Assembly: GCF_988243305.1 (NCBI RefSeq)
Contig: NZ_OZ547136.1
Length of the DNA stretch: 64,000 bases
Reading direction: 5' to 3' (one strand)
Shown: positions 1 to 64,000 of the stretch, in pieces
Position numbering within the stretch: position 1 is the first letter of the stretch
How the letters are laid out: every line of letters begins with the position of its first letter
The notes under the pieces: model-generated
What the model was told of the DNA's origin: nothing
Database searches by the model: none
The model's input: the letters and a program-made list of their open reading frames with translations, nothing else
Made by a program: the position numbers and the translations under genes

Positions 1-93
1 GAAAATAGCGTCTTTCTGCATGTTCATATCGTCGCGGTTCAGACATGAAGGGCTGTGAGAGATCAGAACATGAATATTGATAAAGTTAGACAT
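1..93 (-). CDS. casC: CasC/Cas7 (Cascade backbone subunit), N-terminal 31 codons only; gene continues beyond window start
   Basis: Reverse complement of 1-93 translates [31 protein letters not shown], the recalled CasC N-terminus; ATG at 93-91 lies 12 bp downstream of the casB stop. Confidence 0.8.
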
Positions 94-105
94 AGAAAGG
101 TTTCC

Positions 106-588
106 TTACGCATTTTTGTTTGTGGTCAATACAAAATCTTCCAGAAGTTGCTGGCGTTCGCGCTTTCCCCACCAGGTCAACATCCTGGCCATTAATGGCC
201 AGTCAAGTACGGGTTCGGCGTGAGTAAGTAATCGACGTAACTGGACCATATCGGCTGTTCTGTCAGCCCGAATTAATTGAAAGATACGGCGCTCGTTAAT
301 TCTTCCACTATTGGCTAAAGCTCTTCCCAACGAGATACCTGTTGTTTGCTCCGGTTTTTTGTCCTGATGTCGGATGACATTCTTTCCTGCGCTCAGGCAA
401 AACACCATGCGCAAAAGAGCCTGCTGGTGACGTGGGTTTTCCCAACCAAAAGGTTGCACCAACCGATAAAACGCAGGGATATCGCGTAATTCATCAGGTT
501 CTGAAACACGTCTAATTTGCGCACATGCTCCATTATCCAGTTGTTGCCAGGCTCGATATAAAGCCATTGCATCAATTTCATCAGCCAT
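106..588 (-). CDS. casB: CasB/Cse2, Cascade small subunit (160 aa)
   Basis: ORF track 106..588 (-), 160 aa, the recalled length of E. coli CasB; 8-bp overlap with casA end, typical operon coupling. Confidence 0.9.
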   Translation of the reverse strand: MADEIDAMALYRAWQQLDNGACAQIRRVSEPDELRDIPAFYRLVQPFGWENPRHQQALLRMVFCLSAGKNVIRHQDKKPEQTTGISLGRALANSGRINERRIFQLIRADRTADMVQLRRLLTHAEPVLDWPLMARMLTWWGKRERQQLLEDFVLTTNKNA

Positions 589-2089
589 TTGATGGCCCTC
601 CTTGCGGTTTTAACTCCCGTAAATGTTTGTATAGCGTGGCGCGGGCAAGCGCTAATGTGCTTATTAATTTAGGATGATGTGCATAGGGAGCTACAGATTG
701 ATTAAATAGCATTTCACACAATTGATGAAGTTTGTCTCGTAAATCAGCTATTACCTCATCAGCCTGGGAAAAATTAATTTTCGCCAATACATCTGGAATT
801 AATAATTCACTCTGTCGATAGAAATGCCTTTCTGCAGTCTCATGAACAGAGACTCCGGCCCCTTTGAAGTCTTTATTTTTAAACCCTTCTGCAAAGGTAT
901 ATAACGCCTTGCGTAAGGCTGTTTTATACCCCAAACCAACAGTCACTATTTCGTTTATAACATTGCCGTATTGTTGCCACCCCTGATTAAACATCAGCAC
1001 ATCATGACGTCGTTCAAGAATAGATGCTTGATTATTACGATATCCCCCCATAATCAATTCAAGAGGACTTTGCGGCGCAATATTTCTGAATTGATTCACA
1101 ACCGCCGCCACGCGATTTCCATTTTCATTTTGAATAATCTTATCTACCACAACTCGGCTGATTTGCGTCCATGATGGTGCGGAGGTGGTGAAAGCAAGAA
1201 ATTTTTCCTCAACCTTCCCTTTCTTGACTGTTACCAGACAAGGGGAATGCGGATGGGGCCATAGTCCATTAACTGTAAAGGTAAATTTTTCCTTAAGAAA
1301 ACCGGTATAACGCAAATTGCTTTCCTGTCCACAGCAAGAACATTTACCAATCCCAATGGGATCGCATAGTTCAATATGCGCTGGTTGCCAGAATAAACCA
1401 CGGACAAACCCAATTGACGAAGCTGGCACAGATTCATTGGGCTTGATAGGCTTAATCCAGGTAGGTTGGTTTTCCGTATGTAATTCATTGGGAAATTGTT
1501 TTTGAAGACGAGGTATTGTGAGGACATTGAGTAATACCGTCGAGCGAAGATCGATCCCACATACGAAGGTGGTTATAGGTGTTCCTCCACGTAAACCGCT
1601 TTTAAAGCCACCACCAAAACCAGGTGCCTGATTCGCCTGGTTGAATAACGCAATCGCAGTGCATCCACCACATAATGCTTCACCCTGCCCCGGTTGATTG
1701 ACAAATGCACAATTCGTCGCGCCGCTTACCCCAGCCAACAGTTTTTCCATTGGAGTCACATCATTTGCTTTGACACCTTTGGTCTGCATAAAGGGATGTT
1801 CTGCGTGATTAAGGTAGAACATATCTATCCACGGCGCGATGAGTTGTTGAAACTCATCTTCAGTGAGCGGATTCATTATGCGATGTCGAAATTCAACGTC
1901 ATCTTTTGCCGGGGCGATAATTTGTCCAATGCAAACCAGCAGTGCTAAAGCGGCCAGTTCCATATCGTCACGGGGCAAACTTAATCGCCACTGATCTCTA
2001 CTGCAGTATAGCGATTGCAGATTTAGGATTTGGACTTTCCCCCCGTTTCGCGGGCGTACAGGGATCCAGTTATCAATAAGCAAATTCAT
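581..2089 (-). CDS. casA: CasA/Cse1, Cascade large subunit (502 aa)
   Basis: ORF track 581..2089 (-), 502 aa starting MNLLIDNWIPVRPRNGGKVQILNLQSL; length and position between cas3 and casB fit type I-E. Confidence 0.9.
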   Translation of the reverse strand: MNLLIDNWIPVRPRNGGKVQILNLQSLYCSRDQWRLSLPRDDMELAALALLVCIGQIIAPAKDDVEFRHRIMNPLTEDEFQQLIAPWIDMFYLNHAEHPFMQTKGVKANDVTPMEKLLAGVSGATNCAFVNQPGQGEALCGGCTAIALFNQANQAPGFGGGFKSGLRGGTPITTFVCGIDLRSTVLLNVLTIPRLQKQFPNELHTENQPTWIKPIKPNESVPASSIGFVRGLFWQPAHIELCDPIGIGKCSCCGQESNLRYTGFLKEKFTFTVNGLWPHPHSPCLVTVKKGKVEEKFLAFTTSAPSWTQISRVVVDKIIQNENGNRVAAVVNQFRNIAPQSPLELIMGGYRNNQASILERRHDVLMFNQGWQQYGNVINEIVTVGLGYKTALRKALYTFAEGFKNKDFKGAGVSVHETAERHFYRQSELLIPDVLAKINFSQADEVIADLRDKLHQLCEMLFNQSVAPYAHHPKLISTLALARATLYKHLRELKPQGGPSNG

Positions 2090-2504
2090 TTGTTCTCCTT
2101 CATATGCTCCGACATTTCTCCTGCATTTCTATACGTCGGAACACTTCCGTTATCGGTAAAAACAAAGAAAAAATACGGCGTAATTAATTCAATAATCACA
2201 TTCACTGCAAAAATATATTCATTGGTTTAATACAATTAACCTATGCATATATTAAGATGTGTTGAATTGTTTAAAGACAATAATGCATGCATTTCAAATC
2301 TGCAAGTTATTCGTTTTATTATCAAAGAAATTTTTTAGTTATAATAATTACCATAAATTTTATTACATAAAATATTCATACTGTGAATATAAAATCTCAT
2401 ACCGGGAAATTAAAAGAAGATGTACATTGTGCACCTTCCCTACTTAAGTAGGGATAAACCGTTATTGGTCTTGTTATCGTCATTGATACCAATCATTCCC
2501 GAAG
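2090..2504. promoter_or_regulatory. AT-rich cas3-casA intergenic region, expected site of the Cascade operon promoter (H-NS silenced, LeuO activated in E. coli)
   Basis: About 415 bp of strongly AT-rich, curved-looking DNA (runs such as ttattatcaaagaaattttttagttataataattaccataaattttattacataaaatattcatactgtgaatataaaat) directly upstream of casA; promoter identity is from established knowledge of the locus, exact -10/-35 not determined. Confidence 0.5.
2436..2461 (+). repeat. Solitary CRISPR-repeat-like palindrome (TTCCCTACTTAAGTAGGGATAAACCG) 44 bp downstream of cas3 stop
   Basis: Shares 5-prime TTCCC and 3-prime GGGATAAACCG with the I-E repeat GAGTTCCCCGCGCCAGCGGGGATAAACCG; central 16-bp perfect palindrome CCCTACTTAAGTAGGG replaces the repeat stem. 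Confidence 0.45.
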
Positions 2505-5171
2505 TTATTTGGGATTTGCAGGGATGACTCTGGTCATCCCTTCATCCCGAGTGTAGGTAATAACAATATTATTACCCTGCCAGATCCATCCATCCTGATT
2601 CTGTTTCCCTTCCAGCCAAAGTAACCCATCTTCATCTACTACTTCAGAAAAACTACGTTTCCAGGTGAAGGGTACATTGACGCGATTAAGTGCTAACGCC
2701 TCATACTGCTGTTCATGACTTAGGTCCTCGTAGACCTGGCCATCGAGCAGTTGTTTACCTGAAGACGTTTGTACATAAGGCAATAATGGCAGGCTCATTT
2801 CCCCATCCCTCGTTACCGCAAGAATGGTTTCATCGTTATCCTGCAAGCTATATTCTTCAGCCCACTGCAGAACCTTACGAGCCTTGAACCTTTTTTCACA
2901 CTCGGCGCTTTCAAACTTATCCATGCCTTTGATGACCCATTCTGGCTCATCCATTTCCGCATCATCGTAAATGCTATCCAGCCATTGCCGGTAGGCATCA
3001 GGGAAAAATAAGGATGCTCCATTAAGTTCCTCAATATGTTGCTGCGTCCGCCACATGACTCTAACGTTGCTATAAATATGCTCATGTCGTCCGTAACCTT
3101 CGCCATCAGGCAGCAAAATGGTGGCAAGAGGAATCTCAAAACCAACGGGGCGATATTTACGATGATGGCGATGTAAACGGCCCAATCGTTGGAAAAGCAA
3201 ATCTGCGGGACAATGCTGAGTAATTAACCAATCAAAATCAACGTCGAGTGATTGTTCCACGACCTGTGTGGCAACAAGTATTCTTCCAACATTTCGCTCC
3301 CCATTTTTCCCAAAATTACTAATAACACGATTCTCTTTTTCACGGCGATCGTTCAGCGTAAAGCGCGCATGAAACAAATCTATATCTACTTGCGTGTTAT
3401 TTAGTTCCTTTAACCGTTGGTGGCATAGTTGTGCAACATCAACCAAATTGCAGATAAGACAGACTTGTGCACCCGCATTTGCCGCTGCGATCATTCGCTC
3501 TAACATCGTAAGGTCAGGTAACATGTCAGCTAAATAAATAGGTTCTGGCTGAATCGAAAAGCGGGGCGGGAGTTGTTCTGGATGAGCTAACAGATCAAAA
3601 CGTTGCGCACCATTCACACCTCGCCAGTTAATGAGTGGATATGCGGAGTTATTTTCCTCTGGATCTGTATGCAGACCATAAGTATCCAGAAGTTTCTGTT
3701 TTTGTTTCATTGGTAGAGTTGCGGAAAGAAGAATAACACTCCCCCCCACATCAGCCTGAGCCTTGAGCACAGCCTCCAGCAAGCCGTTCATATACGTGTC
3801 GTAAGCATGAACTTCATCAACAATTAAAACACTTCGACCAATTCCCAAACCACGGATAAAGCGGTGTTTAACTGGCAATACCGATATCAACACCTGATCA
3901 ATCGTGCAAACGCCTATTTGCCCAAGAAACACTTTCTTATTGCTTTGTGACAACCATTGGCAACACTGAACCCACGCTTCTTCTTGCCCCTGCTCAGTAA
4001 ATGCGCGTGATTTTATTGATTGAAAAAGGTGGTTAAAACGTGAATTACCATGAGCAAGAATAAGATTTGGGGAGGTAAATAAACGGCTCGCGTTCGCTTC
4101 CATTCTGCTGAGCATTGCATTTGCAGTAGCTTGTGTAGGGAGGGCAAAAATAACACTATCCGCAAGTTGTTGGTCAATAAGTTTCCAGGCATAGGCCAGC
4201 GCTGTTTCGGTTTTACCTGATCCCGTAGGTGCCTCAATCACCGTCAGCCCGGGAGCTGTAGGAAGAGCATCAACCAACACCTGTAATTGTCTTGGTTGAT
4301 AGCCATTGTCCAGTAAGGCATGTACGCCGTCATAACTACGCTTATTTGATACAAGGCCACTCAACTCAAGTACCCGACACGCATCCTGTTGTCTATCCTG
4401 AAAATATTTTCTTAGCGCTTGTATGCCTGAAGGTGCATCTTCTTTGAATAGAAAGGTATCCGTTGTGGTCCAGGAACCTAACCAGTCAGCAAGCGAGCAA
4501 AAACCTGCTAACAATGATGAACAATCAGGTGGTATATCGTTTATAGATAACCCGGCTGGTGTTAAAAATAATGCTTCGAGTACAGATATCCACTCCTCAC
4601 GAGCCTGTTTATCTTGCGCAGCATAAGATGCCAGAGAAGCTGGCATTTCCCAACGCGACTTATCTTGATCCTGGGAATGTAATATAAAACCATGATGTCC
4701 TGTAACGGCCTCTACCCAAGGAAACCAGGACTCATAAGGATGAGGAGCGGCATCAAAAAAACTGAAAAAATCCCCGGGAGATTGCTCTGAAAGTGAATCC
4801 TGGTTAAACCAATACAGACCGGCTGCACCATGATTAAATTTACGGCACATTTGTGTTGATGGACCATTAAGTGATGGCGTTGCAGGATTTAATTTCAGCC
4901 AACTTTCTGCTGATTTATATTGGAATCGTATATCAAACTTTCCGATATCATGAAGGGCAATGAAAAATAACAGCCAGGCTTTCACCTTCTGTTTTGATAG
5001 CATTTCATTTCGGCAAAAAGCATTTTGTAGTACGACTGATTGATCCCACCAGCAATCTGCAACAGCTGCAACATCCAGGCAATGATAAATCAACAGATGA
5101 ATATCATTTCCTTTCGTCAGGCTTTTTGAGGATTTCCCCCAGTAATGACATATATATTTAAAAGGTTCCAT
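2505..5171 (-). CDS. cas3: Cas3 HD-nuclease/SF2 helicase (888 aa)
   Basis: ORF 888 aa; HD motif (ALHDIGKFD), Walker A (APTGSGKTE) and DEVH box (VDEVHAYD) visible in translation. Confidence 0.95.
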   Translation of the reverse strand: MEPFKYICHYWGKSSKSLTKGNDIHLLIYHCLDVAAVADCWWDQSVVLQNAFCRNEMLSKQKVKAWLLFFIALHDIGKFDIRFQYKSAESWLKLNPATPSLNGPSTQMCRKFNHGAAGLYWFNQDSLSEQSPGDFFSFFDAAPHPYESWFPWVEAVTGHHGFILHSQDQDKSRWEMPASLASYAAQDKQAREEWISVLEALFLTPAGLSINDIPPDCSSLLAGFCSLADWLGSWTTTDTFLFKEDAPSGIQALRKYFQDRQQDACRVLELSGLVSNKRSYDGVHALLDNGYQPRQLQVLVDALPTAPGLTVIEAPTGSGKTETALAYAWKLIDQQLADSVIFALPTQATANAMLSRMEANASRLFTSPNLILAHGNSRFNHLFQSIKSRAFTEQGQEEAWVQCCQWLSQSNKKVFLGQIGVCTIDQVLISVLPVKHRFIRGLGIGRSVLIVDEVHAYDTYMNGLLEAVLKAQADVGGSVILLSATLPMKQKQKLLDTYGLHTDPEENNSAYPLINWRGVNGAQRFDLLAHPEQLPPRFSIQPEPIYLADMLPDLTMLERMIAAANAGAQVCLICNLVDVAQLCHQRLKELNNTQVDIDLFHARFTLNDRREKENRVISNFGKNGERNVGRILVATQVVEQSLDVDFDWLITQHCPADLLFQRLGRLHRHHRKYRPVGFEIPLATILLPDGEGYGRHEHIYSNVRVMWRTQQHIEELNGASLFFPDAYRQWLDSIYDDAEMDEPEWVIKGMDKFESAECEKRFKARKVLQWAEEYSLQDNDETILAVTRDGEMSLPLLPYVQTSSGKQLLDGQVYEDLSHEQQYEALALNRVNVPFTWKRSFSEVVDEDGLLWLEGKQNQDGWIWQGNNIVITYTRDEGMTRVIPANPK

Positions 5172-5470
5172 TAATAGCCTCCCTGTTTTTTTAGTATTAT
5201 CGATGATATCAGTGGACTATTTTTCGATGCTGCTCATAAATATCGAATTACAGTGATATACACATGTCTTGCCTCCCTGCAAAGAAGAGACTAACATTCG
5301 AATTGCTTAGGTTCGAACGCTGGCCTCAGGTTGATAGAAATATCGCCTGGGGCTTTTGTCCATCTGGAACCTCGCGAATGCTTAACGCCAGACAGCCTCA
5401 AGCACCCAACGCCATTCTATACCTGATAATTCTTCCAGCGGCGTTCACGTTTAAAATCAGGAATGCTGCT

Positions 5471-5512
5471 CGCAAAATAAAAACGCCCCCATCATTTCTG
5501 ACAGAGGCGTTT
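5471..5512 (-). terminator. Putative rho-independent terminator downstream of cysH
   Basis: Inverted repeat aaacgcc...ggcgttt followed on the minus strand by a U-rich run (plus strand cgcaaaataaaa); located just past cysH stop. Confidence 0.4.
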
Positions 5513-5529
5513 AATTTATCCGGCAATAT

Positions 5530-6264
5530 TTACCCTTCGTGTAACCCACATTCTCTTTTTAAGCCAAAGAAACGCGTTTCTTCTTCCGCCATGCCGGGTT
5601 CCCATTTACGGGTTGTATGGGTATCACCGACCGATAAATATCCTTCATCCCATAATGGGTGATATTTCAGGCCATGTTTTTGCAGGTACTGATAAATAGT
5701 TCGGTTATCCCAGTCGATAATCGGCAGCACTTTAAATACGCCACGCTGAATTGCCAGCACCGGTAAATTGGCGCGGCTGCCGGATTGTTCACGGCGCAGG
5801 CCAGCAAACCAGGTTTGCGCATTCAGTTCTTTCAGCGCCCGGTTCATCGGTTCGACTTTGTTGATGTCATTGTACTTTTCAATGCCTTCAACGCCCTGCT
5901 CCCATAGTTTACCGTAGCGTGCTTCCTGCCAGGCGGCGCTTTCGGTAGCGCGGTACACTTTCAGGTTGAGCTTGAGTTTGTCCGTTAACTCGTCAATAAA
6001 GCGGTAGGTTTCCGGGAACAAGTAACCCGTATCGGTGAGGATCACTGGAATATCCGGGCGAATCTGATTCACCAGATGCAGGCTCACCGCCGCCTGAATG
6101 CCAAAGCTGGAAGAAAGTACATATTCACCGGGCAGATTATCCAGCGCCCAGGCAACGCGGCCTTCAGCGTCCAGTTTTTCCAGTTCGGCGTTAGTTTCCG
6201 CCAGCGCCAGAATGCGATCTACCTTCGGCAGTTCGTTCAGGGCGTTTAGATCGAGTTTGGACAT
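5530..6264 (-). CDS. cysH: Phosphoadenosine phosphosulfate (PAPS) reductase (244 aa)
   Basis: Internal Met of ORF 5530..6417 gives [23 protein letters not shown]..., 244 aa; the longer ORF start would run through the REP element, so the shorter start is used. Confidence 0.92.
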
Positions 6265-6280
6265 AAGTTCCTCACAGTTT

Positions 6281-6324
6281 GCCTTGCCTGATGCGACGCT
6301 CACGCGTCTTATCAGGCCTACAAG
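6281..6324. repeat. REP (repetitive extragenic palindromic) element between cysI and cysH
   Basis: gccttgcctgatgcgacgctcacgcgtcttatcaggcctacaag: classic REP imperfect palindrome. Confidence 0.6.
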
Positions 6325-6337
6325 ACCGGGCTGATGG

Positions 6338-8050
6338 TTAATCCCACAAATCGCGCGCCGGATCGAGCACCGGGCGAATGATGCCCGCACGCACCGTAAA
6401 GTCGCCGAAGCCTTCACCCGCTTCGCGCTCTTTCGCCCACCGCCCTATCAGTTCATCAAGCGACGCCAGGATTTCCGACTCGGTGATGTTTTCTTTATAC
6501 ATCCGTGGGATACGTGTCCCAATGCGGTTGCCGCCAAGATGCAGGTTGTAGCGACCCGGCGCTTTACCCACCAGGCCCACTTCCGCCAGCATCGCGCGAC
6601 CACAACCGTTCGGGCAGCCTGTTACACGCATCACGATATGCTCATCGCTGACACTATGTTTCGCCATTAAATTATCGATGTTGTCGATAAAAGACGGCAG
6701 GAAACGCTCCGCTTCCGCCATCGCCAGCGGGCAAGTCGGGAATGACACGCAGGCCATTGAGTTTTCACGCTGTGGCGTGACGGCATTCATTAACCCGCTC
6801 TCTTTGGCGATCTTCTCGATCTTCGCTTTCTCGCTTTCCGGTACACCCGCGATGATAAGATTCTGGTTCGCCGTAATGCGGAAATCACCTTTGTGGATCT
6901 TCGCGATCTCCAGCAGGCCAGTTTTCAGCGGACGCCCCGGATAATCAAGGATGCGTCCATTTTCGATAAACAGCGTCAGGTGCCAGTTATCATCAATACC
7001 TTTAACCCAGCCAATACGATCGCCGCGTCCGGTAAACTCATACGGACGAATCGGTTCAAATTTGATCCCCGCGCGACGCTCCACTTCCGCTTTAAACGTC
7101 TCAACCCCCACGCGCTCCAGCGTGTATTTGGTTTTGGCATTTTTACGATCGGTTCGGTTACCCCAGTCACGCTGAGTTGTCACGACGGCTTCCGCCACCG
7201 CCAGCGTATGCTCCAGCGGCAGATAACCAAACTCACTCGCCGTGCGGGCGTAGGTTTTCTTGTTGCCGTGTTCGATGGAAAGCCCACCGCCCACCAGCAG
7301 GTTAAAGCCAACCAGCTTGCCGTTTTCGGCGATTGCCACGAAGTTCATGTCGTTGGCATGCAGATCGATATCGTTCTGCGGCGGGATCACTACCGTGGTT
7401 TTGAATTTACGCGGCAAATAAGTCTGACCGAGGATCGGTTCTTCATCGGTGGTGGCGACTTTTTCCTGATCGAGCCAGATCTCCGCATACGCGCGGGTAC
7501 GTGGCAGCAGATGTTCAGAGATTTTCTTCGCCCATTCATATGCTTCCGCGTGCAACTGCGACTCGTAAGGGTTCGAGGTGCAGAGTACGTTACGGTTCAT
7601 GTCGTTAGCAGTCGCCAGCGCATCAAGACCGACCGAGTGCAGCATCTGGTGCACCGGTTTGACGTTCTTTTTCAGAATGCCGTGGAACTGGAACGTCTGG
7701 CGGTTGGTCAGGCGAATGCTGCCATAAATGGTGTTTTCACCGGCAAATTTATCGATCGCCTGCCACTGTTTGGTGGTGATCACGCCACCCGGCAGACGGC
7801 AGCGCAACAGCATCGCGTGGCGCGGCTCCAGCTTCTGTTCAGCACGTCCGGCGCGAATGTCGCGGTCATCCTGTTGATACATGCCGTGGAAGCGGATCAG
7901 CAGAAAGTTATCGCCCTTAAAGCCGCCGGTCAGACCGTCGTTTAAATCTTCCGCAATGGTGCCGCGCAGGTAGTTGCTTTCAAGCTTCATGCGCTCGGCG
8001 TCTGTCAGTTTTCCTTCGACCACTAAAGGCCCTGGATGTTTTTCGCTCAT
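6338..8050 (-). CDS. cysI: Sulfite reductase hemoprotein beta subunit (570 aa)
   Basis: 570 aa ORF, C-terminal siroheme/4Fe-4S region ([18 protein letters not shown]...TGCPNGCGR); directly downstream of cysJ with 1-bp overlap. Confidence 0.95.
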
Positions 8051-9849
8051 TAGTAGACATCTCGCTGATAACGGCGCTCTACGCGCAGCTCACTTAAAAA
8101 TTCATCCGCCGCTTCGGTGTCCATGCCACCAAATTCGGCAATCACTTCCAGAAGTGCCTGCTCAACATCTTTCGCCATGCGATTAGCGTCGCCGCAGACA
8201 TAAATGTGGGCACCGTCATTGATCCAGCGCCACAGCTCCGCGCCCTGTTCGCGCAGTTTGTCTTGTACATAAACTTTTTCTTTTTGGTCGCGCGACCAGG
8301 CAAGATCGATGCGGCTCAATACGCCTTCTTTCACGTAGCGCTGCCACTCCACCTGGTAGAGGAAATCTTCCGTAAAGTGCGGGTTGCCAAAGAACAACCA
8401 GTTTTTACCCGGCGCTTCGTCAGCGGCGCGCTGCTGCATAAAGGCGCGGAACGGCGCGATGCCGGTGCCTGGGCCAATCATAATCACCGGGGTTTCTGGG
8501 TTGGCTGGCAGGCGGAAGTTGTCGTTATGTTCGATAAATACGCGGACTTCGCCCTCTTCTTCCACGCGGTCCGCGAGGAAGCTGGAGGCACCACCGGCAC
8601 GGGCGCGGCCTTCCACGTCGTAACGCACCACACCAACGGTAACGTGCACTTCGTTCTCGACTTCCGCCTGCGAGGAGGCGATGGAATACAGGCGCGGGGT
8701 CAGCGGGCGCAACAGGTTAATCAGCGCTTCGGCATCCAGTTGCGCCGGAGAGAAACGCACCATGTCGACAATCGGCGTGGTCGCGGCGTAATGCTGTAAC
8801 TTCGCTTTATCGCCCACCAGCGGCAGCAGCGTTTCGCTGCGGGTAAGCGTGGCATAGTTCTCAACAATGTTGGCGGTGTTGACGGTCAGTTCGAAGTGCC
8901 ACTGTAGCGCTTCGTTCAGAGGCAACGTTTTGCCCTCGACGGTGACAGGTTCATCACCTTTCAGCCACAGCAGTTCGACAAGTTCTTTCACCAGTGCCGG
9001 ATCGTTCTGATACCAGACGCCCAGCGCGTCACCCGGCTGGTAACGCAGGCCCGAGTCACCTAAGTCAATTTCGATATGGCGAACGTCTTTTTCAGAGTTA
9101 CGCCCGGTAATTTTCTGGTTAACAGAGAGGCTCGCCACCAGCGGCGCGTCTTTGCTGTACGGGCTGGTGTGGATTTCATTTACCGCGCCAGTAGCGACGG
9201 ATTGCGAAGGTGCCGCGACAGGCGCACGCGATTTAAGCGCATCAACCACGCGGGCGCGCCACTCGATGGCAGCAGCCTGGTATTCAACGTCGGCATCGAC
9301 ACGGTCGAGCAGGCGTTCACCGCCCAGTTCCGCCAGCTTGCTGTCAAAATCTTTCCCGGACTGGCAGAAAAATTCATAAGAGCTATCGCCGAGGCTAAAC
9401 ACGGCAAATGCGGTGTTTTCCAGCTTCGGCGCTTTTTTGGAGAACAGGAACTTATGCAGCGCGACGGCTTCTTCCGGCGGTTCCCCTTCTCCTTGCGTTG
9501 ACGTCACCACGATAAGCAGTTTTTCGCTGGCGATTTGTTTGAATTTATAGTCGCCCGCGTTCACCAGCTTAACGTTCAGTTTTGCCGCCAATAAATCATC
9601 GCGTAACGCTTCAGCAACCCGGCGCGCATTGCCGGTTTGTGAAGCGGAGATAATAGTTATACCCGGCATTTCTGCGGCGGGCGCTGGCGTCGCTGCAAGC
9701 GCAGCTGGCTGCTGGTTGAGCACGCCCCAGAAATAGCCAGAAACCCAGGCAAGCTGGGTGGGAGTTAAATCGGTCGTGGCCGCCTGAAGGCGTGCCAGTT
9801 GCTCCGGGTTCAACGGAAGCAACGCGGAAGGTGGGACCTGTGTCGTCAT
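8050..9849 (-). CDS. cysJ: Sulfite reductase flavoprotein alpha subunit (599 aa)
   Basis: 599 aa ORF with flavodoxin-like N-terminal and FAD/NADPH reductase C-terminal regions; ends ...RYQRDVY. Confidence 0.95.
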
Positions 9850-10164
9850 GCGTCGTTATGTTCCAGTAAGCAAAGCTGTTTCTGCGCCCTGTCAGCGCCC
9901 ATAAAACAGAAGAGAAGGTAAGGTTAACGGGGTGAACGGTGTGGATTAAAGACGGGATAGCGATAACTAATAACCAAATCGACTAACCTGTTTTAGCAAT
10001 AGTCTTTAACAACAAAATAGATTAACCAACCCAATGAAAAACAAATGAATTTAGCCAATCATTAAGATAAATCAGCGATTTTGCGCAACAAAGTCGTTTT
10101 AGATAATGCGAAAAAACAGCCTTTCCGGTACTCTACGGCGGTTTTATCGTCCTGTAGAGAAATT
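9850..10164. promoter_or_regulatory. cysJIH promoter / queD upstream region (CysB-regulated cysJ promoter expected here)
   Basis: Intergenic, AT-rich, immediately upstream of cysJ on the minus strand and queD on the plus strand; specific CysB sites not resolved by eye. Confidence 0.4.
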
Positions 10165-10530
10165 ATGATGTCCACCACGTTATTTAAAGATTTCACCTTC
10201 GAAGCCGCTCACCGCTTACCACACGTCCCGGAAGGACATAAATGTGGTCGCCTGCACGGGCATTCCTTTATGGTGCGACTGGAAATTACCGGGGAAGTCG
10301 ATCCGCATACGGGCTGGATTATCGATTTCGCTGAACTGAAAGCGGCGTTTAAGCCAACTTATGAGCGCCTCGATCACCATTATCTCAATGATATTCCAGG
10401 TCTGGAAAACCCAACCAGCGAAGTTTTAGCAAAATGGATTTGGGATCAGGTTAAACCCGTTGTGCCGCTGTTAAGTGCGGTGATGGTAAAAGAAACCTGT
10501 ACTGCAGGCTGTATCTATCGCGGCGAATGA
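10165..10530 (+). CDS. queD: 6-carboxy-5,6,7,8-tetrahydropterin synthase (121 aa)
   Basis: Internal Met of ORF 10081..10530 gives [35 protein letters not shown]..., the PTPS/QueD Zn-binding motif; 121 aa. Confidence 0.9.
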
Positions 10531-10607
10531 TAAGAGTGTGTCGGCGGTCAATTTCCCTTAAGTAACGCTATGTTAGGGTGTTGTGTTCTGGATATCTGAG
10601 GCATGAC

Positions 10608-11879
10608 ATGGAAGACGACTGCGACATTATTATTATTGGTGCCGGTATTGCAGGCACCGCTTGCGCGTTACGCTGCGCGCGAGCGGGTTTATCCGTTTTG
10701 TTACTCGAACGCGCTGAAATCCCCGGCAGCAAAAATCTTTCCGGCGGGCGGTTATATACCCATGCACTCGCGGAACTCCTCCCGCAGTTTCACCTGACCG
10801 CGCCTCTTGAACGACGCATCACTCACGAAATCCTTTCCCTGTTAACGCCGGATGGCGCAACGACGTTTTCCAGCTTACAGCCCAGCGGTGAATCCTGGAG
10901 TGTATTACGTGCACGCTTCGATCCGTGGCTGGTTGCCGAAGCTGAAAAAGAAGGTGTCGAATGCATCCCTGGTGCGACGGTGGATGCGCTGTATGAAGAA
11001 AACGGCAGGGTGTGTGGTGTCATTTGTGGTGACGATATTCTCCGCGCCCGTTATGTGGTGCTGGCAGAAGGTGCCAACAGCGTCCTGGCTGAGCGTCACG
11101 GGTTAGTGACTCGTCCTGCTGGCGAAGCGATGGCGTTGGGGATCAAAGAAGTGCTGTCGCTGGAAACATCCGCTATTGAAGAACGTTTTCATCTGGAGAA
11201 TAACGAAGGCGCAGCGTTGCTGTTCAGCGGCGGGATCTGTGATGACTTACCCGGCGGCGCATTTCTTTATACTAATCAACAAACGCTCTCGTTAGGGATT
11301 GTTTGCCCGCTCTCTTCACTTACGCAAAGTCGTGTTCCGGCAAGCGAGCTGCTGGCTCGCTTTAAAACGCATCCGGCAGTGCGCCCGCTTATCAAAAACA
11401 CGGAATCACTGGAGTATGGTGCGCATCTGGTGCCAGAAGGTGGCTTACACAGTATGCCGATGCAATACGCCGGTAACGGCTGGCTGCTGGTGGGCGATGC
11501 GTTGCGCAGTTGCGTCAATACCGGAATTTCCGTGCGCGGCATGGATATGGCGCTAACTGGCGCGCAGGCGGCGGCACAAACGCTGATAAGCGCCTGCCAG
11601 CACCGCGAGCCGCAAAATCTGTTTGCGCTTTATCATCACAACGTCGAGCGCAGCCTGCTATGGGATGTTCTACAACGTTATCAGCATGTTCCGGCGCTTT
11701 TGCAACGCCCTGGATGGTACCGTGCGTGGCCTGCGTTAATGCAGGATATTTCCCGCGATTTATGGGATCAGGGTGATAAACCTGTTCCACCGCTGCGCCA
11801 GTTATTCTGGCGTCATTTACGTCGTCACGGCCTGTGGCATCTGGCGGGCGATGTTATCAGGAGTCTGCGATGTCTGTAG
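10608..11879 (+). CDS. ygcN: FAD-dependent oxidoreductase, FixC/ETF-quinone oxidoreductase-like (423 aa)
   Basis: N-terminal dinucleotide-binding fold DIIIIGAGIAGTACALRCARAGLSVLLLER; start taken at MEDDCD. Confidence 0.85.
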   Translation: MEDDCDIIIIGAGIAGTACALRCARAGLSVLLLERAEIPGSKNLSGGRLYTHALAELLPQFHLTAPLERRITHEILSLLTPDGATTFSSLQPSGESWSVLRARFDPWLVAEAEKEGVECIPGATVDALYEENGRVCGVICGDDILRARYVVLAEGANSVLAERHGLVTRPAGEAMALGIKEVLSLETSAIEERFHLENNEGAALLFSGGICDDLPGGAFLYTNQQTLSLGIVCPLSSLTQSRVPASELLARFKTHPAVRPLIKNTESLEYGAHLVPEGGLHSMPMQYAGNGWLLVGDALRSCVNTGISVRGMDMALTGAQAAAQTLISACQHREPQNLFALYHHNVERSLLWDVLQRYQHVPALLQRPGWYRAWPALMQDISRDLWDQGDKPVPPLRQLFWRHLRRHGLWHLAGDVIRSLRCL

Positions 11880-12130
11880 CCCGTAATCTCTGGCGCGTTG
11901 CCGATGCGCCGCACATTGTTCCGGCTGACTCCGTTGAGCGTCAGACGGTACAACGGTTGATTAACGCTTGTCCGGCTGGTCTTTTTTCGCTCACACCGGA
12001 AGGTGACTTACGCGTTGATTATCGCGGCTGCCTGGAGTGTGGCACCTGCCGTTTGCTGTGCGACGAATCAACACTACAACAGTGGCGCTATCCGCCTTCC
12101 GGATTCGGCATCACCTACCGTTTTGGATAA
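11870..12130 (+). CDS. ygcO: Ferredoxin-like protein, FixX-like (86 aa)
   Basis: Short ORF overlapping ygcN stop, with a cysteine cluster (CLECGTCRLLCDE); start taken at MSVARN. Confidence 0.8.
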   Translation: MSVARNLWRVADAPHIVPADSVERQTVQRLINACPAGLFSLTPEGDLRVDYRGCLECGTCRLLCDESTLQQWRYPPSGFGITYRFG

Positions 12131-12146
12131 ATAATAAGGATAATTT

Positions 12147-12722
12147 ATGCCCCTCTTACACCTGCTCCGCCAGAATCCGGTGATTGCTGCCGTTAAAGAT
12201 AATGCCAGCCTGCAACTGGCAATCGACTCTGAATGCCAGTTTATTTCCGTGTTGTACGGCAATATCTGCACCATCAGTAATATCGTTAAAAAGATTAAGA
12301 ACGCCGGAAAATATGCTTTTATTCATGTTGATTTGCTGGAAGGCGCGTCAAATAAAGAAGTGGTGATTCAGTTTTTGAAACTGGTGACTGAGGCGGACGG
12401 CATTATCAGTACCAAAGCCTCAATGCTGAAAGCAGCAAGAGCGGAAGGTTTTTTCTGTATTCATCGCCTGTTTATTGTTGATTCAATTTCGTTTCACAAC
12501 ATTGATAAGCAAGTTGCGCAATCGAATCCGGATTGTATTGAGATCCTGCCTGGCTGTATGCCCAAAGTGCTGGGCTGGGTGACGGAGAAAATCCGCCAAC
12601 CGCTGATTGCTGGCGGGCTGGTGTGCGATGAAGAAGATGCGCGTAATGCGATTAACGCAGGTGTCGTGGCGCTTTCCACCACGAATACCGGGGTCTGGAC
12701 GCTAGCGAAAAAATTGCTTTGA
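12147..12722 (+). CDS. ygcP: GlpP-like glycerol-3-phosphate-responsive antiterminator family protein (191 aa)
   Basis: 191 aa ORF starting MPLLHLLRQNPVIAAVKDN; family assignment by recalled similarity. Confidence 0.8.
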   Translation: MPLLHLLRQNPVIAAVKDNASLQLAIDSECQFISVLYGNICTISNIVKKIKNAGKYAFIHVDLLEGASNKEVVIQFLKLVTEADGIISTKASMLKAARAEGFFCIHRLFIVDSISFHNIDKQVAQSNPDCIEILPGCMPKVLGWVTEKIRQPLIAGGLVCDEEDARNAINAGVVALSTTNTGVWTLAKKLL

Positions 12723-12757
12723 CGGGATAATCGTAACGAATTGAATTTGTGTGATTT

Positions 12758-12870
12758 GTAGGCTGCACGCCACATCCGACATTCAGCGTCTGATGCGACG
12801 CTTGACGCGTCTTATCAGGCCTACAAGTCCCCAGGCCAGAACCGTAGGCAGGATCATCCGGCTGCACGTT
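12758..12870. repeat. Cluster of REP elements (BIME-like) between convergent ygcP and ygcQ
   Basis: Several REP units: gtaggctgcacgccacatccgacatt, tgatgcgacgcttgacgcgtcttatcaggcctacaag, gtaggcaggatcatccggctgcacgtt. Confidence 0.55.
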
Positions 12871-13729
12871 ATTGGCAATCTGCGTGAATGTTTGTCACCA
12901 GTGCCTCCAGCACCACTTTCCAGTCATCAACCACGCCAACATCTGCCTGTGAAAATACCGCTGCACTGGCGTCATGATTAATCGCCACCACAAACTTGCT
13001 ATTGCGTACGCCCGCCATTAACGCTGCTGCGCCGGAAGCGCCAACAACAATACACACCTCAGGTGCCAGCAGATGTCCAGAAATACCAATCACTTTTTCG
13101 GCATCAACGCCACCGTTCATCACTCGTGCCCGACTGTAGCCCACTTCGGCTCCCAGCTTTTCTGCCAGCATAGCGATTTCCTGGTTATCTGCCTCTCCGC
13201 CCTGCCCCACCACCAGCACCCGTCTGGCCTCAGCTAATGGGTCGCGGGTAACATTTTTCAGGTTTTCTATGCTAACCAGCCAGTCGGGAAGCGCACCTGG
13301 GACAATTTTCAGTTGCTGCATACCAGAGGGCAACGTGGCGTTTTTCGCTGCTCCCGCCTGACGCGCCAGGGAAAGGCATAGCGGGCGTTTTTCTGTTTGC
13401 AGCGTCGCCGTTAGCGCATTTCCCCAGTGGGATTTGCGCACGCTTACGGTTGAAATATCTAACGAAGTCACCTGGCAGATGCTTGCACCATGTAAACGCC
13501 AGGCCAGCCGGGTCGACAGTTCATCACCAAACGTTCCCGGCGGAAAGAGAACAACGTCCGCTGGCGTTCGCTGCCACTGTTCCACCAGCGCATCCAGCAC
13601 CTGTTCCGCCACTACGGGCTGAGGTTCAATCTGCCAGTGTGCCAGGGTACAACCGCTGAAATCCTGTTCTGCCAGCCAGCTCGCTATTGCGGCATTCTCC
13701 TGATTTATTGTCACAATTGCGAGATTCAT
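12869..13729 (-). CDS. ygcQ: Electron transfer flavoprotein alpha subunit, FixB-like (286 aa)
   Basis: ETF-alpha C-terminal FAD-binding region; start at MNLAIVTINQ gives an ATGA overlap with the ygcR stop. Confidence 0.85.
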   Translation of the reverse strand: MNLAIVTINQENAAIASWLAEQDFSGCTLAHWQIEPQPVVAEQVLDALVEQWQRTPADVVLFPPGTFGDELSTRLAWRLHGASICQVTSLDISTVSVRKSHWGNALTATLQTEKRPLCLSLARQAGAAKNATLPSGMQQLKIVPGALPDWLVSIENLKNVTRDPLAEARRVLVVGQGGEADNQEIAMLAEKLGAEVGYSRARVMNGGVDAEKVIGISGHLLAPEVCIVVGASGAAALMAGVRNSKFVVAINHDASAAVFSQADVGVVDDWKVVLEALVTNIHADCQ

Positions 13730-14505
13730 GGCTGCATCCTTTGGCGTAAATAGTCCTGCCATAGCTTTTGCGCTTTTTCTGCTACCGTTTGCCCATCAAT
13801 CAGCGTCGCTCCGCGTTGTTGCTCTGCTCTTGCCAGTTGCCGACACTGCATCGCTGGCGATTCGGCAGCAACAGTTTTACGGATAATTTCTGCTTTCCCC
13901 GCCGCCATTCGCTGACGCATTCCCGGTACTGGCAAGGCCACTTCACCGCACTGACGCACGGCAATCACCGCAGGCAAGCGAACCCGGCAACAGCGCAGCC
14001 CGTTTTCAGTACGCTGTTCAAGGGTGATAAACGGCGCGTCGAGAGTAAAACGCTCCACCTGGGTGAAGCAGGGCCAGCCCAGCATTTCCGCCAGCAAAAA
14101 TGGCGTTTGCCCATTCTGCCCTTCGCTGCTTTGGCAGCCGGTAATTATCAGATCCAGCGGATTCTGGTACTGCCATTCGGCAATATGGCGAGCGACAAAT
14201 TCCGGCGCAAAGCGCAGATCTGCCGCCGTCTCCAGCAATACAGCTTCCTCAAACCCATGAGCCATGAGATAGCGCAGCCAGTGCAACGCCCGTTCATCCC
14301 CCATGCTCAACGCGGTTAAAGACATCGACGTACCGTTTTTTCTCTGCGTCAACAGCAGCGCGGCGGCAGCCTGTTCATCAGCACCGAGTAAACTTCGCAG
14401 AAGCGAAACATCCGGTCCGCTATTACCCTGAGCCGCCGCCTGCCACTCTTTTTCCGCCAGCATTCCGGCATCCGGTTCGGCTTTAAACGCTAACAGAATG
14501 TTCAT
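13726..14505 (-). CDS. ygcR: Electron transfer flavoprotein beta subunit, FixA-like (259 aa)
   Basis: Start taken at MNILLAFKAEPDAG; ETF-beta-like. Confidence 0.85.
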   Translation of the reverse strand: MNILLAFKAEPDAGMLAEKEWQAAAQGNSGPDVSLLRSLLGADEQAAAALLLTQRKNGTSMSLTALSMGDERALHWLRYLMAHGFEEAVLLETAADLRFAPEFVARHIAEWQYQNPLDLIITGCQSSEGQNGQTPFLLAEMLGWPCFTQVERFTLDAPFITLEQRTENGLRCCRVRLPAVIAVRQCGEVALPVPGMRQRMAAGKAEIIRKTVAAESPAMQCRQLARAEQQRGATLIDGQTVAEKAQKLWQDYLRQRMQP

Positions 14506-15820
14506 TCGCACCTCCAACATTTCCCGCCGCCACCAGCGGGAGTGCTTTGGTTTCTGGTGCCCATAGCCAGGTCACGACAAAACCAACCAACAACACAGCC
14601 GCCAGGAGCAATAAGGTGACTTGCATTCCCCACTGCGCCAGCACCCACGGCAGCAGGCCAGTACTTACTGCCGCGCCCAACCGACTCATGGCGGTGGCAA
14701 AACCGACGCCCAGCGAGCGAATGTCAGTAGGAAAACTTTCCGCAGGCAAAATGCCCACCAGATTACTGACTGCCGAAATGGTGGTGCTGAAGAGAACAAA
14801 AAGCAGCAGCGTTAATGAACTGCCGGAAGGCAAACAAGCCATCACTACCAGCGTTGCCGCCAGCAGCAAAAAACTTCCCAGCAAAAATTTGCGATGTGCC
14901 AGCAGGTGCGTCAGAACTAATCCCAGCAGCGCACCCACAATTAACAACGCATTAAGCATCAGGCTAGCGGTCAACGCATCTTCCAGACCAATAGTCTGGG
15001 CGATAGTTGGCAGCCAGGTATAAATCACAAACCATGGGATTACGAGGCAGACAAAGAAGACGCTGTTAAACGCCGTGCGCCGCCAGTAGCGCGAAGAGAA
15101 CAAGGTTTTGATGTGTTTATGGGTCGCCGTTGCCACTTCATCGCCCAGTAAAACATGGGGACCAAAATAGCGATGCACGATAGCGTGAGCTTCTGCAAAA
15201 CGCCCCTGGCGCAGTAGCCAGCGTGGCGATTCTGGCGTTCCCCAGCGTAATAACGTAATCAACAATGCGGGCAGAGCTGCCGATGCCAGCAGCCAGCGCC
15301 AGGCCTCCGGGCTTTCGCTAATAAAGTGATATCCGGCAATACTTGCCAGCACATAGCCTACGGTCCACACCACGCTGAATGCGCCCAGCAAAATACCGCG
15401 ATGGCGGCGCGGAGAAAATTCAGCCAGCAAGGTGTGGCCTACTGAGTAATCGCCTCCCAGACCAATGCCGATCAAAATGCGCAGTCCAATAAGATGCTCT
15501 GGCGTGGTGGCAAAAAATTGTAAGAACGAAGCGAGCGTAATCAGCAAAAAGCTGAAGGTGAAGATTTTTTGCCGACCAATATGGTCGGAGATCCACCCCA
15601 AAACCAGGCTACCGATAAACAGGCCAAGTAGCGCCGAGCCGCCAATCATTCCCGCCATAAACGGCGTCAGTTGCATGGCGGGTGTAAGCTGAATAATGGC
15701 GTAACCAATGACGCCGAGAACATAACCGTCGGTCAGGTGCGCCCCGAAAGTGAGCGCAGCAATTCGACAGTGAAAACGGTTAAGCGGTAAATCATCCATT
15801 CGCACCGGTGAAGTGTTCAT
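14483..15820 (-). CDS. ygcS: MFS sugar-porter family transporter (445 aa)
   Basis: Multiple hydrophobic helices, sugar porter motifs (GRQKIF, PESPRWL); start taken at MNTSPVRMDD. Confidence 0.85.
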   Translation of the reverse strand: MNTSPVRMDDLPLNRFHCRIAALTFGAHLTDGYVLGVIGYAIIQLTPAMQLTPFMAGMIGGSALLGLFIGSLVLGWISDHIGRQKIFTFSFLLITLASFLQFFATTPEHLIGLRILIGIGLGGDYSVGHTLLAEFSPRRHRGILLGAFSVVWTVGYVLASIAGYHFISESPEAWRWLLASAALPALLITLLRWGTPESPRWLLRQGRFAEAHAIVHRYFGPHVLLGDEVATATHKHIKTLFSSRYWRRTAFNSVFFVCLVIPWFVIYTWLPTIAQTIGLEDALTASLMLNALLIVGALLGLVLTHLLAHRKFLLGSFLLLAATLVVMACLPSGSSLTLLLFVLFSTTISAVSNLVGILPAESFPTDIRSLGVGFATAMSRLGAAVSTGLLPWVLAQWGMQVTLLLLAAVLLVGFVVTWLWAPETKALPLVAAGNVGGANEHSVSV

Positions 15821-15913
15821 CTTTACCCCTTCATTGTCCGGTAATAAGAACGGCTTCTCGCCTGAGAAGCCGAAAAGGCAACGCTCCGTCATCGCGGAAC
15901 GCTGCCTGACACA

Positions 15914-17368
15914 TTATTTTTCAATCGGATAGATAGTACCCGTATTCATAATGCCGTTAGGATCGAACTGCTTTTTCAGCCCTTCCAGCAACGCCCACGC
16001 GCTGCCGTGTTCCAGCTTGCTCCAGTGAACGCGATGTTTACCAATACCGTGGTGGTGCACCATCGAACCGCCGAGGCGAATGGTTTCTTCGCAGATGATT
16101 TTGTTGAGCGGATTGTGGTACTTGTCGATTTCCTCTTCCGGCTTACAGTCAACAACGTTGTAGTCGTAAACGAAGTACATGTTGGTGCCGTTCTGGTAGC
16201 TGTGAGAGGAGTGACCGCCCAGCATGGTGATGTCGTCGGCGTGCGGGAACTCGGTACGAATACGGTTAATAACGCTTTCGTAGATTTCGTGAATGCAGCT
16301 CCAGCAGCCGGACACTTCGGTGGTAAAGCCCATGTTGCCGGTTTTGAGGATCTGCACACGTTCGGCAGCTACTTTATCCGGTCCCCAGTTCAGGTTGTTA
16401 AACCAGGTTTCGATCAGCTTGCTGTCCACTCGCTGGCATTGCGGGTAACGTGCCACGATTTCAGCAATCCCTTCGCCCGTCGCCTTCGCAATGCGAGGGT
16501 TACCTTCAGCCATAAAGATCAGCACGCATTTTCCGTCAGCAAAATGGGTGAAGTGTTGGGTGCCATCTTCAGCGTCATACAAACGAGCGATCGACGGACG
16601 ATACCCTTCCACCATGATTTCACGCAGGATGTTGAAGCCGGTTTTCATGTCTTCCAGGATATAGCCGTAGAAGAGGTTGTTTTCCGGGATGAACTTAAAG
16701 ATTTTCACAGTTACTTCAGTGATATAGCACAATGCACCTTCGTTGCCGATGATGATGTGACGAATGTCCGGGCCTGCCGCGCGGCGTGGTACGTTTTTAA
16801 TGCGTGTTACGGTGCCATCAGCCAATACTGCTTCCAGACCAACGACCATATCTTCGATTGCGCCGTAGAGTGTGGAGAACTGCCCGATACTGCGGGTTGC
16901 TACCAGGCCGCCCATCTGCGCCAGCGGCTTTGACTGCGGAGAATGCCCCGTGGTGTAACCTTTTTCACGCAACGCGTTTTCCAGCACTTCCAGCGGAACT
17001 CCGCATTGCGCCGTGGCCTGCATATTCTCAATATCAATATTAATGATTTGATTCATGGCAGAGCCGTCGAGCACCACCGAGTTTTCCACAACGGTTTCCA
17101 GCCCACCTTCGGTAGCGGAAGCACCGGTACGCGGCACACCGTTAATTTTGTGCGCATTCATAAAATTCAGCACACGGGATACTTGTTCTGTGGAACCGAG
17201 TTTTACGACCGCTGCCGGAATCGGCAAAGTATAAATGCCATGAATATCCGGAAATTTGCGAAAACGGTCAATACTGTTCTTCTTTAATACTGTTTCATCG
17301 GTAATTACGCGATCTGCACCAACAATTTCCTTTAGCTGGTCGACAATCGCTGCGCGAGATAAAGACAT
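15914..17368 (-). CDS. ygcU: FAD-linked oxidase (484 aa)
   Basis: 484 aa ORF with FAD-binding PCMH-type domain features. Confidence 0.88.
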   Translation of the reverse strand: MSLSRAAIVDQLKEIVGADRVITDETVLKKNSIDRFRKFPDIHGIYTLPIPAAVVKLGSTEQVSRVLNFMNAHKINGVPRTGASATEGGLETVVENSVVLDGSAMNQIINIDIENMQATAQCGVPLEVLENALREKGYTTGHSPQSKPLAQMGGLVATRSIGQFSTLYGAIEDMVVGLEAVLADGTVTRIKNVPRRAAGPDIRHIIIGNEGALCYITEVTVKIFKFIPENNLFYGYILEDMKTGFNILREIMVEGYRPSIARLYDAEDGTQHFTHFADGKCVLIFMAEGNPRIAKATGEGIAEIVARYPQCQRVDSKLIETWFNNLNWGPDKVAAERVQILKTGNMGFTTEVSGCWSCIHEIYESVINRIRTEFPHADDITMLGGHSSHSYQNGTNMYFVYDYNVVDCKPEEEIDKYHNPLNKIICEETIRLGGSMVHHHGIGKHRVHWSKLEHGSAWALLEGLKKQFDPNGIMNTGTIYPIEK

Positions 17369-17437
17369 AGTAATTCCTTCCTGATAATAAAAATGGAATA
17401 ATCATTAATAAGAGAAAACAGAAACCACCGTTATGGA

Positions 17438-18223
17438 TTAGCGCACTAAATAACCGCCATCAACCACTAATAAATGTCCGTTGACATAATTCGATGCCGG
17501 ACTTGCGAGGAATACGGCTGCGCCCATTAAATCCTGAGTATCGCCCCAACGGTTTGCCGGAATATGATCAAGAACGCGCTGGTTAGTTTCTGGATTACTA
17601 CGGGTCGCCAGAGTGATATCGGTAGCGTAATATCCCGGAGCAATACCATTTACCTGAATATTATATTGACCTAGTTCATCACAATAAGCTTTGGTGAACC
17701 CGGCAAGAGCATGTTTAGTGGCAGAATATGCAGGTGACCATTGTCCACCTAAGTAAGAGAATAATGAACAGATATTAATGATTTTACCGCTTTTCTGCGG
17801 GATCATAATTTTTGCAGCTTCATAGCTTAACTCGAATGCGGCGGTCAGGTTCACATCAATCATCGGGTCCCAGTCGGCACGACCGAAGTCCAGCACCTTA
17901 TTCAGCTTACAAATACCGGCATTGTTAATCAGAATATCGACGGTACCGAAACGTTCGCAACAGGCGGCGATTATCTTCTGCGGCGCGCCTTCTGCGGTGA
18001 TATCCACCTGCATGAAGTCCACCTCAACACCCTGTTTTTCAATCATTTCCTTTGTTTCGCCGTTATCTTTAACGAAGCTTGGAATAAAGATATTTGCGCC
18101 TGCTTTGGCCAGCGCCATGGCAAATGCCTGGCCTAAACCGCTATTCCCGCCGGTAACAATTGCGGTTTTACCTTTCAGGGAGAAAAAATCCATTGAGAAC
18201 GCATTGAGAGATTCGATTGACAT
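17438..18223 (-). CDS. ygcW: Short-chain dehydrogenase/reductase, KduD-like (261 aa)
   Basis: Rossmann motif TGGNSGLG and catalytic YSATK visible; start taken at MSIESLNAF. Confidence 0.85.
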   Translation of the reverse strand: MSIESLNAFSMDFFSLKGKTAIVTGGNSGLGQAFAMALAKAGANIFIPSFVKDNGETKEMIEKQGVEVDFMQVDITAEGAPQKIIAACCERFGTVDILINNAGICKLNKVLDFGRADWDPMIDVNLTAAFELSYEAAKIMIPQKSGKIINICSLFSYLGGQWSPAYSATKHALAGFTKAYCDELGQYNIQVNGIAPGYYATDITLATRSNPETNQRVLDHIPANRWGDTQDLMGAAVFLASPASNYVNGHLLVVDGGYLVR

Positions 18224-18541
18224 AGTTAGCTCCAATTTCCGTAAGGCAAAAAAAAAGAAAGGTAACTTCCCCCGCGAGAGGGAAGTTACCTTTCTCATTA
18301 TCTCTGGTAACTGGAGATAATTTTTATCATAAGGGCATAATCGCTAATGTGATCGTAATCACAGTGTGATATTCGAATTGTCAAATAATTTTAAAAAGCA
18401 GAAGCGTGATTACTCTCACACAACACCACTACTTTCCATGTTATTTCTTATTGCAATTACTAGAGACCTGAGAAAAGTAATCCACCTGAAAGGGCGGCTT
18501 ACTTTTCTCTTTTTTTTGTCTATTACAAATGGGAATACGAT

Positions 18542-19819
18542 ATGCAACACAACTCATATCGCCGTTGGATAACCCTCGCGATAATTAGTTTTAGCGGCGG
18601 CGTTAGTTTCGACCTGGCTTATTTACGTTATATTTATCAAATTCCCATGGCGAAATTTATGGGATTCAGCAATACCGAGATAGGTTTAATAATGAGTACC
18701 TTTGGTATTGCGGCTATTATTCTTTATGCCCCCAGCGGCGTTATTGCCGATAAATTTTCACACCGCAAAATGATTACTTCCGCGATGATCATTACCGGAT
18801 TACTGGGTCTGTTAATGGCAACATATCCACCGCTGTGGGTAATGCTCTGTATTCAGGTCGCCTTTGCGATAACGACGATTTTAATGCTGTGGTCGGTGTC
18901 GATTAAAGCCGCCTCGTTGCTGGGCGATCATAGCGAGCAAGGGAAAATTATGGGCTGGATGGAAGGGCTGCGCGGCGTCGGTGTAATGTCGCTGGCGGTG
19001 TTTACCATGTGGGTCTTTTCTCGCTTTGCACCGGATGACAGCGCCAGCCTGAAAACGGTCATTATTATCTATAGTGTGGTTTACATTCTGCTGGGCATTT
19101 TGTGTTGGTTTTTTGTTAGCGATAACAACAACCTGCGCAATACCAATAACGAAGAAAAACAGTCATTCCAGCTTAGCGACATCCTGGCTGTTTTGCGCAT
19201 CAGCACCACCTGGTATTGCAGCATGGTGATTTTTGGTGTCTTCACCATCTACGCCATTCTGAGTTACTCCACCAACTATCTGACCGAAATGTACGGCATG
19301 TCGCTGGTGGCGGCGAGCTACATGGGGATTGTGATCAACAAAATCTTCCGCGCACTGTGCGGCCCACTTGGTGGCATTATCACCACCTACAGCAAAGTGA
19401 AATCCCCTACCCGCGTGATCCAAATCCTTTCCGTACTCGGCTTGCTGGCGTTAACTGCCCTGCTCGTCACGAACTCTAACCCGCAATCGGTCGCGATGGG
19501 GATTGGCCTGATTTTACTGCTGGGATTCACCTGTTACGCCTCACGCGGGCTGTACTGGGCCTGCCCTGGCGAAGCGAGAACACCGTCTTACATTATGGGC
19601 ACCACGGTAGGTATTTGTTCGGTGATTGGATTCCTGCCGGATGTCTTCGTTTACCCGATTATCGGCTACTGGCAAGACACCCTGCCCGCTGCAGAAGCCT
19701 ACCGCAATATGTGGCTGATGGGCATGGCGGCGCTTGCCATGGTGATCGTCTTTACCTTTTTGCTGTTCCAAAAAATTCGTACTGCTGATAGCGCCCCTGC
19801 TATGGCTAGCAGCAAGTAA
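18542..19819 (+). CDS. yqcE: MFS transporter (425 aa)
   Basis: 425 aa strongly hydrophobic multi-helix ORF. Confidence 0.85.
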   Translation: MQHNSYRRWITLAIISFSGGVSFDLAYLRYIYQIPMAKFMGFSNTEIGLIMSTFGIAAIILYAPSGVIADKFSHRKMITSAMIITGLLGLLMATYPPLWVMLCIQVAFAITTILMLWSVSIKAASLLGDHSEQGKIMGWMEGLRGVGVMSLAVFTMWVFSRFAPDDSASLKTVIIIYSVVYILLGILCWFFVSDNNNLRNTNNEEKQSFQLSDILAVLRISTTWYCSMVIFGVFTIYAILSYSTNYLTEMYGMSLVAASYMGIVINKIFRALCGPLGGIITTYSKVKSPTRVIQILSVLGLLALTALLVTNSNPQSVAMGIGLILLLGFTCYASRGLYWACPGEARTPSYIMGTTVGICSVIGFLPDVFVYPIIGYWQDTLPAAEAYRNMWLMGMAALAMVIVFTFLLFQKIRTADSAPAMASSK

Positions 19820-19845
19820 GTCCAGAAAATTACAGGAGAAAAATC

Positions 19846-21324
19846 ATGTCGAAAAAATACATCATAGGGATTGATGGCGGAAGTCAGAGCACAAAAGTGG
19901 TGATGTATGATCTGGAAGGTAATGTGGTTTGCGAAGGCAAAGGCTTATTGCAGCCGATGCACACGCCAGATGCCGATACCGCAGAACATCCTGACGACGA
20001 TTTATGGGCATCATTATGTTTTGCCGGTCACGATTTGATGAGTCAGTTTGCCGGGAATAAAGAAGATATTGTCGGTATTGGTCTGGGATCCATCCGTTGC
20101 TGCCGTGCGTTATTGAAAGCCGATGGCACGCCAGCTGCGCCGTTGATTAGCTGGCAGGATGCACGCGTTACACGCCCTTACGAACATACGAATCCTGACG
20201 TGGCATATGTCACCTCTTTTTCAGGTTATCTGACGCATCGCTTAACCGGCGAGTTTAAAGACAATATCGCCAACTATTTTGGTCAGTGGCCGGTGGATTA
20301 TAAGACCTGGGCATGGAGTGAAGATGCCGCAGTCATGGAGAAGTTTAATATCCCCCGTCATATGCTGTTTGATGTGCAAATGCCGGGCACTGTTCTTGGG
20401 CATATCACTCCTCAAGCCGCGCTGGCGACACATTTCCCAGCTGGGCTGCCGGTTGTTTGTACCACCAGTGATAAACCGGTAGAAGCACTGGGAGCCGGGT
20501 TACTGGATGATGAAACTGCGGTAATTTCTCTTGGCACTTACATCGCGTTGATGATGAACGGCAAAGCACTGCCGAAAGATCCGGTGGCGTACTGGCCGAT
20601 TATGTCTTCTATTCCGCAAACATTGCTGTATGAAGGTTACGGTATTCGCAAAGGCATGTGGACGGTGAGCTGGCTACGCGACATGTTAGGCGAGTCGTTA
20701 ATTCAGGATGCCAAAGCACAGGATCTTTCACCGGAAGATTTGCTCAACAAAAAAGCGTCTTGTGTGCCGCCAGGCTGTAATGGTCTGATGACGGTGCTGG
20801 ACTGGCTGACCAATCCGTGGGAACCGTACAAACGCGGGATTATGATTGGCTTTGATTCCAGCATGGATTACGCATGGATATATCGTTCGATACTGGAAAG
20901 CGTGGCGCTGACGCTGAAGAACAATTACGACAATATGTGTAATGAAATGAATCACTTTGCAAAGCATGTGATCATTACTGGCGGCGGTTCGAACAGCGAT
21001 CTGTTTATGCAGATTTTTGCCGACGTGTTCAACCTTCCGGCACGCCGTAACGCCATTAATGGTTGTGCAAGCCTGGGGGCAGCGATTAATACGGCGGTAG
21101 GTCTGGGGCTATACCCGGATTACGCAACGGCTGTCGACAAAATGGTTCGCGTGAAAGATATCTTTATGCCTGTTGAGAACAATGCCAAACGCTACGACGC
21201 GATGAATAAAGGCATTTTCAAGGAGTTAACCAAACATACTGATGTAATCCTGAAAAAATCGTATGAAGTGATGCATGGGGAATTGGGGAATGCGGATTCG
21301 ATCCAGAGCTGGTCGAATGCGTAA
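19846..21324 (+). CDS. ygcE: FGGY-family carbohydrate kinase (492 aa)
   Basis: N-terminal IGIDGGSQSTKVVMYD actin-fold kinase motif. Confidence 0.9.
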   Translation: MSKKYIIGIDGGSQSTKVVMYDLEGNVVCEGKGLLQPMHTPDADTAEHPDDDLWASLCFAGHDLMSQFAGNKEDIVGIGLGSIRCCRALLKADGTPAAPLISWQDARVTRPYEHTNPDVAYVTSFSGYLTHRLTGEFKDNIANYFGQWPVDYKTWAWSEDAAVMEKFNIPRHMLFDVQMPGTVLGHITPQAALATHFPAGLPVVCTTSDKPVEALGAGLLDDETAVISLGTYIALMMNGKALPKDPVAYWPIMSSIPQTLLYEGYGIRKGMWTVSWLRDMLGESLIQDAKAQDLSPEDLLNKKASCVPPGCNGLMTVLDWLTNPWEPYKRGIMIGFDSSMDYAWIYRSILESVALTLKNNYDNMCNEMNHFAKHVIITGGGSNSDLFMQIFADVFNLPARRNAINGCASLGAAINTAVGLGLYPDYATAVDKMVRVKDIFMPVENNAKRYDAMNKGIFKELTKHTDVILKKSYEVMHGELGNADSIQSWSNA

Positions 21325-21370
21325 GTGAGGAAGGCCGGGCGGGAAACTGCCCGGCCTGAACATACCTGAA

Positions 21371-21508
21371 TGGTTATCCCCGCTGACGTGGGGAACATAA
21401 GTTCGACAACTTAAAAAATGATAACAAGTCCGGTTTATCCCCGCTGATGCAGGGAACATAATAAAAACTTTAACTAGTTCGGTTTATCCCTGTTGTTACA
21501 AGGAATAT
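21371..21508 (-). CRISPR. Degenerate CRISPR remnant: 3 decayed type I-E repeats with 32-bp and 20-bp spacers
   Basis: Plus-strand repeats tggttatccccgctgacgtggggaacat (21371-21398), cggtttatccccgctgatgcagggaacat (21431-21459), cggtttatccctgttgttacaaggaatat (21480-21508). Confidence 0.6.
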
Positions 21509-21962
21509 TAACTACACTCGATGTCCTTAGAATAAAAGACAACGCAAACCGTACTTTATCAATTTTCATTTAAAGTATGAACTGGATATCTTTATTCATA
21601 AGAACTATTCATCAACAGCCTATAGAGACGGTTATGTAAAACCACTCATTAGCCTCAAAACAAAGACAAATTTCCAGATTTATTACTTAATCAATGAATA
21701 ATAAGCTTAAAAAACAATCTATTATCCTAAAGAAAAAATTAACAAACATCAATTCAATATTAAAAAAATAATATATGATAATTTCTTAATGATTTAAGTA
21801 TCATACAACTAACACTTTAATTAAATTTGATTTTTTGTATCGATAATTGTGAACTTATCATATATGGAGAGCTATTTTGAACATGAGGTGTTACGTGGAT
21901 ATATTGCTTAATACGAGTACTGCTAATATAAAAACTTGAGAAAGAGATAACGGGTTATATGG

Positions 21963-22418
21963 TGGTTTATCCCCGCTGGCGCGGGGAACTCCGTCAGTGT
22001 GCCAGTTGCTACTGTTTCCCATACGGTTTATCCCCGCTGACGCGGGGAACTCATCAGTGATATCCAACATTGCGGAGCTAAACGCGGTTTATCCCCGCTG
22101 GCGCGGGGAACTCTATAAATGTGCCATATACGGCGTTTGTTGCCTCGGTTTATCCCCGCTGGCGCGGGGAACTCCTCCCGGTGATGCGGGTTATGTGGCC
22201 TGCCGCCGGTTTATCCCCGCTGGCGCGGGGAACTCTTCGCCGCGTCAACAATTCGGACCTGTAAATCCGGTTTATCCCCGCTGGCGCGGGGAACTCATCC
22301 GGCGAACGCGCTACAGAGTACAGTTCACCGGTTTATCCCCGCTGGCGCGGGGAACTCGGAAACCGCCCCGGCGGTGGTTAGCTGTTTGCCGGTTTATCCC
22401 CGCTGGCGCGGGGAACTC
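21963..22418 (-). CRISPR. Type I-E CRISPR array, 8 repeats (29 bp) and 7 spacers (32 bp each)
   Basis: Plus-strand repeat cggtttatccccgctggcgcggggaactc at 21963, 22024, 22085, 22146, 22207, 22268, 22329, 22390; reverse complement is the canonical E. coli repeat, so crRNA is from the minus strand. Repeat at 21963 starts with t, repeat at 22024 has gctgAcgc. Confidence 0.95.
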
Positions 22419-22560
22419 TCTAAACATAACCTATTATTAATTAATAATTTTTTAAGCCAGTCACAATCTACCAACTTTATAGTATCACACAAACAACACA
22501 TCCATTATGTTAAAGAGCACTTAATCCATTGATTGAAAAGCTAAATATTTAAAGTAATCC
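22419..22560 (-). promoter_or_regulatory. Putative CRISPR leader (AT-rich) adjacent to the newest repeat
   Basis: AT-rich sequence tctaaacataacctattattaattaataattttttaagcc... upstream of the first repeat in the direction of transcription; degenerate repeats lie at the opposite end. Confidence 0.5.
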
Positions 22561-22757
22561 TATACCGACTAAAATCTACCAAACTTTACCGCAATAATTT
22601 TCACTCCAGCGAAAAATTAATGCCGCAGAATTTGTAGAGAATGCTAATGATTAGCCCTGGATGGGTAAAATGGAGGAGTTTTCAGAGGCGACAAACAATA
22701 TAAATGAGTAGAAATCTTTACAGGTTCCACCCATTTATAACGCTTATAAATGTTTAA

Positions 22758-23429
22758 TCAGGCAATATTTAGATATTTATGTGTTTGCATCGACAAACGC
22801 CAATTACGAGCAATGCAGGTTTCAATGCACAATCGTGTGGCATCATCCTTTTGGCTAATCGGCTGCAGTGCAATGACTCGCGGTTTATCATCGGTCAGCG
22901 TCGCCAAAAGTTCATCCAGTGCTTCAATATCACGTACGCGTCCCACTGGATGCTTGATTTCGTTGGCTCGCTCCAGTGCCTGTGACAACACTTCATAGCC
23001 GCCGCGCATGTTCAGCTTTGGCGATACGGTAACCCAGGTATTCGGTGTGCAGCGTACCTCATGAGTACCACTGGTTTCGATCTGGCAGCTAAAACCGTTC
23101 TTTTCGAGCAGGTCAGTCAGTGGCAGCAAATCATGAATGCAAGGCTCACCACCCGTAATCACCACATGCCGCGCGGTGTATCCCTGGCGACCAATGACAG
23201 CCAGCAAGTCTTCACTGCTCGCCGCCCCCCACTTATCACTCTCTTTGGTCTTCGCCAGAATGCTGAAAAGGGAGACTTCCCGATCCTCAAGCTTTTCCCA
23301 GGTGTGTTTGGTGTCGCACCAGGCACAGCCAACCGGGCATCCCTGTAAACGAATAAAAATGGCGGGGACGCCGGTAAAGTAACCCTCACCTTGCAGGGTC
23401 TGGAACATCTCGTTAATCGGGTACTGCAT
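22758..23429 (-). CDS. queE: 7-carboxy-7-deazaguanine synthase, radical SAM (223 aa)
   Basis: 223 aa ORF with the cysteine cluster QGCPVGCAWCDTKHTW. Confidence 0.92.
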   Translation of the reverse strand: MQYPINEMFQTLQGEGYFTGVPAIFIRLQGCPVGCAWCDTKHTWEKLEDREVSLFSILAKTKESDKWGAASSEDLLAVIGRQGYTARHVVITGGEPCIHDLLPLTDLLEKNGFSCQIETSGTHEVRCTPNTWVTVSPKLNMRGGYEVLSQALERANEIKHPVGRVRDIEALDELLATLTDDKPRVIALQPISQKDDATRLCIETCIARNWRLSMQTHKYLNIA

Positions 23430-23601
23430 AGCATTCTCTGTGAAGTGGATAATTGTTAATTATTGCAGATCCTGCCACAACAATCATGTCTTATTAACAT
23501 TCTGTTACAGGCAGTTTTAAGGCAAAAAGTGGATTAGATCATAAAGAATAAAATGAAGCAGAGTATTATGTTTTAAGGAATTAATTAAAAGGGATTTAAA
23601 C

Positions 23602-24204
23602 ATGCTCAGAATATTCATCGTAATTATATTTATTTTCAATTTATCAGGCTGTGGATATAACGATATTCAAACCTATGATGAGCAGGTTAACGCCTCCTGG
23701 TCTGAGGTATTGAATCAATATCAACGTCGCGCCGATCTTATTCCTAATCTTGTCGCCAGCATTAAAGGTTATTCCAGCCATGAACGAGATGTACTGGAAG
23801 CCGTAACATTGGCTCGTAGCCAGGCTAATCGCGCCAGTAGCGATCTTCAGCAAACTCCGGGCGATGAACAAAAATTACAAGCCTGGCAACAGGCTCAAGC
23901 GCAGGTGACTCGCACTCTCGGTCAGTTAACGATAATTAGTGAGCGTTACCCTGAGTTAAAATCTCAGGAACTCTATCAAAATTTAATGGTACAGCTTGAA
24001 GGAAGTGAAAATCGGATTGCCGTTGCGCGAGGAAGATATATTAAAGCCATTGAACAATATAATGTCACTATCCGCAAATTCCCCGCTGTGTTAACCGCAA
24101 AGGTCATGGATTACACACCAAAGAAAAATTATTTGCCGGATGATGTCGCCGCAGTAAGTAAAGCCCCAACAATAGATTTTAGCCAGAATGCTAATGCTCA
24201 TTAA
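23602..24204 (+). CDS. LemA-family protein, predicted lipoprotein (200 aa)
   Basis: N-terminal signal with lipobox NLSGC (Cys17), followed by a LemA-like helical domain; first gene of a 4-gene operon. Confidence 0.8.
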   Translation: MLRIFIVIIFIFNLSGCGYNDIQTYDEQVNASWSEVLNQYQRRADLIPNLVASIKGYSSHERDVLEAVTLARSQANRASSDLQQTPGDEQKLQAWQQAQAQVTRTLGQLTIISERYPELKSQELYQNLMVQLEGSENRIAVARGRYIKAIEQYNVTIRKFPAVLTAKVMDYTPKKNYLPDDVAAVSKAPTIDFSQNANAH

Positions 24205-24217
24205 GCGGGGAAGTTCT

Positions 24218-25111
24218 ATGCGAAATTTTATCTTCCTTATGGCTTTCTTCTGTTCATCTGTGTTTGCCACACAAATTCCAGTACCTGAATCACCCAAGTA
24301 TGTGAATGACTTAACCGGCACATTAACAAACAGCGAAGTAAACACCCTGACCAACCAGATTAAAGCCCTGACGCAAAAAAACTACGCACAGTTGGTCGTG
24401 TTAGTGGTTGAAACAACTGGCGATGAAACCATCGAGCAGTACGCAACGCGGGTATTCGATAGCTGGAAACCGGGTGATAAAGACCACGATGATGGCGTTC
24501 TACTGTTAGTCGCCTGGCAGGATCATACCGTGCGTATTGAAATCGGTTACGGACTGGAAGGTATTATTACGGATGCACAGTCCGGGAAAATTATTCGCAA
24601 CAGTATTATTCCGGCATTTAAAAAAGGGGACCTGGCTGGTGGTTTGCAAAAGGGAATCAGCGATATTGAAAGTCGTCTGACGGGGAATAATTTAGCAACG
24701 ATAACACCGACCGATCACCCTTTGCCTTTTAGCGGTTGGTGGGCTTTGTTAGTCTGGGCGATAGTACTGACGTTTATTTCTGCCAGAGGATATATCAAAA
24801 CGCTGGGAGTAATTTGCTTCGCAGCTATTGTACTGGCCTTTGTTTTACCTATAGCAGGCTTCAGCGGAAGCTGGGGAGTACTCGCAACATTACTCTGCTT
24901 CGCCACACCGTTCCTGGCTGTCGCCATCGCTTTTACCCCCTTCGGCAAAAAGGTTCGGGATTCGATGCGTGATGCCAACCAGCCATCACGCCATACAAGA
25001 AGCAATTCTTCCTCCCACTATTCATCATCGTCATCCTCTTCATTCAACAATGACAATTTCAGCGGTGGTGGCGGTTCATCTGGTGGCGGTGGCGCTTCCG
25101 GGCGCTGGTAA
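24218..25111 (+). CDS. TPM-domain (YgcG-like) membrane protein, paralog 1 (297 aa)
   Basis: Signal peptide MRNFIFLMAFFCSSVFA, TPM-like core (GVLLLVAWQDHTVRIEIGYGLEG), 3 predicted TM helices, tail ...FSGGGGSSGGGGASGRW; 13-bp gap after lemA stop. Confidence 0.8.
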   Translation: MRNFIFLMAFFCSSVFATQIPVPESPKYVNDLTGTLTNSEVNTLTNQIKALTQKNYAQLVVLVVETTGDETIEQYATRVFDSWKPGDKDHDDGVLLLVAWQDHTVRIEIGYGLEGIITDAQSGKIIRNSIIPAFKKGDLAGGLQKGISDIESRLTGNNLATITPTDHPLPFSGWWALLVWAIVLTFISARGYIKTLGVICFAAIVLAFVLPIAGFSGSWGVLATLLCFATPFLAVAIAFTPFGKKVRDSMRDANQPSRHTRSNSSSHYSSSSSSSFNNDNFSGGGGSSGGGGASGRW

Positions 25112-25125
25112 CAAAAGGAATTGAT

Positions 25126-26274
25126 ATGCGTATTTTTCTCTTACTTCTGATGCTATGCGGTTTTCAGGTATTCGCTGAACAATTGCCTTCAGTAACTGAC
25201 TTAACCGGGACATTAACGACAGAAGAACAAACTGCTTTAACTCAACAATTACAGACTCTCGAGCAGCAAAACCACTTCCAGGTGGCCGTGTTGGTCACGC
25301 CGACCACAGGGGGCAAAAACATTAAACTTGCAGCCTCGCAGAGATACGGGGTATATCACTGGAAACCCGTTGGAGAGAAGCGATATGGCGAAGGTATCTT
25401 AATTCTCGTCGTATGGCCGGAAGGGCTGGCGTCAATGAAGATTGGACATGGACTGGAACAGATGTTGCCGCCGGAACAAGCTTCGCAAATTGTTCGTTAC
25501 CATATGCAGCCAGAATTCGAAAAAAACAATCTCTTTGCTGGATTAACGGGCGGAATTGAAAGCATCGCACAGTTTACCCATATCAAAGCGAACCTTAGCC
25601 CTTTGGATGCTTTAGCCAATCATCTGTTTGCTAATCCGCAACGTTCGCTGCCTTGTCTTGCCTGGACACTGCTGATGATCGTTGCCATCGTTGTCCTCTG
25701 GCGATTTGCCAGCCGCCCAGGGCGTGGCATATGGATGATATCGATGATTACCCCTATGGTCTGGTTTTTCTCCTTTCAGGACGATGTCATCATTCGGCGG
25801 GTATCGGTCGTTTGTTTTAGTTTATTGTTAGCAACAACCTGCAAGCAGCGTCTCGCGGTAGTTTTTAATATGTGCCGCGTATTTCCTATGATGCTGACCC
25901 CAAAAAATAAAAACGCTAAAGTGAAAAAACAAAAGAAGACTCCGCAGGTTCGTGAATCAGGACGAAATTCATTGTTTGTCGTGATGCTGATAATTATTGT
26001 GGGATGGTGCCTGGTGTTCGCCAGTAATAAAGATATTGCATTCATCTCAACAATTATTGGGTTAATTGATCATTTTATCGGCCCAATAACCATTGCTGGC
26101 ATCGTTCTGCTGATCATTGTGGCCAAATTTACTGGCAATCTTAAGCTGGGATCAGGAGAAAAAAGCAACAGGAAAACGGGGAATCGTAATGCTCATTCTC
26201 GCTCTTCGTCGAGAAATTCTTTCCGCGGTGGTGGCGGTTCTTCAGGAGGCGGCGGTTCATCCGGCCGTTGGTGA
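25126..26274 (+). CDS. TPM-domain (YgcG-like) membrane protein, paralog 2, diverged (382 aa)
   Basis: Signal peptide MRIFLLLLMLCGFQVFA, diverged TPM core (GILILVVWPEGLASMKIGHGLE), lysine-rich segment KNKNAKVKKQKK, TM helices, tail RGGGGSSGGGGSSGRW. Confidence 0.75.
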   Translation: MRIFLLLLMLCGFQVFAEQLPSVTDLTGTLTTEEQTALTQQLQTLEQQNHFQVAVLVTPTTGGKNIKLAASQRYGVYHWKPVGEKRYGEGILILVVWPEGLASMKIGHGLEQMLPPEQASQIVRYHMQPEFEKNNLFAGLTGGIESIAQFTHIKANLSPLDALANHLFANPQRSLPCLAWTLLMIVAIVVLWRFASRPGRGIWMISMITPMVWFFSFQDDVIIRRVSVVCFSLLLATTCKQRLAVVFNMCRVFPMMLTPKNKNAKVKKQKKTPQVRESGRNSLFVVMLIIIVGWCLVFASNKDIAFISTIIGLIDHFIGPITIAGIVLLIIVAKFTGNLKLGSGEKSNRKTGNRNAHSRSSSRNSFRGGGGSSGGGGSSGRW

Positions 26275-26279
26275 TCGTA

Positions 26280-27185
26280 ATGCGCTTAATCTTTATTCTA
26301 CTTGCTTTGTGGAGCCTTCCCGGGCTTGCCCAGCAAATTGCTGTGCCGGAGCTGCGCCAACAAGTGACTGATATTACTGGTACGTTAAGCACGTCTGAAC
26401 AGCAATCGCTAACGCAGCAGCTGCAGGATATTACACATAAAACACGGGCGCAGGTCGCTGTATTAGTAGTGCCGTCCACCGGAGACGATTCCATTGAACA
26501 ATATGCAGCACGCGTTTTTGATAGCTGGAAACTGGGAGATAAGCAGAGAAACGATGGTATTTTACTTCTGGTTGCCTGGGAGGAGCATGCTGTTCGTATT
26601 GAGGTTGGCTACGGGCTGGAAGGGGTGGTTACCGACCTGCAAGCGGCGAAGATTATCAGAGATATTTTGATCCCTGCCTTCAAAAGTGATGACCTGATGG
26701 GTGGATTAACACTGGCAAGCGAAAATATCGGCGCGCTTCTGTTGAATGGTGAATTATCGGAAGACAGGGGGGATTATTACAGTATCAATCCCTTTATTCC
26801 ATTATCGCTTGCTGTAATTATATTGCTGGCGGTACTTTCATATTTTATTGTTTTTACCGATCCGTCGAATTTACCCTGGATCACTCTCACTGGCGCCATT
26901 TACGGGATGGTATTCCTCTATGTTGCCGAGCCAGGACCATGGACCAATTTAATCGTTGCCTGCGGTATGCTCACGCCTTTTGCCATCGTACCACTGCTTA
27001 TTTTTTGGCTTATCGTTAATAAAAAGCTACGCGCTAAATACAAGAAGCTCGGTAAAGAAAGAGCTTCAAGAAAAGGTTCTTCTTCATCCTCTTCCGGTGG
27101 CGGCTCAAGTGGCGGAGGCTCAGGCGGTGGCTTTAGCGGCGGGGGCGGTTCTTCTGGCGGTGGCGGCGCGTCCGGTCGCTGGTAA
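26280..27185 (+). CDS. ygcG: TPM-domain membrane protein, paralog 3 (301 aa), probable counterpart of K-12 ygcG
   Basis: Signal peptide MRLIFILLALWSLPGLA, TPM core (GILLLVAWEEHAVRIEVGYGLEG), TM helices, tail GGGGSSGGGGASGRW; last gene before the terminator hairpin and eno, the position ygcG holds in K-12. Confidence 0.75.
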   Translation: MRLIFILLALWSLPGLAQQIAVPELRQQVTDITGTLSTSEQQSLTQQLQDITHKTRAQVAVLVVPSTGDDSIEQYAARVFDSWKLGDKQRNDGILLLVAWEEHAVRIEVGYGLEGVVTDLQAAKIIRDILIPAFKSDDLMGGLTLASENIGALLLNGELSEDRGDYYSINPFIPLSLAVIILLAVLSYFIVFTDPSNLPWITLTGAIYGMVFLYVAEPGPWTNLIVACGMLTPFAIVPLLIFWLIVNKKLRAKYKKLGKERASRKGSSSSSSGGGSSGGGSGGGFSGGGGSSGGGGASGRW

Positions 27186-27203
27186 CTCAACCATAAAAAA
27201 TGC

Positions 27204-27217
27204 CAGCCCGAAGGCTG
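27204..27217. repeat. Target-site duplication (left copy) of IS4 insertion, CAGCCCGAAGGCTG
   Basis: Identical 14-bp sequence directly flanks both IS4 ends (also 28644-28657); the true duplication may be 13 bp given the palindromic target. Confidence 0.8.
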
Positions 27218-28643
27218 TAATGCCGATCAGTTAAGGATCAGTTGACCGATCCAGTGGCTGTGTAAGAATCCGGAAACGCTCACTTGTTTCCGGATTTTTT
27301 TATGCACATTGGACAGGCTCTTGATCTGGTATCCCGTTACGATTCTCTGCGTAACCCACTGACTTCTCTGGGGGATTACCTCGACCCCGAACTCATCTCT
27401 CGTTGCCTTGCCGAATCAGGTACTGTAACGCTACGCAAGCGCCGTCTTCCCCTCGAAATGATGGTCTGGTGTATTGTTGGCATGGCGCTTGAGCGTAAAG
27501 AACCTCTTCACCAGATTGTGAATCGCCTGGACATCATGCTGCCGGGCAATCGCCCCTTCGTTGCCCCCAGTGCCGTTATTCAGGCCCGCCAGCGCCTGGG
27601 AAGTGAGGCTGTCCGCCGCGTGTTCACGAAAACAGCGCAGCTCTGGCATAACGCCACGCCGCATCCGCACTGGTGCGGCCTGACCCTGCTGGCCATCGAT
27701 GGTGTGTTCTGGCGCACACCGGATACACCAGAGAACGATGCAGCCTTCCCCCGCCAGACACATGCCGGGAACCCGGCGCTCTACCCGCAGGTCAAAATGG
27801 TCTGCCAGATGGAACTGACCAGCCATCTGCTGACGGCTGCAGCCTTCGGCACGATGAAGAACAGCGAAAATGAGCTTGCTGAGCAACTTATAGAACAAAC
27901 CGGCGATAACACTCTGACGTTAATGGATAAAGGTTATTACTCACTGGGACTGTTAAATGCCTGGAGCCTGGCGGGAGAACACCGCCACTGGATGATACCT
28001 CTCAGAAAGGGAGCGCAATATGAAGAGATCAGAAAACTGGGTAAAGGCGATCATCTGGTGAAGCTGAAAACCAGCCCGCAGGCACGAAAAAAGTGGCCGG
28101 GACTGGGAAATGAAGTGACAGCCCGCCTGCTGACCGTGACGCGCAAAGGAAAAGTCTGCCATCTGCTGACGTCGATGACGGACGCCATGCGCTTCCCCGG
28201 AGGAGAAATGGCGGATCTGTACAGTCATCGCTGGGAAATCGAACTGGGATACAGGGAGATAAAACAGACGATGCAACTGAGCAGGCTGACGCTGAGAAGT
28301 AAAAAACCGGAGCTTGTGGAGCAAGAGCTGTGGGGTGTCTTACTGGCTTATAATCTGGTGAGATATCAGATGATTAAAATGGCGGAACATCTGAAAGGTT
28401 ACTGGCCGAATCAACTGAGTTTCTCAGAATCATGTGGAATGGTGATGAGAATGCTGATGACATTGCAGGGCGCTTCACCGGGACGTATACCGGAGCTGAT
28501 GCGCGATCTTGCAAGTATGGGACAACTTGTGAAATTACCGACAAGAAGGGAAAGGGCCTTCCCGAGAGTGGTAAAGGAGAGGCCCTGGAAATACCCCACA
28601 GCCCCGAAAAAGAGCCAGTCAGTTGCTTAACTGACTGGCATTA
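27218..28643 (+). mobile_element. Insertion sequence IS4, complete (1426 bp)
   Basis: Imperfect terminal inverted repeats TAATGCCGATCAGTTAAGG (27218-27236) and TAATGCCAGTCAGTTAAGC (reverse complement of 28625-28643); single 442-aa transposase ORF; 1426 bp matches the recalled IS4 size; flanking direct repeats. Confidence 0.9.
27302..28630 (+). CDS. insG: IS4 transposase (442 aa from [14 protein letters not shown])
   Basis: ORF track 27284..28630; recognised as IS4-family transposase sequence. Confidence 0.88.
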
Positions 28644-28657
28644 CAGCCCGAAGGCTG
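28644..28657. repeat. Target-site duplication (right copy) of IS4 insertion, CAGCCCGAAGGCTG
   Basis: Matches 27204-27217; rejoining the flanks rebuilds a palindromic hairpin aaaaaatgccagcc-cgaa-ggctggcattttt. Confidence 0.8.
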
Positions 28658-28684
28658 GCATTTTTAAATCAGATAAAGTCAGAC

Positions 28685-29998
<1,314 letters not shown>

Positions 29999-30069
29999 TC
30001 ACTAGTTAAACTGAAACTCCAGACAAACAACGCGTACCCAGGGTACGCGTTGCCGTTCTAACTTTTTTC

Positions 30070-31722
<1,653 letters not shown>

Positions 31723-31934
31723 TTAGGTTGAAAAGACGATGGAATAACCAGGACGGGAAAGCAGTATACCCGAACATGACCTGTGCCACAAACTTTCATT
31801 ATCCCTCCTCTTCGCCAGCGCACTATTGAAATCAGGAGTGAGAAAATAGCCCCTTTGGGGTAAATGTTTTTGACGCAAATCAAGCGCTTGTCATTTAAAA
31901 AATGACACAAATCGCGCTTGACCACGTAATTCCC

Positions 31935-32726
31935 TTAGAGATCAATTTCCTGCCGTTTTACCTGTTGCCAGACTTCTTCCATTGTTTCGAGGTCAACACC
32001 TGTCATTTCCAGTCCACGCGCGGCAACAATACGCTCCACTTCGCGAAAACGACGCTCGAATTTTTCGTTCGCTTTTTGCAATGCGATTTCCGCTTTTGTC
32101 CCTAAATGACGAGCCAGATTGACCGTGGCAAACAGCAGGTCGCCCATTTCCTCCTCCAGTTTAGCCTGGTCGATAACAGCCTGCCGTGCCTCGTACATCA
32201 CCTCGTCGATCTCTTCGTAGACTTTATCGACTACCGGACCAAGCGTCGTCCAGTCAAAACCAACGTTGGCGCAACGTTTCTGGATTTTTTGCGCACGCAT
32301 TAAAGCCGGTAAACTACGAGGAATATCGTCCAGCGCCGAATGCTGCGCTTTCTGCGCGCGCTCTTCGGTTTTGATTTGCTCCCAACGGGCAAGCACTTCA
32401 CTACTGTTTTCGGCAGAACTGTCAGCAAAAACATGCGGATGGCGACGTTCTAATTTATCGCTGATCGCGGCGCATATATCATTAAAGTCAAAGCGCCCTT
32501 CTTCCTGAGCCATTTGTGCGTAAAACACCACCTGGAACAGCAGATCGCCCAGTTCACCGCGAAGATCGTCAAAATCTTCACGGGCGATGGCGTCCAGCAC
32601 CTCGTAGGTTTCTTCAAGGGTGTAAGGCGCAATGGTGGCAAATGTCTGCTCTTTATCCCACGGGCAGCCGTTTTCCGGATCGCGCAGGCGCTGCATGATG
32701 GTGAGCAAACGGTCGATTTGATTCAT
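31935..32726 (-). CDS. mazG: Nucleoside triphosphate pyrophosphohydrolase MazG (263 aa)
   Basis: 263 aa ORF downstream of mazF in the relA-mazEFG arrangement. Confidence 0.92.
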   Translation of the reverse strand: MNQIDRLLTIMQRLRDPENGCPWDKEQTFATIAPYTLEETYEVLDAIAREDFDDLRGELGDLLFQVVFYAQMAQEEGRFDFNDICAAISDKLERRHPHVFADSSAENSSEVLARWEQIKTEERAQKAQHSALDDIPRSLPALMRAQKIQKRCANVGFDWTTLGPVVDKVYEEIDEVMYEARQAVIDQAKLEEEMGDLLFATVNLARHLGTKAEIALQKANEKFERRFREVERIVAARGLEMTGVDLETMEEVWQQVKRQEIDL

Positions 32727-32797
32727 TAGAATGTCCTGAAAATTGCGGGTCTGTCAGGTGGAAACCTGTGACCAGAATAGAAGTGAGTTAGTAACAC

Positions 32798-33133
32798 CTA
32801 CCCAATCAGCACGTTAATTTTGGCTTTAATGAGCTGTAATTCCTCTGGGGCAACCGTTCCTTTCTTCGTTGCTCCTCTTGCCCGCCAGGCGATACTTTTT
32901 ACCTGATCAGCTAACGCTACGCCATCACGTTCCTGACCGGATAAAACAACTTCGAACGGATATCCTTTTGATTGCGTTGTACAAGGAACACACAGACACA
33001 TACCTGTTTTGTTGTTGTACATGAACGGACTCAGGACAACAGCCGGACGATGTCCGGCTTGCTCGCTACCTTTTGTCGGGTCAAAATCAACCCAAATCAG
33101 ATCGCCCATATCGGGTACGTATCGGCTTACCAT
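32798..33133 (-). CDS. mazF: MazF toxin, ACA-specific mRNA interferase (111 aa)
   Basis: 111 aa [39 protein letters not shown]...; overlaps mazE by 1 bp. Confidence 0.93.
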   Translation of the reverse strand: MVSRYVPDMGDLIWVDFDPTKGSEQAGHRPAVVLSPFMYNNKTGMCLCVPCTTQSKGYPFEVVLSGQERDGVALADQVKSIAWRARGATKKGTVAPEELQLIKAKINVLIG

Positions 33134-33381
33134 TACCAGACTTCCTTATCTTTCGGCTCCCCCCAGTCGATATTCTCGTGGAGGTTTTCCGGCGTGATGT
33201 CGTTGACCAGTTCAGCAAGCGTAAATACGGGCTCTTTACGCACTGGCTCAATAATTAATTTGCCATCCACCAGGTCAATCTTCACTTCATCATCAATATT
33301 CAGATTGAGCGCCTGCATTAACGTAGCCGGGATCCGCACCGCCGGTGAATTTCCCCAACGCTTTACGCTACTGTGGATCAT
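33133..33381 (-). CDS. mazE: MazE antitoxin (82 aa)
   Basis: 82 aa [31 protein letters not shown]... (AbrB/SpoVT-like fold). Confidence 0.93.
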
Positions 33382-33458
33382 AACCCTTTCCTCAAACCGC
33401 TATCATATGTAGATACAGTATATATCAATCTACATTGTAGATACGAGCTAATTTCGGC
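33382..33458 (-). promoter_or_regulatory. mazEF promoter/operator region with alternating palindrome
   Basis: Sequence tatcatatgtagatacagtatatatcaatctacattgtagatac contains inverted repeats (atgtagat / atctacat) directly upstream of mazE. Confidence 0.45.
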
Positions 33459-35693
33459 CTAACTCCCGTGCAACCGACGCGCGTCGATAACGTCTGGCAC
33501 CTGATTGAGTTTACCCAGCACGCGGCCCAGCACTTGCAGATTGTAAATCTCAATGGTCATGTCGATAGTCGCCAGTTGCTGTTTAGTGTCGCTACGGCTG
33601 GCAACGCCAAGCACGTTCACCTTCTCGTTGGCAAGAATGGTCGTGATATCACGCAATAATCCACTGCGATCATTGGCCATCACCCGGACCACCAGCGAAT
33701 ATCCGGCGGAGTAGCTCTCACCCCATACCGCGTCAACAATGCGTTCTGGCGCATGGGAGCGCAGTTCCGCCAGTTGTTCGCAATCGGCGCGGTGTACTGA
33801 AATACCGCGTCCCTGGGTAATGAAGCCGACAATCTCATCTCCAGGAATCGGCTGACAGCAGCGCGCGATGTGGTGCATCAGGTTGCCGACACCTTCTACC
33901 ACCACACGACCGTTATCTTTACTGCGGTTTTGCGGCGTATAGCTTTTTTGCTGAAGTTGCTTCAGCGCGGCGGCATCCTGCTCTTCGGCACTCGGCTTAT
34001 TAAATTGCGATTGCAGGAAGTTCACCATCTGATTGAGACGGATATCCCCGCCACCAATTGCCGCCAGCAACTCGTCGACATCATTGAAGTTGTAACGCGG
34101 CAGCAGATGTTTTTCTGCTTCTTTCAGGCTGATCCCCAGATGTTCCAGCTCGTCGTCAAGGATTTGCCGCCCAGCCAGAATGTTTTTGTCACGGTCCTGT
34201 TTACGGAACCAGGCGTGAATTTTCGAACGCCCACGGCTGGTTGTGACGTAACCGAGGTTTGGGTTTAACCAGTCACGGCTGGGGTTCGGCTGTTTCTGGG
34301 TGATAATTTCAATCTGGTCGCCCATCTGCAGCTGGTAGGTGAACGGCACAATGCGCCCGCCAATTTTTGCCCCGATGCAGCGGTGTCCGACATCACTGTG
34401 GATGTGGTAAGCGAAGTCCAGCGGTGTTGATCCCGCAGGCAAATCAACGACATCACCTTTCGGCGTAAAGACGTACACCCGGTCGTCAAAGACCTGGCTA
34501 CGTACTTCGTCGAGCATTTCGCCGGAATCAGCCATCTCTTCCTGCCACGCAATCAGTTTACGCAGCCAGGCAATCCGGTCTTCATGTCCCGAACGTGCGC
34601 CGCCAGCTGCCGCGCCCTCTTTATATTTCCAGTGCGCAGCAACACCCAACTCTGCATCTTCATGCATCTGTTTAGTGCGGATTTGGATCTCAACGGTTTT
34701 GCCACCTGGTCCCAGAACCACGGTATGAATAGACTGATAACCGTTTGGTTTCGGGTTAGCGACGTAATCGTCAAACTCATCCGGCAGGTGGCGATAGTGA
34801 GTGTGCACTATCCCCAGTGCGGCATAACAATCCTGTAAACGCTCGGCGACAATACGTACCGCACGCACATCAAACAGCTCATCGAAGGCGAGGTTCTTTT
34901 TCTGCATTTTGCGCCAGATGCTGTAGATGTGTTTCGGACGACCATACACTTCAGCTTTAACGCCTTCAGCTTTCATCTCAGCGCGCAGATGGCCGACAAA
35001 CTCTTCGATATAGTGTTCGCGGTCGAGACGGCGTTCATGCAGCAGTTTTGCGATGCGTTTGTATTCGGTCGGGTGGAGATAACGGAAGCAGTAATCTTCC
35101 AGCTCCCATTTCAGTTGTCCAATCCCAAGACGGTTCGCCAACGGCGCGTAGATATTGGTGCACTCTTTTGCCGCCAGTACGCGTTCATCTTCCGGCGCGT
35201 CTTTTACTTCGCGCAGATGAGCAATACGCTCTGCCAGTTTGATGACCACGCAGCGAAAATCATCGACCATCGCCAATAACATCCGGCGAACGTTATCGAC
35301 CTGTTCGGAGGAAACAGAATCGGTATGCGTCGCTTTCAGCTGGCGGATCGCCGCCATATCACGCACGCCGTGAATAAGGTTAACGACCGACTTACCGACG
35401 CTCTCACGCAGCACATCTTCGCTGACTACGTTGGCATCCGCCAGAGGGAACAGCAGCGCCGCCCGCAGCGTGTCAATGTCCATACTTAATGTCGAGAGGA
35501 TCTCCACCATCTCAACACCACGCCACAATAACAGACTGGCATCCGGATGCCCCTGCGTCTGTTGCAGACAATACGCCCAGGTTTCGGCTAAGCACTCACA
35601 CGACTTCTGGCTGGTAATACCCAGACTTGCGATCCATTTTTCCGGATCAAATTCACCAGCCTTATTGATATGTGCACTTCTTACCGCAACCAT
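33459..35693 (-). CDS. relA: GTP pyrophosphokinase, (p)ppGpp synthetase I (744 aa)
   Basis: 744 aa ORF with RelA/SpoT synthetase domain, TGS and ACT regions. Confidence 0.97.
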   Translation of the reverse strand: MVAVRSAHINKAGEFDPEKWIASLGITSQKSCECLAETWAYCLQQTQGHPDASLLLWRGVEMVEILSTLSMDIDTLRAALLFPLADANVVSEDVLRESVGKSVVNLIHGVRDMAAIRQLKATHTDSVSSEQVDNVRRMLLAMVDDFRCVVIKLAERIAHLREVKDAPEDERVLAAKECTNIYAPLANRLGIGQLKWELEDYCFRYLHPTEYKRIAKLLHERRLDREHYIEEFVGHLRAEMKAEGVKAEVYGRPKHIYSIWRKMQKKNLAFDELFDVRAVRIVAERLQDCYAALGIVHTHYRHLPDEFDDYVANPKPNGYQSIHTVVLGPGGKTVEIQIRTKQMHEDAELGVAAHWKYKEGAAAGGARSGHEDRIAWLRKLIAWQEEMADSGEMLDEVRSQVFDDRVYVFTPKGDVVDLPAGSTPLDFAYHIHSDVGHRCIGAKIGGRIVPFTYQLQMGDQIEIITQKQPNPSRDWLNPNLGYVTTSRGRSKIHAWFRKQDRDKNILAGRQILDDELEHLGISLKEAEKHLLPRYNFNDVDELLAAIGGGDIRLNQMVNFLQSQFNKPSAEEQDAAALKQLQQKSYTPQNRSKDNGRVVVEGVGNLMHHIARCCQPIPGDEIVGFITQGRGISVHRADCEQLAELRSHAPERIVDAVWGESYSAGYSLVVRVMANDRSGLLRDITTILANEKVNVLGVASRSDTKQQLATIDMTIEIYNLQVLGRVLGKLNQVPDVIDARRLHGS

Positions 35694-35740
35694 CGTCCTC
35701 TCCTTTAGGGACCAGACCTGCCGAAATCGGCAAATCGTAA

Positions 35741-37042
35741 CTATTTAACGCGCGAGAAAAGTACCATCGATTCCAGATGTCCCGTGTGTGGGAACATATC
35801 CAGCATCGCCAGTCGCGCAATGGTATATCCTGCTTTTAATAACGCTTCGCTATCCCGAGCCAGCGTTGCAGGGTTACAGGATACATAAACTATACGAATA
35901 GGTTCCAGTTTTATAATTTGCTGCATAACACCTGCGGCACCTGCTCGCGCGGGGTCCAGCAACACTTTATCGAAGCCGTTTTTCGCCCACGGCTGCTTTG
36001 TGACATCTTCTTCAAGATTTTCGTGATAAAACGTCACATTGTGTAAGTCATTAAGACGCGCATTCTGCTGGCCTTTTTCCACCAGCGCCGGAACACCTTC
36101 TACACCCACCACACTGGCAGCTTGTGTCGCCAATGGCAGTGTAAAGTTGCCCATACCGCAGAACAGATCCAGTACGCGATCTTCAGGTTGCACATCCAGC
36201 CATTCCAACGCACACGCTACCATTTTTTGGTTCACACCCGCATTGACCTGAATAAAATCGCGCGGGCTAAAAGTTAAGCGCAACCCGTTTGAGTCATACC
36301 AGGGCATCTCACCAGCGACGGTTTCGAGTATCTCACTATCGGGGGCGAGATACAGATCCAGGCCTTCAGAATGCGAAAAGCGTTCCAGTTTTTCGCGATC
36401 TGCCGAACTTAGCGGTGCGGTATGGCGCAAAATCATCAGCGTGCCGCTGGTTGCCTGTACCAGTTCAACATGACCAAGATGGCGCATAGCTTGTAAGCTG
36501 CCCAGGCATGCCCTGACTTTGGGCAGCAATGCTTCAAGTTGGGGCACTAAAATGGGGCATTGTTTAACGTCGACAATGTCACTGGAGCCCGCTTTGCGAA
36601 AGCCCATCTGAAGTTGCTGTGTTTTCGGTAAGTAGTTCAAACTTAAACGCGCGCGACGGCGATAGCCCCAGGGAACATCGGCGATCACTTCAGAGACCTC
36701 GTGTTTCATTAATCGGGCGAGTGCCGCACTTTTGCTTCGCTGCTGTAAATCCTCGCTGGCGTGTTGTTGCTGACAGCCGCCGCATACGCCAAAATGAGGG
36801 CAGCGTGGCGTTTCGCGTTCCGGGCTATCGCTTAACCGGCGCACGACTTTAGCGCGGGCGTATTGTTTTTTATCTTCAGTAACAGTAACTTCCGCGTTTT
36901 CCTGTGGCAATAATCCAGGAATAAATAACGCTTTGCCGTTATGTCGTGCCACGCCCTGACCAAAAGAGTCGAGGTCGTTGACTGAAACAGTTATGATCTG
37001 ACGCGTCGTCGTGCGTCGTTTTGCAGAGTAGAATTGCGCCAT
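35741..37042 (-). CDS. rlmD: 23S rRNA (uracil1939-C5)-methyltransferase (433 aa)
   Basis: 433 aa ORF; TRAM-like N-terminus and 4Fe-4S cysteines ([11 protein letters not shown]), SAM-MTase C-terminus. Confidence 0.92.
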
Positions 37043-37098
37043 TGGCGAGACTTTCTCAATTTAACAGTGTGACCTTAATTGTCCCATAACGGAACTCC

Positions 37099-39855
37099 AT
37101 GACCAACTACAGCCTGCGCGCACGCATGATGATTCTGATCCTGGCACCGACCGTCCTTATTGGTTTATTGCTGAGTATCTTTTTCGTTGTGCATCGCTAT
37201 AACGATTTGCAGCGTCAACTGGAAGATGCCGGAGCCAGCATTATTGAGCCGCTTGCAGTTTCTACTGAATATGGCATGAGCCTGCAAAATCGCGAATCTA
37301 TCGGTCAGTTAATAAGCGTACTGCATCGTCGCCATTCCGATATTGTTCGCGCGATTTCGGTTTATGATGAAAATAACCGACTCTTTGTCACCTCCAATTT
37401 TCATCTTGATCCCTCATCAATGCAGCTCGGCAGCAACGTGCCGTTTCCTCGCCAGCTCACTGTCACTCGTGACGGCGATATTATGATCCTCCGCACACCG
37501 ATTATTTCTGAGAGTTACTCCCCCGACGAATCGCCCAGTAGCGATGCCAAAAATAGTCAAAATATGTTGGGATATATTGCGCTTGAGCTGGATCTTAAAT
37601 CGGTTCGCTTGCAGCAATATAAAGAGATCTTTATTTCCAGCGTGATGATGCTGTTTTGTATCGGTATTGCGCTTATTTTTGGCTGGCGCTTAATGCGCGA
37701 TGTAACCGGTCCGATTCGCAATATGGTGAATACCGTCGACCGCATCCGTCGCGGGCAACTCGACAGCCGGGTGGAAGGATTTATGCTCGGCGAGCTGGAT
37801 ATGCTGAAAAACGGTATCAACTCGATGGCAATGTCGCTGGCTGCTTATCACGAAGAGATGCAGCACAATATCGACCAGGCGACGTCCGATCTGCGTGAAA
37901 CGCTGGAGCAGATGGAAATTCAGAACGTTGAGTTGGATCTGGCGAAAAAGCGTGCCCAGGAAGCGGCGCGTATTAAATCCGAGTTTCTGGCAAATATGTC
38001 ACACGAGCTGCGTACACCACTGAATGGTGTTATTGGCTTTACTCGCCTGACGCTGAAAACAGAATTAACACCAACGCAGCGCGATCACCTGAATACGATT
38101 GAACGTTCGGCAAATAATTTGCTGGCAATTATTAATGATGTTCTCGACTTCTCGAAACTGGAAGCAGGTAAGCTGATTCTGGAAAGTATTCCATTCCCAC
38201 TACGCAGCACGCTGGATGAAGTCGTTACCCTGCTGGCACATTCTTCTCACGATAAAGGGCTGGAACTGACGCTCAATATTAAGAGCGACGTGCCCGATAA
38301 CGTAATTGGCGACCCACTGCGATTACAGCAAATCATCACTAACCTGGTAGGGAATGCAATTAAATTCACCGAGAATGGCAACATTGATATTCTGGTAGAA
38401 AAACGTGCGCTGAGTAATACCAAAGTGCAGATTGAAGTGCAGATTCGGGATACCGGCATTGGTATTCCTGAACGCGATCAATCGCGCTTATTCCAGGCCT
38501 TCCGACAGGCTGATGCCAGTATTTCCCGCCGTCATGGTGGCACCGGGCTGGGGCTGGTGATTACACAAAAACTGGTTAATGAAATGGGCGGCGATATTTC
38601 GTTCCATAGCCAGCCGAATCGCGGTTCAACTTTCTGGTTCCACATTAATCTCGATCTGAACCCGAACATTATTATCGAAGGGCCATCCACCCAGTGCCTA
38701 GCCGGCAAGCGCCTGGCCTATGTCGAACCAAACTCCGCAGCAGCGCAATGCACGCTGGATATTTTAAGTGAAACGCCGCTGGAAGTGGTTTATAGCCCAA
38801 CGTTCTCCGCGCTGCCTCCCGCGCATTACGACATGATGTTGTTAGGCATCGCGGTGACCTTCCGCGAGCCGCTAACAATGCAACATGAGCGATTAGCGAA
38901 AGCGGTATCGATGACCGATTTTCTGATGCTGGCACTTCCTTGCCATGCACAAGTCAATGCTGAAAAACTTAAGCAAGATGGTATCGGCGCGTGTCTGCTG
39001 AAACCATTAACACCTACGCGCCTGTTACCTGCCCTGACGGAATTTTGTCATCACAAACAAAACACGCTTTTGCCTGTAACCGATGAAAGTAAGCTGGCAA
39101 TGACAGTCATGGCGGTTGATGACAACCCCGCTAACCTGAAACTTATCGGCGCATTGCTGGAAGATATGGTGCAACATGTGGAACTTTGCGATAGCGGGCA
39201 TCAGGCGGTTGAACGGGCGAAACAAATGCCGTTCGATTTGATCTTAATGGATATTCAAATGCCGGACATGGACGGCATTCGGGCCTGCGAGCTCATCCAC
39301 CAGCTCCCCCATCAGCAACAAACGCCAGTTATCGCGGTAACGGCGCATGCAATGGCCGGGCAAAAAGAGAAGCTGCTTGGCGCAGGGATGAGCGATTATC
39401 TGGCGAAACCGATTGAAGAAGAGCGATTGCATAATTTGTTGTTGCGCTACAAGCCTGGCAGCGGTATTTCCTCTCGCGTCGTGACGCCCGAAGTCAACGA
39501 AATTGTGGTGAACCCGAATGCGACCCTCGACTGGCAACTGGCACTACGCCAGGCAGCAGGAAAAACCGATTTAGCGCGCGATATGCTGCAAATGTTACTC
39601 GATTTCCTGCCTGAAGTTCGCAACAAAGTTGAGGAACAGCTGGTTGGAGAAAACCCGGAAGGCCTGGTTGATTTGATTCATAAACTGCATGGCAGTTGCG
39701 GCTATAGCGGTGTGCCGCGTATGAAGAATCTCTGCCAACTGATCGAACAACAGCTACGTAGCGGTACTAAAGAAGAAGATTTGGAGCCGGAGCTGCTGGA
39801 ACTGTTAGACGAGATGGATAATGTAGCGCGCGAAGCCAGCAAAATTCTCGGGTAA
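37099..39855 (+). CDS. barA: Hybrid sensor histidine kinase BarA (918 aa)
   Basis: 918 aa; TM/HAMP N-terminus, H-box ([11 protein letters not shown]), receiver domain ([14 protein letters not shown]), C-terminal HPt. Confidence 0.95.
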
Positions 39856-39987
39856 CGGACGTCTTGTCGAGTCAAAATAGGTTCCGTCCAATGCCAATGC
39901 TGGGAGCAGCACAGACAGTCCCCTCGCCCCTCCGGGGAGAGGGCGAGGGGGAAAACCGGCCCCGTAAACCACTTCGTCAGTAATCTC

Positions 39988-40022
39988 AAACCGACTTCTT
40001 ATGAAGCCGGTTTTGGTTTTCT
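39988..40022 (+). terminator. Putative rho-independent terminator downstream of barA
   Basis: Hairpin aaaccgacttc-ttat-gaagccggttt followed by ttggttttct; preceded by a GC-rich palindrome (cccctcgcccctccggggagagggcgagggg) at about 39925-39956. Confidence 0.45.
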
Positions 40023-40025
40023 GTC

Positions 40026-41366
40026 TTAACGCACCATGCACGGGCGCTTGTTATCAAACGTCCAGCCAGGAATCAGATACTGCATTCCCATCGCATCGTC
40101 TCGCGCACCAAGCCCATGTTTCTGATACAGCTCGTGGGCTTTCATCACCTGATCCATATCGATTTCTACACCCAATCCTGGTTTTTGCGGCACCTGTACC
40201 AGCCCGCCTTTGATCTCAAACGGTTCTTTGGTCAGACGCTGATTGCCTTCCTGCCAGATCCAGTGCGTATCAATAGCAGTAATTTTACCCGGTGCGGCTG
40301 CGGCAACGTGGGTAAACATCGCCAGGGAGATATCGAAGTGGTTGTTAGAGTGTGAACCCCAGGTCAGGCCAAATTCATGGCACATTTGCGCCACACGTAC
40401 CGAACCTTGCATCGTCCAGAAATGCGGATCCGCCAGCGGGATATCAACGGATTGCAGGGAGAGCGTATGGCCCATCTGCCGCCAGTCGGTGGCGATCATA
40501 TTGGTTGCGGTCGGCAGGCCAGTCGCGCGACGGAACTCTGCCATCACTTCACGCCCGGAGAAACCTTGCTCCGCACCACACGGATCTTCTGCATAAGCCA
40601 GCGACCCTTTCAGGTATTTACCAATTTTAATCGCTTCGTTCAGCGACCAGGCACCGTTAGGATCGAGGGTAATACGCGCCTGTGGGAAGCGTTGCGCCAG
40701 TGCCACAATAGATTCTGCTTCTTCTTCTCCGGCCAGTACACCGCCCTTCAGTTTGAAATCGTTGAAGCCATATTTTTCATACGCCGCTTCCGCCAGGCGC
40801 ACCACCGCATCCGGCGTCATCGCTTCTTCGTGACGCAGGCGATACCAGTCACATTTATCATCCGGCTGGCTTTGATACGGCAGCGGTGTGGCTTTGCGAT
40901 TACCGACGAAGAACAGATAACCGAGCATTTCGACTTCGCTACGCTGTTGACCATCGCCCAGCAGCGATGCCACGTTAACCCCCAGATGCTGCCCCAGCAG
41001 ATCCAGCATTGCCGCTTCTATCCCGGTAACCACATGAATAGTGGTCCGCAAATCAAATGTCTGCAAACCGCGCCCGCCGGCATCACGATCGGCAAATGTA
41101 TTACGCACCAGCGTCAGAACGTTTTTGTATTCACCCAGCGTTTTACCCACCACCAGCGGAATCGCATCTTCCAGCGTTTTACGGATTTTCTCGCCGCCGG
41201 GAATTTCCCCTACGCCGGTGTGACCAGAATTATCTTTGATAATCACAATATTACGCGTGAAGAACGGTGCGTGTGCACCACTCAGATTCATCAGCATACT
41301 GTCATGGCCCGCCACCGGGATGACCTGCATTTCAGTAACAACAGGCGTCGTAAATTGAGAACTCAT
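40026..41366 (-). CDS. gudD: Glucarate dehydratase (446 aa)
   Basis: Enolase-superfamily member, start taken at [25 protein letters not shown]. Confidence 0.92.
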
Positions 41367-41386
41367 ATTTATGTCCTTTTTCAAAA

Positions 41387-42727
41387 TCAATGACGGCCGA
41401 AAACGGGACGTTTACGGTCATAGGTCCAGCCGGGGATCAGGTACTGCATCGGGCCCGCGTCGTTACGCGCACCGCCAGGCAGACGTTTATAGGCCTCATG
41501 CGCCTTTTGTACCTGCTCCCAGTCCAGTTCCACGCCCAGACCGGGCGCATCAGGAACGGCAATTTTTCCGTTTTTAATCTCCAGCGGATTTTTGGTCAGG
41601 CGACAATCTCCCTCCTGCCAAATCCAGTGGGTATCGATAGCGGTAGGATTACCCGGTGCCGCCGCACCCACATGGGTAAACATCGCCAGAGAGATATCGA
41701 AGTGATTATTGGAATGGCAGCCCCAGGTCAGCCCCCAGTCGTCGCAAAGCTGCGCCACGCGGACTGCACCGGAAAGCGTCCAGAAATGCGGATCGGCAAG
41801 TGGAATATCCACCGCATTGAGCATTACCGCATGGCCCATTTCGCGCCAGTTGGTGGCAATCATGTTGGTCGCGACGGGCAGGCCGGTCGCCCGTCGAAAC
41901 TCCGCCATCACTTCACGACCGGAGAAACCCTGCTCAGCGCCGCATGGATCTTCAGCATAGGTGAGAACATCATTCAGCCCTTTGCACAGAGAAATTGCTT
42001 CATCAAGCAGCCATGCACCGTTGGGATCAACGGTAATCCGCGCATCCGGGAAGCGTTTCTTCAATGCACGAACAGTGTCGATTTCTTGCTCGCCAGGTAA
42101 CACGCCGCCCTTAAGTTTGAAATCTTTAAAGCCGTAGCGATCCTGTGAGGCTTCCGCCAGACGCACAACGGCTTCGCTGTTCATCGCTTTCTGATGGCGC
42201 AACTGATACCACTCATGGTTGCCCGGCGTATTTTCCAGATAAGGAAGATCGGTTTTGGTCCGATCACCGATATAAAACAGATAACCGAGGACGGTAATAG
42301 CCTCGCGTTGCTTGCCTGGCCCCAACAGTTCGCAGACCGGAACATTCAGCGCCTTACCTAGCAGGTCAAGCAAGGCGGCTTCCAGCGCCGCCACGGCATT
42401 AACGCGCAATTCAAAAGTCCAGGCACCTTTGCCGAAGGTATCAAAATCGGCTGCCTGATTACCTTTATGCACCTGCTGAACCACTTTATTCAGGCGCGCA
42501 ACTTCCTGGCCCAACACCATCGGAATAGCATCGACCAGTGTCTGATAAATCACCTCTCCGCCTGGCGCTTCACCAATGCCGGTATGCCCGGCGTTATCGG
42601 TGAGTACCACAATATTGCGAGTGAAATATGCGTTATGCGCCCCACCAATATTAAGCAACATGCTATCGTGCCCGGCGACCGGAATGACTTTCATATCAGT
42701 AATAACAGGACTGGATTGTGTCGTCAT
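41387..42727 (-). CDS. gudX: Glucarate dehydratase-related protein (446 aa), paralog of gudD
   Basis: [24 protein letters not shown]..., highly similar to the downstream gudD product. Confidence 0.92.
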
Positions 42728-42728
42728 C

Positions 42729-44081
42729 TTATTGCCCCGCGACAGGTTTCAGCTCGATACGCTTGATATCGCCCACCAGCACCAGGTAGCTCAGTACCGC
42801 GATTAAGGCATGAACACCAACATAAATCAGCGCCCCATTAAACGAGCCAGTCGTGCCAACGATATAACCAATTGCGATTGGCGTGACGATGCCAGAAATG
42901 TTACCGAACATGTTGAACAGGCCACCGGAAAGACCGCTGATCTCTTTTGGCGCGGTATCTGCCATTACTGCCCAACCCAGCGCCCCGATGCCCTTACCGA
43001 AGAAGGCCAGCGCCATAAAGCCGATGATCATCCACTCAACGTTGACGTAGTTGCAGAACACCATCACCATCGACAGCAACATGCCCATTACGATCGGTGT
43101 TTTACGCGCAATGTTCAGCGATCCCGTGCGGCGCATCAGCCAGTCGGAAATAATCCCACCCAGCACACCGCCGATAAAACCGCAAACCGCCGGAACGGAA
43201 GCCACAAAGCCCGCTTTCAGAATCGACATCCCGCGTGCCTGCACCAGATAAACCGGGAACCAGGTAATAAAGAAGTAAGTCAGGGCGTTGATACAGTACT
43301 GACCGATATAAACGCCGATCATCATCCGTGACCCGAGCAGCTGTTTGATCTGCCCCCACTTCACACTGAACGGTACTTTAACTTTGGTGTTTTGCTGATC
43401 CATATTGATCAGCGCGCCACCCGCGGCGATATACTCCAGCTCTTTCTGATTTACCCCCGGATGTTGATTTGGCTCGTGGATGACTTTCAACCAGATAAAG
43501 CTGATGACAATGCCCAGACCGCCCATAAAGAAGAAGACGTGTGACCAGCCCACTTCATGCGTCAGCCAGCCCATAATCGGCGCGAAGATCACCGTTGCGA
43601 AGTATTGAGCGGAGTTAAAAATCGACACCGCCGTTCCCCTTTCCTGCGCCGGAAACCAGGCCGCTACAATGCGACTGTTACCGGGGAAAGATGGCGCTTC
43701 AGCAAGCCCGACCAGGAAGCGCAGCGTAAACAGGGCAACGATAATGCCGAATCCACTAAAAATATCGACGAAGCCTTGCAGCAAGGTAAACATCGACCAG
43801 ATAAAGATCGACCAGAAGTAGACGCGTTTTGAACCAAAACGGTCCAGCAACCAGCCACCAGGGATCTGCCCGATAACATAAGCCCATGAGAAAGCAGAGA
43901 ACACATAGCCCATTCCCACAGGATCAAGGCCGATATCTTTGGCCATTTCCGAACCGGCGATAGAGAGCGTAGCGCGGTCGCCGTAGTTGAAGGATGTGAC
44001 GATAAACAACATCACCACTATCCAGTAACGAGCATTCGTGCGTTTTTCCACACTGCTCGCAGCCTGACTTAAAGAACTCAT
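42729..44081 (-). CDS. gudP: Glucarate/galactarate MFS transporter (450 aa)
   Basis: 450 aa hydrophobic MFS ORF heading the gudPXD operon. Confidence 0.92.
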
Positions 44082-44515
44082 TGTTGCACTCCTGAAAATT
44101 CGCGTTAGCCACGCTCACTCTGGACTGCGACATCGCCAGGAAATCAGAGGTGACGTAGGGTGTTTTTTGCCGTTTTTATAGGTCGTTCGCCGAATGCGGC
44201 GCGTGTTTATATCTGGCAATAGCAGTATAAAAAGCGCGCCATAGCGGCTCACCGTGCAACAACACAACATTAATGCGTTCAATGAGGCCCGATTTTGGCA
44301 TTAGCCCTGGACGGTGGAATCCACTTCACGGAAATGAAAACAAAAACAAGAAAGGAAGGGTTAAAACGAAGAAATAAAGAAGAGTATGAAATGGATCGCT
44401 TGACTCCAGGCAAACGCCAGTAAAAATCCACGCTATGAAGCAGTTTTTACTGGCATTTGCCTGAAAAGATTCGATTCAGCACCGCTAAAACGGCATTTCC
44501 CGCTCGCTGAACGTA

Positions 44516-44965
44516 TCAGGACAACAGCGTGCCCCAATGTTCGACCCACGGATTTGATTCCGTTTCCGGTTCCGGGTTCTCACTGGCGTCAATCAACAGC
44601 ATTTCTCCCACCCGCTGAGCGCTCTGTTCCTGCAACAAGGCATCGAACTGTTTGCCGCCATTGCAGAAATTCACATAACTACTGTCGCCGAGCGCAATCA
44701 CGCCATAACGCAGATTCGGCTGGAAGCCCAGACTATCTTTGATTCCCTGAAAGAGCGGCACAATGCTATCAGGAAGGTCGCCCTGCCCGGTCGTGGACGT
44801 AACCACCAGAACATACTTATCCTGATAGGGCAGCCAGTCGCTTAATTCAGGATCTTCAAATACCGTTGCTTTGTGGCCCTGCGCGGTCAGAATTGCTTCC
44901 GCTTCTTCCGCCACTAACAGCGAATTTCCGTACATGGTGCCCACAAAAATACCAATTTCCGCCAT
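44516..44965 (-). CDS. yqcA: Flavodoxin-like protein (149 aa)
   Basis: [26 protein letters not shown]..., short-chain flavodoxin fold. Confidence 0.9.
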
Positions 44966-44982
44966 ACCGTTTTCTCCCTGGA

Positions 44983-45765
44983 TTAGGAACTTATCTCTCC
45001 ATCCTGACCCGATGGCGCACTGAACTCAACCCTTTCATTTTCAGGAAGCAGACCCCGCCAGCCAAATTGTGATAACGCCTGCATCCAGGTGTCGTCCAGG
45101 CCCGCGTGAATAGTCAGCGGCTCGCCAGTAAAAGGATGCGTCAATGACAACTGACTGGCATGCAACATTAACCGCTGAAGGCCAAAATGTTCAGCACCGC
45201 TGCGATTCTGGCGTAAATCACCATGTTTGCTGTCGCCAATAATCGGGTGGCGCAAATGGGCAAGATGGCGACGGAGCTGGTGCTTACGTCCGGTTTTCGG
45301 CTCCAGTTCCACCAGGCCGTAGCGCGTGGTCGGGTAACGTCCGGTCGCTACCGGCATTTCTACGGTCGCCAGACCGCGATAATGCGTCACTGCTGGCTGT
45401 GGGCCTTTATCTTCGCGGGCAAATTTATCAGCGATTTTGTCCAGTTCTTCCACCAGTGGATAATCCAGAACTGCTTCTTCCATCAACCAGCCGCGCACAA
45501 TCGCATGGTAACGTTTCTGGATTTGGTGCTGCTCAAACTGTTGTGCCAGCAGCCGTCCGGCCTCGCTGGATAATCCCATCAACAACACACCAGAAGTTGG
45601 TCGGTCCAGACGATGAGCAGTAAACACATGCTGGCCTATCTGGTCACGCACGGTTTGCATGACCACTACTTTCTCGTCGCGATCCAGCCAGCTGCGGTGA
45701 ACCAGCCAGCCGGAGGGTTTATTTACCGCAACCAGCCATTCATCCTGATAGAGTATTTCCAGCAT
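44983..45765 (-). CDS. truC: tRNA pseudouridine(65) synthase (260 aa)
   Basis: RluA-family catalytic motif ([13 protein letters not shown]). Confidence 0.9.
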
Positions 45766-46094
45766 TAGCTCGCATCATCCGCAAAAAGAGCATCCAGTTT
45801 TTCCAGCTCAGCCAGAATAAGCGCGCGTTGCGGGTAGTCCGTCGCCAGCGCCATTTCATAATAGGGTGCAACGGCAAAAGCGCCCGGTAACGGCTGGTTG
45901 TTATCTAACAAATCGTGCATTCGCGGAATAAGCACCCACTGCAACCACTCCAGTGGTTCCATGGTGTCCATAAAGAACGGTTGGGTACTGTTAAATTGAT
46001 GCGGCTGGGGTTCATCGTTTCGCCAGTGCTGATGTTCACGCAGTAACGCTTCAAGCGCCTGCAACTGGAGACGAACGCGGTCATGAGTGGTCAT
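45765..46094 (-). CDS. yqcC: DUF446-family protein (109 aa)
   Basis: 109 aa ORF overlapping truC start by 1 bp. Confidence 0.85.
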   Translation of the reverse strand: MTTHDRVRLQLQALEALLREHQHWRNDEPQPHQFNSTQPFFMDTMEPLEWLQWVLIPRMHDLLDNNQPLPGAFAVAPYYEMALATDYPQRALILAELEKLDALFADDAS

Positions 46095-46140
46095 AAAGCA
46101 ACCTCAATAAGAAAAACTGCCGCGAAGGATAGCAGGAATA

Positions 46141-46505
46141 AAAAAAGGGAGCACTGTATTCACAGTGCTCCCGGTTCGTTTCGCAGCATTCCAGCTACTT
46201 TTGTTGCTCCCTGCTCATCCTTGACAACTTTTCCTCTGGCCTTGCGGCCAATCGTTCATCCTGAACTATTGCTTCCTGCTCACACCACCCCGATGTGATA
46301 CTTCATCCTGAAGTGTCCCTGGCCTTCCTGACCCACCGAATCATCCTGACCGGTTCTCATTCTCCATCCTGGAGGTGTCCTTTAACGCGTCCTGCGTCAT
46401 CCTCTTCGCTTCATCCAGAAGCCTTTCCCTGAAACACCATCCTGGTGTGTCCTTCAGAAGTGTCATCATCCTGATGTTCACTTCGTTGTCTGACTCCCTG
46501 TCGAC
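46141..46505 (-). ncRNA. csrB: CsrB small RNA (CsrA-sequestering), about 365 nt
   Basis: Minus strand begins GUCGACAGGGAGUCAGACAACGAAG... and carries about 18 CAGGA(U/A)G-type GGA motifs (plus-strand catcctg/ttcctg/tccctg); ends in terminator hairpin gggagcactg-tattca-cagtgctccc plus U-run. Confidence 0.85.
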
Positions 46506-46678
46506 GAAGATAGAATCGTCTTTTTCGCGAAGTCTTACAAGGCGCTTACAGACAATGCCTTAAGGAAAATTTCATATGAAAGTTAAGAATTGACAAGCAA
46601 TATATTGATTTTAAATGAAAATAACGATTCTTATCTTTTTAAGTATTCGCTTATTTCCTGGCGATCTCCTACAGAGTC

Positions 46679-46696
46679 TGTAAGAGATCTCTCACA
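46679..46696. promoter_or_regulatory. 18-bp perfect palindrome TGTAAGAGATCTCTCACA, UvrY response-regulator binding site upstream of csrB
   Basis: Perfect inverted repeat centred about 182 bp upstream of the inferred csrB 5-prime end, between syd stop and the csrB promoter. Confidence 0.6.
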
Positions 46697-46715
46697 ACCA
46701 GATGGGGTATTTGGA

Positions 46716-47261
46716 TTACAGAAGAGGCTTAAGTTGATTAAGGAATTCCGCAAGATTTGAGGCTAAATGCGTCCGTTTACGTGTTCCCAGCGTCTCTTTG
46801 CACACTTCACCGGAGAGATTACACACCGAGATGACCTCTAACTCTTCTTCCAGCGTCGCGATAAATAGCGTGGGCGGCAATTTTAGCCTTTTCTGAGTCA
46901 CCAGATGACCAATCAGATTTTCCTGCACCCGACGGAAGTCGTCTTCACTCCAGGTTTGCAGCAATGTCAGTTTGATATCGCCAAACTGCGCGTGCATATC
47001 CCCGGCAAACTGAGTCGTATAAAAGGTATGAATTGTGGGTTGTATCACAAGATCAAAAGCGCGTTCAACCGCGTTTACATTTTGTTCCCCGGTAAACGGC
47101 TGGGGTTGCCAGTATACGGCATCTTCGGTGGTTGAAATAATGCACGGTGAAGGAACGCCGTACAGTTCCTCACTCAACGGCCAGCTTTTATGCTCTTCAT
47201 GCCACGCATCGCAGTAGCGTGCAGTAAAATCTTTCAGGGCTTGTGCGGTCAAATCGTCCAC
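46716..47261 (-). CDS. syd: SecY-interacting protein Syd (181 aa)
   Basis: 181 aa [26 protein letters not shown].... Confidence 0.9.
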
Positions 47262-47328
47262 TAATTTCTCTCTTCACTTAAACCAGATACACTTGTCGTT
47301 TAGTTTATCTGGTTTATGACGGTGAAAC

Positions 47329-48177
47329 ATGTCTTCTTATGCAAACCATCAGGCACTTGCGGGCCTGACTCTTGGAAAATCAACCGATTACCGGGATACC
47401 TATGACGCCAGCCTGCTACAAGGCGTTCCGCGTAGTCTGAATCGCGATCCGCTGGATCTGAAAGCGGATAACCTGCCTTTTCACGGTACGGATATCTGGA
47501 CGCTGTATGAACTTTCCTGGCTGAATGCGAAAGGTTTGCCGCAGGTCGCCGTCGGTCATGTTGAACTTGATTACACCAGCGCAAATCTGATTGAATCGAA
47601 GAGTTTTAAGCTCTATCTCAACAGTTTTAACCAGACGCGTTTTAATAACTGGGATGAGGTGCGCCAGACGCTGGAGCGCGACTTAAGCACTTGCGCTCAG
47701 GGTAAGGTTAGCGTGGCGTTATATCGTCTTGATGAACTGGAAGGCCAACCGATAGGTCATTTCAATGGCACTTGCATTGATGACCAGGATATCACTATCG
47801 ATAACTATGAATTCACTACTGACTATCTGGAGAATGCCACCAGTGGCGAAAAAGTAGTAGAAGAGACGCTCGTCAGCCACCTGCTGAAATCAAATTGCCT
47901 GATCACCCATCAACCAGATTGGGGATCGATCCAAATTCAGTATCGTGGACGCCAAATTGACAGAGAAAAACTGCTGCGTTACCTGGTTTCTTTCCGTCAT
48001 CACAACGAGTTCCACGAACAGTGCGTGGAACGCATCTTTAATGACCTGTTACGCTTCTGCCAGCCAGAGAAATTGAGCGTTTACGCACGTTATACCCGTC
48101 GTGGCGGTCTGGACATTAACCCGTGGCGCAGTAATAGCGATTTTGTCCCATCGACCACAAGACTGGTTCGGCAATAA
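47329..48177 (+). CDS. queF: NADPH-dependent 7-cyano-7-deazaguanine (preQ0) reductase (282 aa)
   Basis: 282 aa two-domain QueF type. Confidence 0.92.
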
Positions 48178-48288
48178 ATTTTTTCTCAATTTTGCGTGCT
48201 GGATTCACGCAGAAGGTTGTGAAAGGTCATCAGGCAGGGCTATTGTAATCAAAGGGAATGACGATATTCGTCCCATAAGGAGTTTTTC

Positions 48289-49653
48289 TTGATTACACAT
48301 ATTAGCCCGCTTGGCTCCATGGATATGTTGTCGCAGCTGGAAGTGGATATGCTTAAACGCACCGCCAGCAGCGACCTCTATCAACTGTTTCGCAACTGTT
48401 CACTTGCCGTACTGAACTCCGGTAGTTTGACCGATAACAGCAAAGAATTGCTGTCTCGTTTTGAAAATTTCGATATTAACGTCCTGCGCCGTGAACGCGG
48501 CGTAAAGCTGGAACTGATTAATCCCCCGGAAGAGGCTTTTGTCGATGGGCGAATTATTCGCGCTTTGCAGGCCAACTTGTTCGCGGTTCTGCGCGACATT
48601 CTCTTCGTTTACGGGCAAATCCATAACACCGTTCGTTTTCCCAACCTGAATCTCGACAACTCCGTCCACATCACTAACCTGGTCTTTTCCATCTTGCGTA
48701 ACGCTCGCGCGCTGCATGTTGGTGAAGCGCCAAATATGGTGGTCTGCTGGGGCGGGCACTCAATTAACGAAAACGAGTATTTGTATGCCCGTCGCGTCGG
48801 GAATCAACTGGGCCTGCGTGAGCTGAATATCTGCACCGGCTGTGGTCCGGGAGCGATGGAAGCGCCGATGAAAGGCGCTGCGGTCGGACACGCACAGCAG
48901 CGTTACAAAGACAGTCGTTTTATTGGTATGACAGAGCCGTCGATTATCGCCGCTGAACCGCCTAACCCGCTGGTCAACGAATTGATCATCATGCCGGATA
49001 TCGAAAAACGTCTGGAAGCGTTTGTGCGTATCGCTCACGGTATCATTATCTTCCCTGGCGGTGTGGGTACGGCAGAAGAGTTGCTGTATTTGCTGGGAAT
49101 TTTAATGAACCCGGCCAACAAAGATCAGGTTTTACCATTGATCCTCACCGGCCCGAAAGAGAGCGCCGACTACTTCCGCGTACTGGACGAGTTTGTCGTG
49201 CATACGCTGGGTGAAAACGCGCGCCGCCATTACCGCATCATCATTGATGACGCCGCTGAAGTCGCTCGTCAGATGAAAAAATCGATGCCGCTGGTGAAAG
49301 AAAATCGCCGCGACACAGGCGATGCTTACAGCTTTAACTGGTCAATGCGCATTGCGCCAGATTTGCAAATGCCGTTTGAGCCGTCTCACGAGAACATGGC
49401 TAATCTGAAGCTTTACCCGGATCAACCTGTTGAAGTGCTGGCTGCCGACCTGCGCCGTGCGTTCTCCGGTATTGTGGCGGGTAACGTAAAAGAAGTCGGT
49501 ATTCGCGCCATTGAAGAGTTTGGTCCTTACAAAATCAACGGCGATAAAGAGATTATGCGTCGTATGGACGACCTGCTACAGGGTTTTGTTGCCCAGCATC
49601 GTATGAAGTTGCCAGGCTCAGCCTACATCCCTTGCTACGAAATCTGCACGTAA
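48289..49653 (+). CDS. ppnN: Nucleotide 5-prime-monophosphate nucleosidase PpnN (454 aa), TTG start
   Basis: LOG-family motif ([10 protein letters not shown]); TTG start at 48289 preceded by taaggag. Confidence 0.9.
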
Positions 49654-49662
49654 TCTCCCTCC

Positions 49663-49697
49663 CCCGGTGACGTTTGTTGCCGGGTTTTCTCGTTTTT
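49663..49697 (+). terminator. Putative rho-independent terminator downstream of ppnN
   Basis: cccggtgacgtttgttgccggg hairpin followed by ttttctcgttttt. Confidence 0.5.
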
Positions 49698-50208
49698 GGT
49701 CACATACCCATCAATTTATTTCATTTGTTATATGAATGTTTCTTACCACCCTCACGCGATAAATATCATTACAGTTAATATGTCATACAATTTATGTTGT
49801 AACGCAAACGTTTCCCTATTTTCATAAACCACATTTTATCGCTATGAAAAAGAAATTATCGCCATGATTAACTAAAAGTATTGATTTTTTCAGTTCAACC
49901 TACATATATTGCGCGCCCCGGAAGAAGTCAGATGTCGTTTAATGGGCAAATATTGCCCTTAAATTCTCTTTTACTTTTGATTTACAGAGTAAAGCGTTGG
50001 GATAATCTATCTTCCAAGTAGATTATTGTATTTGAGATCAAGATCACTGATAGATACATAACTTGTGTGTATCTTTCCGCCCTCAAATTATTACGGCGGT
50101 AAATGATTAAGCCATCGCCGATAGACAGATTTCATTTTTACGGTCAGGCACCTTCCCGGGCTGAACTGGCTAAAAGCTGAATTATTTGCATTCCTCCAGG
50201 AGAAATAG

Positions 50209-51498
50209 ATGGAAACGACTCAAACCAGCACGATTGCGTCGAAAGACTCTCGTAGTGCCTGGCGCAAGACAGACACCATGTGGATGCTGGGCCTTTACGG
50301 CACGGCAATCGGCGCGGGCGTGCTGTTCCTGCCAATCAACGCCGGTGTTGGCGGTATGATCCCGCTGATCATCATGGCTATCCTTGCGTTCCCGATGACA
50401 TTTTTTGCTCACCGCGGTCTGACTCGCTTCGTACTGTCTGGTAAAAACCCGGGCGAAGACATCACCGAGGTTGTAGAAGAACACTTTGGTATTGGCGCAG
50501 GTAAACTGATTACCCTGCTCTACTTCTTCGCTATCTACCCGATCCTGCTGGTTTATAGCGTGGCAATCACCAATACAGTTGAAAGCTTCATGTCTCACCA
50601 GCTGGGTATGACACCACCGCCGCGTGCGATTCTGTCGCTGATCCTGATCGTGGGTATGATGACCATCGTTCGCTTCGGTGAGCAGATGATCGTTAAAGCG
50701 ATGAGTATTCTGGTATTCCCGTTTGTTGGCGTACTGATGCTGCTGGCTCTGTACCTGATCCCGCAGTGGAACGGCGCAGCACTGGAAACGCTGTCTCTGG
50801 ACACTGCATCGGCAACCGGAAACGGTCTGTGGATGACCCTGTGGCTGGCAATTCCGGTAATGGTGTTCTCGTTCAACCACTCTCCAATCATCTCTTCTTT
50901 CGCTGTTGCGAAGCGTGAAGAGTACGGCGATATGGCAGAACAGAAATGCTCGAAGATCCTGGCATTCGCACACATCATGATGGTGCTGACCGTAATGTTC
51001 TTCGTATTCAGCTGCGTACTGAGCCTGACTCCGGCAGACCTGGCTGCGGCTAAAGAGCAGAACATCTCGATTCTGTCTTACCTGGCTAACCACTTTAACG
51101 CACCGGTTATCGCGTGGATGGCACCGATTATCGCGATTATCGCTATCACCAAATCCTTCCTCGGCCACTACCTGGGCGCACGTGAAGGCTTCAACGGTAT
51201 GGTGATTAAATCTCTGCGTGGTAAAGGTAAGTCTATCGAAATCAACAAGCTGAACCGTATCACTGCGCTGTTCATGCTGGTAACGACCTGGATTGTTGCC
51301 ACCCTGAACCCGAGCATCCTGGGTATGATTGAAACCCTGGGCGGCCCAATCATCGCGATGATCCTGTTCCTGATGCCGATGTACGCAATTCAGAAAGTAC
51401 CGGCAATGCGTAAGTACAGCGGTCACATCAGCAACGTATTCGTTGTCGTGATGGGTCTGATTGCAATCTCCGCAATCTTCTACTCTCTGTTCAGCTAA
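50209..51498 (+). CDS. sdaC: Serine:H+ symporter (429 aa)
   Basis: 429 aa hydrophobic HAAAP-family transporter, followed by sdaB. Confidence 0.95.
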
Positions 51499-51555
51499 GT
51501 CCTTTCGCGCCGCTTTCGGGCGGCGCTTCCTCCGTTTTAACGCGATGTATTTCCT

Positions 51556-53789
<2,234 letters not shown>

Positions 53790-53843
53790 CGGCGTGCCGG
53801 ATACGCCGCAAACGTCGCATCCGGCATTATCACATCAGCGCAT

Positions 53844-54992
53844 TTACCAGGCGGTATGGTAAAGCTCTACAATATCCTCAAGCGTTGCTTCACGCGGGTT
53901 GCCACCGGTACAAACATCATCCAGTGCCGCCTGCGCCAGTGCCGGAATGTCTTCCTTGCGTACACCAACATCACGCAAATGTGGCGGAATACCGACATCA
54001 CGGTTGAGAGCAAACACCGCTTCAACAGCGGCATTACGCGCCTCTTCCAGGCTCATACCTTCCACTTTCACGCCCATAACGCGCGCAATATCGCGGTACT
54101 TCTCACCGGTAAAGTCAGCGTTATAGCGCATGACATGCGGTAACAGGATGGCGTTCGCAACACCGTGTGGCGTGTTGTAAAACGCGCCCAGTGGATGCGC
54201 CATACCATGCACCAACCCTAACCCAACATTCGAGAATCCCATACCCGCAACATACTGCCCGAGCGCCATTTCTTCTCCGGCATCCTTATCACCAGCAACC
54301 GATCCTCGCAGCGCCCCAGCAATGATTTCAATCGCTTTAATGTGCAGCGCATCGGTTAGCGCCCACGCGCCACGGGTAATATACCCCTCAATAGCATGAG
54401 TGAGCGCATCGACACCCGTCGCGGCTTTCAGCGCTGGAGGCATACCATCCATCATGTCAGCGTCAATAAACGCCACCTGCGGGATATCATGCGGATCAAC
54501 GCAAACAAACTTGCGCCGTTTCTCTTCGTCAGTAATCACGTAGTTAATGGTCACTTCTGCCGCAGTGCCTGCTGTGGTGGGGATTGCCAGAATCGGTACA
54601 CTGGGTTTATTGGTCGGGGAAAGCCCTTCCAGGCTACGCACATCGGCAAACTCCGGGTTGTTGCTGATAATGCCAATCGCTTTACAAGTATCCTGTGGAG
54701 AACCACCACCAATAGCGATCAGGTAATCCGCGCCGCTATTCTGGAATACACCGAGCCCTTCTTTGACGACAGTAATTGTTGGGTTGGGCACTACGCCGTC
54801 GTAAATCGCCCATGCCAGCCCTGCAGCATCCATCTTATCGGTCACTTTTGCCACCACGCCGCATTGCACCAGCGTTTTATCGGTGACGATCAGCGCCTTC
54901 TGATAACCACGGCGTTTCACCTCATCGGTTAAAGCTCCAACAGCACCCCGACCAAACCATGCCGTTTCGTTCAGAATCATTCTGTTAGCCAT
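53844..54992 (-). CDS. fucO: L-1,2-propanediol oxidoreductase / lactaldehyde reductase (382 aa)
   Basis: Iron-containing alcohol dehydrogenase family; start taken at second Met (MANRMILNETAWFGRG). Confidence 0.93.
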   Translation of the reverse strand: MANRMILNETAWFGRGAVGALTDEVKRRGYQKALIVTDKTLVQCGVVAKVTDKMDAAGLAWAIYDGVVPNPTITVVKEGLGVFQNSGADYLIAIGGGSPQDTCKAIGIISNNPEFADVRSLEGLSPTNKPSVPILAIPTTAGTAAEVTINYVITDEEKRRKFVCVDPHDIPQVAFIDADMMDGMPPALKAATGVDALTHAIEGYITRGAWALTDALHIKAIEIIAGALRGSVAGDKDAGEEMALGQYVAGMGFSNVGLGLVHGMAHPLGAFYNTPHGVANAILLPHVMRYNADFTGEKYRDIARVMGVKVEGMSLEEARNAAVEAVFALNRDVGIPPHLRDVGVRKEDIPALAQAALDDVCTGGNPREATLEDIVELYHTAW

Positions 54993-55019
54993 CATCCTTC
55001 TCCTTGTTGCTTTACGAAA

Positions 55020-55667
55020 TTACTCTTCAATCCGTAACCCGTAGGTTTTGAATTTCTCCAGCACTACGGCAATCTCTTCATCGCTCAGCACTGGCACCGG
55101 GTCCGTAATCGCCAGGGTCGTCAGGTAAAGTTGCGCCAGCACTTCAACTTCATGCGCCAGCCATAACGCTTTTTCCAGATTCACCTCACAAGCGATAAGC
55201 CCATGATGTTGTAACAAAGTTGCCTTACGATTTTTGAGAGCCAGCGCAACATGTTCAGAAAGTTCGCGTGTTCCAAAGGTCGCATAAGGCGCGCAAGGAA
55301 TAGAATTACCGCCAGCCGCCGCAATCATGTAGTGAATAGCGGGGATCGGTCGGTTAAGAATGGAAACTGCTGTGCAATGAACGGCATGATTGTGAACAAC
55401 CGCGTTGGCATCCGGTCTGCTTTGATAGGCCGCCATATGGAAACGCCATTCGCTTGAGGGGAGTTTTCCTTCCTCATGTTTACCGTTGCCATCAATAAAG
55501 ACAATATGCGACTCCGTCAGTTTTTCATATGGAATACCTGTAGGCGTAATCAGCATCCCATCCTGATAACGTACACTGACGTTACCCGCTGTCCCCTGGT
55601 TCAGTCCCAGGCGGGTCATTTCCAGGCAAGTGTCAATAATCTGACGAGCAAGTTTATTTCGTTCCAT
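55020..55667 (-). CDS. fucA: L-fuculose-phosphate aldolase (215 aa)
   Basis: 215 aa class II aldolase ORF MERNKLARQIIDTCLEMTRLGLNQGTAGNVSVR.... Confidence 0.93.
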   Translation of the reverse strand: MERNKLARQIIDTCLEMTRLGLNQGTAGNVSVRYQDGMLITPTGIPYEKLTESHIVFIDGNGKHEEGKLPSSEWRFHMAAYQSRPDANAVVHNHAVHCTAVSILNRPIPAIHYMIAAAGGNSIPCAPYATFGTRELSEHVALALKNRKATLLQHHGLIACEVNLEKALWLAHEVEVLAQLYLTTLAITDPVPVLSDEEIAVVLEKFKTYGLRIEE

Positions 55668-56213
55668 TAGCTACCTCTCTCTGATTCAAAACAGGGCAAT
55701 AATGTTGTTCCTTTCACACTATTGAATTAGCCGTTTAATTACCCACCATCTTCTTCCTGATTAACAAGAAAGAAATTCACAAGCTTATATTTTGTGACCT
55801 GGTTCAACTAATCACAGTAAATAACTGCAAGTTCTCTTTTTATAACCCTATTAAAAATGACCGCTCTTAAAAATATTTATCAAAACGGTCATTTTTCCAT
55901 TCCCTCTCGCCAGAAATGCCCGTTTTCGGCACAAACAATTAATACGGTCATCGGGTTTGTGTTTTTTATGATTTATTTTCTGAAACGGGCATGAAATTTC
56001 GATTATTAAAGTGATGGTAGTCACATAAAGTCACCTCCCAGCTAATAAGTGTGACCGCCGTCATATTACAGAGCGTTTTTTATTTGAAAATGAATCCATG
56101 AGTTCATTTCTGACAGGCAAATATTCACTGATATGAAGCCCGAACTCGCTGGTTTTGCACTTTTGAAAACATAACCGATTACGTGCTTAAGCTTCTGAAC
56201 CTAAGAGGATGCT
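55668..56213. promoter_or_regulatory. Divergent fucAO / fucPIKUR promoter region
   Basis: 546-bp AT-rich intergenic region between divergent fucA and fucP; FucR/CRP sites expected from the known regulon but not individually resolved. Confidence 0.45.
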
Positions 56214-57530
56214 ATGGGAAACACATCAATACAAACGCAGAGTTACCGTGCGGTAGATAAAGATGCAGGGCAAAGCAGAAGTTACATTATTCCATTCGCG
56301 CTGCTGTGCTCACTGTTTTTTCTTTGGGCGGTAGCCAATAACCTTAACGACATTTTATTACCTCAATTCCAGCAGGCTTTTACGCTGACAAATTTCCAGG
56401 CTGGCCTGATCCAATCGGCCTTTTACTTTGGTTATTTCATTATCCCAATCCCTGCCGGGATATTGATGAAAAAACTCAGTTATAAAGCAGGGATTATTAC
56501 CGGATTATTTTTATATGCCTTGGGCGCTGCATTATTCTGGCCCGCTGCAGAAATAATGAACTACACCTTATTTTTAGTTGGCCTATTTATTATTGCAGCC
56601 GGATTAGGTTGTCTGGAAACTGCCGCAAACCCTTTTGTTACGGTATTAGGGCCGGAAAGCAGTGGTCACTTCCGCTTAAATCTTGCGCAAACATTTAACT
56701 CATTTGGCGCAATTATCGCGGTTGTCTTTGGGCAAAGTCTTATTTTGTCTAACGTGCCACATCAATCGCAAGACGTTCTCGATAAGATGTCTCCAGAGCA
56801 ATTGAGTGCGTATAAACACAGCCTGGTATTATCGGTACAGACACCTTATATGATCATCGTGGCTATCGTGTTACTGGTCGCCCTGCTGATCATGCTGACG
56901 AAATTCCCGGCATTGCAGAGTGATAATCACAGTGACGCCAAACAAGGAGCGTTCTCCGCATCGCTTTCTCGTCTGGCGCGTATTCGTCACTGGCGCTGGG
57001 CGGTATTAGCGCAATTCTGCTATGTCGGCGCACAAACGGCCTGCTGGAGCTATTTGATTCGCTACGCTGTAGAAGAAATTCCAGGTATGACTGCAGGCTT
57101 TGCCGCTAACTATTTAACCGGAACCATGGTGTGCTTCTTTATTGGTCGTTTCACCGGTACCTGGCTCATCAGTCGCTTCGCACCACACAAAGTCCTGGCC
57201 GCCTACGCATTAATCGCTATGGCACTGTGCCTGATCTCAGCCTTCGCTGGCGGTCATGTGGGCTTAATAGCCCTGACTTTATGCAGTGCCTTTATGTCGA
57301 TTCAGTACCCAACAATCTTCTCGCTGGGCATTAAAAATCTCGGCCAGGACACCAAATACGGTTCGTCCTTCATCGTTATGACCATCATTGGCGGCGGTAT
57401 TGTCACTCCGGTCATGGGGTTTGTCAGTGACGCGGCGGGCAACATCCCCACTGCTGAACTGATCCCCGCACTCTGCTTCGCGGTCATCTTTATCTTTGCC
57501 CGTTTCCGTTCTCAAACGGCAACTAACTGA
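56214..57530 (+). CDS. fucP: L-fucose:H+ symporter (438 aa)
   Basis: 438 aa MFS ORF. Confidence 0.95.
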   Translation: MGNTSIQTQSYRAVDKDAGQSRSYIIPFALLCSLFFLWAVANNLNDILLPQFQQAFTLTNFQAGLIQSAFYFGYFIIPIPAGILMKKLSYKAGIITGLFLYALGAALFWPAAEIMNYTLFLVGLFIIAAGLGCLETAANPFVTVLGPESSGHFRLNLAQTFNSFGAIIAVVFGQSLILSNVPHQSQDVLDKMSPEQLSAYKHSLVLSVQTPYMIIVAIVLLVALLIMLTKFPALQSDNHSDAKQGAFSASLSRLARIRHWRWAVLAQFCYVGAQTACWSYLIRYAVEEIPGMTAGFAANYLTGTMVCFFIGRFTGTWLISRFAPHKVLAAYALIAMALCLISAFAGGHVGLIALTLCSAFMSIQYPTIFSLGIKNLGQDTKYGSSFIVMTIIGGGIVTPVMGFVSDAAGNIPTAELIPALCFAVIFIFARFRSQTATN

Positions 57531-57562
57531 ACATATTTTCCGAATAAAGTGAGGAATCTGTA

Positions 57563-59338
57563 ATGAAAAAAATCAGCTTACCGAAAATTGGTATCCGCCC
57601 GGTTATTGACGGTCGTCGCATGGGTGTTCGTGAGTCGCTTGAAGAACAAACAATGAATATGGCGAAAGCTACGGCCGCACTGCTGACCGAGAAACTGCGC
57701 CATGCCTGCGGAGCTACCGTCGAGTGTGTCATTTCCGATACCTGTATCGCGGGTATGGCTGAAGCCGCTGCTTGCGAAGAAAAATTCAGCAGCCAGAATG
57801 TAGGCCTCACCATTACGGTAACGCCTTGCTGGTGCTATGGCAGTGAAACCATCGACATGGATCCAACCCGCCCGAAAGCCATTTGGGGCTTTAACGGCAC
57901 TGAACGTCCCGGCGCTGTTTACCTGGCAGCGGCTCTGGCAGCTCACAGCCAGAAAGGTATCCCGGCATTCTCCATTTACGGTCATGACGTTCAGGATGCC
58001 GATGACACATCGATTCCTGCTGATGTTGAAGAAAAACTGCTGCGCTTTGCCCGCGCCGGTTTGGCCGTCGCCAGCATGAAAGGTAAAAGCTATCTGTCGC
58101 TGGGCGGCGTTTCGATGGGTATCGCCGGTTCTATTGTTGATCACAACTTCTTTGAATCCTGGCTGGGAATGAAAGTCCAGGCGGTGGATATGACCGAACT
58201 GCGTCGCCGTATCGATCAGAAGATTTACGACGAAGCCGAACTGGAAATGGCGCTGGCCTGGGCTGATAAAAACTTCCGCTATGGCGAAGATGAAAATAAC
58301 AAACAGTATCAACGCAATGCCGAGCAAAGCCGCGCAGTTCTGCGCGAAAGTTTACTGATGGCAATGTGTATCCGCGACATGATGCAAGGCAACAGCAAAC
58401 TGGCCGATATTGGTCGCGTGGAAGAATCACTTGGCTACAACGCCATCGCTGCGGGCTTCCAGGGACAACGCCACTGGACCGATCAATATCCCAATGGTGA
58501 CACCGCCGAAGCGATCCTCAACAGTTCATTTGACTGGAATGGCGTGCGCGAACCCTTTGTCGTGGCGACCGAAAACGACAGTCTTAACGGCGTGGCAATG
58601 CTAATGGGCCACCAGCTCACCGGTACCGCTCAGGTATTTGCCGATGTGCGTACCTACTGGTCACCAGAAGCAATTGAACGTGTAACGGGGCATAAACTGG
58701 ATGGACTGGCAGAACACGGCATCATCCATTTGATCAACTCCGGTTCTGCTGCGCTGGACGGTTCCTGTAAACAACGCGACAGCGAAGGTAACCCGACGAT
58801 GAAGCCACACTGGGAAATCTCTCAGCAAGAGGCTGACGCTTGCCTCGCCGCTACCGAATGGTGCCCGGCGATCCACGAATACTTCCGTGGCGGCGGTTAC
58901 TCTTCCCGCTTCCTTACCGAAGGCGGCGTCCCGTTCACCATGACCCGTGTCAATATCATCAAAGGCCTGGGACCGGTACTGCAAATCGCGGAAGGCTGGA
59001 GCGTGGAATTGCCGAAGGATGTGCATGACATCCTCAACAAACGCACCAACTCAACCTGGCCAACCACCTGGTTTGCACCGCGCCTCACCGGTAAAGGGCC
59101 GTTTACGGATGTGTACTCGGTAATGGCGAACTGGGGCGCTAACCACGGGGTTCTGACCATCGGCCACGTTGGCGCAGACTTTATCACTCTCGCCTCCATG
59201 CTGCGTATCCCGGTATGTATGCACAACGTTGAAGAGACCAAAGTGTATCGTCCTTCTGCCTGGGCTGCGCACGGCATGGATATTGAAGGCCAGGATTACC
59301 GCGCTTGCCAGAACTACGGGCCGTTGTACAAGCGTTAA
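57563..59338 (+). CDS. fucI: L-fucose isomerase (591 aa)
   Basis: 591 aa [33 protein letters not shown].... Confidence 0.95.
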
Positions 59339-59416
59339 TACATTACTCCCTGATGTGATGCCCGGTCGCTCCGGCTACCGGGCCTGAACAAGCAAGAGTG
59401 GTTAGCCGGATAAGCA

Positions 59417-60865
59417 ATGTTATCCGGCTATATTGCAGGAGCGATTATGAAACAAGAAGTTATCCTGGTACTCGACTGTGGCGCGACCAATGTCAGGGCC
59501 ATCGCGGTTAATCGGCAGGGAAAAATTGTTACCCGCGCCTCAACGCCTAATGCCAGCGATATCGCGATGGAAAACAACACCTGGCACCAGTGGTCTTTAG
59601 ACGCCATTTTGCAACGCTTTGCTGATTGCTGTCGGCAAATCAATAGTGAACTGACTGAATGCCACATCCGCGGTATCGCCGTCACCACCTTTGGTGTGGA
59701 TGGCGCTCTGGTAGATAAGCAAGGCAATCTGCTCTATCCGATCATTAGCTGGAAATGTCCGCGAACAGCAGCGGTAATGGACAATATTGAACGGTTGATC
59801 TCCGCACAGCAGTTGCAGGCTATTTCTGGAGTCGGAGCCTTTAGTTTCAATACGTTATATAAGTTGGTGTGGTTGAAAGAAAATCATCCACAACTGCTGG
59901 AACGCGCGCACGCCTGGCTCTTTATTTCGTCGCTGATTAACCACCGTTTAACCGGCGAATTCACTACTGATATCACGATGGCCGGAACCAGCCAGATGCT
60001 GGATATCCAGCAACGCGATTTCAGTCCGCAAATTTTACAAGCCACCGGTATTCCACGCCGACTCTTCCCTCGTCTGGTGGAAGCGGGTGAACAGATTGGT
60101 ACGCTACAGAACAGCGCCGCAGGAATGCTCGGCTTACCCGTTGGCATACCGGTGATTTCCGCAGGTCACGATACCCAGTTCGCCCTTTTTGGCGCTGGTG
60201 CCGACCAAAATGAACCCGTGCTCTCTTCCGGTACATGGGAAATTTTAATGGTCCGTAGCACCCAGGTTGATACTTCGCTGTTAAGTCAGTACGCCGGTTC
60301 GACCTGCGAACTGGATAGTCAGGCAGGGTTGTATAACCCAGGTATGCAATGGCTGGCATCCGGCGTGCTGGAATGGGTGAGAAAACTGTTCTGGACGGCT
60401 GAAACTCCCTGGCAAATGTTGATTGAAGAGGCTCGTCTGATCGCGCCTGGCGCGGATGGCGTGAAAATGCAGTGTGATTTATTGTCGTGTCAGAACGCTG
60501 GCTGGCAAGGAGTGACGCTTAATACCACGCGGGGGCATTTCTATCGCGCGGCGCTGGAAGGGTTAACTGCGCAATTACAGCACAATCTACAGATGCTGGA
60601 AAAAATCGGGCACTTTAAAGCCTCTGAATTATTGTTAGTCGGTGGAGGAAGTCGCAACACATTGTGGAATCAGATTAAAGCCAATATGCTTGATATTCCG
60701 GTAAAAGTTCTCGACGACGCAGAAACGACCGTCGCAGGAGCTGCGCTGTTCGGTTGGTATGGCGTAGGGGAATTTAACAGCCCGGAAGAAGCCCGCGCGC
60801 AGATTCATTATCAGTACCGTTATTTCTACCCGCAAACTGAACCTGAATTTATAGAGGAAGTGTGA
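59417..60865 (+). CDS. fucK: L-fuculokinase (482 aa; alternative start at 59447 gives 472 aa)
   Basis: FGGY kinase; conserved core begins [21 protein letters not shown]. Confidence 0.9.
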
Positions 60866-60866
60866 A

Positions 60867-61289
60867 ATGCTGAAAACAATTTCGCCGTTAATTTCTCCCG
60901 AACTATTGAAAGTGCTGGCAGAGATGGGACATGGAGATGAAATTATTTTTTCCGATGCTCACTTTCCCGCCCATTCGATGGGACCGCAGGTGATCCGCGC
61001 TGATGGCCTGTTGGTGAGCGACTTGCTCCAGGCGATAATCCCGTTATTTGAACTGGACAGTTATGCACCGCCGCTGGTGATGATGGCGGCGGTAGAAGGT
61101 GACACTCTCGATCCTGAAGTAGAACGACGTTACCGTAATGCGCTTTCACTACAAGCCCCGTGTCCTGACATCATCCGCATCAATCGTTTTGCGTTTTATG
61201 AACGGGCGCAAAAAGCCTTTGCGATCGTTATCACAGGCGAACGAGCGAAGTACGGGAATATTCTTTTAAAAAAAGGGGTAACACCGTAA
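60867..61289 (+). CDS. fucU: L-fucose mutarotase (140 aa)
   Basis: 140 aa RbsD/FucU-family ORF. Confidence 0.92.
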
Positions 61290-61346
61290 TCTCATACCGG
61301 TACGCCCGCATGACGCGGGCGGTTATCGAATGATGGGGTGAAAAAT

Positions 61347-62078
61347 ATGAAAGCGGCACGCCAGCAAGCGATAGTCGACCTGCTGCTGAACCATACCAGC
61401 CTGACCACGGAAGCTCTCTCTGAACAGCTAAAGGTCAGTAAAGAAACCATTCGTCGCGATCTCAATGAATTACAGACGCAGGGTAAAATTCTGCGCAATC
61501 ATGGGCGCGCTAAATATATCCACCGTCAAAATCAAGACAGTGGCGATCCCTTTCACATCCGGCTGAAAAGCCATTATGCGCATAAAGCAGATATCGCGCG
61601 CGAGGCGCTCGCGTGGATTGAAGAAGGGATGGTGATAGCCTTAGACGCCAGTTCAACCTGCTGGTATCTGGCACGCCAGTTGCCTGACATCAACATCCAG
61701 GTCTTCACCAATAGCCATCCGATTTGCCATGAACTCGGTAAACGTGAACGCATTCAACTGATCAGTTCCGGCGGCACACTTGAGCGCAAATATGGCTGTT
61801 ACGTCAATCCCTCGCTGATTTCCCAACTTAAATCGCTGGAAATCGATCTGTTTATTTTTTCTTGTGAAGGGATCGATAGCAGCGGTGCACTGTGGGACTC
61901 CAATGCCATCAACGCTGATTACAAATCAATGCTATTAAAACGTGCCGCGCAATCGTTGTTATTGATTGATAAAAGTAAATTTAATCGTTCAGGGGAAGCC
62001 CGCATCGGGCATCTGGATGAGGTCACGCACATTATTTCTGATGAGCGCCAGGTTGCGGCTTCTTTGGTAACAGCCTGA
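61347..62078 (+). CDS. fucR: DeoR-family transcriptional activator of the fucose regulon (243 aa)
   Basis: N-terminal HTH, DeoR C-terminal sugar-binding domain; start taken at MKAARQQAIVDLLL. Confidence 0.9.
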   Translation: MKAARQQAIVDLLLNHTSLTTEALSEQLKVSKETIRRDLNELQTQGKILRNHGRAKYIHRQNQDSGDPFHIRLKSHYAHKADIAREALAWIEEGMVIALDASSTCWYLARQLPDINIQVFTNSHPICHELGKRERIQLISSGGTLERKYGCYVNPSLISQLKSLEIDLFIFSCEGIDSSGALWDSNAINADYKSMLLKRAAQSLLLIDKSKFNRSGEARIGHLDEVTHIISDERQVAASLVTA

Positions 62079-62121
62079 CGGAAAGGGTAGCAGGCCGGAG
62101 ACGACGCCCCGGCCTTGCCTG

Positions 62122-63222
62122 TTATCGCTCGTCGCGACGACCACCAACCGCAGCCCAGATACGGCGGACGTGCACCGTCACTTCTTCGCGATCGTGATAT
62201 AACTGCCGCGCCTGGATCTGAGCATTTATGCCATGTTCATCAAGCTGTGCCTGAATATACGCCAGATTGTGTGACACTTCTTCGTAGCGTTTTTTCATCG
62301 GCAGTTTGAGGTTGAAAATGGTTTCACGGCACCAGCCATTAACCAGCCACTGCGCCATCAATGCCGCAACTTTCGCCGGTTTTTCAACCATATCGCATAC
62401 CATCCAGGAGATATTGCTGCGTGTCGGACGGAATTTGAAACCGTCTTCCCTCAGCCACGTCACCTGTCCGGTATCCATCAGACTTTGCGCCATCGGGCCG
62501 TTGTCGACGGAATAAACCCACATGTTGCGCTTCACCAGTTGGTAGGTCCAGCCGCCTGGGCAAGCGCCTAAATCCACCGCCCACATCCCGTTCGCCAGGC
62601 GTTCATCCCACTCATCCGCAGGAATAAACACATGAAATGCCTCTTCCAGTTTGAGCGTGGAACGACTCGGCGCATCTGCCGGAAATTTCAGGCGCGGAAT
62701 GCCCATATAGAACGGCGAATTATTGTTGCTGTATGAGTAACCGGTATAGCAGCAGCCTGGTGCAATAAAGAATACATGCACAACCGGACGCTTCGGCGTT
62801 TCATAGTTCGCCAGCACCCCAGCATCGCGCAAGGCAGCGCGTAGCGGCACGGTGAATTTACGGCAGAATTTCAGCAACTCTTTGCTTTCGTTGGTATCGG
62901 CAACTTCAACACGCAGTTCACCGCCCTTCTCTACTACACCCTGTAACATGCCGACAATGGGGGTAATACGATCTTCTGGCGGCAAATGCTGCAGGAGTTC
63001 CCCCACCACAAACCACTGGCGGGCAAAAATTAATGAACTGAACGGCAGCTCACGGATTAACTTATCGCCATCATCAGGTTGATAACATTCATAAATGACA
63101 TAACCCGCATTCTCTTTCACGCGGGCAAAACCGAAAATTTCCCGCTGGCCGGCTTTATCGGTAATTTCTGCGGCGCACTCTTTTTCAAAGCCCGGACGGC
63201 ACAGCAATACAACCTTACTCAT
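62122..63222 (-). CDS. rlmM: 23S rRNA 2-prime-O-ribose C2498 methyltransferase (366 aa)
   Basis: 366 aa [28 protein letters not shown].... Confidence 0.9.
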
Positions 63223-63610
63223 GACTTACGCCCTTGCGCTTTAAACGGATAGCACCAACTAACATTAACGCCCAGCCCGCGAGGAAGCTCACGCCGCCAA
63301 CCGGTGTGACAAATGCCCACAAACGCAGATGGGACAGCGCCAGGCAATAAAGGCTGCCGCTGAACAGCACCGTGCCTAACGCGAGGAAAACGCTACTCCA
63401 GTAAAACCAGATACTGATGCGACGCTGCATTGCCACCGCCAGACCTAAGATCGCCAGCGTGTGGAACGCCTGGTATTCGAGACCGGTCTGGATCCAGCCC
63501 ATCTCAACGGCCCCCATGGTTTTACTTAACACATGCGCGCCAAAAGCGCCCAGAGCCACAAAAATGAAGCCGCTAATGGCGGCAAAAATCAGCATAAAAC
63601 GGCTGGTCAT
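63215..63610 (-). CDS. ygdD: DUF423 inner-membrane protein (131 aa)
   Basis: 131 aa hydrophobic ORF overlapping rlmM start by 8 bp. Confidence 0.85.
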
Positions 63611-63628
63611 GGTCGTACCCTACGTAAA

Positions 63629-64000
63629 TTATTGTTCATAACGAAAGCGGAATTTTTCTTGTTCAGCAGCGGCTTTCGCCAGGATCCATTGGCGAAAGGC
63701 GGCTATTTTACCCAGTTCTGCCTGGCTGTCATGACAAACCAGATAAAAAGCGTTTTTACTGACCAGAACATCATTAAACGGGCAAACAAGACGTCCGGCC
63801 TCAATTTCAGATTGCGCCATCACGTTATTTGCCAGCGCCACTCCCTGCCCGTGGATAGCCGCTTGCAGCACCATGGCGCTATGGCTAAAAATTGGCCCTT
63901 GCTGAACGTTGATATGATTTAACCCCAACTGTCGGGTATATGTCTGCCAGTCACGACGCGACGCATCATGTAATAACGTATGTTTAGCCAGATCTTCCGG
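63629..64000 (-). CDS. gcvA: LysR-family regulator GcvA, C-terminal portion only (gene start lies beyond window end)
   Basis: Minus-strand ORF ending ...AAFRQWILAKAAAEQEKFRFRYEQ at 63629; the track's 99-aa ORF is only the tail of a reading frame open to the window edge. Confidence 0.8.
   Translation of the reverse strand, partial: PEDLAKHTLLHDASRRDWQTYTRQLGLNHINVQQGPIFSHSAMVLQAAIHGQGVALANNVMAQSEIEAGRLVCPFNDVLVSKNAFYLVCHDSQAELGKIAAFRQWILAKAAAEQEKFRFRYEQ

What the first reader, a model, noticed from the sequence alone, without database searches (positions are those of the whole stretch)
23602..27185. LemA lipoprotein plus three tandem, diverged TPM-domain membrane paralogs form a tight four-gene operon
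Between queE and eno sit a LemA-family lipoprotein and three consecutive TPM-domain proteins with intergenic gaps of only 13, 14 and 5 bp. Each TPM protein has a signal peptide, a periplasmic TPM-like core, C-terminal TM helices and a Gly/Ser-rich tail. Paralogs 1 and 3 are moderately similar; paralog 2 is strongly diverged with an inserted lysine-rich segment. As far as I recall K-12 carries a single ygcG here with no lemA, so this looks like an expanded, strain-variable module of unknown function next to a CRISPR array and an IS element. A role in envelope stress or defense is speculation.
Basis: partly seen in the sequence, partly recalled or inferred. Interest (0 to 1): 0.65.

Follow-up and report, generated by a model that had tools for sequence, protein, structure and literature searches.

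The report
LemA plus three TPM membrane paralogs
This is a real, selectively maintained four-gene operon (a LemA lipoprotein plus three YgcG-type TPM membrane proteins) found in about one fifth of complete E. coli genomes; K-12 keeps only a decayed remnant, the genes are already annotated in RefSeq, and their function is still untested.

Summary
lemA (23602-24204) and three TPM-domain genes (24218-25111, 25126-26274, 26280-27185) lie on one strand with gaps of 13, 14 and 5 nt. Pfam matches are strong (LemA 5.6e-48; TPM 3.5e-40, 2.3e-21, 1.2e-37) and dN/dS is 0.03-0.38.

The locus has three haplotypes among 5,426 complete E. coli genomes:
- this four-gene form, 1,102 genomes (20%, including O157:H7, UTI89, 536 and a Nissle derivative), also present in E. 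albertii
- lemA + TPM1 + a 120-aa ORF, 340 genomes (6%)
- K-12-type yqcG + ygcG, 3,926 genomes (72%)

K-12's 46-aa yqcG is a vestige of the lemA 5' end, so K-12 is reduced rather than this strain expanded.

In 60 of 80 other, mostly proteobacterial, species lemA is followed by a YgcG-type protein (here "TPM-A") ending in GGGGASGxW and by a short cytoplasmic TPM protein (here "TPM-B"). Escherichia instead has three TPM-A paralogs and no TPM-B. TPM2 occurs only in Escherichia and has lost conserved TPM residues.

No PADLOC defence model matches. The function is untested. The best inference is an envelope module that helps assemble or maintain membrane complexes. It is a lineage-specific variant of a widespread, uncharacterised operon, of modest interest.

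The parts
23430..23601 (+). queE-lemA divergent intergenic region. The queE-proximal ~85 nt are identical to K-12. From ~23515 the sequence is only ~70% like K-12. The lemA Shine-Dalgarno motif AAGGGA lies 8 nt upstream of the ATG.
   Evidence: Alignment A1; blastn 84% over 207 nt, E 4e-60; sequence. No sigma-70 consensus hit in the spacer. In K-12 this region binds PhoP-P (PMC4974570).
23602..24204 (+). lemA: a 200-aa LemA-family lipoprotein (lipobox NLSG|C, Gly at +2) predicted to form a periplasmic four-helix bundle.
24218..25111 (+). TPM1: a 297-aa YgcG-type ('TPM-A') protein with a signal peptide, a periplasmic TPM domain, three TM helices and a Gly/Ser tail ending in GRW.
25126..26274 (+). 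TPM2: a 382-aa diverged, Escherichia-only TPM-A paralog. Its TPM domain has lost family-conserved residues. It has about five TM helices, a Lys/Arg-rich loop (residues 240-281) and a Gly/Ser tail ending in GRW.
   Evidence: PF04536 2.3e-21. It scores 78 bits against my TPM-A model, versus 157-160 bits for TPM1 and TPM3. Conserved columns are substituted: G115->Q, D119->P, R106->S, E108->K, E70->K, R78->Q. Full-length homologues occur only in Escherichia. dN/dS 0.26-0.38.
26280..27185 (+). TPM3: a 301-aa TPM-A paralog (alternative TTG start at 26268 overlaps the TPM2 stop). It occupies the position allelic to K-12 ygcG.
   Evidence: PF04536 1.2e-37. It is 45% identical to K-12 YgcG. Nissle-type TPM3 is a mosaic: the N-terminal ~120 aa are 90-100% like this TPM3 and the rest is 80-100% like K-12 YgcG. 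The last 63 nt are 95-97% identical to the K-12-type ygcG 3' end.
25058..25112 (+). Tail-coding repeat, copy 1 (F-S-GGGGSSGGGGASGRW-stop).
   Evidence: the repeat finder family D1: three copies, 78-84% identical, differing mainly at synonymous Gly/Ser codon positions.
26221..26275 (+). Tail-coding repeat, copy 2.
27132..27186 (+). Tail-coding repeat, copy 3. It is also the right-hand junction between the four-gene and K-12-type haplotypes.
27195..27217 (.). Left half of the bidirectional TPM3/eno terminator (AAAAAATGCCAGCCCGAAGGCTG), split by IS4. The 14-bp target duplication is at 27204-27217.
   Evidence: Sequence; terminator scan.
27218..28643 (+). IS4 (1,426 bp). It is not part of the operon; it is an independent insertion into the terminator hairpin.
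   Evidence: NF033592 IS4 transposase 9.1e-91. Ends and target duplication read from the sequence. Present at this site in only 35 of 5,426 genomes.
28644..28665 (.). Right half of the split terminator (CAGCCCGAAGGCTGGCATTTTT). The second copy of the target duplication is at 28644-28657.

Best explanation
What it is (shown). This is a chromosomal operon, old within the genus Escherichia. It encodes a LemA-family lipoprotein and three YgcG-type paralogs. Each paralog has a signal peptide, an extracytoplasmic TPM domain, three to five TM helices and a tail ending in ...GGGGxSGRW. The locus is the Escherichia version of a widespread operon, lemA -> TPM-A -> TPM-B. In Escherichia TPM-A has been triplicated, before the E. 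coli/E. albertii split, and the cytoplasmic TPM-B is absent. K-12's yqcG-ygcG is a decayed allele: the lemA body, TPM1 and TPM2 are gone, and a 46-aa ORF survives over the lemA signal-peptide codons.

How it most likely works (inferred). LemA is exported and lipidated. Gly at +2 predicts Lol sorting to the outer membrane, so its four-helix bundle faces the periplasm. The three TPM proteins sit in the inner membrane with their TPM domains in the periplasm and their Gly-rich tails in the cytoplasm (three TM helices in TPM1, positive-inside rule). Together they act as a non-enzymatic, chaperone-like module that helps assemble or stabilise membrane-embedded complexes. It is probably switched on under envelope stress. 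TPM1 and TPM3 keep the conserved TPM surface. TPM2 is a degenerate, specialised subunit.

My confidence that the genes and their evolutionary relationships are as described is about 0.95. My confidence in the assembly/maintenance function is about 0.35.
For: Identity and anatomy.

Real genes: dN/dS 0.03-0.38. The tail peptide is conserved through synonymous changes.

Operon: same strand, gaps of 13/14/5 nt with Shine-Dalgarno motifs, and only one weak hairpin inside TPM2. The only convincing terminator is the hairpin after TPM3.

A functional LemA-TPM partnership:
- 74 of 80 species loci fetched with LemA have at least one TPM ORF within 3.5 kb, all on the same strand. 60 of 80 show the order lemA, TPM-A, TPM-B.
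- The pair is adjacent or overlapping in Klebsiella, Brenneria, Pseudomonas and Burkholderia.
- It is also adjacent in Enterococcus phage and metagenomic phage records.

Ancestry: E. albertii has all three TPM clades. Klebsiella has lemA plus one TPM at the queE-eno site. yqcG is colinear and in frame with lemA codons 5-12.

Assembly-factor reading:
- The TPM protein CcoZ is needed for cbb3 oxidase activity (PMC8267372).
- Two comparative-genomic papers argue that the TPM domain is unlikely to be a phosphatase and propose a role in assembling membrane-linked complexes (PMC11237479; PMC12419801).
- MamQ, the only LemA member tied to a cellular process, is needed for magnetosome membrane formation (PMC4902198).

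Envelope-stress link: NCBI and the K-12 record name the remnant YqcG 'cell envelope stress response protein', and it shares its upstream region with lemA. lemA and a TPM gene are both up-regulated in a Flavobacterium sppA mutant with membrane defects (PMC13236525).
Against: - No experiment on any LemA-TPM operon was found.
- An AF2 model of mature LemA linked to the TPM1 domain, built with 44 paired sequences, folded both domains (pLDDT 81.8) but gave pTM 0.58. That means no confident docking, so a direct 1:1 LemA-TPM contact is not supported.
- LemA has many invariant polar residues (E35, R42, R43, D45, H60, E61, E114, E133, E136, N137, R138 and others). That pattern fits an enzyme or a specific ligand binder better than a passive scaffold.
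- 72% of complete E. coli genomes do without lemA, TPM1 and TPM2, and O157:H7 has a nonsense codon in TPM1. Whatever the module does is dispensable in many lineages.
- No promoter was identified, and regulation by envelope stress is only extrapolated from YqcG.
- The client complex is unknown.
Confidence: 0.5

Rival explanations
1. A periplasmic phospho-hydrolase module. The TPM domains of TPM1 and TPM3 would be metal-dependent phosphatases or nucleotidases acting on a periplasmic or membrane-surface substrate. LemA would be a regulator or substrate-presenting partner, and TPM2 an inactive pseudo-enzyme subunit.
For: - The Pfam family is named TPM_phosphatase.
- Metal sites are reported in the TPM-domain structures 7TBR, BA42, TLP18.3 and LMTP1.
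- TPM1 and TPM3 keep every column that is 100% conserved in 57 TPM-A domains (D31, L36, Q58, G86, E114, G115, D119, P132, G142). TPM2 has lost G115 and D119 and several nearly invariant charged residues. This is the pattern expected for active paralogs plus a pseudo-enzyme.
Against: - Two comparative analyses conclude that the TPM domain is unlikely to be a phosphatase.
- The reported metal sites are at different positions in different TPM structures, with no consensus.
- Members with a known biological setting act as assembly or accessory subunits.
- No catalytic motif could be tested here.
Confidence: 0.2
2. A trans-envelope sensor or tether. Outer-membrane-anchored LemA would contact inner-membrane TPM proteins across the periplasm, in the way RcsF-IgaA or NlpE-CpxA do. 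The invariant cytoplasmic tail would pass the state on to a cytoplasmic partner (TPM-B in other bacteria).
For: - The lipobox has Gly/Ser/Asn at +2 in all 15 proteobacterial LemA proteins aligned. By the +2 rule that predicts outer-membrane sorting.
- TPM-A spans the inner membrane, with a periplasmic domain and a cytoplasmic tail.
- The common third gene, TPM-B, has no signal peptide or TM segment, so it is cytoplasmic.
- The tail motif GGGxFGGGGASGxW is invariant in 45 of 45 operons.
- AF2 models the last 7 residues as a confident beta-strand (pLDDT about 90). I infer that it pairs with the TPM sheet, the only sheet in the model.
Against: - E. coli and Klebsiella lack TPM-B.
- No output domain or regulator is encoded nearby.
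- The LemA-TPM1 fusion model showed no confident docking.
- Outside proteobacteria LemA is described as anchored by an N-terminal TM helix rather than by a lipid, so an outer-to-inner-membrane bridge cannot be the general mechanism.
- The covariation test was uninformative.
Confidence: 0.1
3. An anti-phage, exclusion or surface-variation locus. The deep haplotype diversity would reflect conflict with phages or colicins, and the module would block infection or vary a receptor.
For: - There are three deeply diverged haplotypes, plus mosaic TPM3 alleles, at one site.
- Synonymous divergence is high (lemA dS 0.19-0.26, against 0.05-0.06 for eno).
- LemA homologues, sometimes next to a TPM ORF, occur in some phage records, and LemA matches phrog_1383.
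- The locus lies next to a CRISPR array.
Against: - None of the four proteins matches any PADLOC model, even at E 0.1.
- Phage occurrences are rare: 40 and 12 of 50,697 records, several of them unannotated metagenomic contigs.
- The genes are under purifying, not diversifying, selection.
- The proteins are predicted to face the periplasm and cytoplasm, not the cell surface.
- The CRISPR array lies at the same place, between ygcE and queE, in other strains, so it is not a sign of a defence island.
- No nuclease, ATPase or other effector domain is present.
Confidence: 0.07
4. Genes on their way out. The module would be a largely redundant relic in E. coli, kept by inertia in some phylogroups, with no important present-day function.
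For: - 72% of complete genomes have lost lemA, TPM1 and TPM2.
- O157:H7 has a nonsense codon in TPM1.
- TPM2 is the least constrained gene and has lost conserved residues.
- TPM-B, which is present in most other proteobacteria, is missing.
Against: - All four ORFs are intact in the window, UTI89, the Nissle derivative, E500002 and E. albertii.
- dN/dS is 0.03-0.38 across divergences up to dS 0.4-0.76.
- The three paralog lineages have been kept apart since before the E. coli/E. albertii split.
Confidence: 0.08

Closest known systems
Widespread proteobacterial operon lemA -> TPM-A (YgcG family) -> TPM-B. It is seen in annotation only; I found no paper describing it.
   Same: LemA is a lipoprotein with the same lipobox. 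It is followed immediately on the same strand by a YgcG-type protein with a signal peptide, TPM domain, three TM helices and a tail ending in GGGGASGxW.
   Different: Escherichia has three TPM-A paralogs, against one in 73 of the 74 species loci that have any (the exception is E. albertii). It has no cytoplasmic TPM-B. TPM2 has extra TM helices, a Lys-rich loop and a degenerate TPM core.
E. coli K-12 yqcG-ygcG (b4682, b2778)
   Same: Same chromosomal site between queE and eno. The queE-proximal spacer is identical, and the 13-nt gap before the TPM gene is the same. The ygcG 3' end is 95-97% identical to that of TPM3. YgcG is a TPM-A protein.
   Different: K-12 has no lemA, TPM1 or TPM2. yqcG is a 46-aa ORF that covers the lemA signal-peptide codons from a new upstream start and has lost the lipobox. 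YgcG is only 38-45% identical to TPM1 and TPM3.
BA41 of Bizionia argentinensis (PDB 5ANP)
   Different: It comes from Bacteroidota. It is reported as an ATPase/ADPase in vitro, an activity not tested here. Its gene neighbourhood was not examined.
Psb32 / TLP18.3 / LMTP1 (lumenal TPM proteins of photosystem II) and the TPM-like subunits of respiratory complexes (CcoZ; 6ADQ chain J)
   Different: Sequence identity is only 13-16%. Their clients are known (PSII, cbb3 oxidase, the CIII2CIV2 supercomplex). They have no LemA partner, no Gly-rich tail, and one TM helix or none.
MamQ (a LemA-family magnetosome protein) and T. maritima LemA (PDB 2ETD)
   Different: It is not a MamQ equivalog. MamQ is anchored by a TM helix rather than a lipid, and it acts with other Mam proteins, not TPM proteins.
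B. subtilis YdjH (a TPM protein) in the pspA-like ydjFGHL operon
   Same: [quoted passage not shown]
   Different: Its partner is a PspA/band-7 system, not LemA. No sequence comparison was made here.

Membership tests
LemA family (Pfam PF04011) | Full-length match to the family HMM | tested here: met
   E 5.6e-48, model positions 1-149 of 149.
LemA family (Pfam PF04011) | Four-helix-bundle fold of the solved member 2ETD | tested here: met
LemA family (Pfam PF04011) | N-terminal membrane anchor with the rest outside the cytoplasm | tested here: met
   Sequence level only. The signal peptide and lipobox NLSG|C are conserved in 15 proteobacterial homologues. Lipidation and localisation cannot be tested with these tools.
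MamQ equivalog (NCBIfam NF040966) | Score above the curated cutoff of 250 bits | tested here: not met
   89.9 bits. It is a LemA relative, not a MamQ.
TPM domain (Pfam PF04536) | HMM match across the domain, in all three proteins | tested here: met
   3.5e-40, 2.3e-21 and 1.2e-37, each covering model positions 1 to 123-124 of 125.
TPM domain (Pfam PF04536) | Alpha/beta fold with a four-stranded sheet | tested here: met
TPM domain (Pfam PF04536) | Family-invariant residues (columns 100% conserved in 57 TPM-A domains) | tested here: inconclusive
   TPM1 and TPM3 keep all nine. TPM2 lacks two (G115->Q, D119->P) and six nearly invariant ones.
TPM domain as a phosphatase | Metal-dependent phospho-hydrolase activity | not testable with these tools
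   Activity is disputed in the literature.
YgcG family / 'TPM-A' class (my operational class) | Signal peptide + TPM domain + odd number of TM helices + C-terminal ...GGGG[AS]SGxW | tested here: met
   All three proteins score higher against my TPM-A model (157, 78 and 160 bits) than against my TPM-B model (13-29 bits). The tails end in GGGGASGRW or GGGGSSGRW. TM count.
lemA/TPM-A/TPM-B operon | lemA immediately upstream of TPM-A on the same strand | tested here: met
   13-nt gap. The same order is seen in other species' loci.
lemA/TPM-A/TPM-B operon | A short cytoplasmic TPM-B gene (ending ...NELPDRPVLL) downstream | tested here: not met
   The 64-kb window contains no ORF that fits my TPM-B model better than my TPM-A model. 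None is present in Klebsiella or E. albertii at this site either. The rest of the genome could not be searched.
Known anti-phage defence systems (PADLOC-DB 2.0) | Match of any component to a defence-system model | tested here: not met
   No hits for any of the four proteins at E up to 0.1.
Mobile genomic island | Integrase or transposase-bounded, variable insertion site, plasmid or phage copies | tested here: not met
   All 2,482 matches are chromosomal, at one place per genome in nearly every case (highest 2) and none on plasmids. The site is fixed between queE and eno. The IS4 is a separate event with its own 14-bp target duplication.

The most novel reading that the evidence does not exclude
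The LemA/TPM module would be a so far undescribed trans-membrane device. The invariant C-terminal peptide GGGGASGxW of each TPM-A protein would dock as an added beta-strand onto a TPM domain. In most proteobacteria that would be the cytoplasmic TPM-B; in Escherichia it would be another partner, or another TPM-A. This would couple the state of the periplasmic LemA/TPM assembly to the cytoplasmic side. The three deeply diverged E. coli haplotypes would then be an old polymorphism kept by selection, not simple decay. K-12's stress-induced small protein YqcG would be a domesticated fragment of the LemA signal peptide.
Probability: 0.12. Interest if true: 0.7.

Novelty: new variant of a known kind. 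Interest (0 to 1): 0.35.

Why it matters
LemA and YgcG/TPM proteins are among the more widespread bacterial envelope protein families that still have no assigned function. This locus gives a genetically tractable entry point. E. coli carries natural full (four-gene), intermediate (lemA + TPM1) and minimal (ygcG only) versions at one chromosomal site, so isogenic swaps are straightforward.

The work also recasts three K-12 facts:
- yqcG, catalogued as an independent stress-induced small protein, is a leftover of lemA.
- ygcG is the last survivor of a larger operon.
- The promoter region shared with queE, which binds PhoP in K-12, probably serves the full operon in pathogenic lineages such as O157:H7 and UPEC strains.

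The practical importance is modest until a phenotype is found.

Tried and rejected
- PADLOC scan of all four proteins: no hits. The defence reading was set aside.
- Rfam scan of 21000-29000: nothing at gathering threshold.
- Sigma-70 promoter scan: no consensus site in the queE-lemA spacer, and fewer hits overall than in shuffled sequence. I looked by eye for a PhoP box (TGTTAC-N5-GTTTTA, about 23502-23518, 9 of 12 matches). It is too weak to claim.
- NCBIfam: only sub-threshold hits (MamQ 89.9 bits against a cutoff of 250; Psb32 about 31-34 bits against 160). These are not memberships.
- AF2 on a LemA-linker-TPM1-domain fusion with 44 paired orthologue sequences: both domains folded, but pTM was 0.58, so no confident interface. 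This is inconclusive, because the tool returns no PAE or coordinates.
- Mutual information between the variable penultimate tail residue and columns of TPM-A, TPM-B and LemA (as a control): similar low values in all three (0.18-0.25), confounded by phylogeny.
- Literature: 'LemA' with 'TPM domain' gave 2 papers, both only gene lists. 'ygcG' gave 13 papers, none functional.
- I first read the PGAP 'incomplete' flags as a common truncation of TPM1. Alignment showed the genes are intact everywhere examined except O157:H7, so that idea was dropped.
- I checked whether the ATA start of ygcG in one K-12-like strain signalled decay. MG1655 has ATG, so it is not a general feature.

Full report

Yes. 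One search lists four consecutive + strand ORFs between queE (22758-23429, - strand) and an IS4 copy that precedes eno (28685-29983, - strand).

| Gene | Coordinates | Length |
|---|---|---|
| lemA | 23602-24204 | 200 aa |
| TPM1 | 24218-25111 | 297 aa |
| TPM2 | 25126-26274 | 382 aa |
| TPM3 | 26280-27185 | 301 aa |

- The gaps are 13, 14 and 5 nt. PGAP starts TPM3 at the TTG at 26268, which overlaps the TPM2 stop.
- Each gene is preceded by a Shine-Dalgarno-like motif.
- Pfam supports both families. LemA matches PF04011 at 5.6e-48. The TPM proteins match PF04536 at 3.5e-40, 2.3e-21 and 1.2e-37.
- LemA matches the solved T. maritima LemA, 2ETD (E 7.7e-32). TPM1 matches 7TBR, BA41/5ANP, PG0361/2KW7 and BA42.
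AF2 shows three TM helices in TPM1. Hydropathy gives two clear segments in TPM3 and four in TPM2, with a weaker extra segment in each that I read from the sequence.
- TPM2 carries an extra Lys/Arg-rich loop (residues 240-281, 12 K/R).
- TPM1 and TPM3 are 44% identical. TPM2 is 32-35% identical to either.
- All four genes are under purifying selection against UTI89, strain E500002 and E. albertii, with dN/dS 0.03-0.38.

**2. How variable is the locus in E. coli?**

Three haplotypes account for 98.9% of 5,426 complete genomes.

| Haplotype | Genomes | Share | Source |
|---|---|---|---|
| Four-gene form | 1,102 | 20% | |
| lemA + TPM1 + unrelated 120-aa ORF | 340 | 6% | |
| K-12 type, yqcG + ygcG | 3,926 | 72% | |

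- The four-gene form is 92-100% identical across its carriers. They include O157:H7, UTI89, 536 and a Nissle derivative.
- All copies are chromosomal, at the same site, and none is on a plasmid.
- RefSeq already annotates these genes as 'LemA family protein' and 'TPM domain-containing/YgcG family protein'.
The arrangement is nevertheless common and already catalogued.

**3. Which state is ancestral?**

- E. albertii has the same four genes, and each of its three TPM genes groups with one E. coli paralog. The triplication therefore predates the split of the two species.
- Klebsiella has lemA plus one TPM gene between queE and eno.
- In K-12 the spacer next to queE is identical for about 85 nt. 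Beyond that, similarity continues at about 70% through yqcG into the first codons of lemA.
- After a 1-nt indel, yqcG codons 16-23 (FTKIIFIF) are in frame with lemA codons 5-12 (FIVIIFIF). The lipobox is lost.
- On the right side, K-12-type ygcG shares only its last 63 nt with TPM3, at 95-97% identity.
- Nissle-type strains carry a mosaic TPM3. Its first ~120 residues match this window's TPM3 and the rest matches K-12 YgcG.
- K-12's yqcG-ygcG is therefore a reduced allele of a lemA-TPM operon, and ygcG occupies the TPM3 position.
- The junctions of all three haplotypes fall at or next to the Gly-tail coding segments. These form a 55-nt repeat family, 78-84% identical.

**4. What does the same module look like elsewhere?**

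- A LemA profile fetched 80 species loci, mostly alpha-, beta- and gamma-proteobacteria plus one Leptospira.
- Scanning their ORFs with a TPM model showed that 74 have at least one TPM ORF within 3.5 kb of lemA, all on the same strand. 60 have two.
- The first is a 280-350-aa protein, which I call TPM-A. It has a signal peptide, a TPM domain, three TM helices and a tail with the motif GGGxFGGGGASGxW, invariant in 45 of 45 operons.
- The second is a ~165-aa protein, which I call TPM-B. It has no signal peptide or TM segment and typically ends in a sequence like NELPDRPVLL, so it is cytoplasmic.
- Only E. albertii had three TPM genes.
- All three E. coli paralogs, K-12 YgcG and the Klebsiella protein belong to the TPM-A class. 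No TPM-B is present in the window.
- The pair is adjacent or overlapping in Pseudomonas and Brenneria, and it sits inside a T6SS cluster in a Burkholderia.
- It is also adjacent in a few phage or metagenomic records, including an Enterococcus phage.
- The Escherichia operon is therefore a lineage-specific variant of a very widespread module: TPM-A triplicated and TPM-B absent.
- Full-length TPM2 homologues exist only in Escherichia. TPM2 has substitutions at two invariant and six nearly invariant TPM-A columns, whereas TPM1 and TPM3 keep all the invariant ones.

**5. How might it work?**

Nothing experimental exists for a LemA-TPM operon.

What is shown:
- A lipoprotein-type LemA that forms a four-helix bundle.
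- More distant resemblance to Psb32, TLP18.3 and the TPM-like subunit of the mycobacterial CIII2CIV2 supercomplex.

What is inferred:
- Gly at +2 of the lipobox predicts outer-membrane sorting of LemA.
- Three TM helices and the positive-inside rule put the TPM domains in the periplasm and the Gly tails in the cytoplasm.
- TPM proteins with a known setting are accessory or assembly factors of membrane complexes (PMC8267372). Two comparative-genomic studies argue against phosphatase activity and for a chaperone-like role (PMC11237479; PMC12419801).
- MamQ, the only LemA member with a known process, is needed for magnetosome membrane formation (PMC4902198).
- The K-12 remnant YqcG is named a cell envelope stress response protein. 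The upstream region is shared with lemA and binds PhoP-P in K-12 (PMC4974570).

My preferred reading is therefore an envelope module that assists the assembly or maintenance of membrane complexes and is probably stress-induced. TPM2 would be a degenerate, specialised subunit. I give this function about 0.35.

**6. Evidence that cuts the other way**

- An AF2 model of LemA fused to the TPM1 domain, built with 44 paired orthologue sequences, folded both parts but gave pTM 0.58. That means no confident docking.
- LemA has many invariant polar residues, which hints at catalysis or specific ligand binding.
- BA41 is reported to be an ATPase/ADPase.
- Most complete E. coli genomes lack three of the four genes, and the O157:H7 genome examined has a nonsense codon in TPM1.
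- The defence idea has no direct support. PADLOC finds nothing. The CRISPR array (21964-22420) lies at the same place, between ygcE and queE, in other strains. The IS4 is a separate event.

**7. An unexplained prediction**

- In the full-length TPM1 model the tail is disordered (pLDDT about 40), except for the last seven residues, GGASGRW.
- Those residues are modelled as a beta-strand with pLDDT about 90. I infer that the strand pairs with the TPM sheet, which is the only sheet in the model.
- Topology forbids this within one molecule, because the tail is cytoplasmic and the TPM domain periplasmic.
- In most other proteobacteria, however, a cytoplasmic TPM domain (TPM-B) is encoded next door.
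- Docking of the tail onto TPM-B would link the two sides of the membrane.
- Escherichia and Klebsiella keep the tail without TPM-B. This is unexplained.

**8. Verdict**

- The module is a new variant (three TPM-A genes, no TPM-B, an Escherichia-only degenerate paralog) of a widespread but uncharacterised kind.
- It is already annotated and common, so it would not greatly surprise a specialist.
- Its value is as a tractable natural allelic series for two large families of unknown function, and for recasting K-12 yqcG and ygcG as remnants.
- Interest: 0.35.

Noticed in passing
window 27195-28665: IS4 (27218-28643, 1,426 bp) is inserted exactly in the hairpin of the bidirectional terminator shared by TPM3 and eno (AAAAAATGCCAGCCCGAAGGCTGGCATTTTT). 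The 14-bp target duplication CAGCCCGAAGGCTG lies at 27204-27217 and 28644-28657. Both genes lose the T-tract that followed their hairpin. Only 35 of 5,426 genomes have this insertion.
   Followed up: partly
L003 2129-2800, L004 2117-2788, L005 2617-3288, L006 2617-3288, L001 5617-6288; L007 2115-2789: PGAP marks TPM1 as an 'incomplete, missing C-terminus' pseudogene in UTI89, E500002, the Nissle derivative, OZ121081 and AMSCJX04. Alignment shows the ORF is intact (297-302 aa) in all of them. Only the O157:H7 genome examined has a real TTA->TGA nonsense at codon 225. Its 224-aa protein (WP_001243487.1) may serve as the reference that produces the artefact; I did not verify this.
   Followed up: yes
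L092 2558-2698 (K-12 yqcG) versus window 23568-23690: The K-12 small protein YqcG (46 aa, 'cell envelope stress response protein') overlaps the homologue of the lemA start region. Its codons 16-23 are in frame with lemA codons 5-12. It therefore looks like a vestige of the lemA signal peptide with a new upstream start. I found no paper saying this.
   Followed up: yes
full-length TPM1 model, residues 291-297 (window 25088-25108): AF2 gives the last seven residues (GGASGRW) pLDDT about 90 and a beta-strand, after a 35-residue disordered stretch. This implies docking onto the TPM sheet, which the predicted membrane topology forbids within one molecule. The motif GGGxFGGGGASGxW is invariant in 45 of 45 operons from other species, and BA41 of a Bacteroidota species also ends in GGGGASGGW.
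   Followed up: partly
L005 4685-5557 and L006 4694-5566: The Nissle-derivative (SYNB1934) and isolate OZ121081 loci carry a 290-aa mosaic TPM3. Residues 1 to about 120 are 90-100% like this window's TPM3. The TM region and tail are 80-100% like K-12 YgcG. The TM regions of the two TPM3 allele types are only 3-20% identical.
   Followed up: partly
L001 6558-6920: In the third haplotype (340 genomes), TPM2 and TPM3 are replaced by an unrelated 120-aa hydrophobic hypothetical protein (WP_000034929.1). That segment is at least 99% identical in 339 of the 340 genomes.
   Followed up: no
L011 3882-5615: In a Burkholderia genome the TPM-lemA pair lies between tssG and the T6SS lipoprotein gene tssJ (SciN), inside a type VI secretion cluster. 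This fits a role with envelope-spanning machines. Only one locus was examined.
   Followed up: no
phage records OR846594 (23077-24524), MT835515 (25620-26684), MT839089, LR745206 (56485-57440): LemA and TPM ORFs are adjacent in an Enterococcus phage, two faecal phage contigs and a 635-kb uncultured phage. LemA also matches phrog_1383, labelled 'virion structural protein' (5.4e-22). Occurrence in phages is rare: 40 and 12 of 50,697 records.
   Followed up: partly
window 21374-21510 and 21964-22420: There are two type I-E CRISPR arrays between ygcE and queE. One has eight repeats of GGTTTATCCCCGCTGGCGCGGGGAACTC at 61-nt spacing. A short degenerate array of two or three repeats lies upstream. Tandem Repeats Finder missed both.
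   Followed up: partly
window 22758-24204 versus L003 and L004: Synonymous divergence is much higher on the queE/lemA side (queE dS 0.14-0.21, lemA 0.19-0.26) than in eno (0.05-0.06) for the same strain pairs. This suggests an old or recombining segment next to the CRISPR array.
   Followed up: no
window 23430-23601: In K-12, phosphorylated PhoP binds the 300 bp upstream of queE, and deleting yqcG raises queE expression (PMC4974570). In this strain that interval contains the lemA promoter region and the 5' end of lemA. PhoPQ control of the operon, and cross-talk with queE, are therefore plausible but untested.
   Followed up: no

Follow-up and report, generated by a model that had tools for sequence, protein, structure and literature searches.

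TPM (DUF477) proteins and LemA proteins are, to our knowledge, among the commonest bacterial envelope proteins without an agreed function; a phosphatase, an ATPase and an assembly chaperone have each been proposed in print for the TPM domain. A closely similar described system is that of Bizionia argentinensis, in which BA41 (PDB 5ANP), a protein with a signal peptide, a TPM domain, a membrane helix and a Gly-rich tail, has LemA and BA42 (PDB 2LT2, 2MPB, 4OA3) as its operon partners; the structure 5ANP resolves the TPM domain only (145 residues) and the tail lies outside it. A second membrane TPM protein, YdjH of Bacillus subtilis (pspA-ydjGHI operon), has a low-complexity C-terminal segment (bioRxiv 10.1101/2020.09.24.301986). 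YdjH is required for the membrane recruitment of cytoplasmic PspA and YdjI and interacts with both in two-hybrid assays, the contact region not having been mapped (PMC8581546). A Gly-rich extension is absent from Psb32 and is carried by its non-photosynthetic homologues and by cyanobacterial "Psb32-like" proteins (preprint 10.1101/2025.05.08.652833). The literature that we searched treats the tail as a "low-complexity segment" or a "glycine-rich extension"; the motif string described below occurred in no paper, and no functional study of the tail was found there.

The window (the whole stretch of 64,000 nt of the E. coli contig NZ_OZ547136.1 that was analysed) contains, between queE and eno, a lemA gene followed by three genes for TPM paralogs, with these features:

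23602..24204, + strand: lemA (LemA family), first gene of the operon; open reading frame with a lipoprotein-type signal (…FNLSGC)
24218..25111, + strand: TPM paralog 1, 297 aa; signal peptide, TPM domain, three membrane helices, basic juxtamembrane stretch, Ser-rich linker and tail
24218-24268, + strand: signal peptide of paralog 1
24302-24670, + strand: TPM domain of paralog 1 (Pfam PF04536, E 3.8e-40)
24719-24949, + strand: three membrane helices of paralog 1 (AF2 helices at residues 174-239)
25058..25108, + strand: tail motif of paralog 1, FSGGGGSSGGGGASGRW, followed by TAA
25126..26274, + strand: TPM paralog 2, 382 aa; signal peptide, divergent TPM domain, enlarged multi-helix membrane region and tail
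26221..26271, + strand: tail motif of paralog 2, FRGGGGSSGGGGSSGRW, followed by TGA
26271..27185, + strand: TPM paralog 3, 304 aa; signal peptide, TPM domain, three membrane helices, KR-rich juxtamembrane stretch, G/S linker and tail
27132..27182, + strand: tail motif of paralog 3, FSGGGGSSGGGGASGRW, followed by TAA

The lemA gene, named "LemA family protein" in the annotation of identical and near-identical E. coli genomes, encodes a product that matched the NCBIfam model MamQ (LemA-fold) with an E value of 1.5e-25, under that model's cutoff. It is separated from paralog 1 by 13 nt and lies on the same strand, as in the canonical module. The start of paralog 3 overlaps the stop of paralog 2 and is the one annotated in other E. 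coli genomes, and the arrangement of lemA with three TPM genes was found in 1102 of 5426 complete E. coli genomes. Tandem Repeats Finder detected no repeats in the region, and a promoter and terminator scan of the region gave background levels only.

All three paralogs belong to TPM_phosphatase (PF04536) by profile and fold. Paralogs 2 and 3 matched the TPM HMM built in this analysis with E values of 5e-33 and 8e-62, and the TPM domain of paralog 2 is 36% identical to that of paralog 1. Each protein has a signal peptide (MRNFIFLMAFFCSSVFA, MRIFLLLLMLCGFQVFA and MRLIFILLALWSLPGLA, respectively), a TPM domain, at least one membrane helix and a basic juxtamembrane stretch, as judged by hydropathy and charge, and each ends in the motif [FYW]xGGGGx[SF]GGGGASGxW-COOH; on these sequence features each of the three tails is a copy of the C-terminus that defines the BA41/YgcG-type membrane-anchored TPM proteins. 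An assignment to YxzE-like putative bacteriocins (PF25184) or Gly-rich microcins was rejected, since the paralogs are membrane proteins of about 300 aa and not small secreted Gly-rich precursors; the PF25184 matches were confined to the Ser/Gly linker in some homologues (E 3e-5 on P0067), with none on paralog 1, and are most likely compositional. LemA and the three paralogs gave no match to the PADLOC anti-phage defence models.

An earlier note on this DNA had pointed out that paralogs 1 and 3 share their last 15 residues although 8 of the 15 codons differ synonymously, and the DNA reads exactly so:

paralog 1: ttc agc ggt ggt ggc ggt tca tct ggt ggc ggt ggc gct tcc ggg cgc tgg taa
paralog 3: ttt agc ggc ggg ggc ggt tct tct ggc ggt ggc ggc gcg tcc ggt cgc tgg taa

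The shared end in fact extends to 17 residues, with synonymous changes in nine codons and non-synonymous changes in none, and the tail of paralog 2 differs from it at two residues. The two proteins are only 42% identical overall: 163 of 292 aligned codons carry non-synonymous changes, as do 32 of the 40 codons directly before the tail. The depletion of such changes in the tail is significant against both the whole gene (Fisher p = 1.7e-6) and the upstream 40 codons (p = 7.7e-9), and the identity of the two tails exceeds chance. Codon identity within the 15-codon end (7/15) is not far from the approximately 4.4/15 expected at saturation from the codon usage of the locus itself, which indicates that synonymous sites are near saturation and that paralogs 1 and 3 show no sign of recent gene conversion. 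Divergence among the E. coli orthologues was too small for dN/dS to be informative, with the exception of the O22:H8 orthologue of paralog 1, in which the tail has eight synonymous changes and no non-synonymous ones.

The tail was then compared across the family from two sides. A search of 1.84e9 cluster representatives with the TPM domain alone as query gave 143 new hits, 108 of which end in [FYW]-x-GGGG-x-[SF]-GGGG-A-S-G-x-W-COOH; the remainder, which have no motif, mostly look truncated or frameshifted. Among the 108 members, Gly at −12, −8, −7 and −6 and Ala or Ser at −5 are invariant (Ser replacing Ala in paralog 2 and in 14 of the 108), Ser occupies −4 in 105 and Trp −1 in 105, and the terminal residue is aromatic in every one; the blocks GGGG…GGGG-A-S-G are nearly invariant. 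Residue −2 is unconstrained (R 39, S 37, G 13, K 7, N 6, D 5); of the terminal Arg-Trp emphasised in the earlier note, the Trp is thus a family trait and the Arg is not.

From the tail side, a DNA pattern encoding GGGGASGxW plus a stop-like triplet was found at 121 sites in 120 loci of phylogenetically scattered genomes (Omnitrophota, Bacteroidota, Pseudomonadota (Proteobacteria), Verrucomicrobiota, Patescibacteria/CPR, Negativicutes and others). A true stop codon follows the motif at all 121 sites, all 108 open reading frames of at least 180 aa encode a TPM domain, and positions −17 to −10, which the pattern left free, are likewise conserved. The search for other proteins with such an end, which the earlier note had suggested, thus led back to TPM proteins; a 42-aa tail profile run against the protein database matched only short C-terminal fragments and split YgcG-type genes, with no second family carrying the tail. 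Every Gly position uses all four Gly codons across the family, and codons of both the TCN and the AGY type occur for Ser −4. In the membrane-anchored TPM proteins nothing is better conserved than the tail, the TPM domain included, while the adjoining linker, just as low in complexity, varies freely. These alignments establish that strong purifying selection acts on the peptide, not on the DNA, in many phyla. The same view had been taken in the earlier note, and the free variation or absence of homologous tails that would have spoken against it is the opposite of what was seen. Judged in this way, the tail is no peculiarity of E. coli, and is the hallmark C-terminus of a widespread family.

Sequence analysis revealed a common layout for these proteins: a Sec signal peptide, a periplasmic TPM domain, one or three membrane helices, a Lys/Arg-rich stretch, a linker, and an invariant 17-residue tip with a free Trp carboxyl terminus. 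The linker has a median length of about 54 residues and a biased composition (43% Gly, together with Ser, Arg and regularly spaced Phe). At least one membrane segment separates the TPM domain from the tail in every case, and the number of helices is odd in 93 of 105 proteins. The mean net charge of the 15 residues past the last helix is +2.5 (positive in 95 of 105), as against approximately 0 before the first helix; in about 10% of the family, for example L027 and L031, the number of helices is apparently even or the residues past the last helix are acidic. The LemA domain is periplasmic according to lipobox and charge analysis of 90 homologues. This layout, with its basic stretch past the last helix, places the tail in the cytoplasm, where it is predicted to hang on the opposite side of the membrane to the TPM domain of the same protein and to periplasmic LemA. 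A search for LemA-TPM fusions, as a clue to topology, yielded one read-through artefact only. In one Klebsiella paralog the signal peptide, the membrane helices and a perfect tail are present and the TPM domain is undetectable.

The usual module consists of LemA, a tailed protein and a small cytoplasmic TPM protein of the BA42 type. Of the 68 loci with sufficient flanking sequence, 60 have LemA next to the tailed gene, and a BA42-like protein, which has neither a signal peptide nor a membrane helix, is encoded in 54, the other 14 having none nearby. The small module protein matched BA42 (PDB 2LT2/4OA3) with an E value of 3e-53 and the tailed one BA41 (5ANP) with 2e-95; the BA42-type proteins have a C-terminus of their own (…NELPDxxx). 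Between queE and eno, a BA42-type gene was found neither in the window nor in other E. coli or Klebsiella variants. The motif is equally well conserved in loci without a BA42-type gene, which argues that BA42 is not the sole receptor of the tail. Clustering of the neighbouring genes disclosed no other conserved cytoplasmic partner, protease or sorting enzyme, and whatever synteny there was besides LemA and the second TPM gene was lineage-specific (M23 peptidase, MerR, FtsE, AlaRS). PspA was sought beside the Firmicutes-like double-TPM representatives, whose neighbours proved to be LemA or unrelated.

In the AlphaFold2 (AF2) model of paralog 1, the TPM domain (pLDDT >90) and the three helices are followed by a linker with pLDDT <50, and the last seven residues regain a pLDDT of 92, with a β-strand at residues 293-296 that lies along strand 29-31 (VND, with the invariant D31) of the protein's own TPM domain. 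Foldseek superposed this model on 5ANP with a TM-score of 0.91, and also on 7TBR and 2KW7. When a BA42-like protein was modelled in fusion with the native linker and the tail of its neighbour, using a paired alignment of 30 loci, the linker again had a pLDDT <50 and the last five residues (approx. 82) formed a strand. The confidence for the tip is at least as high on its own periplasmic TPM domain as on the BA42-like protein; docking on the former would be topologically impossible for a cytoplasmic tail, and the docking seen by AF2 may therefore reflect a general tendency of the model to pair a conserved strand at a terminus with any exposed edge of a sheet.

We tentatively favour, at somewhat short of even confidence, the reading in which the linker tethers the tip flexibly and the tip serves as a short linear docking motif for a cytoplasmic partner, of the BA42 type in the canonical module. 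A docking motif is plausible, given a disordered tether, an invariant tip predicted to be cytoplasmic, and the AF2 models. The linker would act beneath the membrane, and the tip would bind its partner by adding a β-strand. The small BA42-type protein without signal peptide is proposed as the receptor in the canonical module because it is the only TPM fold there that shares the compartment of the tail, and its capture would couple a LemA/TPM unit in the periplasm to a TPM unit in the cytoplasm. In E. coli, the candidates for the receptor are a different cytoplasmic protein and the tails of the paralogs expressed together. In its full form the proposal is doubtful: the tail would be a transmembrane coupler, running from the periplasmic LemA/TPM unit through the helices and a leash of about 50 residues to a BA42-type TPM protein captured by strand addition of …GGGGASGxW-COOH, and Enterobacteria without BA42 would have rewired the tip to another receptor, or to each other through additional tailed paralogs.

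That the Gly-rich tails of an oligomer, or of the three co-expressed paralogs, simply associate with one another under the membrane, as intermolecular β-strands or polyglycine-II bundles nucleated by a tip that is no ligand for a different protein, seems unlikely to us. Such assembly would suit the three tandem tailed paralogs without a BA42-type gene in E. coli and a related gammaproteobacterium, the membrane helices and tail retained by the TPM-less Klebsiella paralog, the Gly content and Phe spacing of the linkers, the neighbourhoods without a conserved cytoplasmic partner gene and the two-hybrid self-interaction of YdjH (PMC8581546); however, most genomes have one tailed protein per locus, the linker is unstructured in the monomer AF2 models, and a near-invariant, ordered A-S-G-x-W looks more like a specific binding motif than a compositional assembly. 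There is rather little to recommend a role in proteolysis or membrane contact, in which the tail would be a recognition or resistance element for an AAA+ protease such as FtsH (the Gly-rich "slippery" tract and the terminal aromatic residue forming the signal) or the Trp would re-anchor it at the membrane interface: it is unusual for a degron or an interface anchor to require 15 or more invariant positions, and the neighbourhoods hold no hint of a protease, even though a cytoplasmic, disordered tail of at least 22 residues is the type of segment where membrane proteases start and the terminal residue is always aromatic. LemA genes adjoin htpX in some Firmicutes, which counts in favour of the same explanation.

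Improbable, too, is docking in the periplasm, where the tail would act as a lid or auto-inhibitor on its own TPM domain in cis, or in trans in an oligomer, through the conserved N-terminal VxD strand. The confident tip beside residues 29-31 in the model of native paralog 1 and the few members with two clear membrane helices followed by a short acidic tail (L027, L031) agree with it, but AF2 ignores the membrane, the odd helix counts and positive stretches described above predominate, no hydrophobic segment of the linker could cross back, and the TPM-less Klebsiella paralog has kept its tail. The "sorting motif" of the earlier note finds no support here. A signal for a sortase-like or rhombosortase-like enzyme or an export system is highly improbable in spite of the extreme C-terminal position, the strict conservation and a Gly-richness like that of GlyGly-CTERM: in known signals (LPXTG, PEP-CTERM, GlyGly-CTERM) a motif precedes a hydrophobic helix and a basic cluster, whereas here the helices and the basic cluster come before a hydrophilic, Trp-terminated motif, the NCBIfam sorting-signal models gave no match, and no sorting enzyme is conserved nearby. 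Hardly conceivable, finally, is an origin by repeat slippage, copying between paralogs or a nucleic-acid signal; the sequence is of low complexity, the paralogs agree at 85-90% in some 50 nt of their tail DNA, and the alternative, K-12-type cassette has its boundary within tail-coding DNA, but this origin is refuted by the synonymous-only divergence (9 of 17 codons between paralogs 1 and 3) and by the same peptide recurring across phyla in every synonymous codon next to an equally simple linker that varies.

A strictly selected terminal motif in the cytoplasm would mean that membrane TPM proteins have a cytoplasmic as well as a periplasmic job, and the 17-residue tail offers a reagent for approaching the function of the whole module. 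For annotation, the motif is a near-perfect marker of the subfamily (108 of 108 usable open reading frames in the blind DNA scan). If the coupler reading were true, it would provide the first mechanistic handle on two very widespread families, LemA and TPM.

Among the known systems, E. coli K-12 YgcG belongs to the same family and occupies the same queE-eno slot as the three paralogs. Its tail consists of the identical 17 residues, with four synonymous codon differences from paralog 3, whereas identity to paralogs 1 and 3 is no more than about 40% outside the tail. In K-12 there is one TPM gene, and the 46-codon yqcG takes the place of lemA before it; sequence homologous to the K-12-type ygcG cassette begins again at about 27111, placed within the tail-coding DNA of paralog 3. 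BA41 (E 7e-20 against paralog 1) carries the motif as well, its deposited sequence ending in …GGGGFGGGGASGGW / …GGGFGGGGFGGGGASGGW, and LemA is encoded upstream in both the Bizionia and the E. coli loci. It differs in having one membrane helix as against three or more, and the Bizionia-type module combines one tailed protein with cytoplasmic BA42, in contrast to three tailed proteins and no BA42 homologue in the E. coli locus.

In Psb32/TLP18.3, which acts in photosystem II repair and assembly and whose structures (3PVH and 8C7I) are among the Foldseek matches, the TPM domain is lumenal (the equivalent of periplasmic) and is followed by a C-terminal membrane helix; identity with Psb32 (NCBIfam NF047379) was rejected at 33.7 and 31.2 bits against a curated cutoff of 160. 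SSB carries a short invariant peptide on a Gly-rich disordered linker, and this tip docks on partner proteins with its last, aromatic residue and the free carboxylate. The analogy with the tail is in the mode of action only and implies no sequence relationship, the SSB tip being acidic (DDDIPF) and SSB soluble. YdjH has PspA, flotillin-like and zinc-ribbon proteins as operon partners, with no LemA, and its C-terminus (…SRGSF, as deduced from a published reverse primer) would be at best a diverged form of the motif. The recruitment of partners by YdjH is the behaviour that we propose here for the tail.

The operon formed by lemA and three TPM genes is tightly packed on the plus strand between queE and eno, and its DNA in the window is 100% identical to that of E. 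coli strain FDAARGOS_1288. The genes are arranged as follows:

22758-23429, minus strand, queE
23602-24204, plus strand, lemA
24218-25111, plus strand, TPM paralog 1 (Pfam PF04536, E 3.8e-40)
25126-26274, plus strand, TPM paralog 2
26271-27185, plus strand, TPM paralog 3
28685-29983, minus strand, eno

All three paralogs are annotated in RefSeq as "TPM domain-containing protein". This four-gene form is present in 1102 of the 5426 complete E. coli genomes; in most of the others, including K-12, the same slot is filled by yqcG and ygcG. The neighborhood also contains two other elements. An IS4-family element (27204-28657; transposase ORF 27284-28630), flanked by a 14-nt direct duplication CAGCCCGAAGGCTG (27204-27217 and 28644-28657), sits inside the paralog 3/eno hairpin terminator; the O157 and APEC loci lack this copy. 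Just upstream of queE lies a CRISPR array (21964-22431) in which the E. coli type I-E repeat GGTTTATCCCCGCTGGCGCGGGGAACTC occurs eight times with 61-nt spacing; "CRISPR" is annotated at the same position next to queE in other E. coli genomes.

Each paralog ends in a Gly-rich tail, here the C-terminal 17 residues, numbered backwards from the terminal residue (-1). The codons transcribed in the earlier note matched the DNA exactly, and the identity of the tails of paralogs 1 and 3 was confirmed, but it extends over 17 residues (FSGGGGSSGGGGASGRW) rather than 15; paralog 2 ends in FRGGGGSSGGGGSSGRW. Nine of the 17 codons differ between paralogs 1 and 3, every change being synonymous. Overall identity between the two proteins is just 42%, and non-synonymous differences affect 163 of 292 aligned codons and 32 of the 40 directly upstream of the tail, in contrast to 0 of 17 within it (Fisher p = 1.7e-6 versus the whole gene and 7.7e-9 versus the upstream 40 codons). 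Codon identity in the tail (7/15 observed, approx. 4.4/15 expected at synonymous saturation from the codon usage of the locus) is close to saturation, and therefore gives no sign of recent gene conversion between paralogs 1 and 3. When paralog 1 is compared with its 87%-identical orthologue from E. coli O22:H8, the tail shows 8 synonymous changes and 0 non-synonymous ones. The view that purifying selection acts on the peptide was thus borne out, and it is scarcely credible, given 9 synonymous and 0 non-synonymous codons out of 17, that drift, gene conversion or a DNA-level element explains the tail.

Comparison of this cassette with the K-12-type yqcG + ygcG cassette showed that homology (27111-27217; 110 nt, 90% identity) resumes within the DNA that encodes the paralog 3 tail and runs on into the terminator shared with eno, which places the right-hand boundary of the variable region within the tail. 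For paralogs 1 and 2, too, the tail DNA matches that of K-12 ygcG (85-87% over approx. 50 nt), and so the tails could be recombination substrates. In the locus of O157:H7 strain Z1811 (L123), the third membrane helix of paralog 1 (1119-1793) is interrupted by an in-frame stop, the protein being annotated as 224 aa, and the paralog 2 tail (gene at 2027-3175) has Gly replaced by Val at the conserved position -3 (…SSVRW), which suggests decay of the TPM locus in this lineage.

The possibility that tails elsewhere vary freely or are missing, which the earlier note had raised against itself, was contradicted by searches from both the domain side and the tail side. A query consisting of the TPM domain only, with the tail left out, produced 22,033 matches among 1.84 billion cluster representatives (E ≤ 1e-3). 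Among the best 150 of these were 143 new sequences, of which 108 end in the motif; most of the other 35 appear to be gene calls that are truncated, frameshifted or in the wrong frame. The residues found in the 108 tails were:

-17, aromatic in 75
-12, -8, -7 and -6, G in all 108
-5, A in 94, S in 14
-4, S in 105
-3, G in 90
-2, free (R 39, S 37, G 13, K 7, N 6, D 5)
-1, W in 105, F in 2, Y in 1

From the tail side, the DNA pattern GGN GGN GGN GGN GCN WSN GGN NNN TGG TRR, scanned in one genome per species, matched at least 120 loci from a wide range of phyla. In all 121 matches listed, the final triplet is a genuine stop codon and in no case TGG, and each match terminates a long Gly-rich stretch; among them, a TPM domain was present in all 108 ORFs long enough to judge, and the same consensus emerged at the positions left unconstrained by the pattern (-17 to -10). 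All four Gly codons are used at every Gly position, and both TCN and AGY codons occur for Ser -4. The conservation seen from both sides, with all synonymous codons in use, indicates that the tail is a protein-level, family-defining motif, which as read from these sequences is [FYW]-x-GGGG-x-[SF]-GGGG-A-S-G-x-W-COOH. Of the "terminal Arg-Trp" proposed earlier, the Trp stands and the Arg, at a free position, does not. Neither the motif nor any role for the tail was found in the searchable literature. In some enterobacterial homologues (P0067, residues 278-343, E 3e-5), the Ser/Asp/Gly-rich linker and tail are hit by the Pfam model PF25184 ("YxzE-like putative bacteriocin"), a match that is probably compositional.

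Each of the three paralogs starts with a typical Sec signal peptide, and throughout the family the TPM domain and tail are always separated by at least one hydrophobic segment. By two crude hydropathy counts, the number of helices is odd (1 or 3) in 96/108 and 93/105 proteins. The 15 residues past the last helix have a mean net charge of +2.5 (positive in 95/105), versus a stretch ahead of the first helix that is neutral on average. These features place the TPM domain in the periplasm and the tail in the cytoplasm, with topology ambiguous in approx. 10% of members; two (L027 and L031) appear to be clean two-helix proteins with a short acidic tail. The cytoplasmic region is typically 54 residues long (median; interquartile range 44-66), and upstream of the motif it consists of 43% Gly, plus Ser, Arg and Phe, and is free to vary even among close relatives. 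In some tailed TPM proteins, from Bacteroidales and an actinobacterium-like high-GC contig (L010, L066, L081), a zinc-ribbon-like region of approx. 110 residues with four CxxC pairs lies after the second hydrophobic segment and ahead of the Gly-rich tail; their helix count is seemingly even, a poor fit to a cytoplasmic zinc ribbon. At two further loci (L129, 3444-4643; L130, 2787-4222), adjoining LemA, a TPM-domain ORF is followed by a 64-73-aa "membrane helix + tail" ORF, which may reflect frameshifts, assembly errors or genuine splits.

Across the 120 loci listed, the tailed protein is usually flanked by LemA and a small second TPM protein. The LemA domain is periplasmic (lipobox in Proteobacteria, MKK + helix anchor elsewhere; net negative post-helix stretch). 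The small protein has no signal peptide, usually no membrane helix, and ends in ...NELPDxxx. Where flanking DNA sufficed (68 loci), both neighbors were present in 49, LemA only in 11, the small protein only in 5 and neither in 3; clustering of all other neighboring ORFs revealed no further conserved partner gene. PDB searches identified the small protein as BA42 (E 3e-53) and the tailed one as BA41 (E 2e-95) of Bizionia argentinensis. The motif is equally conserved without a nearby BA42-type gene in E. coli, Klebsiella, Bartonella and several Bacteroidales. The Klebsiella locus encodes LemA, one tailed TPM protein and a paralog-2-like protein in which the signal peptide, the membrane helices and a perfect tail are kept but a TPM domain was not detected. 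In Klebsiella sp. L127 (6911-7696) the latter has 261 aa, several membrane helices and the tail FRGGGGSSGGGGASGRW, and its gene is followed by one for a 130-aa membrane protein, also found after the single TPM gene of E. coli O22:H8 (L125, 4260-4622).

AlphaFold2 treated the tip of the tail as a strand added to a TPM domain in two models, the program ignoring the membrane. In a chimera of a BA42-like protein, the native 40-residue linker and the neighbor's tail (30 loci in the paired alignment), pLDDT was >90 for the TPM fold, <50 for the linker and approx. 82 for the last five residues (ASGGW), which form a β-strand, the C-terminal residues of the BA42-like protein itself (143-145) also being modelled as a strand. 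In native E. coli paralog 1 (84 homologues), the TPM domain was confident, with three helices, disordered residues 254-280, a pLDDT of 92 for the last seven residues, a strand at 293-296, and the conserved N-terminal VND (29-31, invariant D31) likewise modelled as a strand. A fold search with model m7b8d6aed20c3 retrieved TPM-like subunits of mycobacterial respiratory CIII2CIV2 supercomplexes (8HCR chain J, 6HWH chain O, 6ADQ chain J; E approx. 5e-3), in line with published proposals that TPM domains assist membrane complex assembly.

We tentatively favor, at somewhat under even chances, a tail that acts as a tethered docking motif for a putative cytoplasmic partner. An affinity of the tip for the TPM fold would be compatible with the predictions, and in canonical modules BA42 is the sole TPM fold sharing the compartment of the tail; that BA42 is the receptor there is possible, if rather doubtful. 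The predicted contact may be a generic artefact, in which a conserved terminal strand pairs with an open sheet edge. In Bacillus subtilis, the membrane TPM protein YdjH, whose C-terminal segment is of low complexity, interacts with PspA and the flotillin-like YdjI and is required to bring both to the membrane (PMC8581546; 10.1101/2020.09.24.301986), which lends independent experimental support to a cytoplasmic recruiting role.

Since the motif is conserved without a nearby BA42 and in a paralog lacking a detectable TPM domain, another receptor or tail-tail association must be considered for E. coli; homotypic assembly of the tails is unlikely overall, and a role in protease handling or at the membrane interface slightly more so. 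If the tail is cytoplasmic, topology precludes docking in cis on the protein's own TPM domain in the periplasm, as the paralog 1 model would have it, and we consider this arrangement improbable. A sorting signal, as suggested in the earlier note, is very improbable.

The tailed proteins belong to a known family that has been sampled structurally: the deposited BA41 sequence (PDB 5ANP) ends in ...GGGFGGGGFGGGGASGGW, whereas its resolved part is the 145-residue TPM domain only. The observation on the tails is therefore correct, and describes an ordinary family feature in E. coli rather than an element of a new kind; what remains of value is the tail's striking conservation, cytoplasmic position and accessibility to experiment. 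In contrast to the LemA-BA41-BA42 module, the E. coli locus combines LemA with three tailed proteins and has no BA42-type gene, and it therefore represents a variant of this known module.

Follow-up and report, generated by a model that had tools for sequence, protein, structure and literature searches.

In the stretch of DNA that we analysed (64,000 nucleotides of contig NZ_OZ547136.1, assembly GCF_988243305.1; hereafter the window), a complete copy of IS4 lies between two convergent transcription units, inside what reads as the bidirectional terminator common to both. The arrangement as a whole is very probably that of an intact IS4 in an ideal-type target terminator, with the host transcript ends replaced by the hairpins that the element carries at its own tips. 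The proposed course of events is as follows. IS4 would have entered, by the usual cut-and-paste DDE transposition, the bidirectional terminator between an operon of TPM-domain genes and eno, and the 14 bp that make up the loop and inner stem of this terminator were duplicated upon insertion. The site, to which IS4 would have been drawn for this reason, is a near-ideal target of the form AAA-N20-TTT, its core being a G+C-rich palindrome and its duplicated segment ending in CAG...CTG. The host terminator is split in the process, and the inward hairpin and T-run at each tip of IS4 would supply new 3′ ends. The eno transcript would most likely still end, ~50 nt farther than normal, as would the TPM transcript, ~100 nt farther, and the flanking genes would hardly be affected.

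A complete IS4 between the TPM operon and eno

The element occupies positions 27218–28643 of the window on the + strand (1426 bp, delimited by sequence reading and checked by script), from TAATGCCGATCAGTTAAG... at 27218 to ...CTTAACTGACTGGCATTA at 28643. Annotated IS4 copies in many RefSeq E. coli genomes match it over the full length with 100% identity, and alignment with canonical IS4 shows neither extra nor missing bases. By its length of 1426 bp and its near-identity to the reference, the element is identified as IS4 itself, and as complete, in agreement with what the first-pass annotation of this DNA had proposed. The terminal inverted repeats are those of IS4, 18 bp long, imperfect and starting with TAATGCC. 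The left repeat, TAATGCCGATCAGTTAAG (27218–27235, + strand), matches the right one (28626–28643, − strand, reverse complement TAATGCCAGTCAGTTAAG) at 16 of 18 positions; the mismatches fall at positions 8-9, where one tip has GA and the other AG. Position 19 is also mismatched, and the match of 18/19 initially given for these repeats has to be corrected to 16/18 after comparison by script.

The sole long ORF of the element (27302–28630, + strand, from the ATG to the end of the stop codon) is intact and encodes an InsG-type transposase of 442 aa. Its translation matches the Pfam families Nterm_IS4 (3e-33) and DDE_Tnp_1 (8.7e-32) and the NCBIfam model transpos_IS4_1 (304.5 bits, for a cutoff of 115). 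A stretch of 15 residues fits the Y(2)R(3)E(6)K motif defined for IS4-family transposases (PMC2266710), and the element hence has the single-ORF DDE transposase, with this signature, that is expected of the family. With the ORF and both tips intact, this copy is probably competent for transposition. The element type is indeed active, since eight new IS4 insertions were recorded in K-12 mutation-accumulation lines (Lee et al. 2016, PMC5009759).

IS4 is found in 2686 of 5426 complete E. coli genomes. The K-12 element (insG), which is the type element of the IS4 family and belongs to its IS4 subgroup, agrees with the window copy in its length of 1426 bp, in its 18-bp tips, complementary at 16/18 positions, and in its transposase of 442 aa with Nterm_IS4, DDE_Tnp_1 and Y(2)R(3)E(6)K. 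The window copy differs from that of K-12 MG1655 by 5 nt (99.6% nucleotide identity) and 2 aa, residue 304 being A in the window and G in K-12, and residue 326 L in the window and R in K-12. The location is different: the sole IS4 of MG1655 adjoins nanX, while the window copy sits in the TPM/ygcG-eno terminator. The eno site is empty in MG1655, as the first-pass annotation had surmised for K-12.

The element is flanked by two exact copies of the 14-bp direct repeat CAGCCCGAAGGCTG, one at 27204–27217, also recovered by repeat search, which comprises the inner stem and loop of the terminator, and the other at 28644–28657. The bases bordering both copies differ, so that 14 bp is at once the minimum and the maximum repeat length and the duplication is exactly 14 bp, which settles the 13-14 bp of the earlier reading. 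When the flanks are rejoined by deleting IS4 and one copy of the repeat, they give AAAAAATGCCAGCCCGAAGGCTGGCATTTTT, and the wider rejoined sequence reads ...CATAAAAAATGCCAGCCCGAAGGCTGGCATTTTTAAATC... When a 600-nt query of this rejoined sequence was searched, at least 40 listed genomes matched it with 100% identity in their uninterrupted TPM/ygcG-eno interval, and coverage of the query reached ≥80% in 767 genomes. This identity to uninterrupted genomes proves both the empty site, which equals the flanks minus 14 bp, and the 14-bp duplication. IS4 duplicates about one helical turn of its target, and this is the case here: 14 bp in the window, 13 bp at the same site in strain GN02350, and 12 bp at the K-12 site. 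The usual duplication for IS4 is 11–13 bp, a range that the window exceeds by one. For the IS4 family, a target duplication of 'about 10 bp' has been given (PMC2266710).

The structure of the insertion site becomes apparent in the rejoined sequence. Sequence and fold place the left outer part of the terminator at 27195–27203 (an A-run at 27195–27200, then the outer stem TGC) and the right outer part at 28658–28665 (the outer stem GCA, then a T-run). Rebuilt, the site forms a hairpin of 13 pairs, in which an 8-bp G+C stem is extended by A-U pairs from the A-run to the T-run. Its folding energy is −20.3 kcal/mol for the + strand and −20.7 kcal/mol for the − strand, values that no sequence among 200 shuffles equalled. 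The genes on either side are convergent. On the + strand, a ygcG-type TPM-domain ORF with a Gly/Ser-rich tail (26268–27185; Pfam TPM_phosphatase, 9.1e-38) is the final member of a LemA + 3xTPM operon and has its stop codon 10 nt upstream of the A-run; its counterpart in strain FDAARGOS_1288 is annotated 'TPM domain-containing protein'. On the − strand, eno (enolase, 28685–29983; Pfam Enolase_C, 2.1e-144, and Enolase_N, 6.3e-59; annotated eno in related genomes) converges with both the TPM operon and the IS4 transposase gene. A G+C stem-loop between an A-run and a T-run, with convergent genes around it, is what characterizes a bidirectional terminator, and the insertion site is read as a bidirectional rho-independent terminator that serves both the TPM operon and eno and that IS4 has split in the region of its loop. 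That the convergent TPM and eno genes have such a terminator in common, and that IS4 splits it, had already been stated in the first-pass annotation and is borne out at the level of sequence. A search of 26500–29500 against Rfam returned no RNA family match, even at E≤1, and hence no known sRNA or riboswitch is indicated around the insertion site.

Target preference and occupation of the eno hairpin

The site had been treated initially as a curiosity, an incomplete view given that it is of the type that IS4 typically targets, AAA-N20-TTT around a G+C hairpin. The target in the window is AAA-TGC-[CAGCCCGAAGGCTG]-GCA-TTT, and that of the resident IS4 of K-12, which has a 12-bp duplication, is AAA-CAC-[CAGAACCAAGAT]-GCCTA-TTT. 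Both are thus pseudo-palindromic AAA-N20-TTT sequences, the form that is said to be the published IS4 target consensus, derived from an insertion in the pheST attenuator. The duplication in the window also ends in CAG...CTG, as in most of the other IS4 flanks examined.

The target was tested on a larger sample by scanning metagenome contigs for the 18-nt IS4 tip and tabulating the outward flanks. For IS4 proper, AAA was present at −24 to −15 in 16 of 17 unique flanks, and the last four flank bases were mostly G-C-T-G (76, 64, 70 and 82%, respectively, in the 17 flanks). The preferred target derived from this profile is therefore AAA-N3-CAGC...GCTG-N3-TTT, and the eno terminator fits it almost perfectly. 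When all elements with the 18-nt tip were considered, an A-run was found in 101/133 unique flanks, versus 22/133 in the control region; 114 of these 133 flanks belong to elements whose interior is <75% identical to IS4. In composition the flanks read as half a terminator: A reaches ~70–75% at −19 to −16, positions −15 to −8 are rich in G+C, positions −7 to −5 in A/T, and positions −4 to −1 in G. For elements recovered with both ends and an exact duplication, rebuilding the target gave in most cases a perfect A-run/hairpin/T-run structure with a folding energy of −17 to −30 kcal/mol, and the duplications of both-ended elements with the same tip measure 10–14 bp.

This pattern agrees with that of De Palmenaer et al. 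Elements of the IS4 family, and other IS, target extragenic palindromes (PMC1525189), and ISRm22 (IS4 family), IS1397/ISKpn1 and IS621 insert into REP/BIME units (PMC1525189, PMC2266710). These palindrome-seeking elements share with IS4 a taste for short, G+C-rich intergenic palindromes, with conserved target arms outside the duplication. However, the IS4 targets found here are A-run/hairpin/T-run terminators and not REP units. A further element directed to palindromic or structured DNA is IS231A, which inserts at GGG-N5-CCC flanked by A/T tracts.

We counted occupied eno hairpins in the 5426 complete E. coli genomes, with a coverage threshold of ≥80% and one query for each orientation. The query for the window orientation was the right junction (100 nt of IS4 and 100 nt of eno flank), and that for the opposite orientation a synthetic junction with IS4 inverted at the same base. 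The IS4|eno junction was found as in the window in 77 genomes, and with IS4 inverted at the same base in 84, IAI39 and CE10 among them. Taking both orientations, the hairpin is occupied by IS4 in 161 of the 5426 genomes, that is, about 3% of all genomes and about 6% of those carrying IS4, a count that partly reflects clonal shared descent and not separate events throughout. For the wrong orientation, the nearly palindromic target allows the alignment to continue over no more than ~22 nt of flank (61% coverage), and the two sets are hence separable. The alternative that these 61%-coverage matches were other loci with eno-like targets was ruled out, as they correspond to the opposite-orientation insertions at the eno site. 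RefSeq annotates the occupants with an 'IS4-like element IS4 family transposase' between the TPM-domain gene and eno. The insertion is thus already present and annotated in public genomes, and is an ordinary event for IS4 rather than a novel one. It is also barely conceivable that an assembly artefact or chimera put IS4 at this site: IS elements are common sites of misassembly and nothing more specific favours such an error, while the duplication and the canonical tips are exact and the identical arrangement recurs in independent complete genomes.

The occupants differ from each other in several respects. They share the same hairpin with the window and most of them also the junction base, and their IS4 alleles vary by 1–5 SNPs. 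Four of the strains compared have IS4 in the orientation of the window. FDAARGOS_1288 (14-bp duplication, CGAA loop) has identical flanks, the closest to those of the window, yet its IS4 differs from the window copy at 5 positions, the same five as in K-12. In strain 20 (14 bp, CGAA loop) IS4 differs by 1 SNP, and in O121 201805972, whose 14-bp duplication has the CGGA loop allele in both copies, by 4 SNPs. GN02350 has the 13-bp duplication (AGCCCGAAGGCTG), a SNP in the flank and 5 SNPs in IS4. The opposite orientation is found in 2018-10-1CC, with a 14-bp duplication CAGCCTCCGGGCTG, a TCCG loop and an IS4 without differences from that of the window, and in IAI39, where only the eno-side flank is present, with a TTCG loop, and IS4 differs by 2 SNPs. 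For the 24 kb surrounding the insertion in the window, the best genome in the collection is 98.3% identical over 97%.

In IAI39 the far (ygcG-side) flank is gone and a truncated phosphodiester glycosidase gene adjoining corA stands in its place, which points to an IS4-mediated rearrangement. We considered whether the orientation found in this strain could result from an inversion between IS4 copies, and ruled it out: recombination inside the IS keeps each flank on the same IS end. It cannot swap the joins between flanks and ends, and IAI39 therefore represents an independent insertion.

The same reasoning bears on the idea that there is no hotspot and that all occupants go back to one ancient insertion, passed on by descent and recombination. 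Many of the 77 junctions indeed show 100% identity across 200 nt, and the matches include clonal series. However, IS-IS recombination cannot interconvert the two orientations, duplications of 13 and 14 bp are found at one hairpin with loop variants in both copies of the duplication, and the IS4 alleles differ between occupants, all of which makes a single origin highly improbable. The differences in orientation, duplication length and loop allele mark at least four or five independent insertions into the hairpin. A single clade with identical duplication and orientation, which would speak against a hotspot, was looked for and is not what the genomes show. Comparison of these junctions identifies the eno terminator hairpin as a recurrent IS4 hotspot, occupied in both orientations, and closeness to the ideal target would account for its repeated, independent use.

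Recurrence could also be taken as a sign that the insertion is adaptive, that is, selected for a change in the expression of eno or the TPM operon, or in mRNA stability. The repeated occupation of the same hairpin in unrelated backgrounds is what such selection would produce. Nevertheless, target preference fully accounts for the recurrence, the same flank profile being found at unrelated loci and for unrelated elements. Besides, the two orientations are about equally frequent (77 versus 84), the site is occupied in only the small shares of genomes and of IS4 carriers given above, and the empty site is widespread, at 100% identity in the listed genomes among the 767 mentioned before. We thus regard an adaptive origin as very unlikely and retain target preference as the explanation.

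Predicted transcript ends after the insertion

The split deprives incoming transcripts of the 8-bp G+C stem and of the U-tract, and they retain only CAGCC-N4-GGCTG. This residual 5-bp hairpin has a folding energy of −6.3 kcal/mol alone and −7.3 kcal/mol in context (z = −0.97, no better than shuffled sequences), and is followed by UAAUGCC instead of a U-tract. The U-tracts left after the split face transcripts leaving IS4.

Both tips of IS4 carry terminator-like hairpins that face inward. At the right tip, the terminator scan and folding reveal a hairpin at 28607–28639 on the − strand, overlapping the right inverted repeat (GCCAGTCAGTT AAGC AACTGACTGGC, then TCTTTTT on the − strand). It faces eno, starts 4 nt inside the tip and reads GCCAGUCAGUU-AAGC-AACUGACUGGC, then UCUUUUUC. 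With 11 pairs and −17.5 kcal/mol it is the best terminator-like site in the 2.2-kb scan, and its tail UCUUUUUC (UCUUUUU) is shorter than the U-tract of the host terminator. At the left tip, inverted-repeat search, folding and scanning point to a hairpin at 27268–27301 on the + strand (ATCCGGAAAC / GTTTCCGGAT, with an 8-nt loop), whose T-run ends at the ATG of the transposase gene. This one faces the TPM operon from 50 nt inside the tip, as AUCCGGAAAC-N8-GUUUCCGGAU followed by U7. Its stem is 11 bp long, with −14.6 kcal/mol for the core and −20.6 kcal/mol in context (z −5.7); the intact host stem, taken without its A-U extension, has −14.6 kcal/mol. The first terminator scan missed the left-tip site because the extension of the stem consumed the T-run, and the site comes from a separate scan together with folding.

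Inward terminator-like sites are not a peculiarity of this copy. Of 95 unique ends that share this tip, 46 have such a site at ≤130 nt from it, in comparison with 11/95 on the opposite strand and 11/282 random segments of the same loci. This enrichment, about 4-fold over the opposite strand, suggests that inward tip terminators are a selected feature. The 3′ ends of eno and of the TPM operon are most likely relocated ~50 and ~100 nt into IS4, respectively, without substantial read-through.

The opposite outcome would be a loss of effective termination, in which the TPM operon reads into the transposase gene in sense and eno reads into IS4 in antisense, affecting 3′ ends, mRNA stability or the activity of IS4. 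The weakness of the residual 5-bp stem and the UAAUGCC that follows it favour this outcome. Furthermore, eno is a highly expressed gene, for which even leaky termination would matter. On the other hand, strong hairpins with T-runs face inward only 4 and 50 nt inside the tips, sites of this kind are about four times as frequent as on the opposite strand when the elements sharing this tip are taken together, and the insertion is tolerated in both orientations in 161 complete genomes. IS4 insertions in gal are strongly polar, and this polarity fits with terminators inside the element. Loss of termination is hence a possibility to which we give about one chance in four, and a relocation of the 3′ ends by roughly 50–100 nt appears likelier than read-through. 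We infer that the tip hairpins terminate transcription in vivo, and likewise that the insertion is nearly neutral for the flanking genes. The first-pass annotation was right in that each side keeps a short stem, the residual 5 bp, and loses its U-tract; the weakened termination of both transcripts that it drew from this is its least supported point, as the inward tip hairpins make a relocation of the ends likelier on prediction.

The left hairpin may have a further role. A match to a sigma-70-like promoter consensus, TTGACC-16-TGnAAGAAT, lies upstream of the transposase gene (27242–27269, + strand); the promoter scan gave this one match, versus 1.8 expected by chance. The candidate −10 element of this match forms part of the 5′ arm of the left-tip hairpin. 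Native transposase transcripts would as a consequence lack this arm, and only transcripts coming from outside could form the hairpin. In having a hairpin just upstream of the transposase start, with a 5′ arm that overlaps the candidate −10 element, the left end of IS4 resembles IS10/IS50-type ends, whose structures shield the IS from impinging transcription. In contrast to these ends, both IS4 tips consist of a hairpin and a T-run, so that termination, and not only occlusion of the ribosome-binding site, is predicted. The left hairpin is therein a candidate shield against outside transcription into the transposase gene.

A possible strategy of IS4 and related elements

For the window itself the finding is of little importance, since expression of the flanking genes is predicted to be barely affected. 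It has more bearing on how such sites are used and annotated. As the eno terminator is a recurrent hotspot, finding IS4 at the ygcG/TPM-eno terminator says little about common descent until orientation, duplication length and IS allele have been compared as well. Likewise, annotators should not take a split hairpin for the loss of the eno terminator before checking for terminators inside the IS.

The set of elements with the same tip comprises full-length IS as well as MITE-like derivatives of 154-239 bp in environmental metagenomes.

A wider hypothesis, which we advance tentatively and consider rather unlikely as yet, is that IS4 and this wider set are dedicated terminator-seeking transposons, which enter A-run/hairpin/T-run terminators at the loop and inner stem and carry inward tip terminators to replace the one they split. 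In the literature searched we found no description of such a 'safe-haven with self-supplied terminators' strategy. The combination of family-wide terminator targeting, tip terminators and MITE-like derivatives is possibly under-described rather than new, and the family-wide pattern could merit a dedicated comparative study. If the hypothesis were true, the insertion would be transcriptionally quiet for the host and the transposase gene would be shielded, and the eno site would be one case of a general strategy.

The queE-eno interval and its surroundings

The interval between queE and eno is polymorphic, as seen when positions 23602-27185 of the window are compared with the comparison loci L125 and L002. 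In the window and in FDAARGOS_1288 a LemA gene and three TPM-domain genes lie between queE and eno, whereas O121 and K-12-like strains carry only yqcG and ygcG. The C-terminal Gly/Ser-rich tail of the last TPM gene varies between strains, and this variability accounts for a drop in coverage when the locus is compared between genomes; strain 2018-10-1CC also has an IS1 interrupting the TPM gene. Among 5426 complete RefSeq E. coli genomes, the best match to the 24 kb at 20000-44000 was 98.3% identical over 97% of the segment. All five best-matching genomes carry IS4 at the eno site, and several O55:H7 strains (approximately 97.4%) appear among the matches listed after them.

FDAARGOS_1288 has the flanks closest to those of the window, with IS4 at the same site and identical junctions, but its IS4 is the K-12-type allele, which differs by 5 SNPs from the copy at 27218-28643. 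Identical junctions around different alleles imply that IS4 inserted there independently or that one IS4 copy was converted by another. In IAI39 (NC_011750.1, 3331158-3336357) the eno-side flank of IS4 is retained, and on the other side the TPM operon is replaced by ysgD, corA and a phosphodiester glycosidase gene that is truncated and abuts the element. This arrangement points to a rearrangement between IS4 copies; this genome has 15 IS4 matches.

Other elements with the IS4 tip

The outward flanks of the 18-nt IS4 tip, TAATGCCRRTCAGTTAAG, were tabulated in the metagenome contigs (L004-L123). This tip is common to many elements with interiors unrelated to IS4: 114 of the 133 unique flanks belong to ends less than 75% identical to IS4 across the next 60 nt. 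The half-terminator profile (A-run, G+C stem, loop and G-rich end) is also present in the flanks of these elements.

Tips of the IS4 type are also found on MITE-like elements of 154-239 bp, located at L014:3091-3244, L023:623-777, L057:1277-1472, L076:1615-1853 and L083:4318-4477, and in L094 (155 bp) and L109 (166 bp). Folding predicts long hairpins for them (-79 to -123 kcal/mol), and Pseudomonas-REP-like palindromes of the GGGAGCGAGCTTGCTCGCGAT type occur in several of them. Exact duplications of 10-12 bp flank those at L023, L057, L076, L083 and L109; four of these five targets, once rebuilt, are near-perfect bidirectional terminators, and that of L023 lacks an A-run and forms a less stable hairpin.

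Features of the element ends

The left end of IS4 contains three GATC (Dam) sites within its first 34 nt (window 27225-27251; IS4 coordinates 8, 19 and 31), the third immediately 3′ of a -35-like TTGACC. This cluster is reminiscent of the ends of IS10 and IS50, which are under Dam control.

In the window, inward-facing terminator-like hairpins with a T-run lie at 27268-27301 (+) and 28607-28639 (-). Among the comparison loci (L001-L127), 46 of 95 unique element ends carry a terminator-like hairpin followed by a T-run, facing inward and no more than 130 nt from the tip, as against 11/95 on the opposite strand and 11/282 in random segments. This excess suggests that the inward-facing hairpin is a conserved feature of elements sharing this tip.

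Follow-up and report, generated by a model that had tools for sequence, protein, structure and literature searches.

The mazEF locus of Escherichia coli, also called chpA, is already known and is among the most studied toxin-antitoxin loci. In K-12 it is represented by the gene pair b2783/b2782. E. coli has a paralogue at another locus, chpBS, whose ChpB toxin and ChpS antitoxin come from the same PemK/MazF and AbrB/MazE families; the model scores (ChpB 55 bits, ChpS 35 bits) are nevertheless far under the cutoffs of 129 and 101. Plasmid systems such as pemIK and kis-kid (parD) share the toxin fold and family, Kid (PDB 1m1f) being matched with E = 7.6e-09, but most plasmid copies of MazF-family modules are less than 60% identical, and these modules have a plasmid maintenance role and other operators. 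EndoA/MazF-bs (ydcE) of Bacillus subtilis is matched through PDB 4mdx and 1ne8 at about 4e-05. Its catalytic residues R25 and T48 correspond to R29 and T52 of the MazF described below (PMC8887465), although its sequence is distant, it recognizes the longer motif UACAU and it is paired with an antitoxin of another family. Of these systems, it is the K-12 operon that our locus resembles in practically every respect.

The window, i.e. the whole stretch of 64,000 nucleotides that was analysed, carries the pair on its minus strand. The sequence-only reading had placed it between relA and mazG, and indeed four genes of the same strand follow each other there: relA, encoding GTP diphosphokinase or (p)ppGpp synthetase I (33459-35693, 744 aa), mazE, encoding the antitoxin (33133-33381, 82 aa), mazF, encoding the ACA-specific endoribonuclease toxin (32798-33133, 111 aa), and mazG, encoding a nucleoside triphosphate pyrophosphohydrolase (31935-32726, 263 aa). 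A 77-bp spacer, the promoter/operator region of mazEF, separates relA from mazE (33382-33458, minus strand), and 71 bp separate mazF from mazG (32727-32797, minus strand) without a convincing terminator (RNA fold z = -0.5). Further genes on the minus strand are rlmD (35741-37042) on the relA side, pyrG (30070-31707) and eno (28685-29983) on the mazG side, all three taken from the ORF table and the raw sequence; barA lies beyond rlmD on the plus strand. The order rlmD-relA-mazE-mazF-mazG-pyrG-eno is the same as in annotated E. coli genomes in RefSeq. The range 32798-35693, to which the pair had been referred earlier with the strand unstated, consists of mazF, mazE and relA, while mazG is outside it.

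The two small genes have exactly the sizes that had been read from the letters, and both the ORF listing and the junction sequence agree with the proposed overlap of 1 bp. The junction reads GGTAATGGTA. In its TAATG, one A (base 33133) both closes the stop codon TAA of mazE and opens the start codon ATG of mazF, which makes the overlap exactly 1 bp. [quoted passage not shown]

The identity of the proteins is not in doubt, and the earlier assignment to the MazE and MazF families stands on alignment. In Pfam, the E-values are 3.5e-14 for MazE_antitoxin, 5.9e-24 for PemK_toxin and 2.3e-39 for the MazG domain; MazE scores 52.9 bits against PF04014, MazF scores 84.8 bits against PF02452 (cutoff 23.1), MazG carries PF03819, and RelA has the domains HD_4, RelA_SpoT, TGS, AH/RIS and ACT. 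All four proteins are also well above the cutoffs of their NCBIfam equivalogs: NF007312 for MazE (196 bits, cutoff 113), NF007386 for MazF (227.4 bits, cutoff 120, over the full length 1-111), NF007113 for MazG (370 bits, cutoff 208) and NF008124 for RelA (1678 bits, cutoff 728). Further, the 111 residues of MazF agree to 100% with the solved E. coli chains PDB 3nfc_A and 5ck9_A, as do the 82 residues of MazE with 1mvf_D and 1ub4_C. MazF retains E24, R29 and T52; R29 has been described as the general acid/base and T52 as a stabilising residue of the E. coli enzyme (PMC8887465), and the E24A mutant serves as a control (PMC5888573). The N-terminus of MazE, MIHSSVKRW, contains K7 and R8, the residues that anchor it to DNA (PMC4333400).

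At the nucleotide level, mazEF differs from K-12 by seven substitutions, one in mazE and six in mazF, and all of them are synonymous. Hence disrupting mutations in mazF, which were looked for against K-12 as a possible refutation of the original call, are absent. Chromosomal toxin-antitoxin loci are frequently degraded, and in E. albertii nothing but fragments is left at the relA-mazG site, so it is fair to ask whether the present copy could be a decaying or inactivated remnant. The chance of this is negligible in our opinion: MazE and MazF are both full length and indistinguishable from active crystallised proteins, the nucleotide changes are silent, and the operator is intact. The comparison of sequences, above all the complete identity of the proteins, rules such a remnant out. 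We are practically certain that the locus is the canonical, intact mazEF (chpA) type II operon of E. coli in its standard position, and found nothing in the sequence that speaks against it.

The remaining differences from K-12 are minor. The operator of 50 nt, the overlap of one nucleotide, the 77 bp between relA and mazE and the neighbouring genes are shared, and both Maz proteins are the same; the mazF-mazG spacer, on the other hand, is 70 bp long in K-12 and 71 bp in the window, RelA carries V672M (743 of 744 residues identical) and MazG carries V185I (262 of 263). One of the synonymous changes removes a potential target of the toxin itself. The K-12 operon is reported to have two ACA sites in mazE and nine in mazF (PMC5888573), while the window allele has two and eight, because codon 93 of mazF reads ACG where K-12 has ACA. 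When 4 kb around the locus served as query, 5425 of the 5426 complete E. coli genomes were hit, with the same genes annotated. Identity reaches 99.7% at best and lies between 95% and 99% for most genomes, which indicates that the window comes from E. coli, though not from K-12.

The alternating palindrome that the sequence-only reading had noticed upstream of the pair is also real, and it can be given a more precise meaning. On the coding strand its elements are ATCTACA (33442-33436), ATGTAGAT (33435-33428) and ATCTACAT (33414-33407), the middle one being complementary to both of the others; the repeat search lists two inverted repeats here, I1 and I2. When the 77-bp spacer was shuffled 20000 times, a three-part palindrome with 7-nt arms turned up just 7 times; the palindrome is non-random. 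The term "alternating palindrome" goes back to Marianovsky et al. 2001, as cited in PMC5888573 and PMC4333400. Positions 33398-33447 (minus strand) are identical throughout to nucleotides 1-50 of the 51-nt "cab" oligonucleotide of Zorzini et al. 2015, i.e. the MazE operator with three MazE-dimer sites, the central one being ATATAT. According to that work, three MazE dimers bind to three adjacent sites, and MazF boosts the binding at balanced ratios (PMC4333400). In the alignment the operator is identical to that of K-12, and the only substitution in the spacer is located upstream of it. A consensus scan for promoters and terminators over 31800-35900 gave 2 promoter-like sites, where 3.8 are expected by chance, and neither of them could be matched to the promoters published for mazEF. 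Binding of Fis upstream of the mazEF promoter, with a rise in its transcriptional activity, has also been reported (PMC7167474).

How the operon may work can be described from the literature on K-12, whose proteins and operator are identical to those of the window, and it is from this literature that we infer RNA cleavage, repression, MazE proteolysis and the activity of the antisense RNA. Given its identity to the characterised enzyme, MazF would be an endoribonuclease with the PemK/CcdB fold, cutting single-stranded RNA at ACA. The labile antitoxin MazE would neutralise MazF dimers with its C-terminal tail, keeping the toxin inactive inside a MazF2-MazE2-MazF2 complex, and its N-terminal AbrB-type domain would occupy the three promoter sites, so that the operon represses itself, more strongly when MazF is present at a balanced ratio. 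Degradation of MazE by ClpAP and Lon is then expected to free MazF and to de-repress the operon (PMC5888573; PMC8749433), and MazF may also cleave its own mRNA (PMC5888573). As reported for K-12, the antisense RNA aMEF would act on the mazEF operon, and transcription would probably enter from relA and leave into mazG; co-transcription of mazEFG has been described (PMC5120126).

On aMEF the sequence-only reading was silent. In K-12, RefSeq annotates it (ameF, b4844) as a 400-nt RNA at 2911051-2911450. Transferred by a gap-free alignment, the homologous region occupies 33093-33492 on the plus strand of the window and reaches from the 5' end of mazF across all of mazE and the operator into the 3' end of relA. 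The homology takes in the promoter region that was defined for aMEF in K-12. There is no difference from K-12 between -36 and +67 of the annotated transcription start site; substitutions are found at -37, -49 and -67 relative to the start of aMEF. According to Van Gundy et al. 2022, expression of mazEF is stimulated by aMEF or by its transcription, and only in a mutant of RNase III could the RNA be detected (PMC8749433). By homology, it is likely that the strain of the window expresses aMEF too. A search of 31700-35800 against Rfam with a permissive threshold returned nothing at E <= 1; aMEF is without an Rfam family. A 146-aa ORF that runs antisense to mazEF (32972-33412, plus strand) was considered as a gene and discarded, as its start lies upstream of the one annotated for aMEF and nothing independent speaks for it.

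The distribution of the operon is a separate matter. A query consisting of mazEF only finds it in 4418 of the 5426 complete E. coli genomes. A second query, 201 bp of the relA-mazG junction from a genome lacking mazEF, finds the empty junction uninterrupted in 1007 of the same 5426, and together these make up the 5425 E. coli genomes in which the region exists. Ecol_244 is an annotated strain with such an empty site, its mazG beginning 95 bp after relA. To look outside the species, we sampled Enterobacterales with one genome per species and kept the 80 loci with the best MazG relatives; these include two records labelled "E. coli", E. albertii, Citrobacter, Salmonella arizonae, Klebsiella, Enterobacter, Pantoea, Pectobacterium and others. 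In this sample, 0 of the 80 loci have a homologue of MazE or of MazF in the relA-mazG interval.

Alignment to two empty sites (L003 and L004) reveals the boundaries of the missing segment. Homology breaks off at the stop codon of relA (33460), to start again at 32760-32767, which is 30-38 bp below the mazF stop. Accordingly, a segment of about 690 bp (32768-33459, minus strand), comprising the operator, mazE, mazF and 30 bp downstream, stands in place of a spacer of about 54 bp, and relA ends with Ser-TAG in the window versus Asn-TAA at both empty-site loci. The empty spacer of L004 contains a 12-bp hairpin with a folding energy of -28.9 kcal/mol (RNA fold, z = -6.5), and the first 70 nt after relA reach z <= -2 in 55 of 76 empty spacers, whereas RNA fold found no stable hairpin after relA in the spacer of the window (z of -1.0 to -1.1). 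GC3 is 0.44 in mazF and 0.59 in relA. In our view these data are best explained by mazEF being a horizontally acquired cassette of about 690 bp. It consists of the operator and two genes without a terminator, lies between relA and mazG in the majority of E. coli, though not in all, and stands in place of a spacer containing a hairpin. The data agree with the report that chromosomal toxin-antitoxin pairs travel as promoter-plus-gene cassettes without terminators (PMC5120126). In E. albertii the first 34 nt of the region upstream of mazEF are still there, half of the palindrome among them, as is the sequence just downstream of mazF, with about 160 bp of REP-like sequence in between; judging from this arrangement, it looks like a case of secondary loss.

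What, then, does the position next to relA mean? It had been proposed that the arrangement links the stringent-response synthetase to the toxin-antitoxin module. We agree as far as physical and transcriptional adjacency is concerned, but not that there is an obligatory functional link: roughly a fifth of the complete E. coli genomes have no cassette at this site, nor has any relative that was sampled, and this argues against such a link. The same conclusion has been drawn before, since relA and mazG stand side by side undisturbed where strains lack mazEF, and the position was said to imply "no functional link" (PMC7167474). The opposite opinion is the programmed-cell-death model, in which the neighbourhood of relA represents a dedicated stringent-response circuit: ppGpp made by RelA would stop mazEF transcription, MazE would decay, MazF would kill part of the population and MazG would limit the response. 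Such claims are summarised in PMC1626106 and PMC7167474, and it is true that the genes are adjacent on one strand and that neither the relA-mazE nor the mazF-mazG junction has a terminator-like hairpin. We consider a dedicated circuit improbable nonetheless, given that mazG directly follows relA, with no cassette, at all of those 1007 E. coli junctions and 80 related-species loci. Because the spacer has a history of insertion and replacement, the adjacency to relA is best read as a record of that history and not as proof of a stringent-response circuit. It looks like an accident of insertion rather than functional coupling, and by itself it is not evidence of function.

A different question is why the cassette persists. 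It is conceivable, and we take the idea seriously without favouring it, that mazEF owes its maintenance chiefly to selfish or defensive properties, by addiction to its own locus or by phage exclusion, and not to a role as stress regulator. Its patchy presence and absence within a single species would fit with this, as would the MazF relatives that tblastn finds on 1568 plasmids, the use of the relA-mazG spacer of Buttiauxella by an unrelated module, and the increased P1 infection after deletion of mazEF, as cited in PMC7167474. This proposal, however, concerns the biological role of the locus and is compatible with the canonical mechanism of the operon. The module in Buttiauxella is of the Hcp-DUF4225 type.

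A rather doubtful speculation is that the arrival of the cassette removed the relA-proximal hairpin and left mazG behind a promoter repressed by MazE/MazF and exposed to read-through from relA. Were this true, the main effect might be a rewired expression of mazG, and with it of nucleotide and alarmone housekeeping, in mazEF-positive versus mazEF-negative lineages, and not a control of the toxin by RelA. The proposal is a modest one and is partly anticipated by the literature on polar effects on mazG.

With regard to novelty, aMEF, the presence/absence polymorphism and the replacement of the hairpin-containing spacer, three points that the sequence-only reading does not mention, have all been published already in substance. 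The gain is a clean annotation of the window, with its genes, the operator, a likely antisense RNA and the boundaries of the cassette. As for the rest of the window, Tandem Repeats Finder was run over its whole length with a minimum score of 80 and returned nothing; a CRISPR array, missed by this program, was seen in the window by a repeat search.

The mazEF cassette, that is the operator with mazE and mazF between relA and mazG, is a presence/absence polymorphism within E. coli. It is carried by 4418 of the 5426 complete E. coli genomes, and relA runs uninterrupted into mazG in 1007 of them. We compared the cassette region of the window (32768-33459) with two empty-site loci (L003 and L004), where relA and mazG lie together without mazEF, and with a further comparison locus, L083. 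The end of relA itself differs between the two states, since its last codon and stop are Ser-TAG in the window versus Asn-TAA in both empty-site loci.

In E. albertii (L005) sequence comparison revealed a remnant of the mazEF site at 4740-4933. The first 34 nt of the mazEF upstream region are still present, with half of the alternating palindrome of the operator; they are followed by about 160 bp of REP-like sequence and then by sequence normally found 3' of mazF. This arrangement suggests that E. albertii lost the mazEF genes secondarily.

It seems that the relA-mazG spacer is a recurrent insertion site. In Buttiauxella agrestis (L042, 3341-4928) it holds a different small module made up of genes for Hcp, a DUF4225 protein and a 109-aa membrane protein, and in Superficieibacter (L016, 4566-4904) it holds a 112-aa membrane ORF, which is weakly similar to the Buttiauxella membrane protein (29% identity, E = 0.003). 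Among the empty spacers of L003-L082, 55 out of 76 have a markedly stable hairpin (fold score z <= -2) no further than 70 nt from the relA stop, which may act as a terminator, be a REP-like element or stabilise the mRNA; RNA folding found no such stable hairpin in the 70 nt after the relA stop of the mazEF-positive window.

On the opposite strand, a homologue of aMEF (ameF), the antisense RNA annotated across mazE in K-12, lies at 33093-33492 (plus strand), where it overlaps the 5' end of mazF, all of mazE, the operator and the 3' end of relA. The sequence-only reading did not include this element. Its core promoter region is identical in the window and K-12, and the substitutions nearby are three, at -37, -49 and -67. 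Within mazF, codon 93 (32855-32857) reads ACG instead of ACA, a synonymous change that leaves the gene one ACA self-cleavage site short of the nine in K-12.

Elsewhere, the window starts with cse2, cse1 and cas3 of a Type I-E CRISPR-Cas system (106-5171, minus strand). The last of these, cas3 (2505-5171), is directly adjoined by a sok antitoxin RNA (5251-5407, minus strand; Rfam, 104 bits), in other words by a type I toxin-antitoxin locus of the chromosomal hok/sok kind. A repeat search placed a CRISPR array (at least eight repeats of GGTTTATCCCCGCTGGCGCGGGGAACTC with a 61-nt period) apart from the cas genes, at 21964-22431, adjoining queE. In the queE-eno interval of the window lie lemA, three genes with TPM domains and Gly/Ser-rich tails, and a transposase of the IS4 family (23602-28630, plus strand); strain 7/2, the closest complete genome, has only ygcG there. 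Strain 7/2 carries IS1397 after ygcP (L001, 3725-5156), which the window lacks at the corresponding place (about 12802-12805). The small RNA CsrB is matched over its full length at 46137-46496 (minus strand; Rfam, 383 bits).

Follow-up and report, generated by a model that had tools for sequence, protein, structure and literature searches.

The adjacent gudX and gudD genes descend from an ancient duplication, both copies are kept by selection, and there is no gene conversion between them in the window, by which we mean the whole 64,000-nucleotide stretch analysed (contig NZ_OZ547136.1 of NCBI RefSeq assembly GCF_988243305.1). We make with high confidence the joint statement that the pair is correctly identified, that its members are ancient and independent paralogs and that they do not convert each other. 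The 4.8-kb gudP/gudX/gudD segment was found between barA and yqcA in 5,425 of 5,426 complete E. coli genomes; the locus is thus already known, and in E. coli the pair is ordinary and stably kept. As it stands the pair matters little, being annotated in essentially every E. coli genome, with crystal structures available for the proteins and their complex. Its residual value lies in GudX, a conserved E. coli protein without an assigned physiological role. The options for this protein are narrowed here: it is constrained like GudD, keeps all the catalytic residues and differs only in the lid loops, and an X-type gene can be the sole member of the GlucD family beside kdgD at some bacterial loci.

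Identity of the two genes

Both genes lie on the minus strand. The glucarate dehydratase-related protein (GlucDRP/YgcY, 446 aa) is encoded by gudX at 41387-42727, and D-glucarate dehydratase (GlucD, 446 aa) by gudD at 40026-41366. They directly follow gudP (42729-44081, minus strand), the first gene of the operon, which is identified by its ORF and annotation as an MFS glucarate/galactarate/glycerate transporter gene. The initial annotation had described exactly this arrangement of two adjacent 446-aa enolase-superfamily paralogs under the names gudX and gudD; layout, names and paralogy all stand, with PDB, Pfam, annotation and BLASTP in agreement. The minus-strand gudD ORF as listed spans 40026-41390 and begins with a TTG at 41390, and an internal ATG at 41366 gives a product of 446 aa. 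Because residues 1-446 of this product align with residues 1-446 of PDB 1EC7, we take the ATG at 41366 as the start. RefSeq places gudD at the same position and labels it 'glucarate dehydratase', while gudX carries the label 'enolase C-terminal domain-like protein'.

The two proteins have close counterparts of known structure. Window GudD matches 1EC7 over its full length (1030 bits), and it occupies the same operon position as GudD of E. coli K-12 (PDB 1EC7/1EC8/1EC9/1ECQ/1JCT/1JDF/3PWG), from which it shows allelic differences only. Its D-glucarate dehydratase activity would be expected from this near-identity to the characterised K-12 enzyme. Likewise, window GudX sits in the same place between gudP and gudD as K-12 GudX (4IL0, 4GYP) and is ~99% identical to PDB 4IL0 and to chain C of 4GYP (446 residues); about five substitutions separate it from the crystallised protein (T2A, E58D, L163V, K378Q and Y436F), with no functional difference implied. 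PDB 4GYP contains two GlucDRP chains together with chains identical to GlucD, as the 1EC7 sequence group lists 4GYP. Since the entry holds chains of both proteins, it is a GudD-GudX co-crystal, and this crystal entry places the pair among hetero-oligomers.

Profile searches put both proteins in the enolase superfamily (MR/MLE two-domain fold), for which we asked for MR_MLE_C above its gathering score, with or without the MR_MLE_N capping domain. In Pfam, GudX scored 173.5 bits for MR_MLE_C and 35.9 bits for MR_MLE_N (residues 39-136); GudD scored 163.7 bits for MR_MLE_C, and MR_MLE_N was not reported for it at E <= 0.001. The NCBIfam equivalog model for glucarate dehydratase, TIGR03247, separates the two: against a curated whole-protein cutoff of 828.7 bits, GudD passes with 899.3 bits and GudX fails with 747.7 bits. 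GudX is therefore not to be classed among the glucarate dehydratases.

Operon organization

The three genes follow one another on one strand as gudP, gudX and gudD, with junctions of the coupling type; this is the layout of the gudPXD operon, and annotated E. coli genomes show it too. The TAA stop of gudP is 1 nt from the gudX ATG. At the second junction, the TGA stop of gudX is followed by a 20-nt spacer (41367-41386, minus strand) that carries an AAGGA Shine-Dalgarno sequence at 41378-41374, with 7 nt between it and the gudD ATG. Such an arrangement suggests that the two genes are co-expressed, probably from a common transcript. Downstream, an 11-bp hairpin with one G-U pair (39988-40013, minus strand) begins 13 nt past the gudD stop and is terminator-like with a weak U tract. 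Further on, a GC-rich inverted repeat (CCCCTCGCCC..GGGGCGAGGGG; 39920-39950, given without a strand) lies between the convergent barA and gudD genes and is probably a bidirectional transcript-end structure. Both elements were recognised from sequence and predicted folding, and the 131-nt region 3' of gudD folds at -60 kcal/mol (z = -4.4). A scan of the gud operon for promoter and terminator consensus sequences returned nothing useful.

Divergence of the paralogs and age of the split

GudX and GudD share 283 of 448 aligned positions in BLASTP (63% identity, 590 bits, E = 0), and the codon alignment of the genes gives 65% nucleotide identity. The N-termini had been called near-identical, which overstates the case, as ~17 of the 25 residues aligned there agree, a level near that of the genes as a whole. 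Similarity is highest in two places further in: a 28-residue peptide identical in both paralogs at gudX codons 257-284 (41876-41959, minus strand; gudD counterpart 40512-40595), and a second identical block at codons 338-353 (41669-41716, minus strand; gudD counterpart 40305-40352). At four-fold degenerate sites only 69 of 161 positions are identical, with pS 0.68 and dS ~1.8.

We then surveyed relatives with one genome per species, which returned 80 loci. The tandem pair, X then D, is present in 33 of them, from Enterobacteriaceae, Erwiniaceae, Pectobacteriaceae, Yersiniaceae, Orbaceae and Pasteurellaceae, and 35 of the 38 X-clade genes lie directly upstream of an adjacent gudD. In Pseudomonas, Bradyrhizobium, Burkholderiales and Firmicutes there is only one such gene, and its product is 73-77% identical to GudD and 64-66% identical to GudX. 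The single-copy GlucD proteins of Pseudomonas, Bradyrhizobium and Bacillus (for example P. putida 1BQG) belong to the GudD clade and have identical catalytic residues and a D-type lid; unlike the window, their loci have no adjacent X-type paralog within 6 kb on either side. A neighbour-joining tree, rooted with outgroups of 34-40% identity from a representative search and bootstrapped 200 times, resolved an X clade and a D clade, each following the same species branching order. The X clade was monophyletic in 152 of 200 replicates; D-clade monophyly was weak (53/200), and enterobacterial GudD and GudX formed a monophyletic group in 0 of 200 rooted neighbour-joining replicates.

With synonymous sites saturated at dS ~1.8 and separate clades of mirrored species branching, the X/D split is ancient. 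It is older than the enterobacterial radiation and probably also older than much of the GudD radiation, with an exact depth that is uncertain because of the 53/200 support for the D clade and the use of neighbour-joining only. The alignment and phylogeny that had been proposed as a check on the duplication thus bear it out, with 63% identity, saturated dS and two separate clades. The reading of the pair as a clear ancient tandem duplication holds for paralogy and age; a tandem origin in situ is plausible rather than demonstrated, as the split is deeper than Enterobacterales. One alternative is that an older GudX lineage was later placed beside gudD by transfer or rearrangement and that the tandem layout owes nothing to a duplication within enterobacteria. 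The rooted tree, in which X is the sister group of all D sequences, those of Firmicutes and Pseudomonas included, is in line with such a history, as are the 63% identity of GudX to its own neighbour against 64-65% to Bacillus and Pseudomonas GudD and the X-type genes without an adjacent D in Halomonadaceae. We nevertheless consider it unlikely, given that in 33 genomes of three orders X always precedes D, both genes being read from one strand and separated by short spacers, which is a simple signature of tandem duplication, and that the rooting is weak and a faster rate in X could have drawn it rootward.

Tests for gene conversion

The pair had also been flagged as a potential site for gene conversion, a suggestion that did not survive testing. 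The longest run identical between gudX and gudD in the window is 18 nt, which gave no conversion signal in a codon permutation (P = 0.29). We further painted the genes by paralog, using sites at which >=85% of X orthologs and >=85% of D orthologs differ in base. In the window, gudX was X-type at 60 of 60 such sites and gudD was D-type at 60 of 60, leaving no conversion tract. Painting of 34 tandem pairs (68 genes) turned up no foreign tract that exceeded 4 sites. What recombination between the copies we did observe consists of rare deletion-fusions in other genomes.

Under ongoing conversion, the pair would be held similar by concerted evolution, the 63% identity would understate its age and the locus would be a conversion hotspot. 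Long identical runs do occur in some relatives (59 nt in one, 49 nt in another), residues privately shared by the two copies somewhat outnumber those in the controls (8, control mean 2.1), and the two deletion-fusions are real inter-copy recombination. However, the long runs fall in ultra-conserved peptides in which X/D identity across genomes is also ~85-92%, so that we rejected the run-length permutation flags in several relatives as conversion tracts, and 5 of the 8 privately shared states come from one divergent MAG. Moreover, painting of the 68 genes left no foreign tract above 4 sites, with the window free of any, the X and D copies of one genome never group together in the trees, and substitutions specific to the window are not biased toward the paralog. 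Ongoing gene conversion is effectively refuted for the window, and as an account of the pair it is extremely improbable.

The window carries an unusual gud allele. Its gud segment is at most 98.6% identical to any E. coli genome, against 99.7% for the flank. Compared with strain NY1601, there are zero differences across 34300-39800; divergence sets in at the boundary between barA and gudD and is greatest in the 3' half of gudX. The 26 differences in gudX and 19 in gudD are nearly all synonymous, including all 19 in gudD. When they were sorted by match to the paralog base, the counts were 9/8/9 for gudX and 5/6/8 for gudD, with the window allele not favoured over the other. We considered paralog conversion as the source of this allele and rejected it, as the differences show no bias toward the paralog and are nearly all synonymous; the allele is accordingly ordinary inter-lineage recombination or allelic mosaicism.

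Deletion-fusions in other genomes

The paralogs rarely recombine, and the two cases found lie at their two most conserved blocks. What appeared to be an 'X-only' gene in Pantoea stewartii is chimeric. Its product is X-type over residues 1 to ~260, where identity to GudX of Erwiniaceae reaches 97%, and D-type from residue ~265 to 445, where identity to GudD of Erwiniaceae is 94-98%. Informative sites divide accordingly, with 84 X and 5 D on the left and 39 D and 7 X on the right, and the crossover maps to codons 285-293, bordering the 28-residue block that both paralogs share. The exact hybrid protein is encoded on 11 contigs, among them the complete chromosome CP017581.1 and one from an independent read-set assembly, and is specific to P. 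stewartii. The gene order there is garD, gudP-hybrid-garL-garR-garK, barA. A gudX::gudD deletion-fusion is fixed in this species.

A search with a synthetic E. coli hybrid as query revealed an independent second fusion. In the complete genome of E. coli strain 2018-01-1CC, a single fusion ORF of 445 aa lies between gudP and barA; it is X-type through codon 352 (329 X and 10 D sites) and D-type from codon 353 (91 D and 6 X), with the crossover inside the conserved block of gudX codons 338-353. A normal X/D junction was found in 5,418 of 5,426 E. coli genomes, indicating that fusions are rare and that the tandem pair is strongly retained.

Catalytic residues, selection and the active-site lid

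In GudD, the working D-glucarate dehydratase, K207 or the H339-D313 dyad abstracts a proton with the help of Mg2+; the product, 5-keto-4-deoxyglucarate, goes to GarL. From structures of GlucD we take 17 positions (GudD numbering) to be catalytic or ligand-binding, namely N27, H32, T103, Y150, F152, K205, K207, D235, N237, E260, N289, D313, H339, N341, D366, H368 and R422. All 17 are present in both window proteins and are invariant in 38 X-clade and 79 D-clade sequences. Both proteins also carry what we assume to be the marks of the glucarate dehydratase subgroup (GudD numbering), the KxK motif K205/K207, the metal ligands D235/E260/N289 and the D313-H339 dyad. The catalytic regions are therefore similar, as originally described, in that the two proteins share every position so classed. 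The inspection of active-site residues that had been suggested for finding the fully competent copy does not discriminate, as both GudX and GudD retain all 17. The two genes are also under equally strong purifying selection, with dN/dS of 0.02-0.05 in both as the overall figure, and of 0.017-0.083 for gudX and 0.009-0.055 for gudD against orthologs.

Fixed differences between GudX and GudD are confined to 14 positions; GudD residues 28-29 and 88-114, which belong to the N-terminal capping domain, account for 10 of these. Most are in the capping-domain '100s loop', defined by the clade alignment as gudX codons 87-113 (42389-42469, minus strand) and lying within the MR_MLE_N match. Relative to GudD, the GudX lid has a two-residue insertion, a two-residue deletion and the exchanges Q102 to W103, D105 to E106, R94 to F95 and H111 to N110. 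We defined the X-type lid signature as I27-G28, the +2 insertion at 88-89, F95, W103, E106, the -2 deletion after R108, and N110. Window GudX has this lid, falls in the X clade and is X-type at all informative nucleotide sites, which makes it a member of the GlucDRP/GudX clade. W103 of GudX directly adjoins the Thr that presumably contacts the substrate. In the enolase superfamily, capping-domain loops set substrate specificity. Fixed changes in the lid loops together with a kept catalytic set fit altered substrate or lid behaviour and not lost chemistry. Our literature search on the capping domain and the 20s loop found nothing.

Possible function of GudX

Three X-clade genes lack an adjacent gudD within the 6 kb surveyed on either side. 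In Halomonas eurihalina the X-type gene lies between two kdgD genes and adjoins a TctCBA transporter, and in Salinicola it stands between kdgD and an aldehyde dehydrogenase gene. The kdgD product, 5-dehydro-4-deoxyglucarate dehydratase, consumes the product of GlucD. The Halomonas and Salinicola proteins keep the X-type lid, and like GudX they fail TIGR03247 (708 and 714 bits), as does the P. stewartii hybrid (764 bits). The occurrence of an X-type gene as the sole one of its kind at a locus, beside kdgD in Halomonadaceae, suggests that X-type proteins can be active first-step dehydratases.

Taken together, the analysis shows that gudX and gudD occupy second and third place in the Escherichia gudP-gudX-gudD operon for glucarate uptake and dehydration. 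They are ancient paralogs of the glucarate dehydratase subgroup that are packed for co-expression and evolve independently, without concerted evolution. For GudX itself we propose the following mechanism. GudX would be a catalytically competent acid-sugar dehydratase subunit and not a decaying or purely structural copy, its active-site lid presumably remodelled in the 20s and 100s loops of the capping domain. It would assemble with GudD, as in the 4GYP co-crystal. The substrate on which it acts, or toward which it tunes activity, would differ from D-glucarate and would probably be a further aldarate from which 5-keto-4-deoxyglucarate is likewise formed. This mechanism is put forward tentatively, and we rate its chances as a little below even. 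With somewhat less confidence still, GudX-type proteins may represent a distinct lineage of active aldarate dehydratases with a lid-set substrate preference of their own, which would form hetero-oligomers with GudD in Enterobacterales and act alone, feeding KdgD, in Halomonadaceae; the natural fusions would then be ready-made domain swaps.

An active, lid-diverged dehydratase subunit that partners GudD is the best-supported reading of GudX, and it competes chiefly with a role as non-catalytic partner, in which GudX would stabilise or modulate GudD in the hetero-oligomer as a structural or regulatory subunit and would keep its catalytic residues only for folding or ligand sensing. Such a role would agree with the 4GYP co-crystal, with the position of gudX, which nearly always precedes an adjacent gudD (at 35 of 38 X-clade loci), and with its failure at the GlucD equivalog cutoff. 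Hubbard et al. are also said to have obtained, in 1998, only very low GlucD activity from purified GudX protein, a low in vitro activity that would suit a non-catalytic subunit. We find this reading doubtful, however, as all 17 residues are invariant in 38 X-clade proteins from several bacterial orders, which would be unusual for a pseudoenzyme, and as the X-type genes beside kdgD in Halomonas and Salinicola have no adjacent GudD to regulate. Less probable again is a redundant isozyme of GudD for D-glucarate/L-idarate, kept for dosage or backup. The shared catalytic set, the shared operon and the 63% identity would allow for redundancy, and the hybrids of P. stewartii and E. coli 2018-01-1CC join both halves in an intact ORF. 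Yet the clade-specific lid differences have been fixed over deep time, dN/dS of GudX is as low as that of GudD without the relaxation expected of redundancy, 5,418 of 5,426 E. coli genomes keep both copies, and GudX scores under the GlucD equivalog cutoff.

In the open-access literature on gudX, GlucDRP and ygcY we found no biochemistry. A Tn-seq study in Dickeya solani lists gudX as a fitness gene on galactarate. We discounted this as evidence on what GudX does, since the operon there is gudP-gudX-gudD-garL-garR-garK and insertions are polar; with gudX upstream of gudD-garL-garR-garK, its phenotype is uninformative. The two natural X::D fusions are concrete material for tests of the X-type lid, and could reveal its role if GudX-type proteins are indeed a separate active lineage.

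The nearest solved relative of GudX outside Escherichia is the GlucD-related protein of Actinobacillus succinogenes (3N6H/3N6J/3PFR; 789 bits). It resembles GudX in its X-type lid sequence and catalytic set, and differs in being ~75% identical and in having been deposited only as a generic 'mandelate racemase/muconate lactonizing protein'.

Mosaic ancestry of the gud segment

The window is mosaic in ancestry, as revealed by the contrast between 39800-50000 and 30000-39800. When compared with E. coli strain NY1601, the stretch 34300-39800 contained 0 differences, whereas from the barA/gudD boundary onward the divergence rose to 1-3%. A second ancestry switch was located near 41996, within gudX (41387-42727, minus strand): the 5' 731 nt of the gene are exactly those of NY1601, and all 26 of the 26 gudX differences fall 3' of this point. 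We searched complete E. coli genomes for a match of at least 99% over 39800-44600 and found none. Among the variable positions, GudX residue 268 is Val in NY1601 (gudX at 7588-8928 of locus L081), Phe in the window and Tyr in some relatives, and it falls in the 28-residue block common to the two paralogs of the window (EQGFSGRE).

The convergent genes barA and gudD are separated by a region containing a near-perfect GC-rich inverted repeat (39920-39950; CCCCTCGCCC-N10-GGGGCGAGGGG), which occurs as a single copy within the 64,000-nt window. The corresponding intergenic region of E. coli strain 2018-01-1CC carries a REP-like sequence (GCCTGATGCG...CCGGATAAGGCG) instead. Inside gudD and gudX, two long ORFs run antisense on the plus strand (40377-41393, 338 aa, and 41390-42100, 236 aa); their translations are of low complexity and rich in Arg and His, and we rejected them as genes, regarding them as mechanical by-products of the coding strand.

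Fusions of gudX and gudD

In Pantoea stewartii CCUG 26359, a gudX::gudD hybrid (6001-7338 of locus L024) is the sole GlucD-family gene of its gudP-...-garLRK operon. It is X-type in sequence up to codon ~285 and D-type from codon ~293, and it apparently originated by deletion between tandem paralogs. The same hybrid was present in two further loci (L082, 4001-5338, from CP017581.1; and L083), and the identical protein was found on 11 contigs, one of which is a complete chromosome, under database names that vary between "enolase C-terminal domain-like protein" and "glucarate dehydratase".

Independently of this hybrid, a gudX::gudD fusion was found in one E. coli strain, 2018-01-1CC (3501-4838 of locus L084, corresponding to 3928138-3929475 of NZ_AP021892.1; also in NZ_AP027869.1). 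Its crossover lies at codons 352-353, in a conserved block different from that of P. stewartii. This fusion may be an assembly or laboratory artefact.

Gene arrangement in other lineages

Among the Enterobacterales loci compared, only the Acerihabitans arboris pair was rearranged (locus L029, 2732-4297, minus strand, and 5974-7320, plus strand), with gudD and gudX in divergent rather than tandem orientation and ~1.7 kb between them. The gudX and gudD genes of a record titled E. coli strain SCPM-O-B-8794 share 99% protein identity with those of the window at a dS of ~0.42; since this value is far above within-species divergence, the record probably represents another Escherichia species-level lineage despite its E. 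coli label. In Lucifera butyrica, both genes of the tandem pair (locus L054, 4512-7323) belong to the D clade, with 69% and 76% identity to GudD, and the pair looks like a separate duplication that took place in a Firmicute and has no connection with the X/D split.

GudX-type genes without a neighbouring gudD were observed in Halomonas eurihalina (locus L034, 4866-11632; order kdgD, X-type gene, tctCBA, kdgD) and Salinicola peritrichatus (locus L042, 3266-7388; order kdgD, X-type gene, aldehyde dehydrogenase), where they sit inside alternative glucarate-pathway clusters.

Follow-up and report, generated by a model that had tools for sequence, protein, structure and literature searches.

What is the long inverted repeat that lies between yqcA and gudP in Escherichia coli, and what might it do there? 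The repeat was studied in a window (the whole stretch of DNA analysed, 64,000 nucleotides of contig NZ_OZ547136.1) that is E. coli DNA; its yqcA-gudP intergenic region is 99% identical to K-12 MG1655 2922101-2922534. An earlier note, made from the letters of the window, had suggested a regulatory structure or a protein-binding palindrome rather than a simple terminator, and had placed the repeat in a gap of about 430 bp between the yqcA stop and the gudP start, which measures 434 bp. Five genes of the locus (gudP, yqcA, truC, yqcC, and csrB) lie on the minus strand, as does every gene within several kb. The immediate surroundings of the repeat are:

44082-44515, 434 bp: yqcA-gudP intergenic region, between the yqcA stop and the gudP start
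44516..44965, minus strand: yqcA (flavodoxin) coding sequence, from the K-12 annotation
42729..44081, minus strand: gudP coding sequence, from the K-12 annotation

The arms of the repeat, GGCAAACGCCAGTAAAAA (44409-44426) and TTTTTACTGGCATTTGCC (44444-44461), are 18 nt each and are separated by 17 nt, exactly as previously described. Their sole mismatch is A:C on the plus strand and a G.U pair on the minus (yqcA-sense) strand. In the fold, solid pairing extends over 20 bp (44407-44426 with 44444-44463), and above this stem there are three weak pairs, a bulged A, a 4-bp apical stem, and an 8-nt loop. A repeat search finds that imperfect symmetry reaches arms of 35 nt (44392-44478). The hairpin is located 53-109 nt 3' of the yqcA stop codon, on the same (minus) strand, and about 325 nt upstream of the gudP start codon. 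Within it, a U5 tract pairs with an A5 tract, a feature that the earlier note did not mention. The parts of the structure, and a neighbour that holds a remnant of the conserved motif CUGAAUCG, are:

44474..44512, minus strand: smaller upstream hairpin in the yqcA 3' UTR, GUUCAGC...GCUGAAU around GAGCGG..CCGUUU (local fold)
44444..44463, minus strand: 5' arm of the RNA hairpin, CAGGCAAAUGCCAGUAAAAA, conserved across genera in two alignments
44427..44443, minus strand: apical region, in which CUGC (44440-44443) pairs with GUGG (44428-44431), with an 8-nt loop and one bulged A (fold)
44407..44426, minus strand: 3' arm of the RNA hairpin, UUUUUACUGGCGUUUGCCUG (fold and alignments)
44422-44426, minus strand: internal U5 tract, inside the 3' arm
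44409-44414, minus strand: Escherichia-specific UUUGCC (UUUUCA in other genera), within the 3' arm

The inverted repeat is real and far beyond chance. When both strands were folded as RNA, as the earlier note had recommended, the 53-nt core proved stable on both and stronger on the minus strand (-30.0 kcal/mol, z -7.4) than on the plus strand (-24.7 kcal/mol, z -6.4), and none of 200 shuffles folded as well as the hairpin core. The arm pattern, with up to three mismatches allowed, occurs in the window at these two places only (0.14 expected), and the repeat is the longest in the whole 64 kb with arms within 40 nt of each other. Other palindromes are present elsewhere in the window. About 200 nt separate two inverted repeats with strong hairpin potential, at 18256-18295 and 18470-18509, one with perfect 16-nt arms and an 8-nt loop and the other with 17-nt arms, 88% complementary, and a 6-nt loop; a 44-bp palindrome at 55853-55896 is made of two directly adjoining arms of 22 nt that are 82% complementary (AAAAATGACCGCTCTTAAAAAT / ATTTATCAAAACGGTCATTTTT).

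Is the hairpin a member of a known family of repeats or RNAs? By the tests run, it is neither a REP element nor a described RNA family, and it does not qualify as a canonical terminator. Both the 434-bp region and the 87-nt hairpin are present in one copy in 5,425 of 5,426 complete E. coli genomes, with 95-99% identity, and a search for dispersed copies with near and distant BLAST modes found one place per genome in 5,425 genomes. None of the complete E. coli genomes carries an annotated feature at the hairpin. A search with Rfam 15 at E values up to 1, covering the intergenic region of E. coli and of five other genera, gave no match. A known RNA family was rejected on this basis, as CsrB alone was found nearby; the full-length CsrB sRNA gene (Rfam RF00018, 382.9 bits) has its place between syd and yqcC, at 46137-46496 (minus strand), in agreement with the K-12 annotation. 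The end of a dispersed repeat or mobile element was likewise rejected, the hairpin being single-copy in E. coli and the Citrobacter version of the surrounding module matching this locus alone.

To follow the hairpin beyond E. coli, 100,044 species-representative genomes were scanned for YqcA; this gave 80 loci, in most of which yqcA lies directly upstream of gudP. A covariance model built from 15 hairpin homologs and run on the window and the 80 loci matched at the orthologous position only, in six Escherichia lineages, six Citrobacter, two Salmonella, and two Superficieibacter, and less strongly in two Silvania and at two further loci; no second copy was found in the window or in any of these loci. 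In 19 other species the same position holds a REP-like GCCGGG...CCCGGC palindrome, which never occurs together with the hairpin, and in 30 species a short G+C hairpin stands right after the yqcA stop codon. Thus, a stable hairpin after yqcA is a recurrent feature that has been made from different sequences. The yqcA-gudP junction is also a hot spot of rearrangement. In E. coli 2014C-4135 (L086), the sequence diverges directly past GTCAAG, from position 141; E. albertii (L014) and several Citrobacter (L010, L013, L015, L016, and L019) have other DNA after yqcA; and in one of these Citrobacter (L015) gudP is about 2 kb further off.

The pairing has been maintained across genera. Among Escherichia species, which are 85-93% identical over the hairpin, the arms are nearly fixed and the 17 apical nucleotides are largely rewritten. 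Across the 15 homologs, 83.7% of pair cells are paired, a figure that drops to 35-51% if partners are shifted by 1-3 columns; in seven pairs both partners have changed, and neither the observed pairing nor the covariation score was attained in any of 500 column shuffles. One outer-stem pair is A-U in Escherichia and in Citrobacter L007, U-A in Citrobacter L008 and L022, and C-G in Salmonella and Superficieibacter. A position that accepts all three pairs fits a need for base pairing, not base-specific contact with a protein. The covariation comes mainly from this outer-stem pair and the inner stem, most columns being simply conserved and the sequences being phylogenetically related, and it supports with moderate confidence the idea that pairing has been selected across the homologs. 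The earlier note had held that loss of the paired positions in related genomes would count against the structure; they are instead kept across genera, with compensatory changes.

The strand on which the hairpin acts is suggested by the kinds of substitution that its stem accepts. Of 19 sequences, 12 share a standing U.G pair. The window itself has an A at 44430, where K-12 and apparently all 5,425 complete E. coli genomes have G, and no E. coli genome is 100% identical to the window over the 87-nt hairpin. This private G-to-A change is C-to-U in the RNA and turns an apical G-C pair into G.U on the sense strand only; similarly, a C-to-U stem variant of strain BA92 is wobble-compatible on the sense strand only. 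Scores from the covariance model are also higher for the sense strand at all loci (78.7 vs 45.6 bits in the window), although this comparison is partly circular, the model having been made from that strand. There is one counter-example, the divergent E. coli lineage L002, with a C.A mismatch that becomes a wobble only on the antisense strand. Together with the minus-strand orientation of all genes nearby, these patterns give modest support for a hairpin that acts on the yqcA-sense (minus) strand.

The homologs in other genera suggest where the hairpin came from. In Citrobacter, Superficieibacter, and others, it has the form GCCnGUAAAA, an inner stem-loop of 6-7 bp, UUUUUACnGGC, and then G/AUUUUCA, so that a second short U-run comes after the outer stem. 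Inner tails are T5-7 in most homologs, and in the Citrobacter L007 homolog a terminator-like call on both strands covers the inner stem and its T5-6. The inner hairpin has a ΔG of -2.4 to -8.8 kcal/mol where it was found in Citrobacter, Salmonella, and Superficieibacter (none was found in L008 or L023). In all Escherichia, the inner stem is at most 4 bp, with a ΔG of 0 to -5.5 kcal/mol; in the window, the apical stem that precedes U5 has 4 bp, two of them wobble pairs, and about -3 kcal/mol. In addition, the outer TTTTCA has become TTTGCC in Escherichia (TTTGTC in L002), which pairs with an upstream GGCAAA, and the resulting G-C pairs at the bottom of the stem (alignment columns 41-45 with 93-97) are found in Escherichia only. 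This homology to terminator-like hairpins of Citrobacter places the E. coli structure in the class of terminator or 3'-end hairpins and not among new regulatory devices, which goes against the "regulatory structure" proposed earlier.

An intrinsic terminator is taken here as a stable, G+C-containing stem-loop with, directly after it, a U-rich tract of at least about 5 U in 8 nt. The E. coli hairpin has the expected location, just downstream of yqcA and on the same strand, but nothing U-rich comes after the full stem. A consensus terminator scan of the minus strand over 43900-44700 made no call, and the full stem and the core stem are followed by UGGAGUCA and GUUUGCCU, respectively; the missing U-tract on the yqcA side, which had been noticed earlier, is thus confirmed. 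With a script that approximates the TransTermHP tail score, the outer tail GTTTGCC scores -2.79, versus -3.0 to -3.2 for the GTTTTCA or ATTTTCA of most relatives, and the internal tail TTTTTACTGGC scores -4.75. Taken together, the scan without a terminator and the changes in Escherichia indicate that the E. coli hairpin is very stable, is of terminator ancestry, and lacks a usable U-tract. Relatives also have a CCCTCC...GGAGGG hairpin directly after yqcA, which is absent in E. coli. On the plus strand, the sole terminator-like call in the intergenic region is at 44188-44201 (CGCCGAATGCGGCG then CGTGTTTATA), inside the gudP upstream region; the number of such plus-strand calls is not above chance expectation.

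What, then, stops transcription between yqcA and gudP? Adams et al. 2021 (PMC7815308, supplementary file 2) list a Rho termination region on the minus strand that peaks at K-12 2922118, with upstream/downstream reads of 114/23 without bicyclomycin and 112/90 with bicyclomycin (Rho score 3.98, p 9e-8). The call has an 800-nt resolution and could also reflect effects of bicyclomycin on transcripts that start inside the intergenic region. From these reads, transcription from yqcA apparently continues beyond the hairpin and is halted by Rho ahead of gudP. Directly 3' of the hairpin the following features are found, with the Rho peak further along:

44300..44404, 105 nt, minus strand: pyrimidine-rich, C-over-G stretch, candidate rut, directly 3' of the hairpin
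44382..44404, minus strand: conserved motif GUCAAGCGAUCCAUUUCAUACUC abutting the hairpin, at the upstream edge of the conserved gudP-proximal region
44099, minus strand: peak of the Rho region (K-12 2922118, mapped through L001), 18 nt before the gudP start codon

The stretch from 44300 to 44404 is 70% pyrimidine on the minus strand, with 26 C and 15 G (C/G 1.73). Across all 35 taxa with the flanking motif, the median C/G over the corresponding 90 nt is 2.08, versus 1.25 for the intergenic regions overall. This composition is the one expected of a Rho loading site, and the stretch is a candidate for such a site.

The abutting motif is present in 35 of 81 sequences, including hairpin-less taxa (L037, L041, L053, L075, and L081). 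It reads GTCAAGCGATCCATTTCATACTC on the minus strand of the window, with the consensus GTCAAGCGAyCnnTTTCAyACTC, and on the opposite strand in other genera (TGTGAAACAGGTCGCT) it resembles a CRP half-site (TGTGA; TATGA in E. coli). Closer to gudP, at 44325-44338 on the minus strand, TTCATTTCCGTGAA (within TTTTCATTTCCGTGAAGT) forms a TTCA-N6-TGAA palindrome that is almost invariant across genera in the gudP upstream region and is a candidate operator for gudP regulation. No counterpart of this palindrome was found in the garP-garD intergenic region of K-12, and a CdaR operator shared between that region and the gudP upstream region was rejected, since the two have only chance matches of 7-12 nt.

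Published transcript ends have been sought as well. The curated Term-seq 3' ends of that work (Adams et al. 2021, PMC7815308), which cover three growth conditions, include none within K-12 2922200-2922599, and thus the steady-state 3' end predicted for the hairpin base was not observed. Low expression could explain this, as there are only about 114 reads in the 800-nt upstream window. The earlier opinion that the repeat is not a simple terminator agrees with both this result and the scan. In other published work, a search of main texts found no paper that pairs yqcA with gudP or with a terminator and nothing that ties gudT to an sRNA in Salmonella; a CdaR biosensor paper gave no start-site information, and a SMRT-Cappable-seq supplement had no entry for the locus.

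These findings recall a class of 3' ends described by Dar and Sorek 2018 (PMC6061677), in which Rho-dependent E. coli transcripts end right after stable stem-loops. These stem-loops have no U-tract, shield the RNA from PNPase and RNase II, and are followed just downstream by an enrichment of C over G. Several properties of such protective stem-loops are seen here: a stable stem-loop without a U-rich tail, C over G downstream, and, at 800-nt resolution in published data, Rho-dependent downstream transcription. Our preferred reading, which we hold with moderate confidence, is that the hairpin is a decayed terminator that now serves a Rho-terminated truC-yqcA transcript as a 3'-UTR hairpin without a U-tract, where it would act as a barrier to exonucleases, fix the 3' end of the mRNA, and, with Rho, insulate gudP.

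The proposed history and mechanism are as follows. An ancestral terminator-type hairpin, common to several Enterobacteriaceae, would have carried, in this order, an A-tract, the inner stem-loop with U5-6 after it, the outer stem, and another short run of U (TTTTCA). In the line leading to Escherichia, the inner stem would have decayed to 4 bp, and the change of TTTTCA to TTTGCC would have added basal G-C pairs while removing the outer U-tract, leaving a hairpin of about 20-23 bp and -30 kcal/mol with no U-tract after it. RNA polymerase would mostly pass this hairpin; Rho would load on the C-rich, G-poor stretch just downstream and halt transcription before gudP; and 3'-to-5' exonucleases would trim the transcript back to the hairpin. 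We infer that the hairpin would in this way define and protect the 3' end of yqcA mRNA, presumably at its base, and that hairpin and Rho together may insulate the gudP control region from upstream transcription.

The evidence must also be weighed against the possibility that the hairpin is a working intrinsic terminator in E. coli, perhaps on both strands, where transcripts would end at the internal U5 or else at GUUUGCCU, past the 11-bp core and apical stem. The position, 53 nt past the yqcA stop, is right; the A-tract mirrors the U-tract, as it does in bidirectional terminators; and both the two-stranded terminator-like call in Citrobacter and the approximate TransTermHP score of the internal tail are in line with termination. 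However, the 4-bp stem with two wobbles in front of U5 is poor, the outer U-run of the relatives is gone in Escherichia, neither the scan nor the list of Term-seq 3' ends has an entry at the hairpin, and a Rho-dependent region downstream implies read-through. A working terminator is unlikely.

A relic with no present function in E. coli, retained by slow change of the whole intergenic region, is rather improbable. Since the 434-bp region is so highly conserved throughout the species, conservation within E. coli says little, and it is true that the terminator features have decayed and that no experimental signal is attached to the hairpin. Yet the contrast across Escherichia species between the nearly fixed arms and the rewritten apical loop is not that expected of a relic, nor is the fact that the Escherichia-specific changes lengthen the stem and do not degrade it. 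The polymorphisms in the stem, moreover, are wobble-compatible.

The hairpin may also be seen as the last part of a larger element. In Citrobacter, Salmonella, Silvania, Phytobacter-like taxa, and Superficieibacter, a conserved module of about 160 nt comes after yqcA:

L007:2951-3112, L023:2951-3112, L046:2951-3110, L050:2951-3116, L063:2951-3120: module of about 160 nt (E. coli remnant, 44466-44515)

The module consists, in order, of the CCCTCC..GGAGGG hairpin, a second hairpin with a GCCAGTAAGC loop or arm, AACGACC, a variable hairpin, and a near-invariant motif, ACTGAATCG[AT]GTTAGC..GGGCAnnTGCC, just 5' of the hairpin studied here; E. coli keeps GCTGAATCG only. The module has no match in Rfam. 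For 12 divergent taxa, RNAalifold of the whole 3' UTR recovers only the first G+C hairpin and the GGC/GCC mini-stem, and the right half of the studied hairpin is not conserved in the Phytobacter-like and Silvania sequences. It is conceivable, if doubtful, that the module is a hitherto undescribed regulatory RNA derived from the 3' UTR, or that it serves as a platform to which Hfq or ProQ binds, with ACUGAAUCGnGUUAGC as its invariant single-stranded motif and the studied hairpin as its terminator; E. coli would then keep a remodelled 3' hairpin, perhaps with a lineage-specific role such as dsRNA processing that gates read-through into the glucarate operon.

Processing of this kind can also be considered for its own sake. 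RNase III acts on about two turns of near-perfect dsRNA, and the helix of 20-23 bp (20 solid pairs and three weak ones) is long enough; it also stands between two transcription units, with read-through when Rho is inhibited. A dsRNA processing site (e.g. for RNase III), or a cis-regulatory structure that controls the amount of upstream transcription or the isoform that reaches gudP, is nevertheless quite improbable. The long uninterrupted helix is specific to Escherichia, and the hairpin is both distant from the gudP start and upstream of the region that is conserved in hairpin-less taxa, making it unlikely to be part of a gudP leader. In a p19 dsRNA-capture study of RNase III products (PMC7373196), yqcA and gudP are absent from the ten supplementary files.

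Another proposal, that the hairpin is the terminator of an sRNA derived from the yqcA 3' UTR, with ACUGAAUCGnGUUAGC in the other genera as its conserved single-stranded seed, would account for the strongly conserved motif just 5' of the hairpin in relatives and for the module to which it belongs. This is very unlikely: E. coli lacks most of the module as well as the U-tract that Hfq-type sRNAs need, no convincing promoter was seen, Rfam had no match in any genus tested, and a supplement of RIL-seq-based predictions (PMC8175672) contains a node for the yqcA CDS only, with no 3'UTR or intergenic RNA.

Action at the level of DNA, through a palindromic regulator-binding site or a cruciform, can practically be dismissed, for although a long palindrome has a conserved DNA motif as its neighbour, at the margin of the gudP control region, and although the plus strand contains a weak promoter-like sequence (TTGACT-16-AAAAAT, 44400-44427), arms 17 bp apart (half-sites about 35 bp apart, centre to centre) are atypical of dimeric operators, one position is A-U, C-G, or U-A and always complementary, changes of the G.U type are tolerated, promoter-like matches are at the chance level (1 vs 0.9 expected), and the neighbouring motif is conserved without the hairpin in several taxa. 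The "protein-binding palindrome" of the earlier note likewise finds no support, given the spacing of the half-sites and the three Watson-Crick pairs at one position. The plus-strand promoter was itself rejected, as its count is that of chance and sequences without the hairpin do not conserve its -10 part.

If the preferred reading of a U-less 3'-UTR hairpin on a Rho-terminated message is correct, the locus adds one more unannotated case to the ways in which E. coli ends and protects such messages, at a position that other lineages have filled with REP elements or short G+C hairpins. The three-base change from TTTTCA to TTTGCC, which would have removed a U-run and extended a stem at once, then offers an evolutionary snapshot. 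Locally, the value lies in annotating the end of the truC-yqcA transcript and in understanding how the glucarate operon may be insulated from upstream transcription.

Several known systems invite comparison. RNase III-processed intergenic hairpins, such as that of rpsO-pnp, share with the yqcA hairpin a long near-perfect helix between two transcription units; here, however, the p19 tables held no evidence of cleavage, and the long helix is lineage-specific. REP/BIME elements are also stable, U-less palindromes in 3' UTRs, and REP-like sequences occupy this very position in 19 other Enterobacteriaceae, but the yqcA hairpin is single-copy, belongs to no dispersed family, and has no sequence resemblance to REP. 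With intrinsic and bidirectional terminators it has in common its position, its orientation, its hairpin form, and the mirrored A5/U5, and its Citrobacter homologs scan as terminators on both strands; in E. coli, unlike in these terminators, U5 is preceded by a 4-bp stem and is buried in a longer helix, and the full stem has nothing U-rich after it.

The closest likeness is to the U-less 3' stem-loops of Rho-dependent transcripts (PMC6061677), which are similarly placed shortly after a stop codon with no U-rich tract, C over G next, and a Rho region downstream. There are differences here too: no 3' end is reported at the base of the yqcA hairpin in the one Term-seq data set, its stem (about 20-23 bp) is longer than is typical, and it keeps a terminator-derived A5/U5, whereas the class is described as lacking upstream A-tracts. 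All the same, the hairpin is most probably an unannotated member of this class, derived from an intrinsic terminator.
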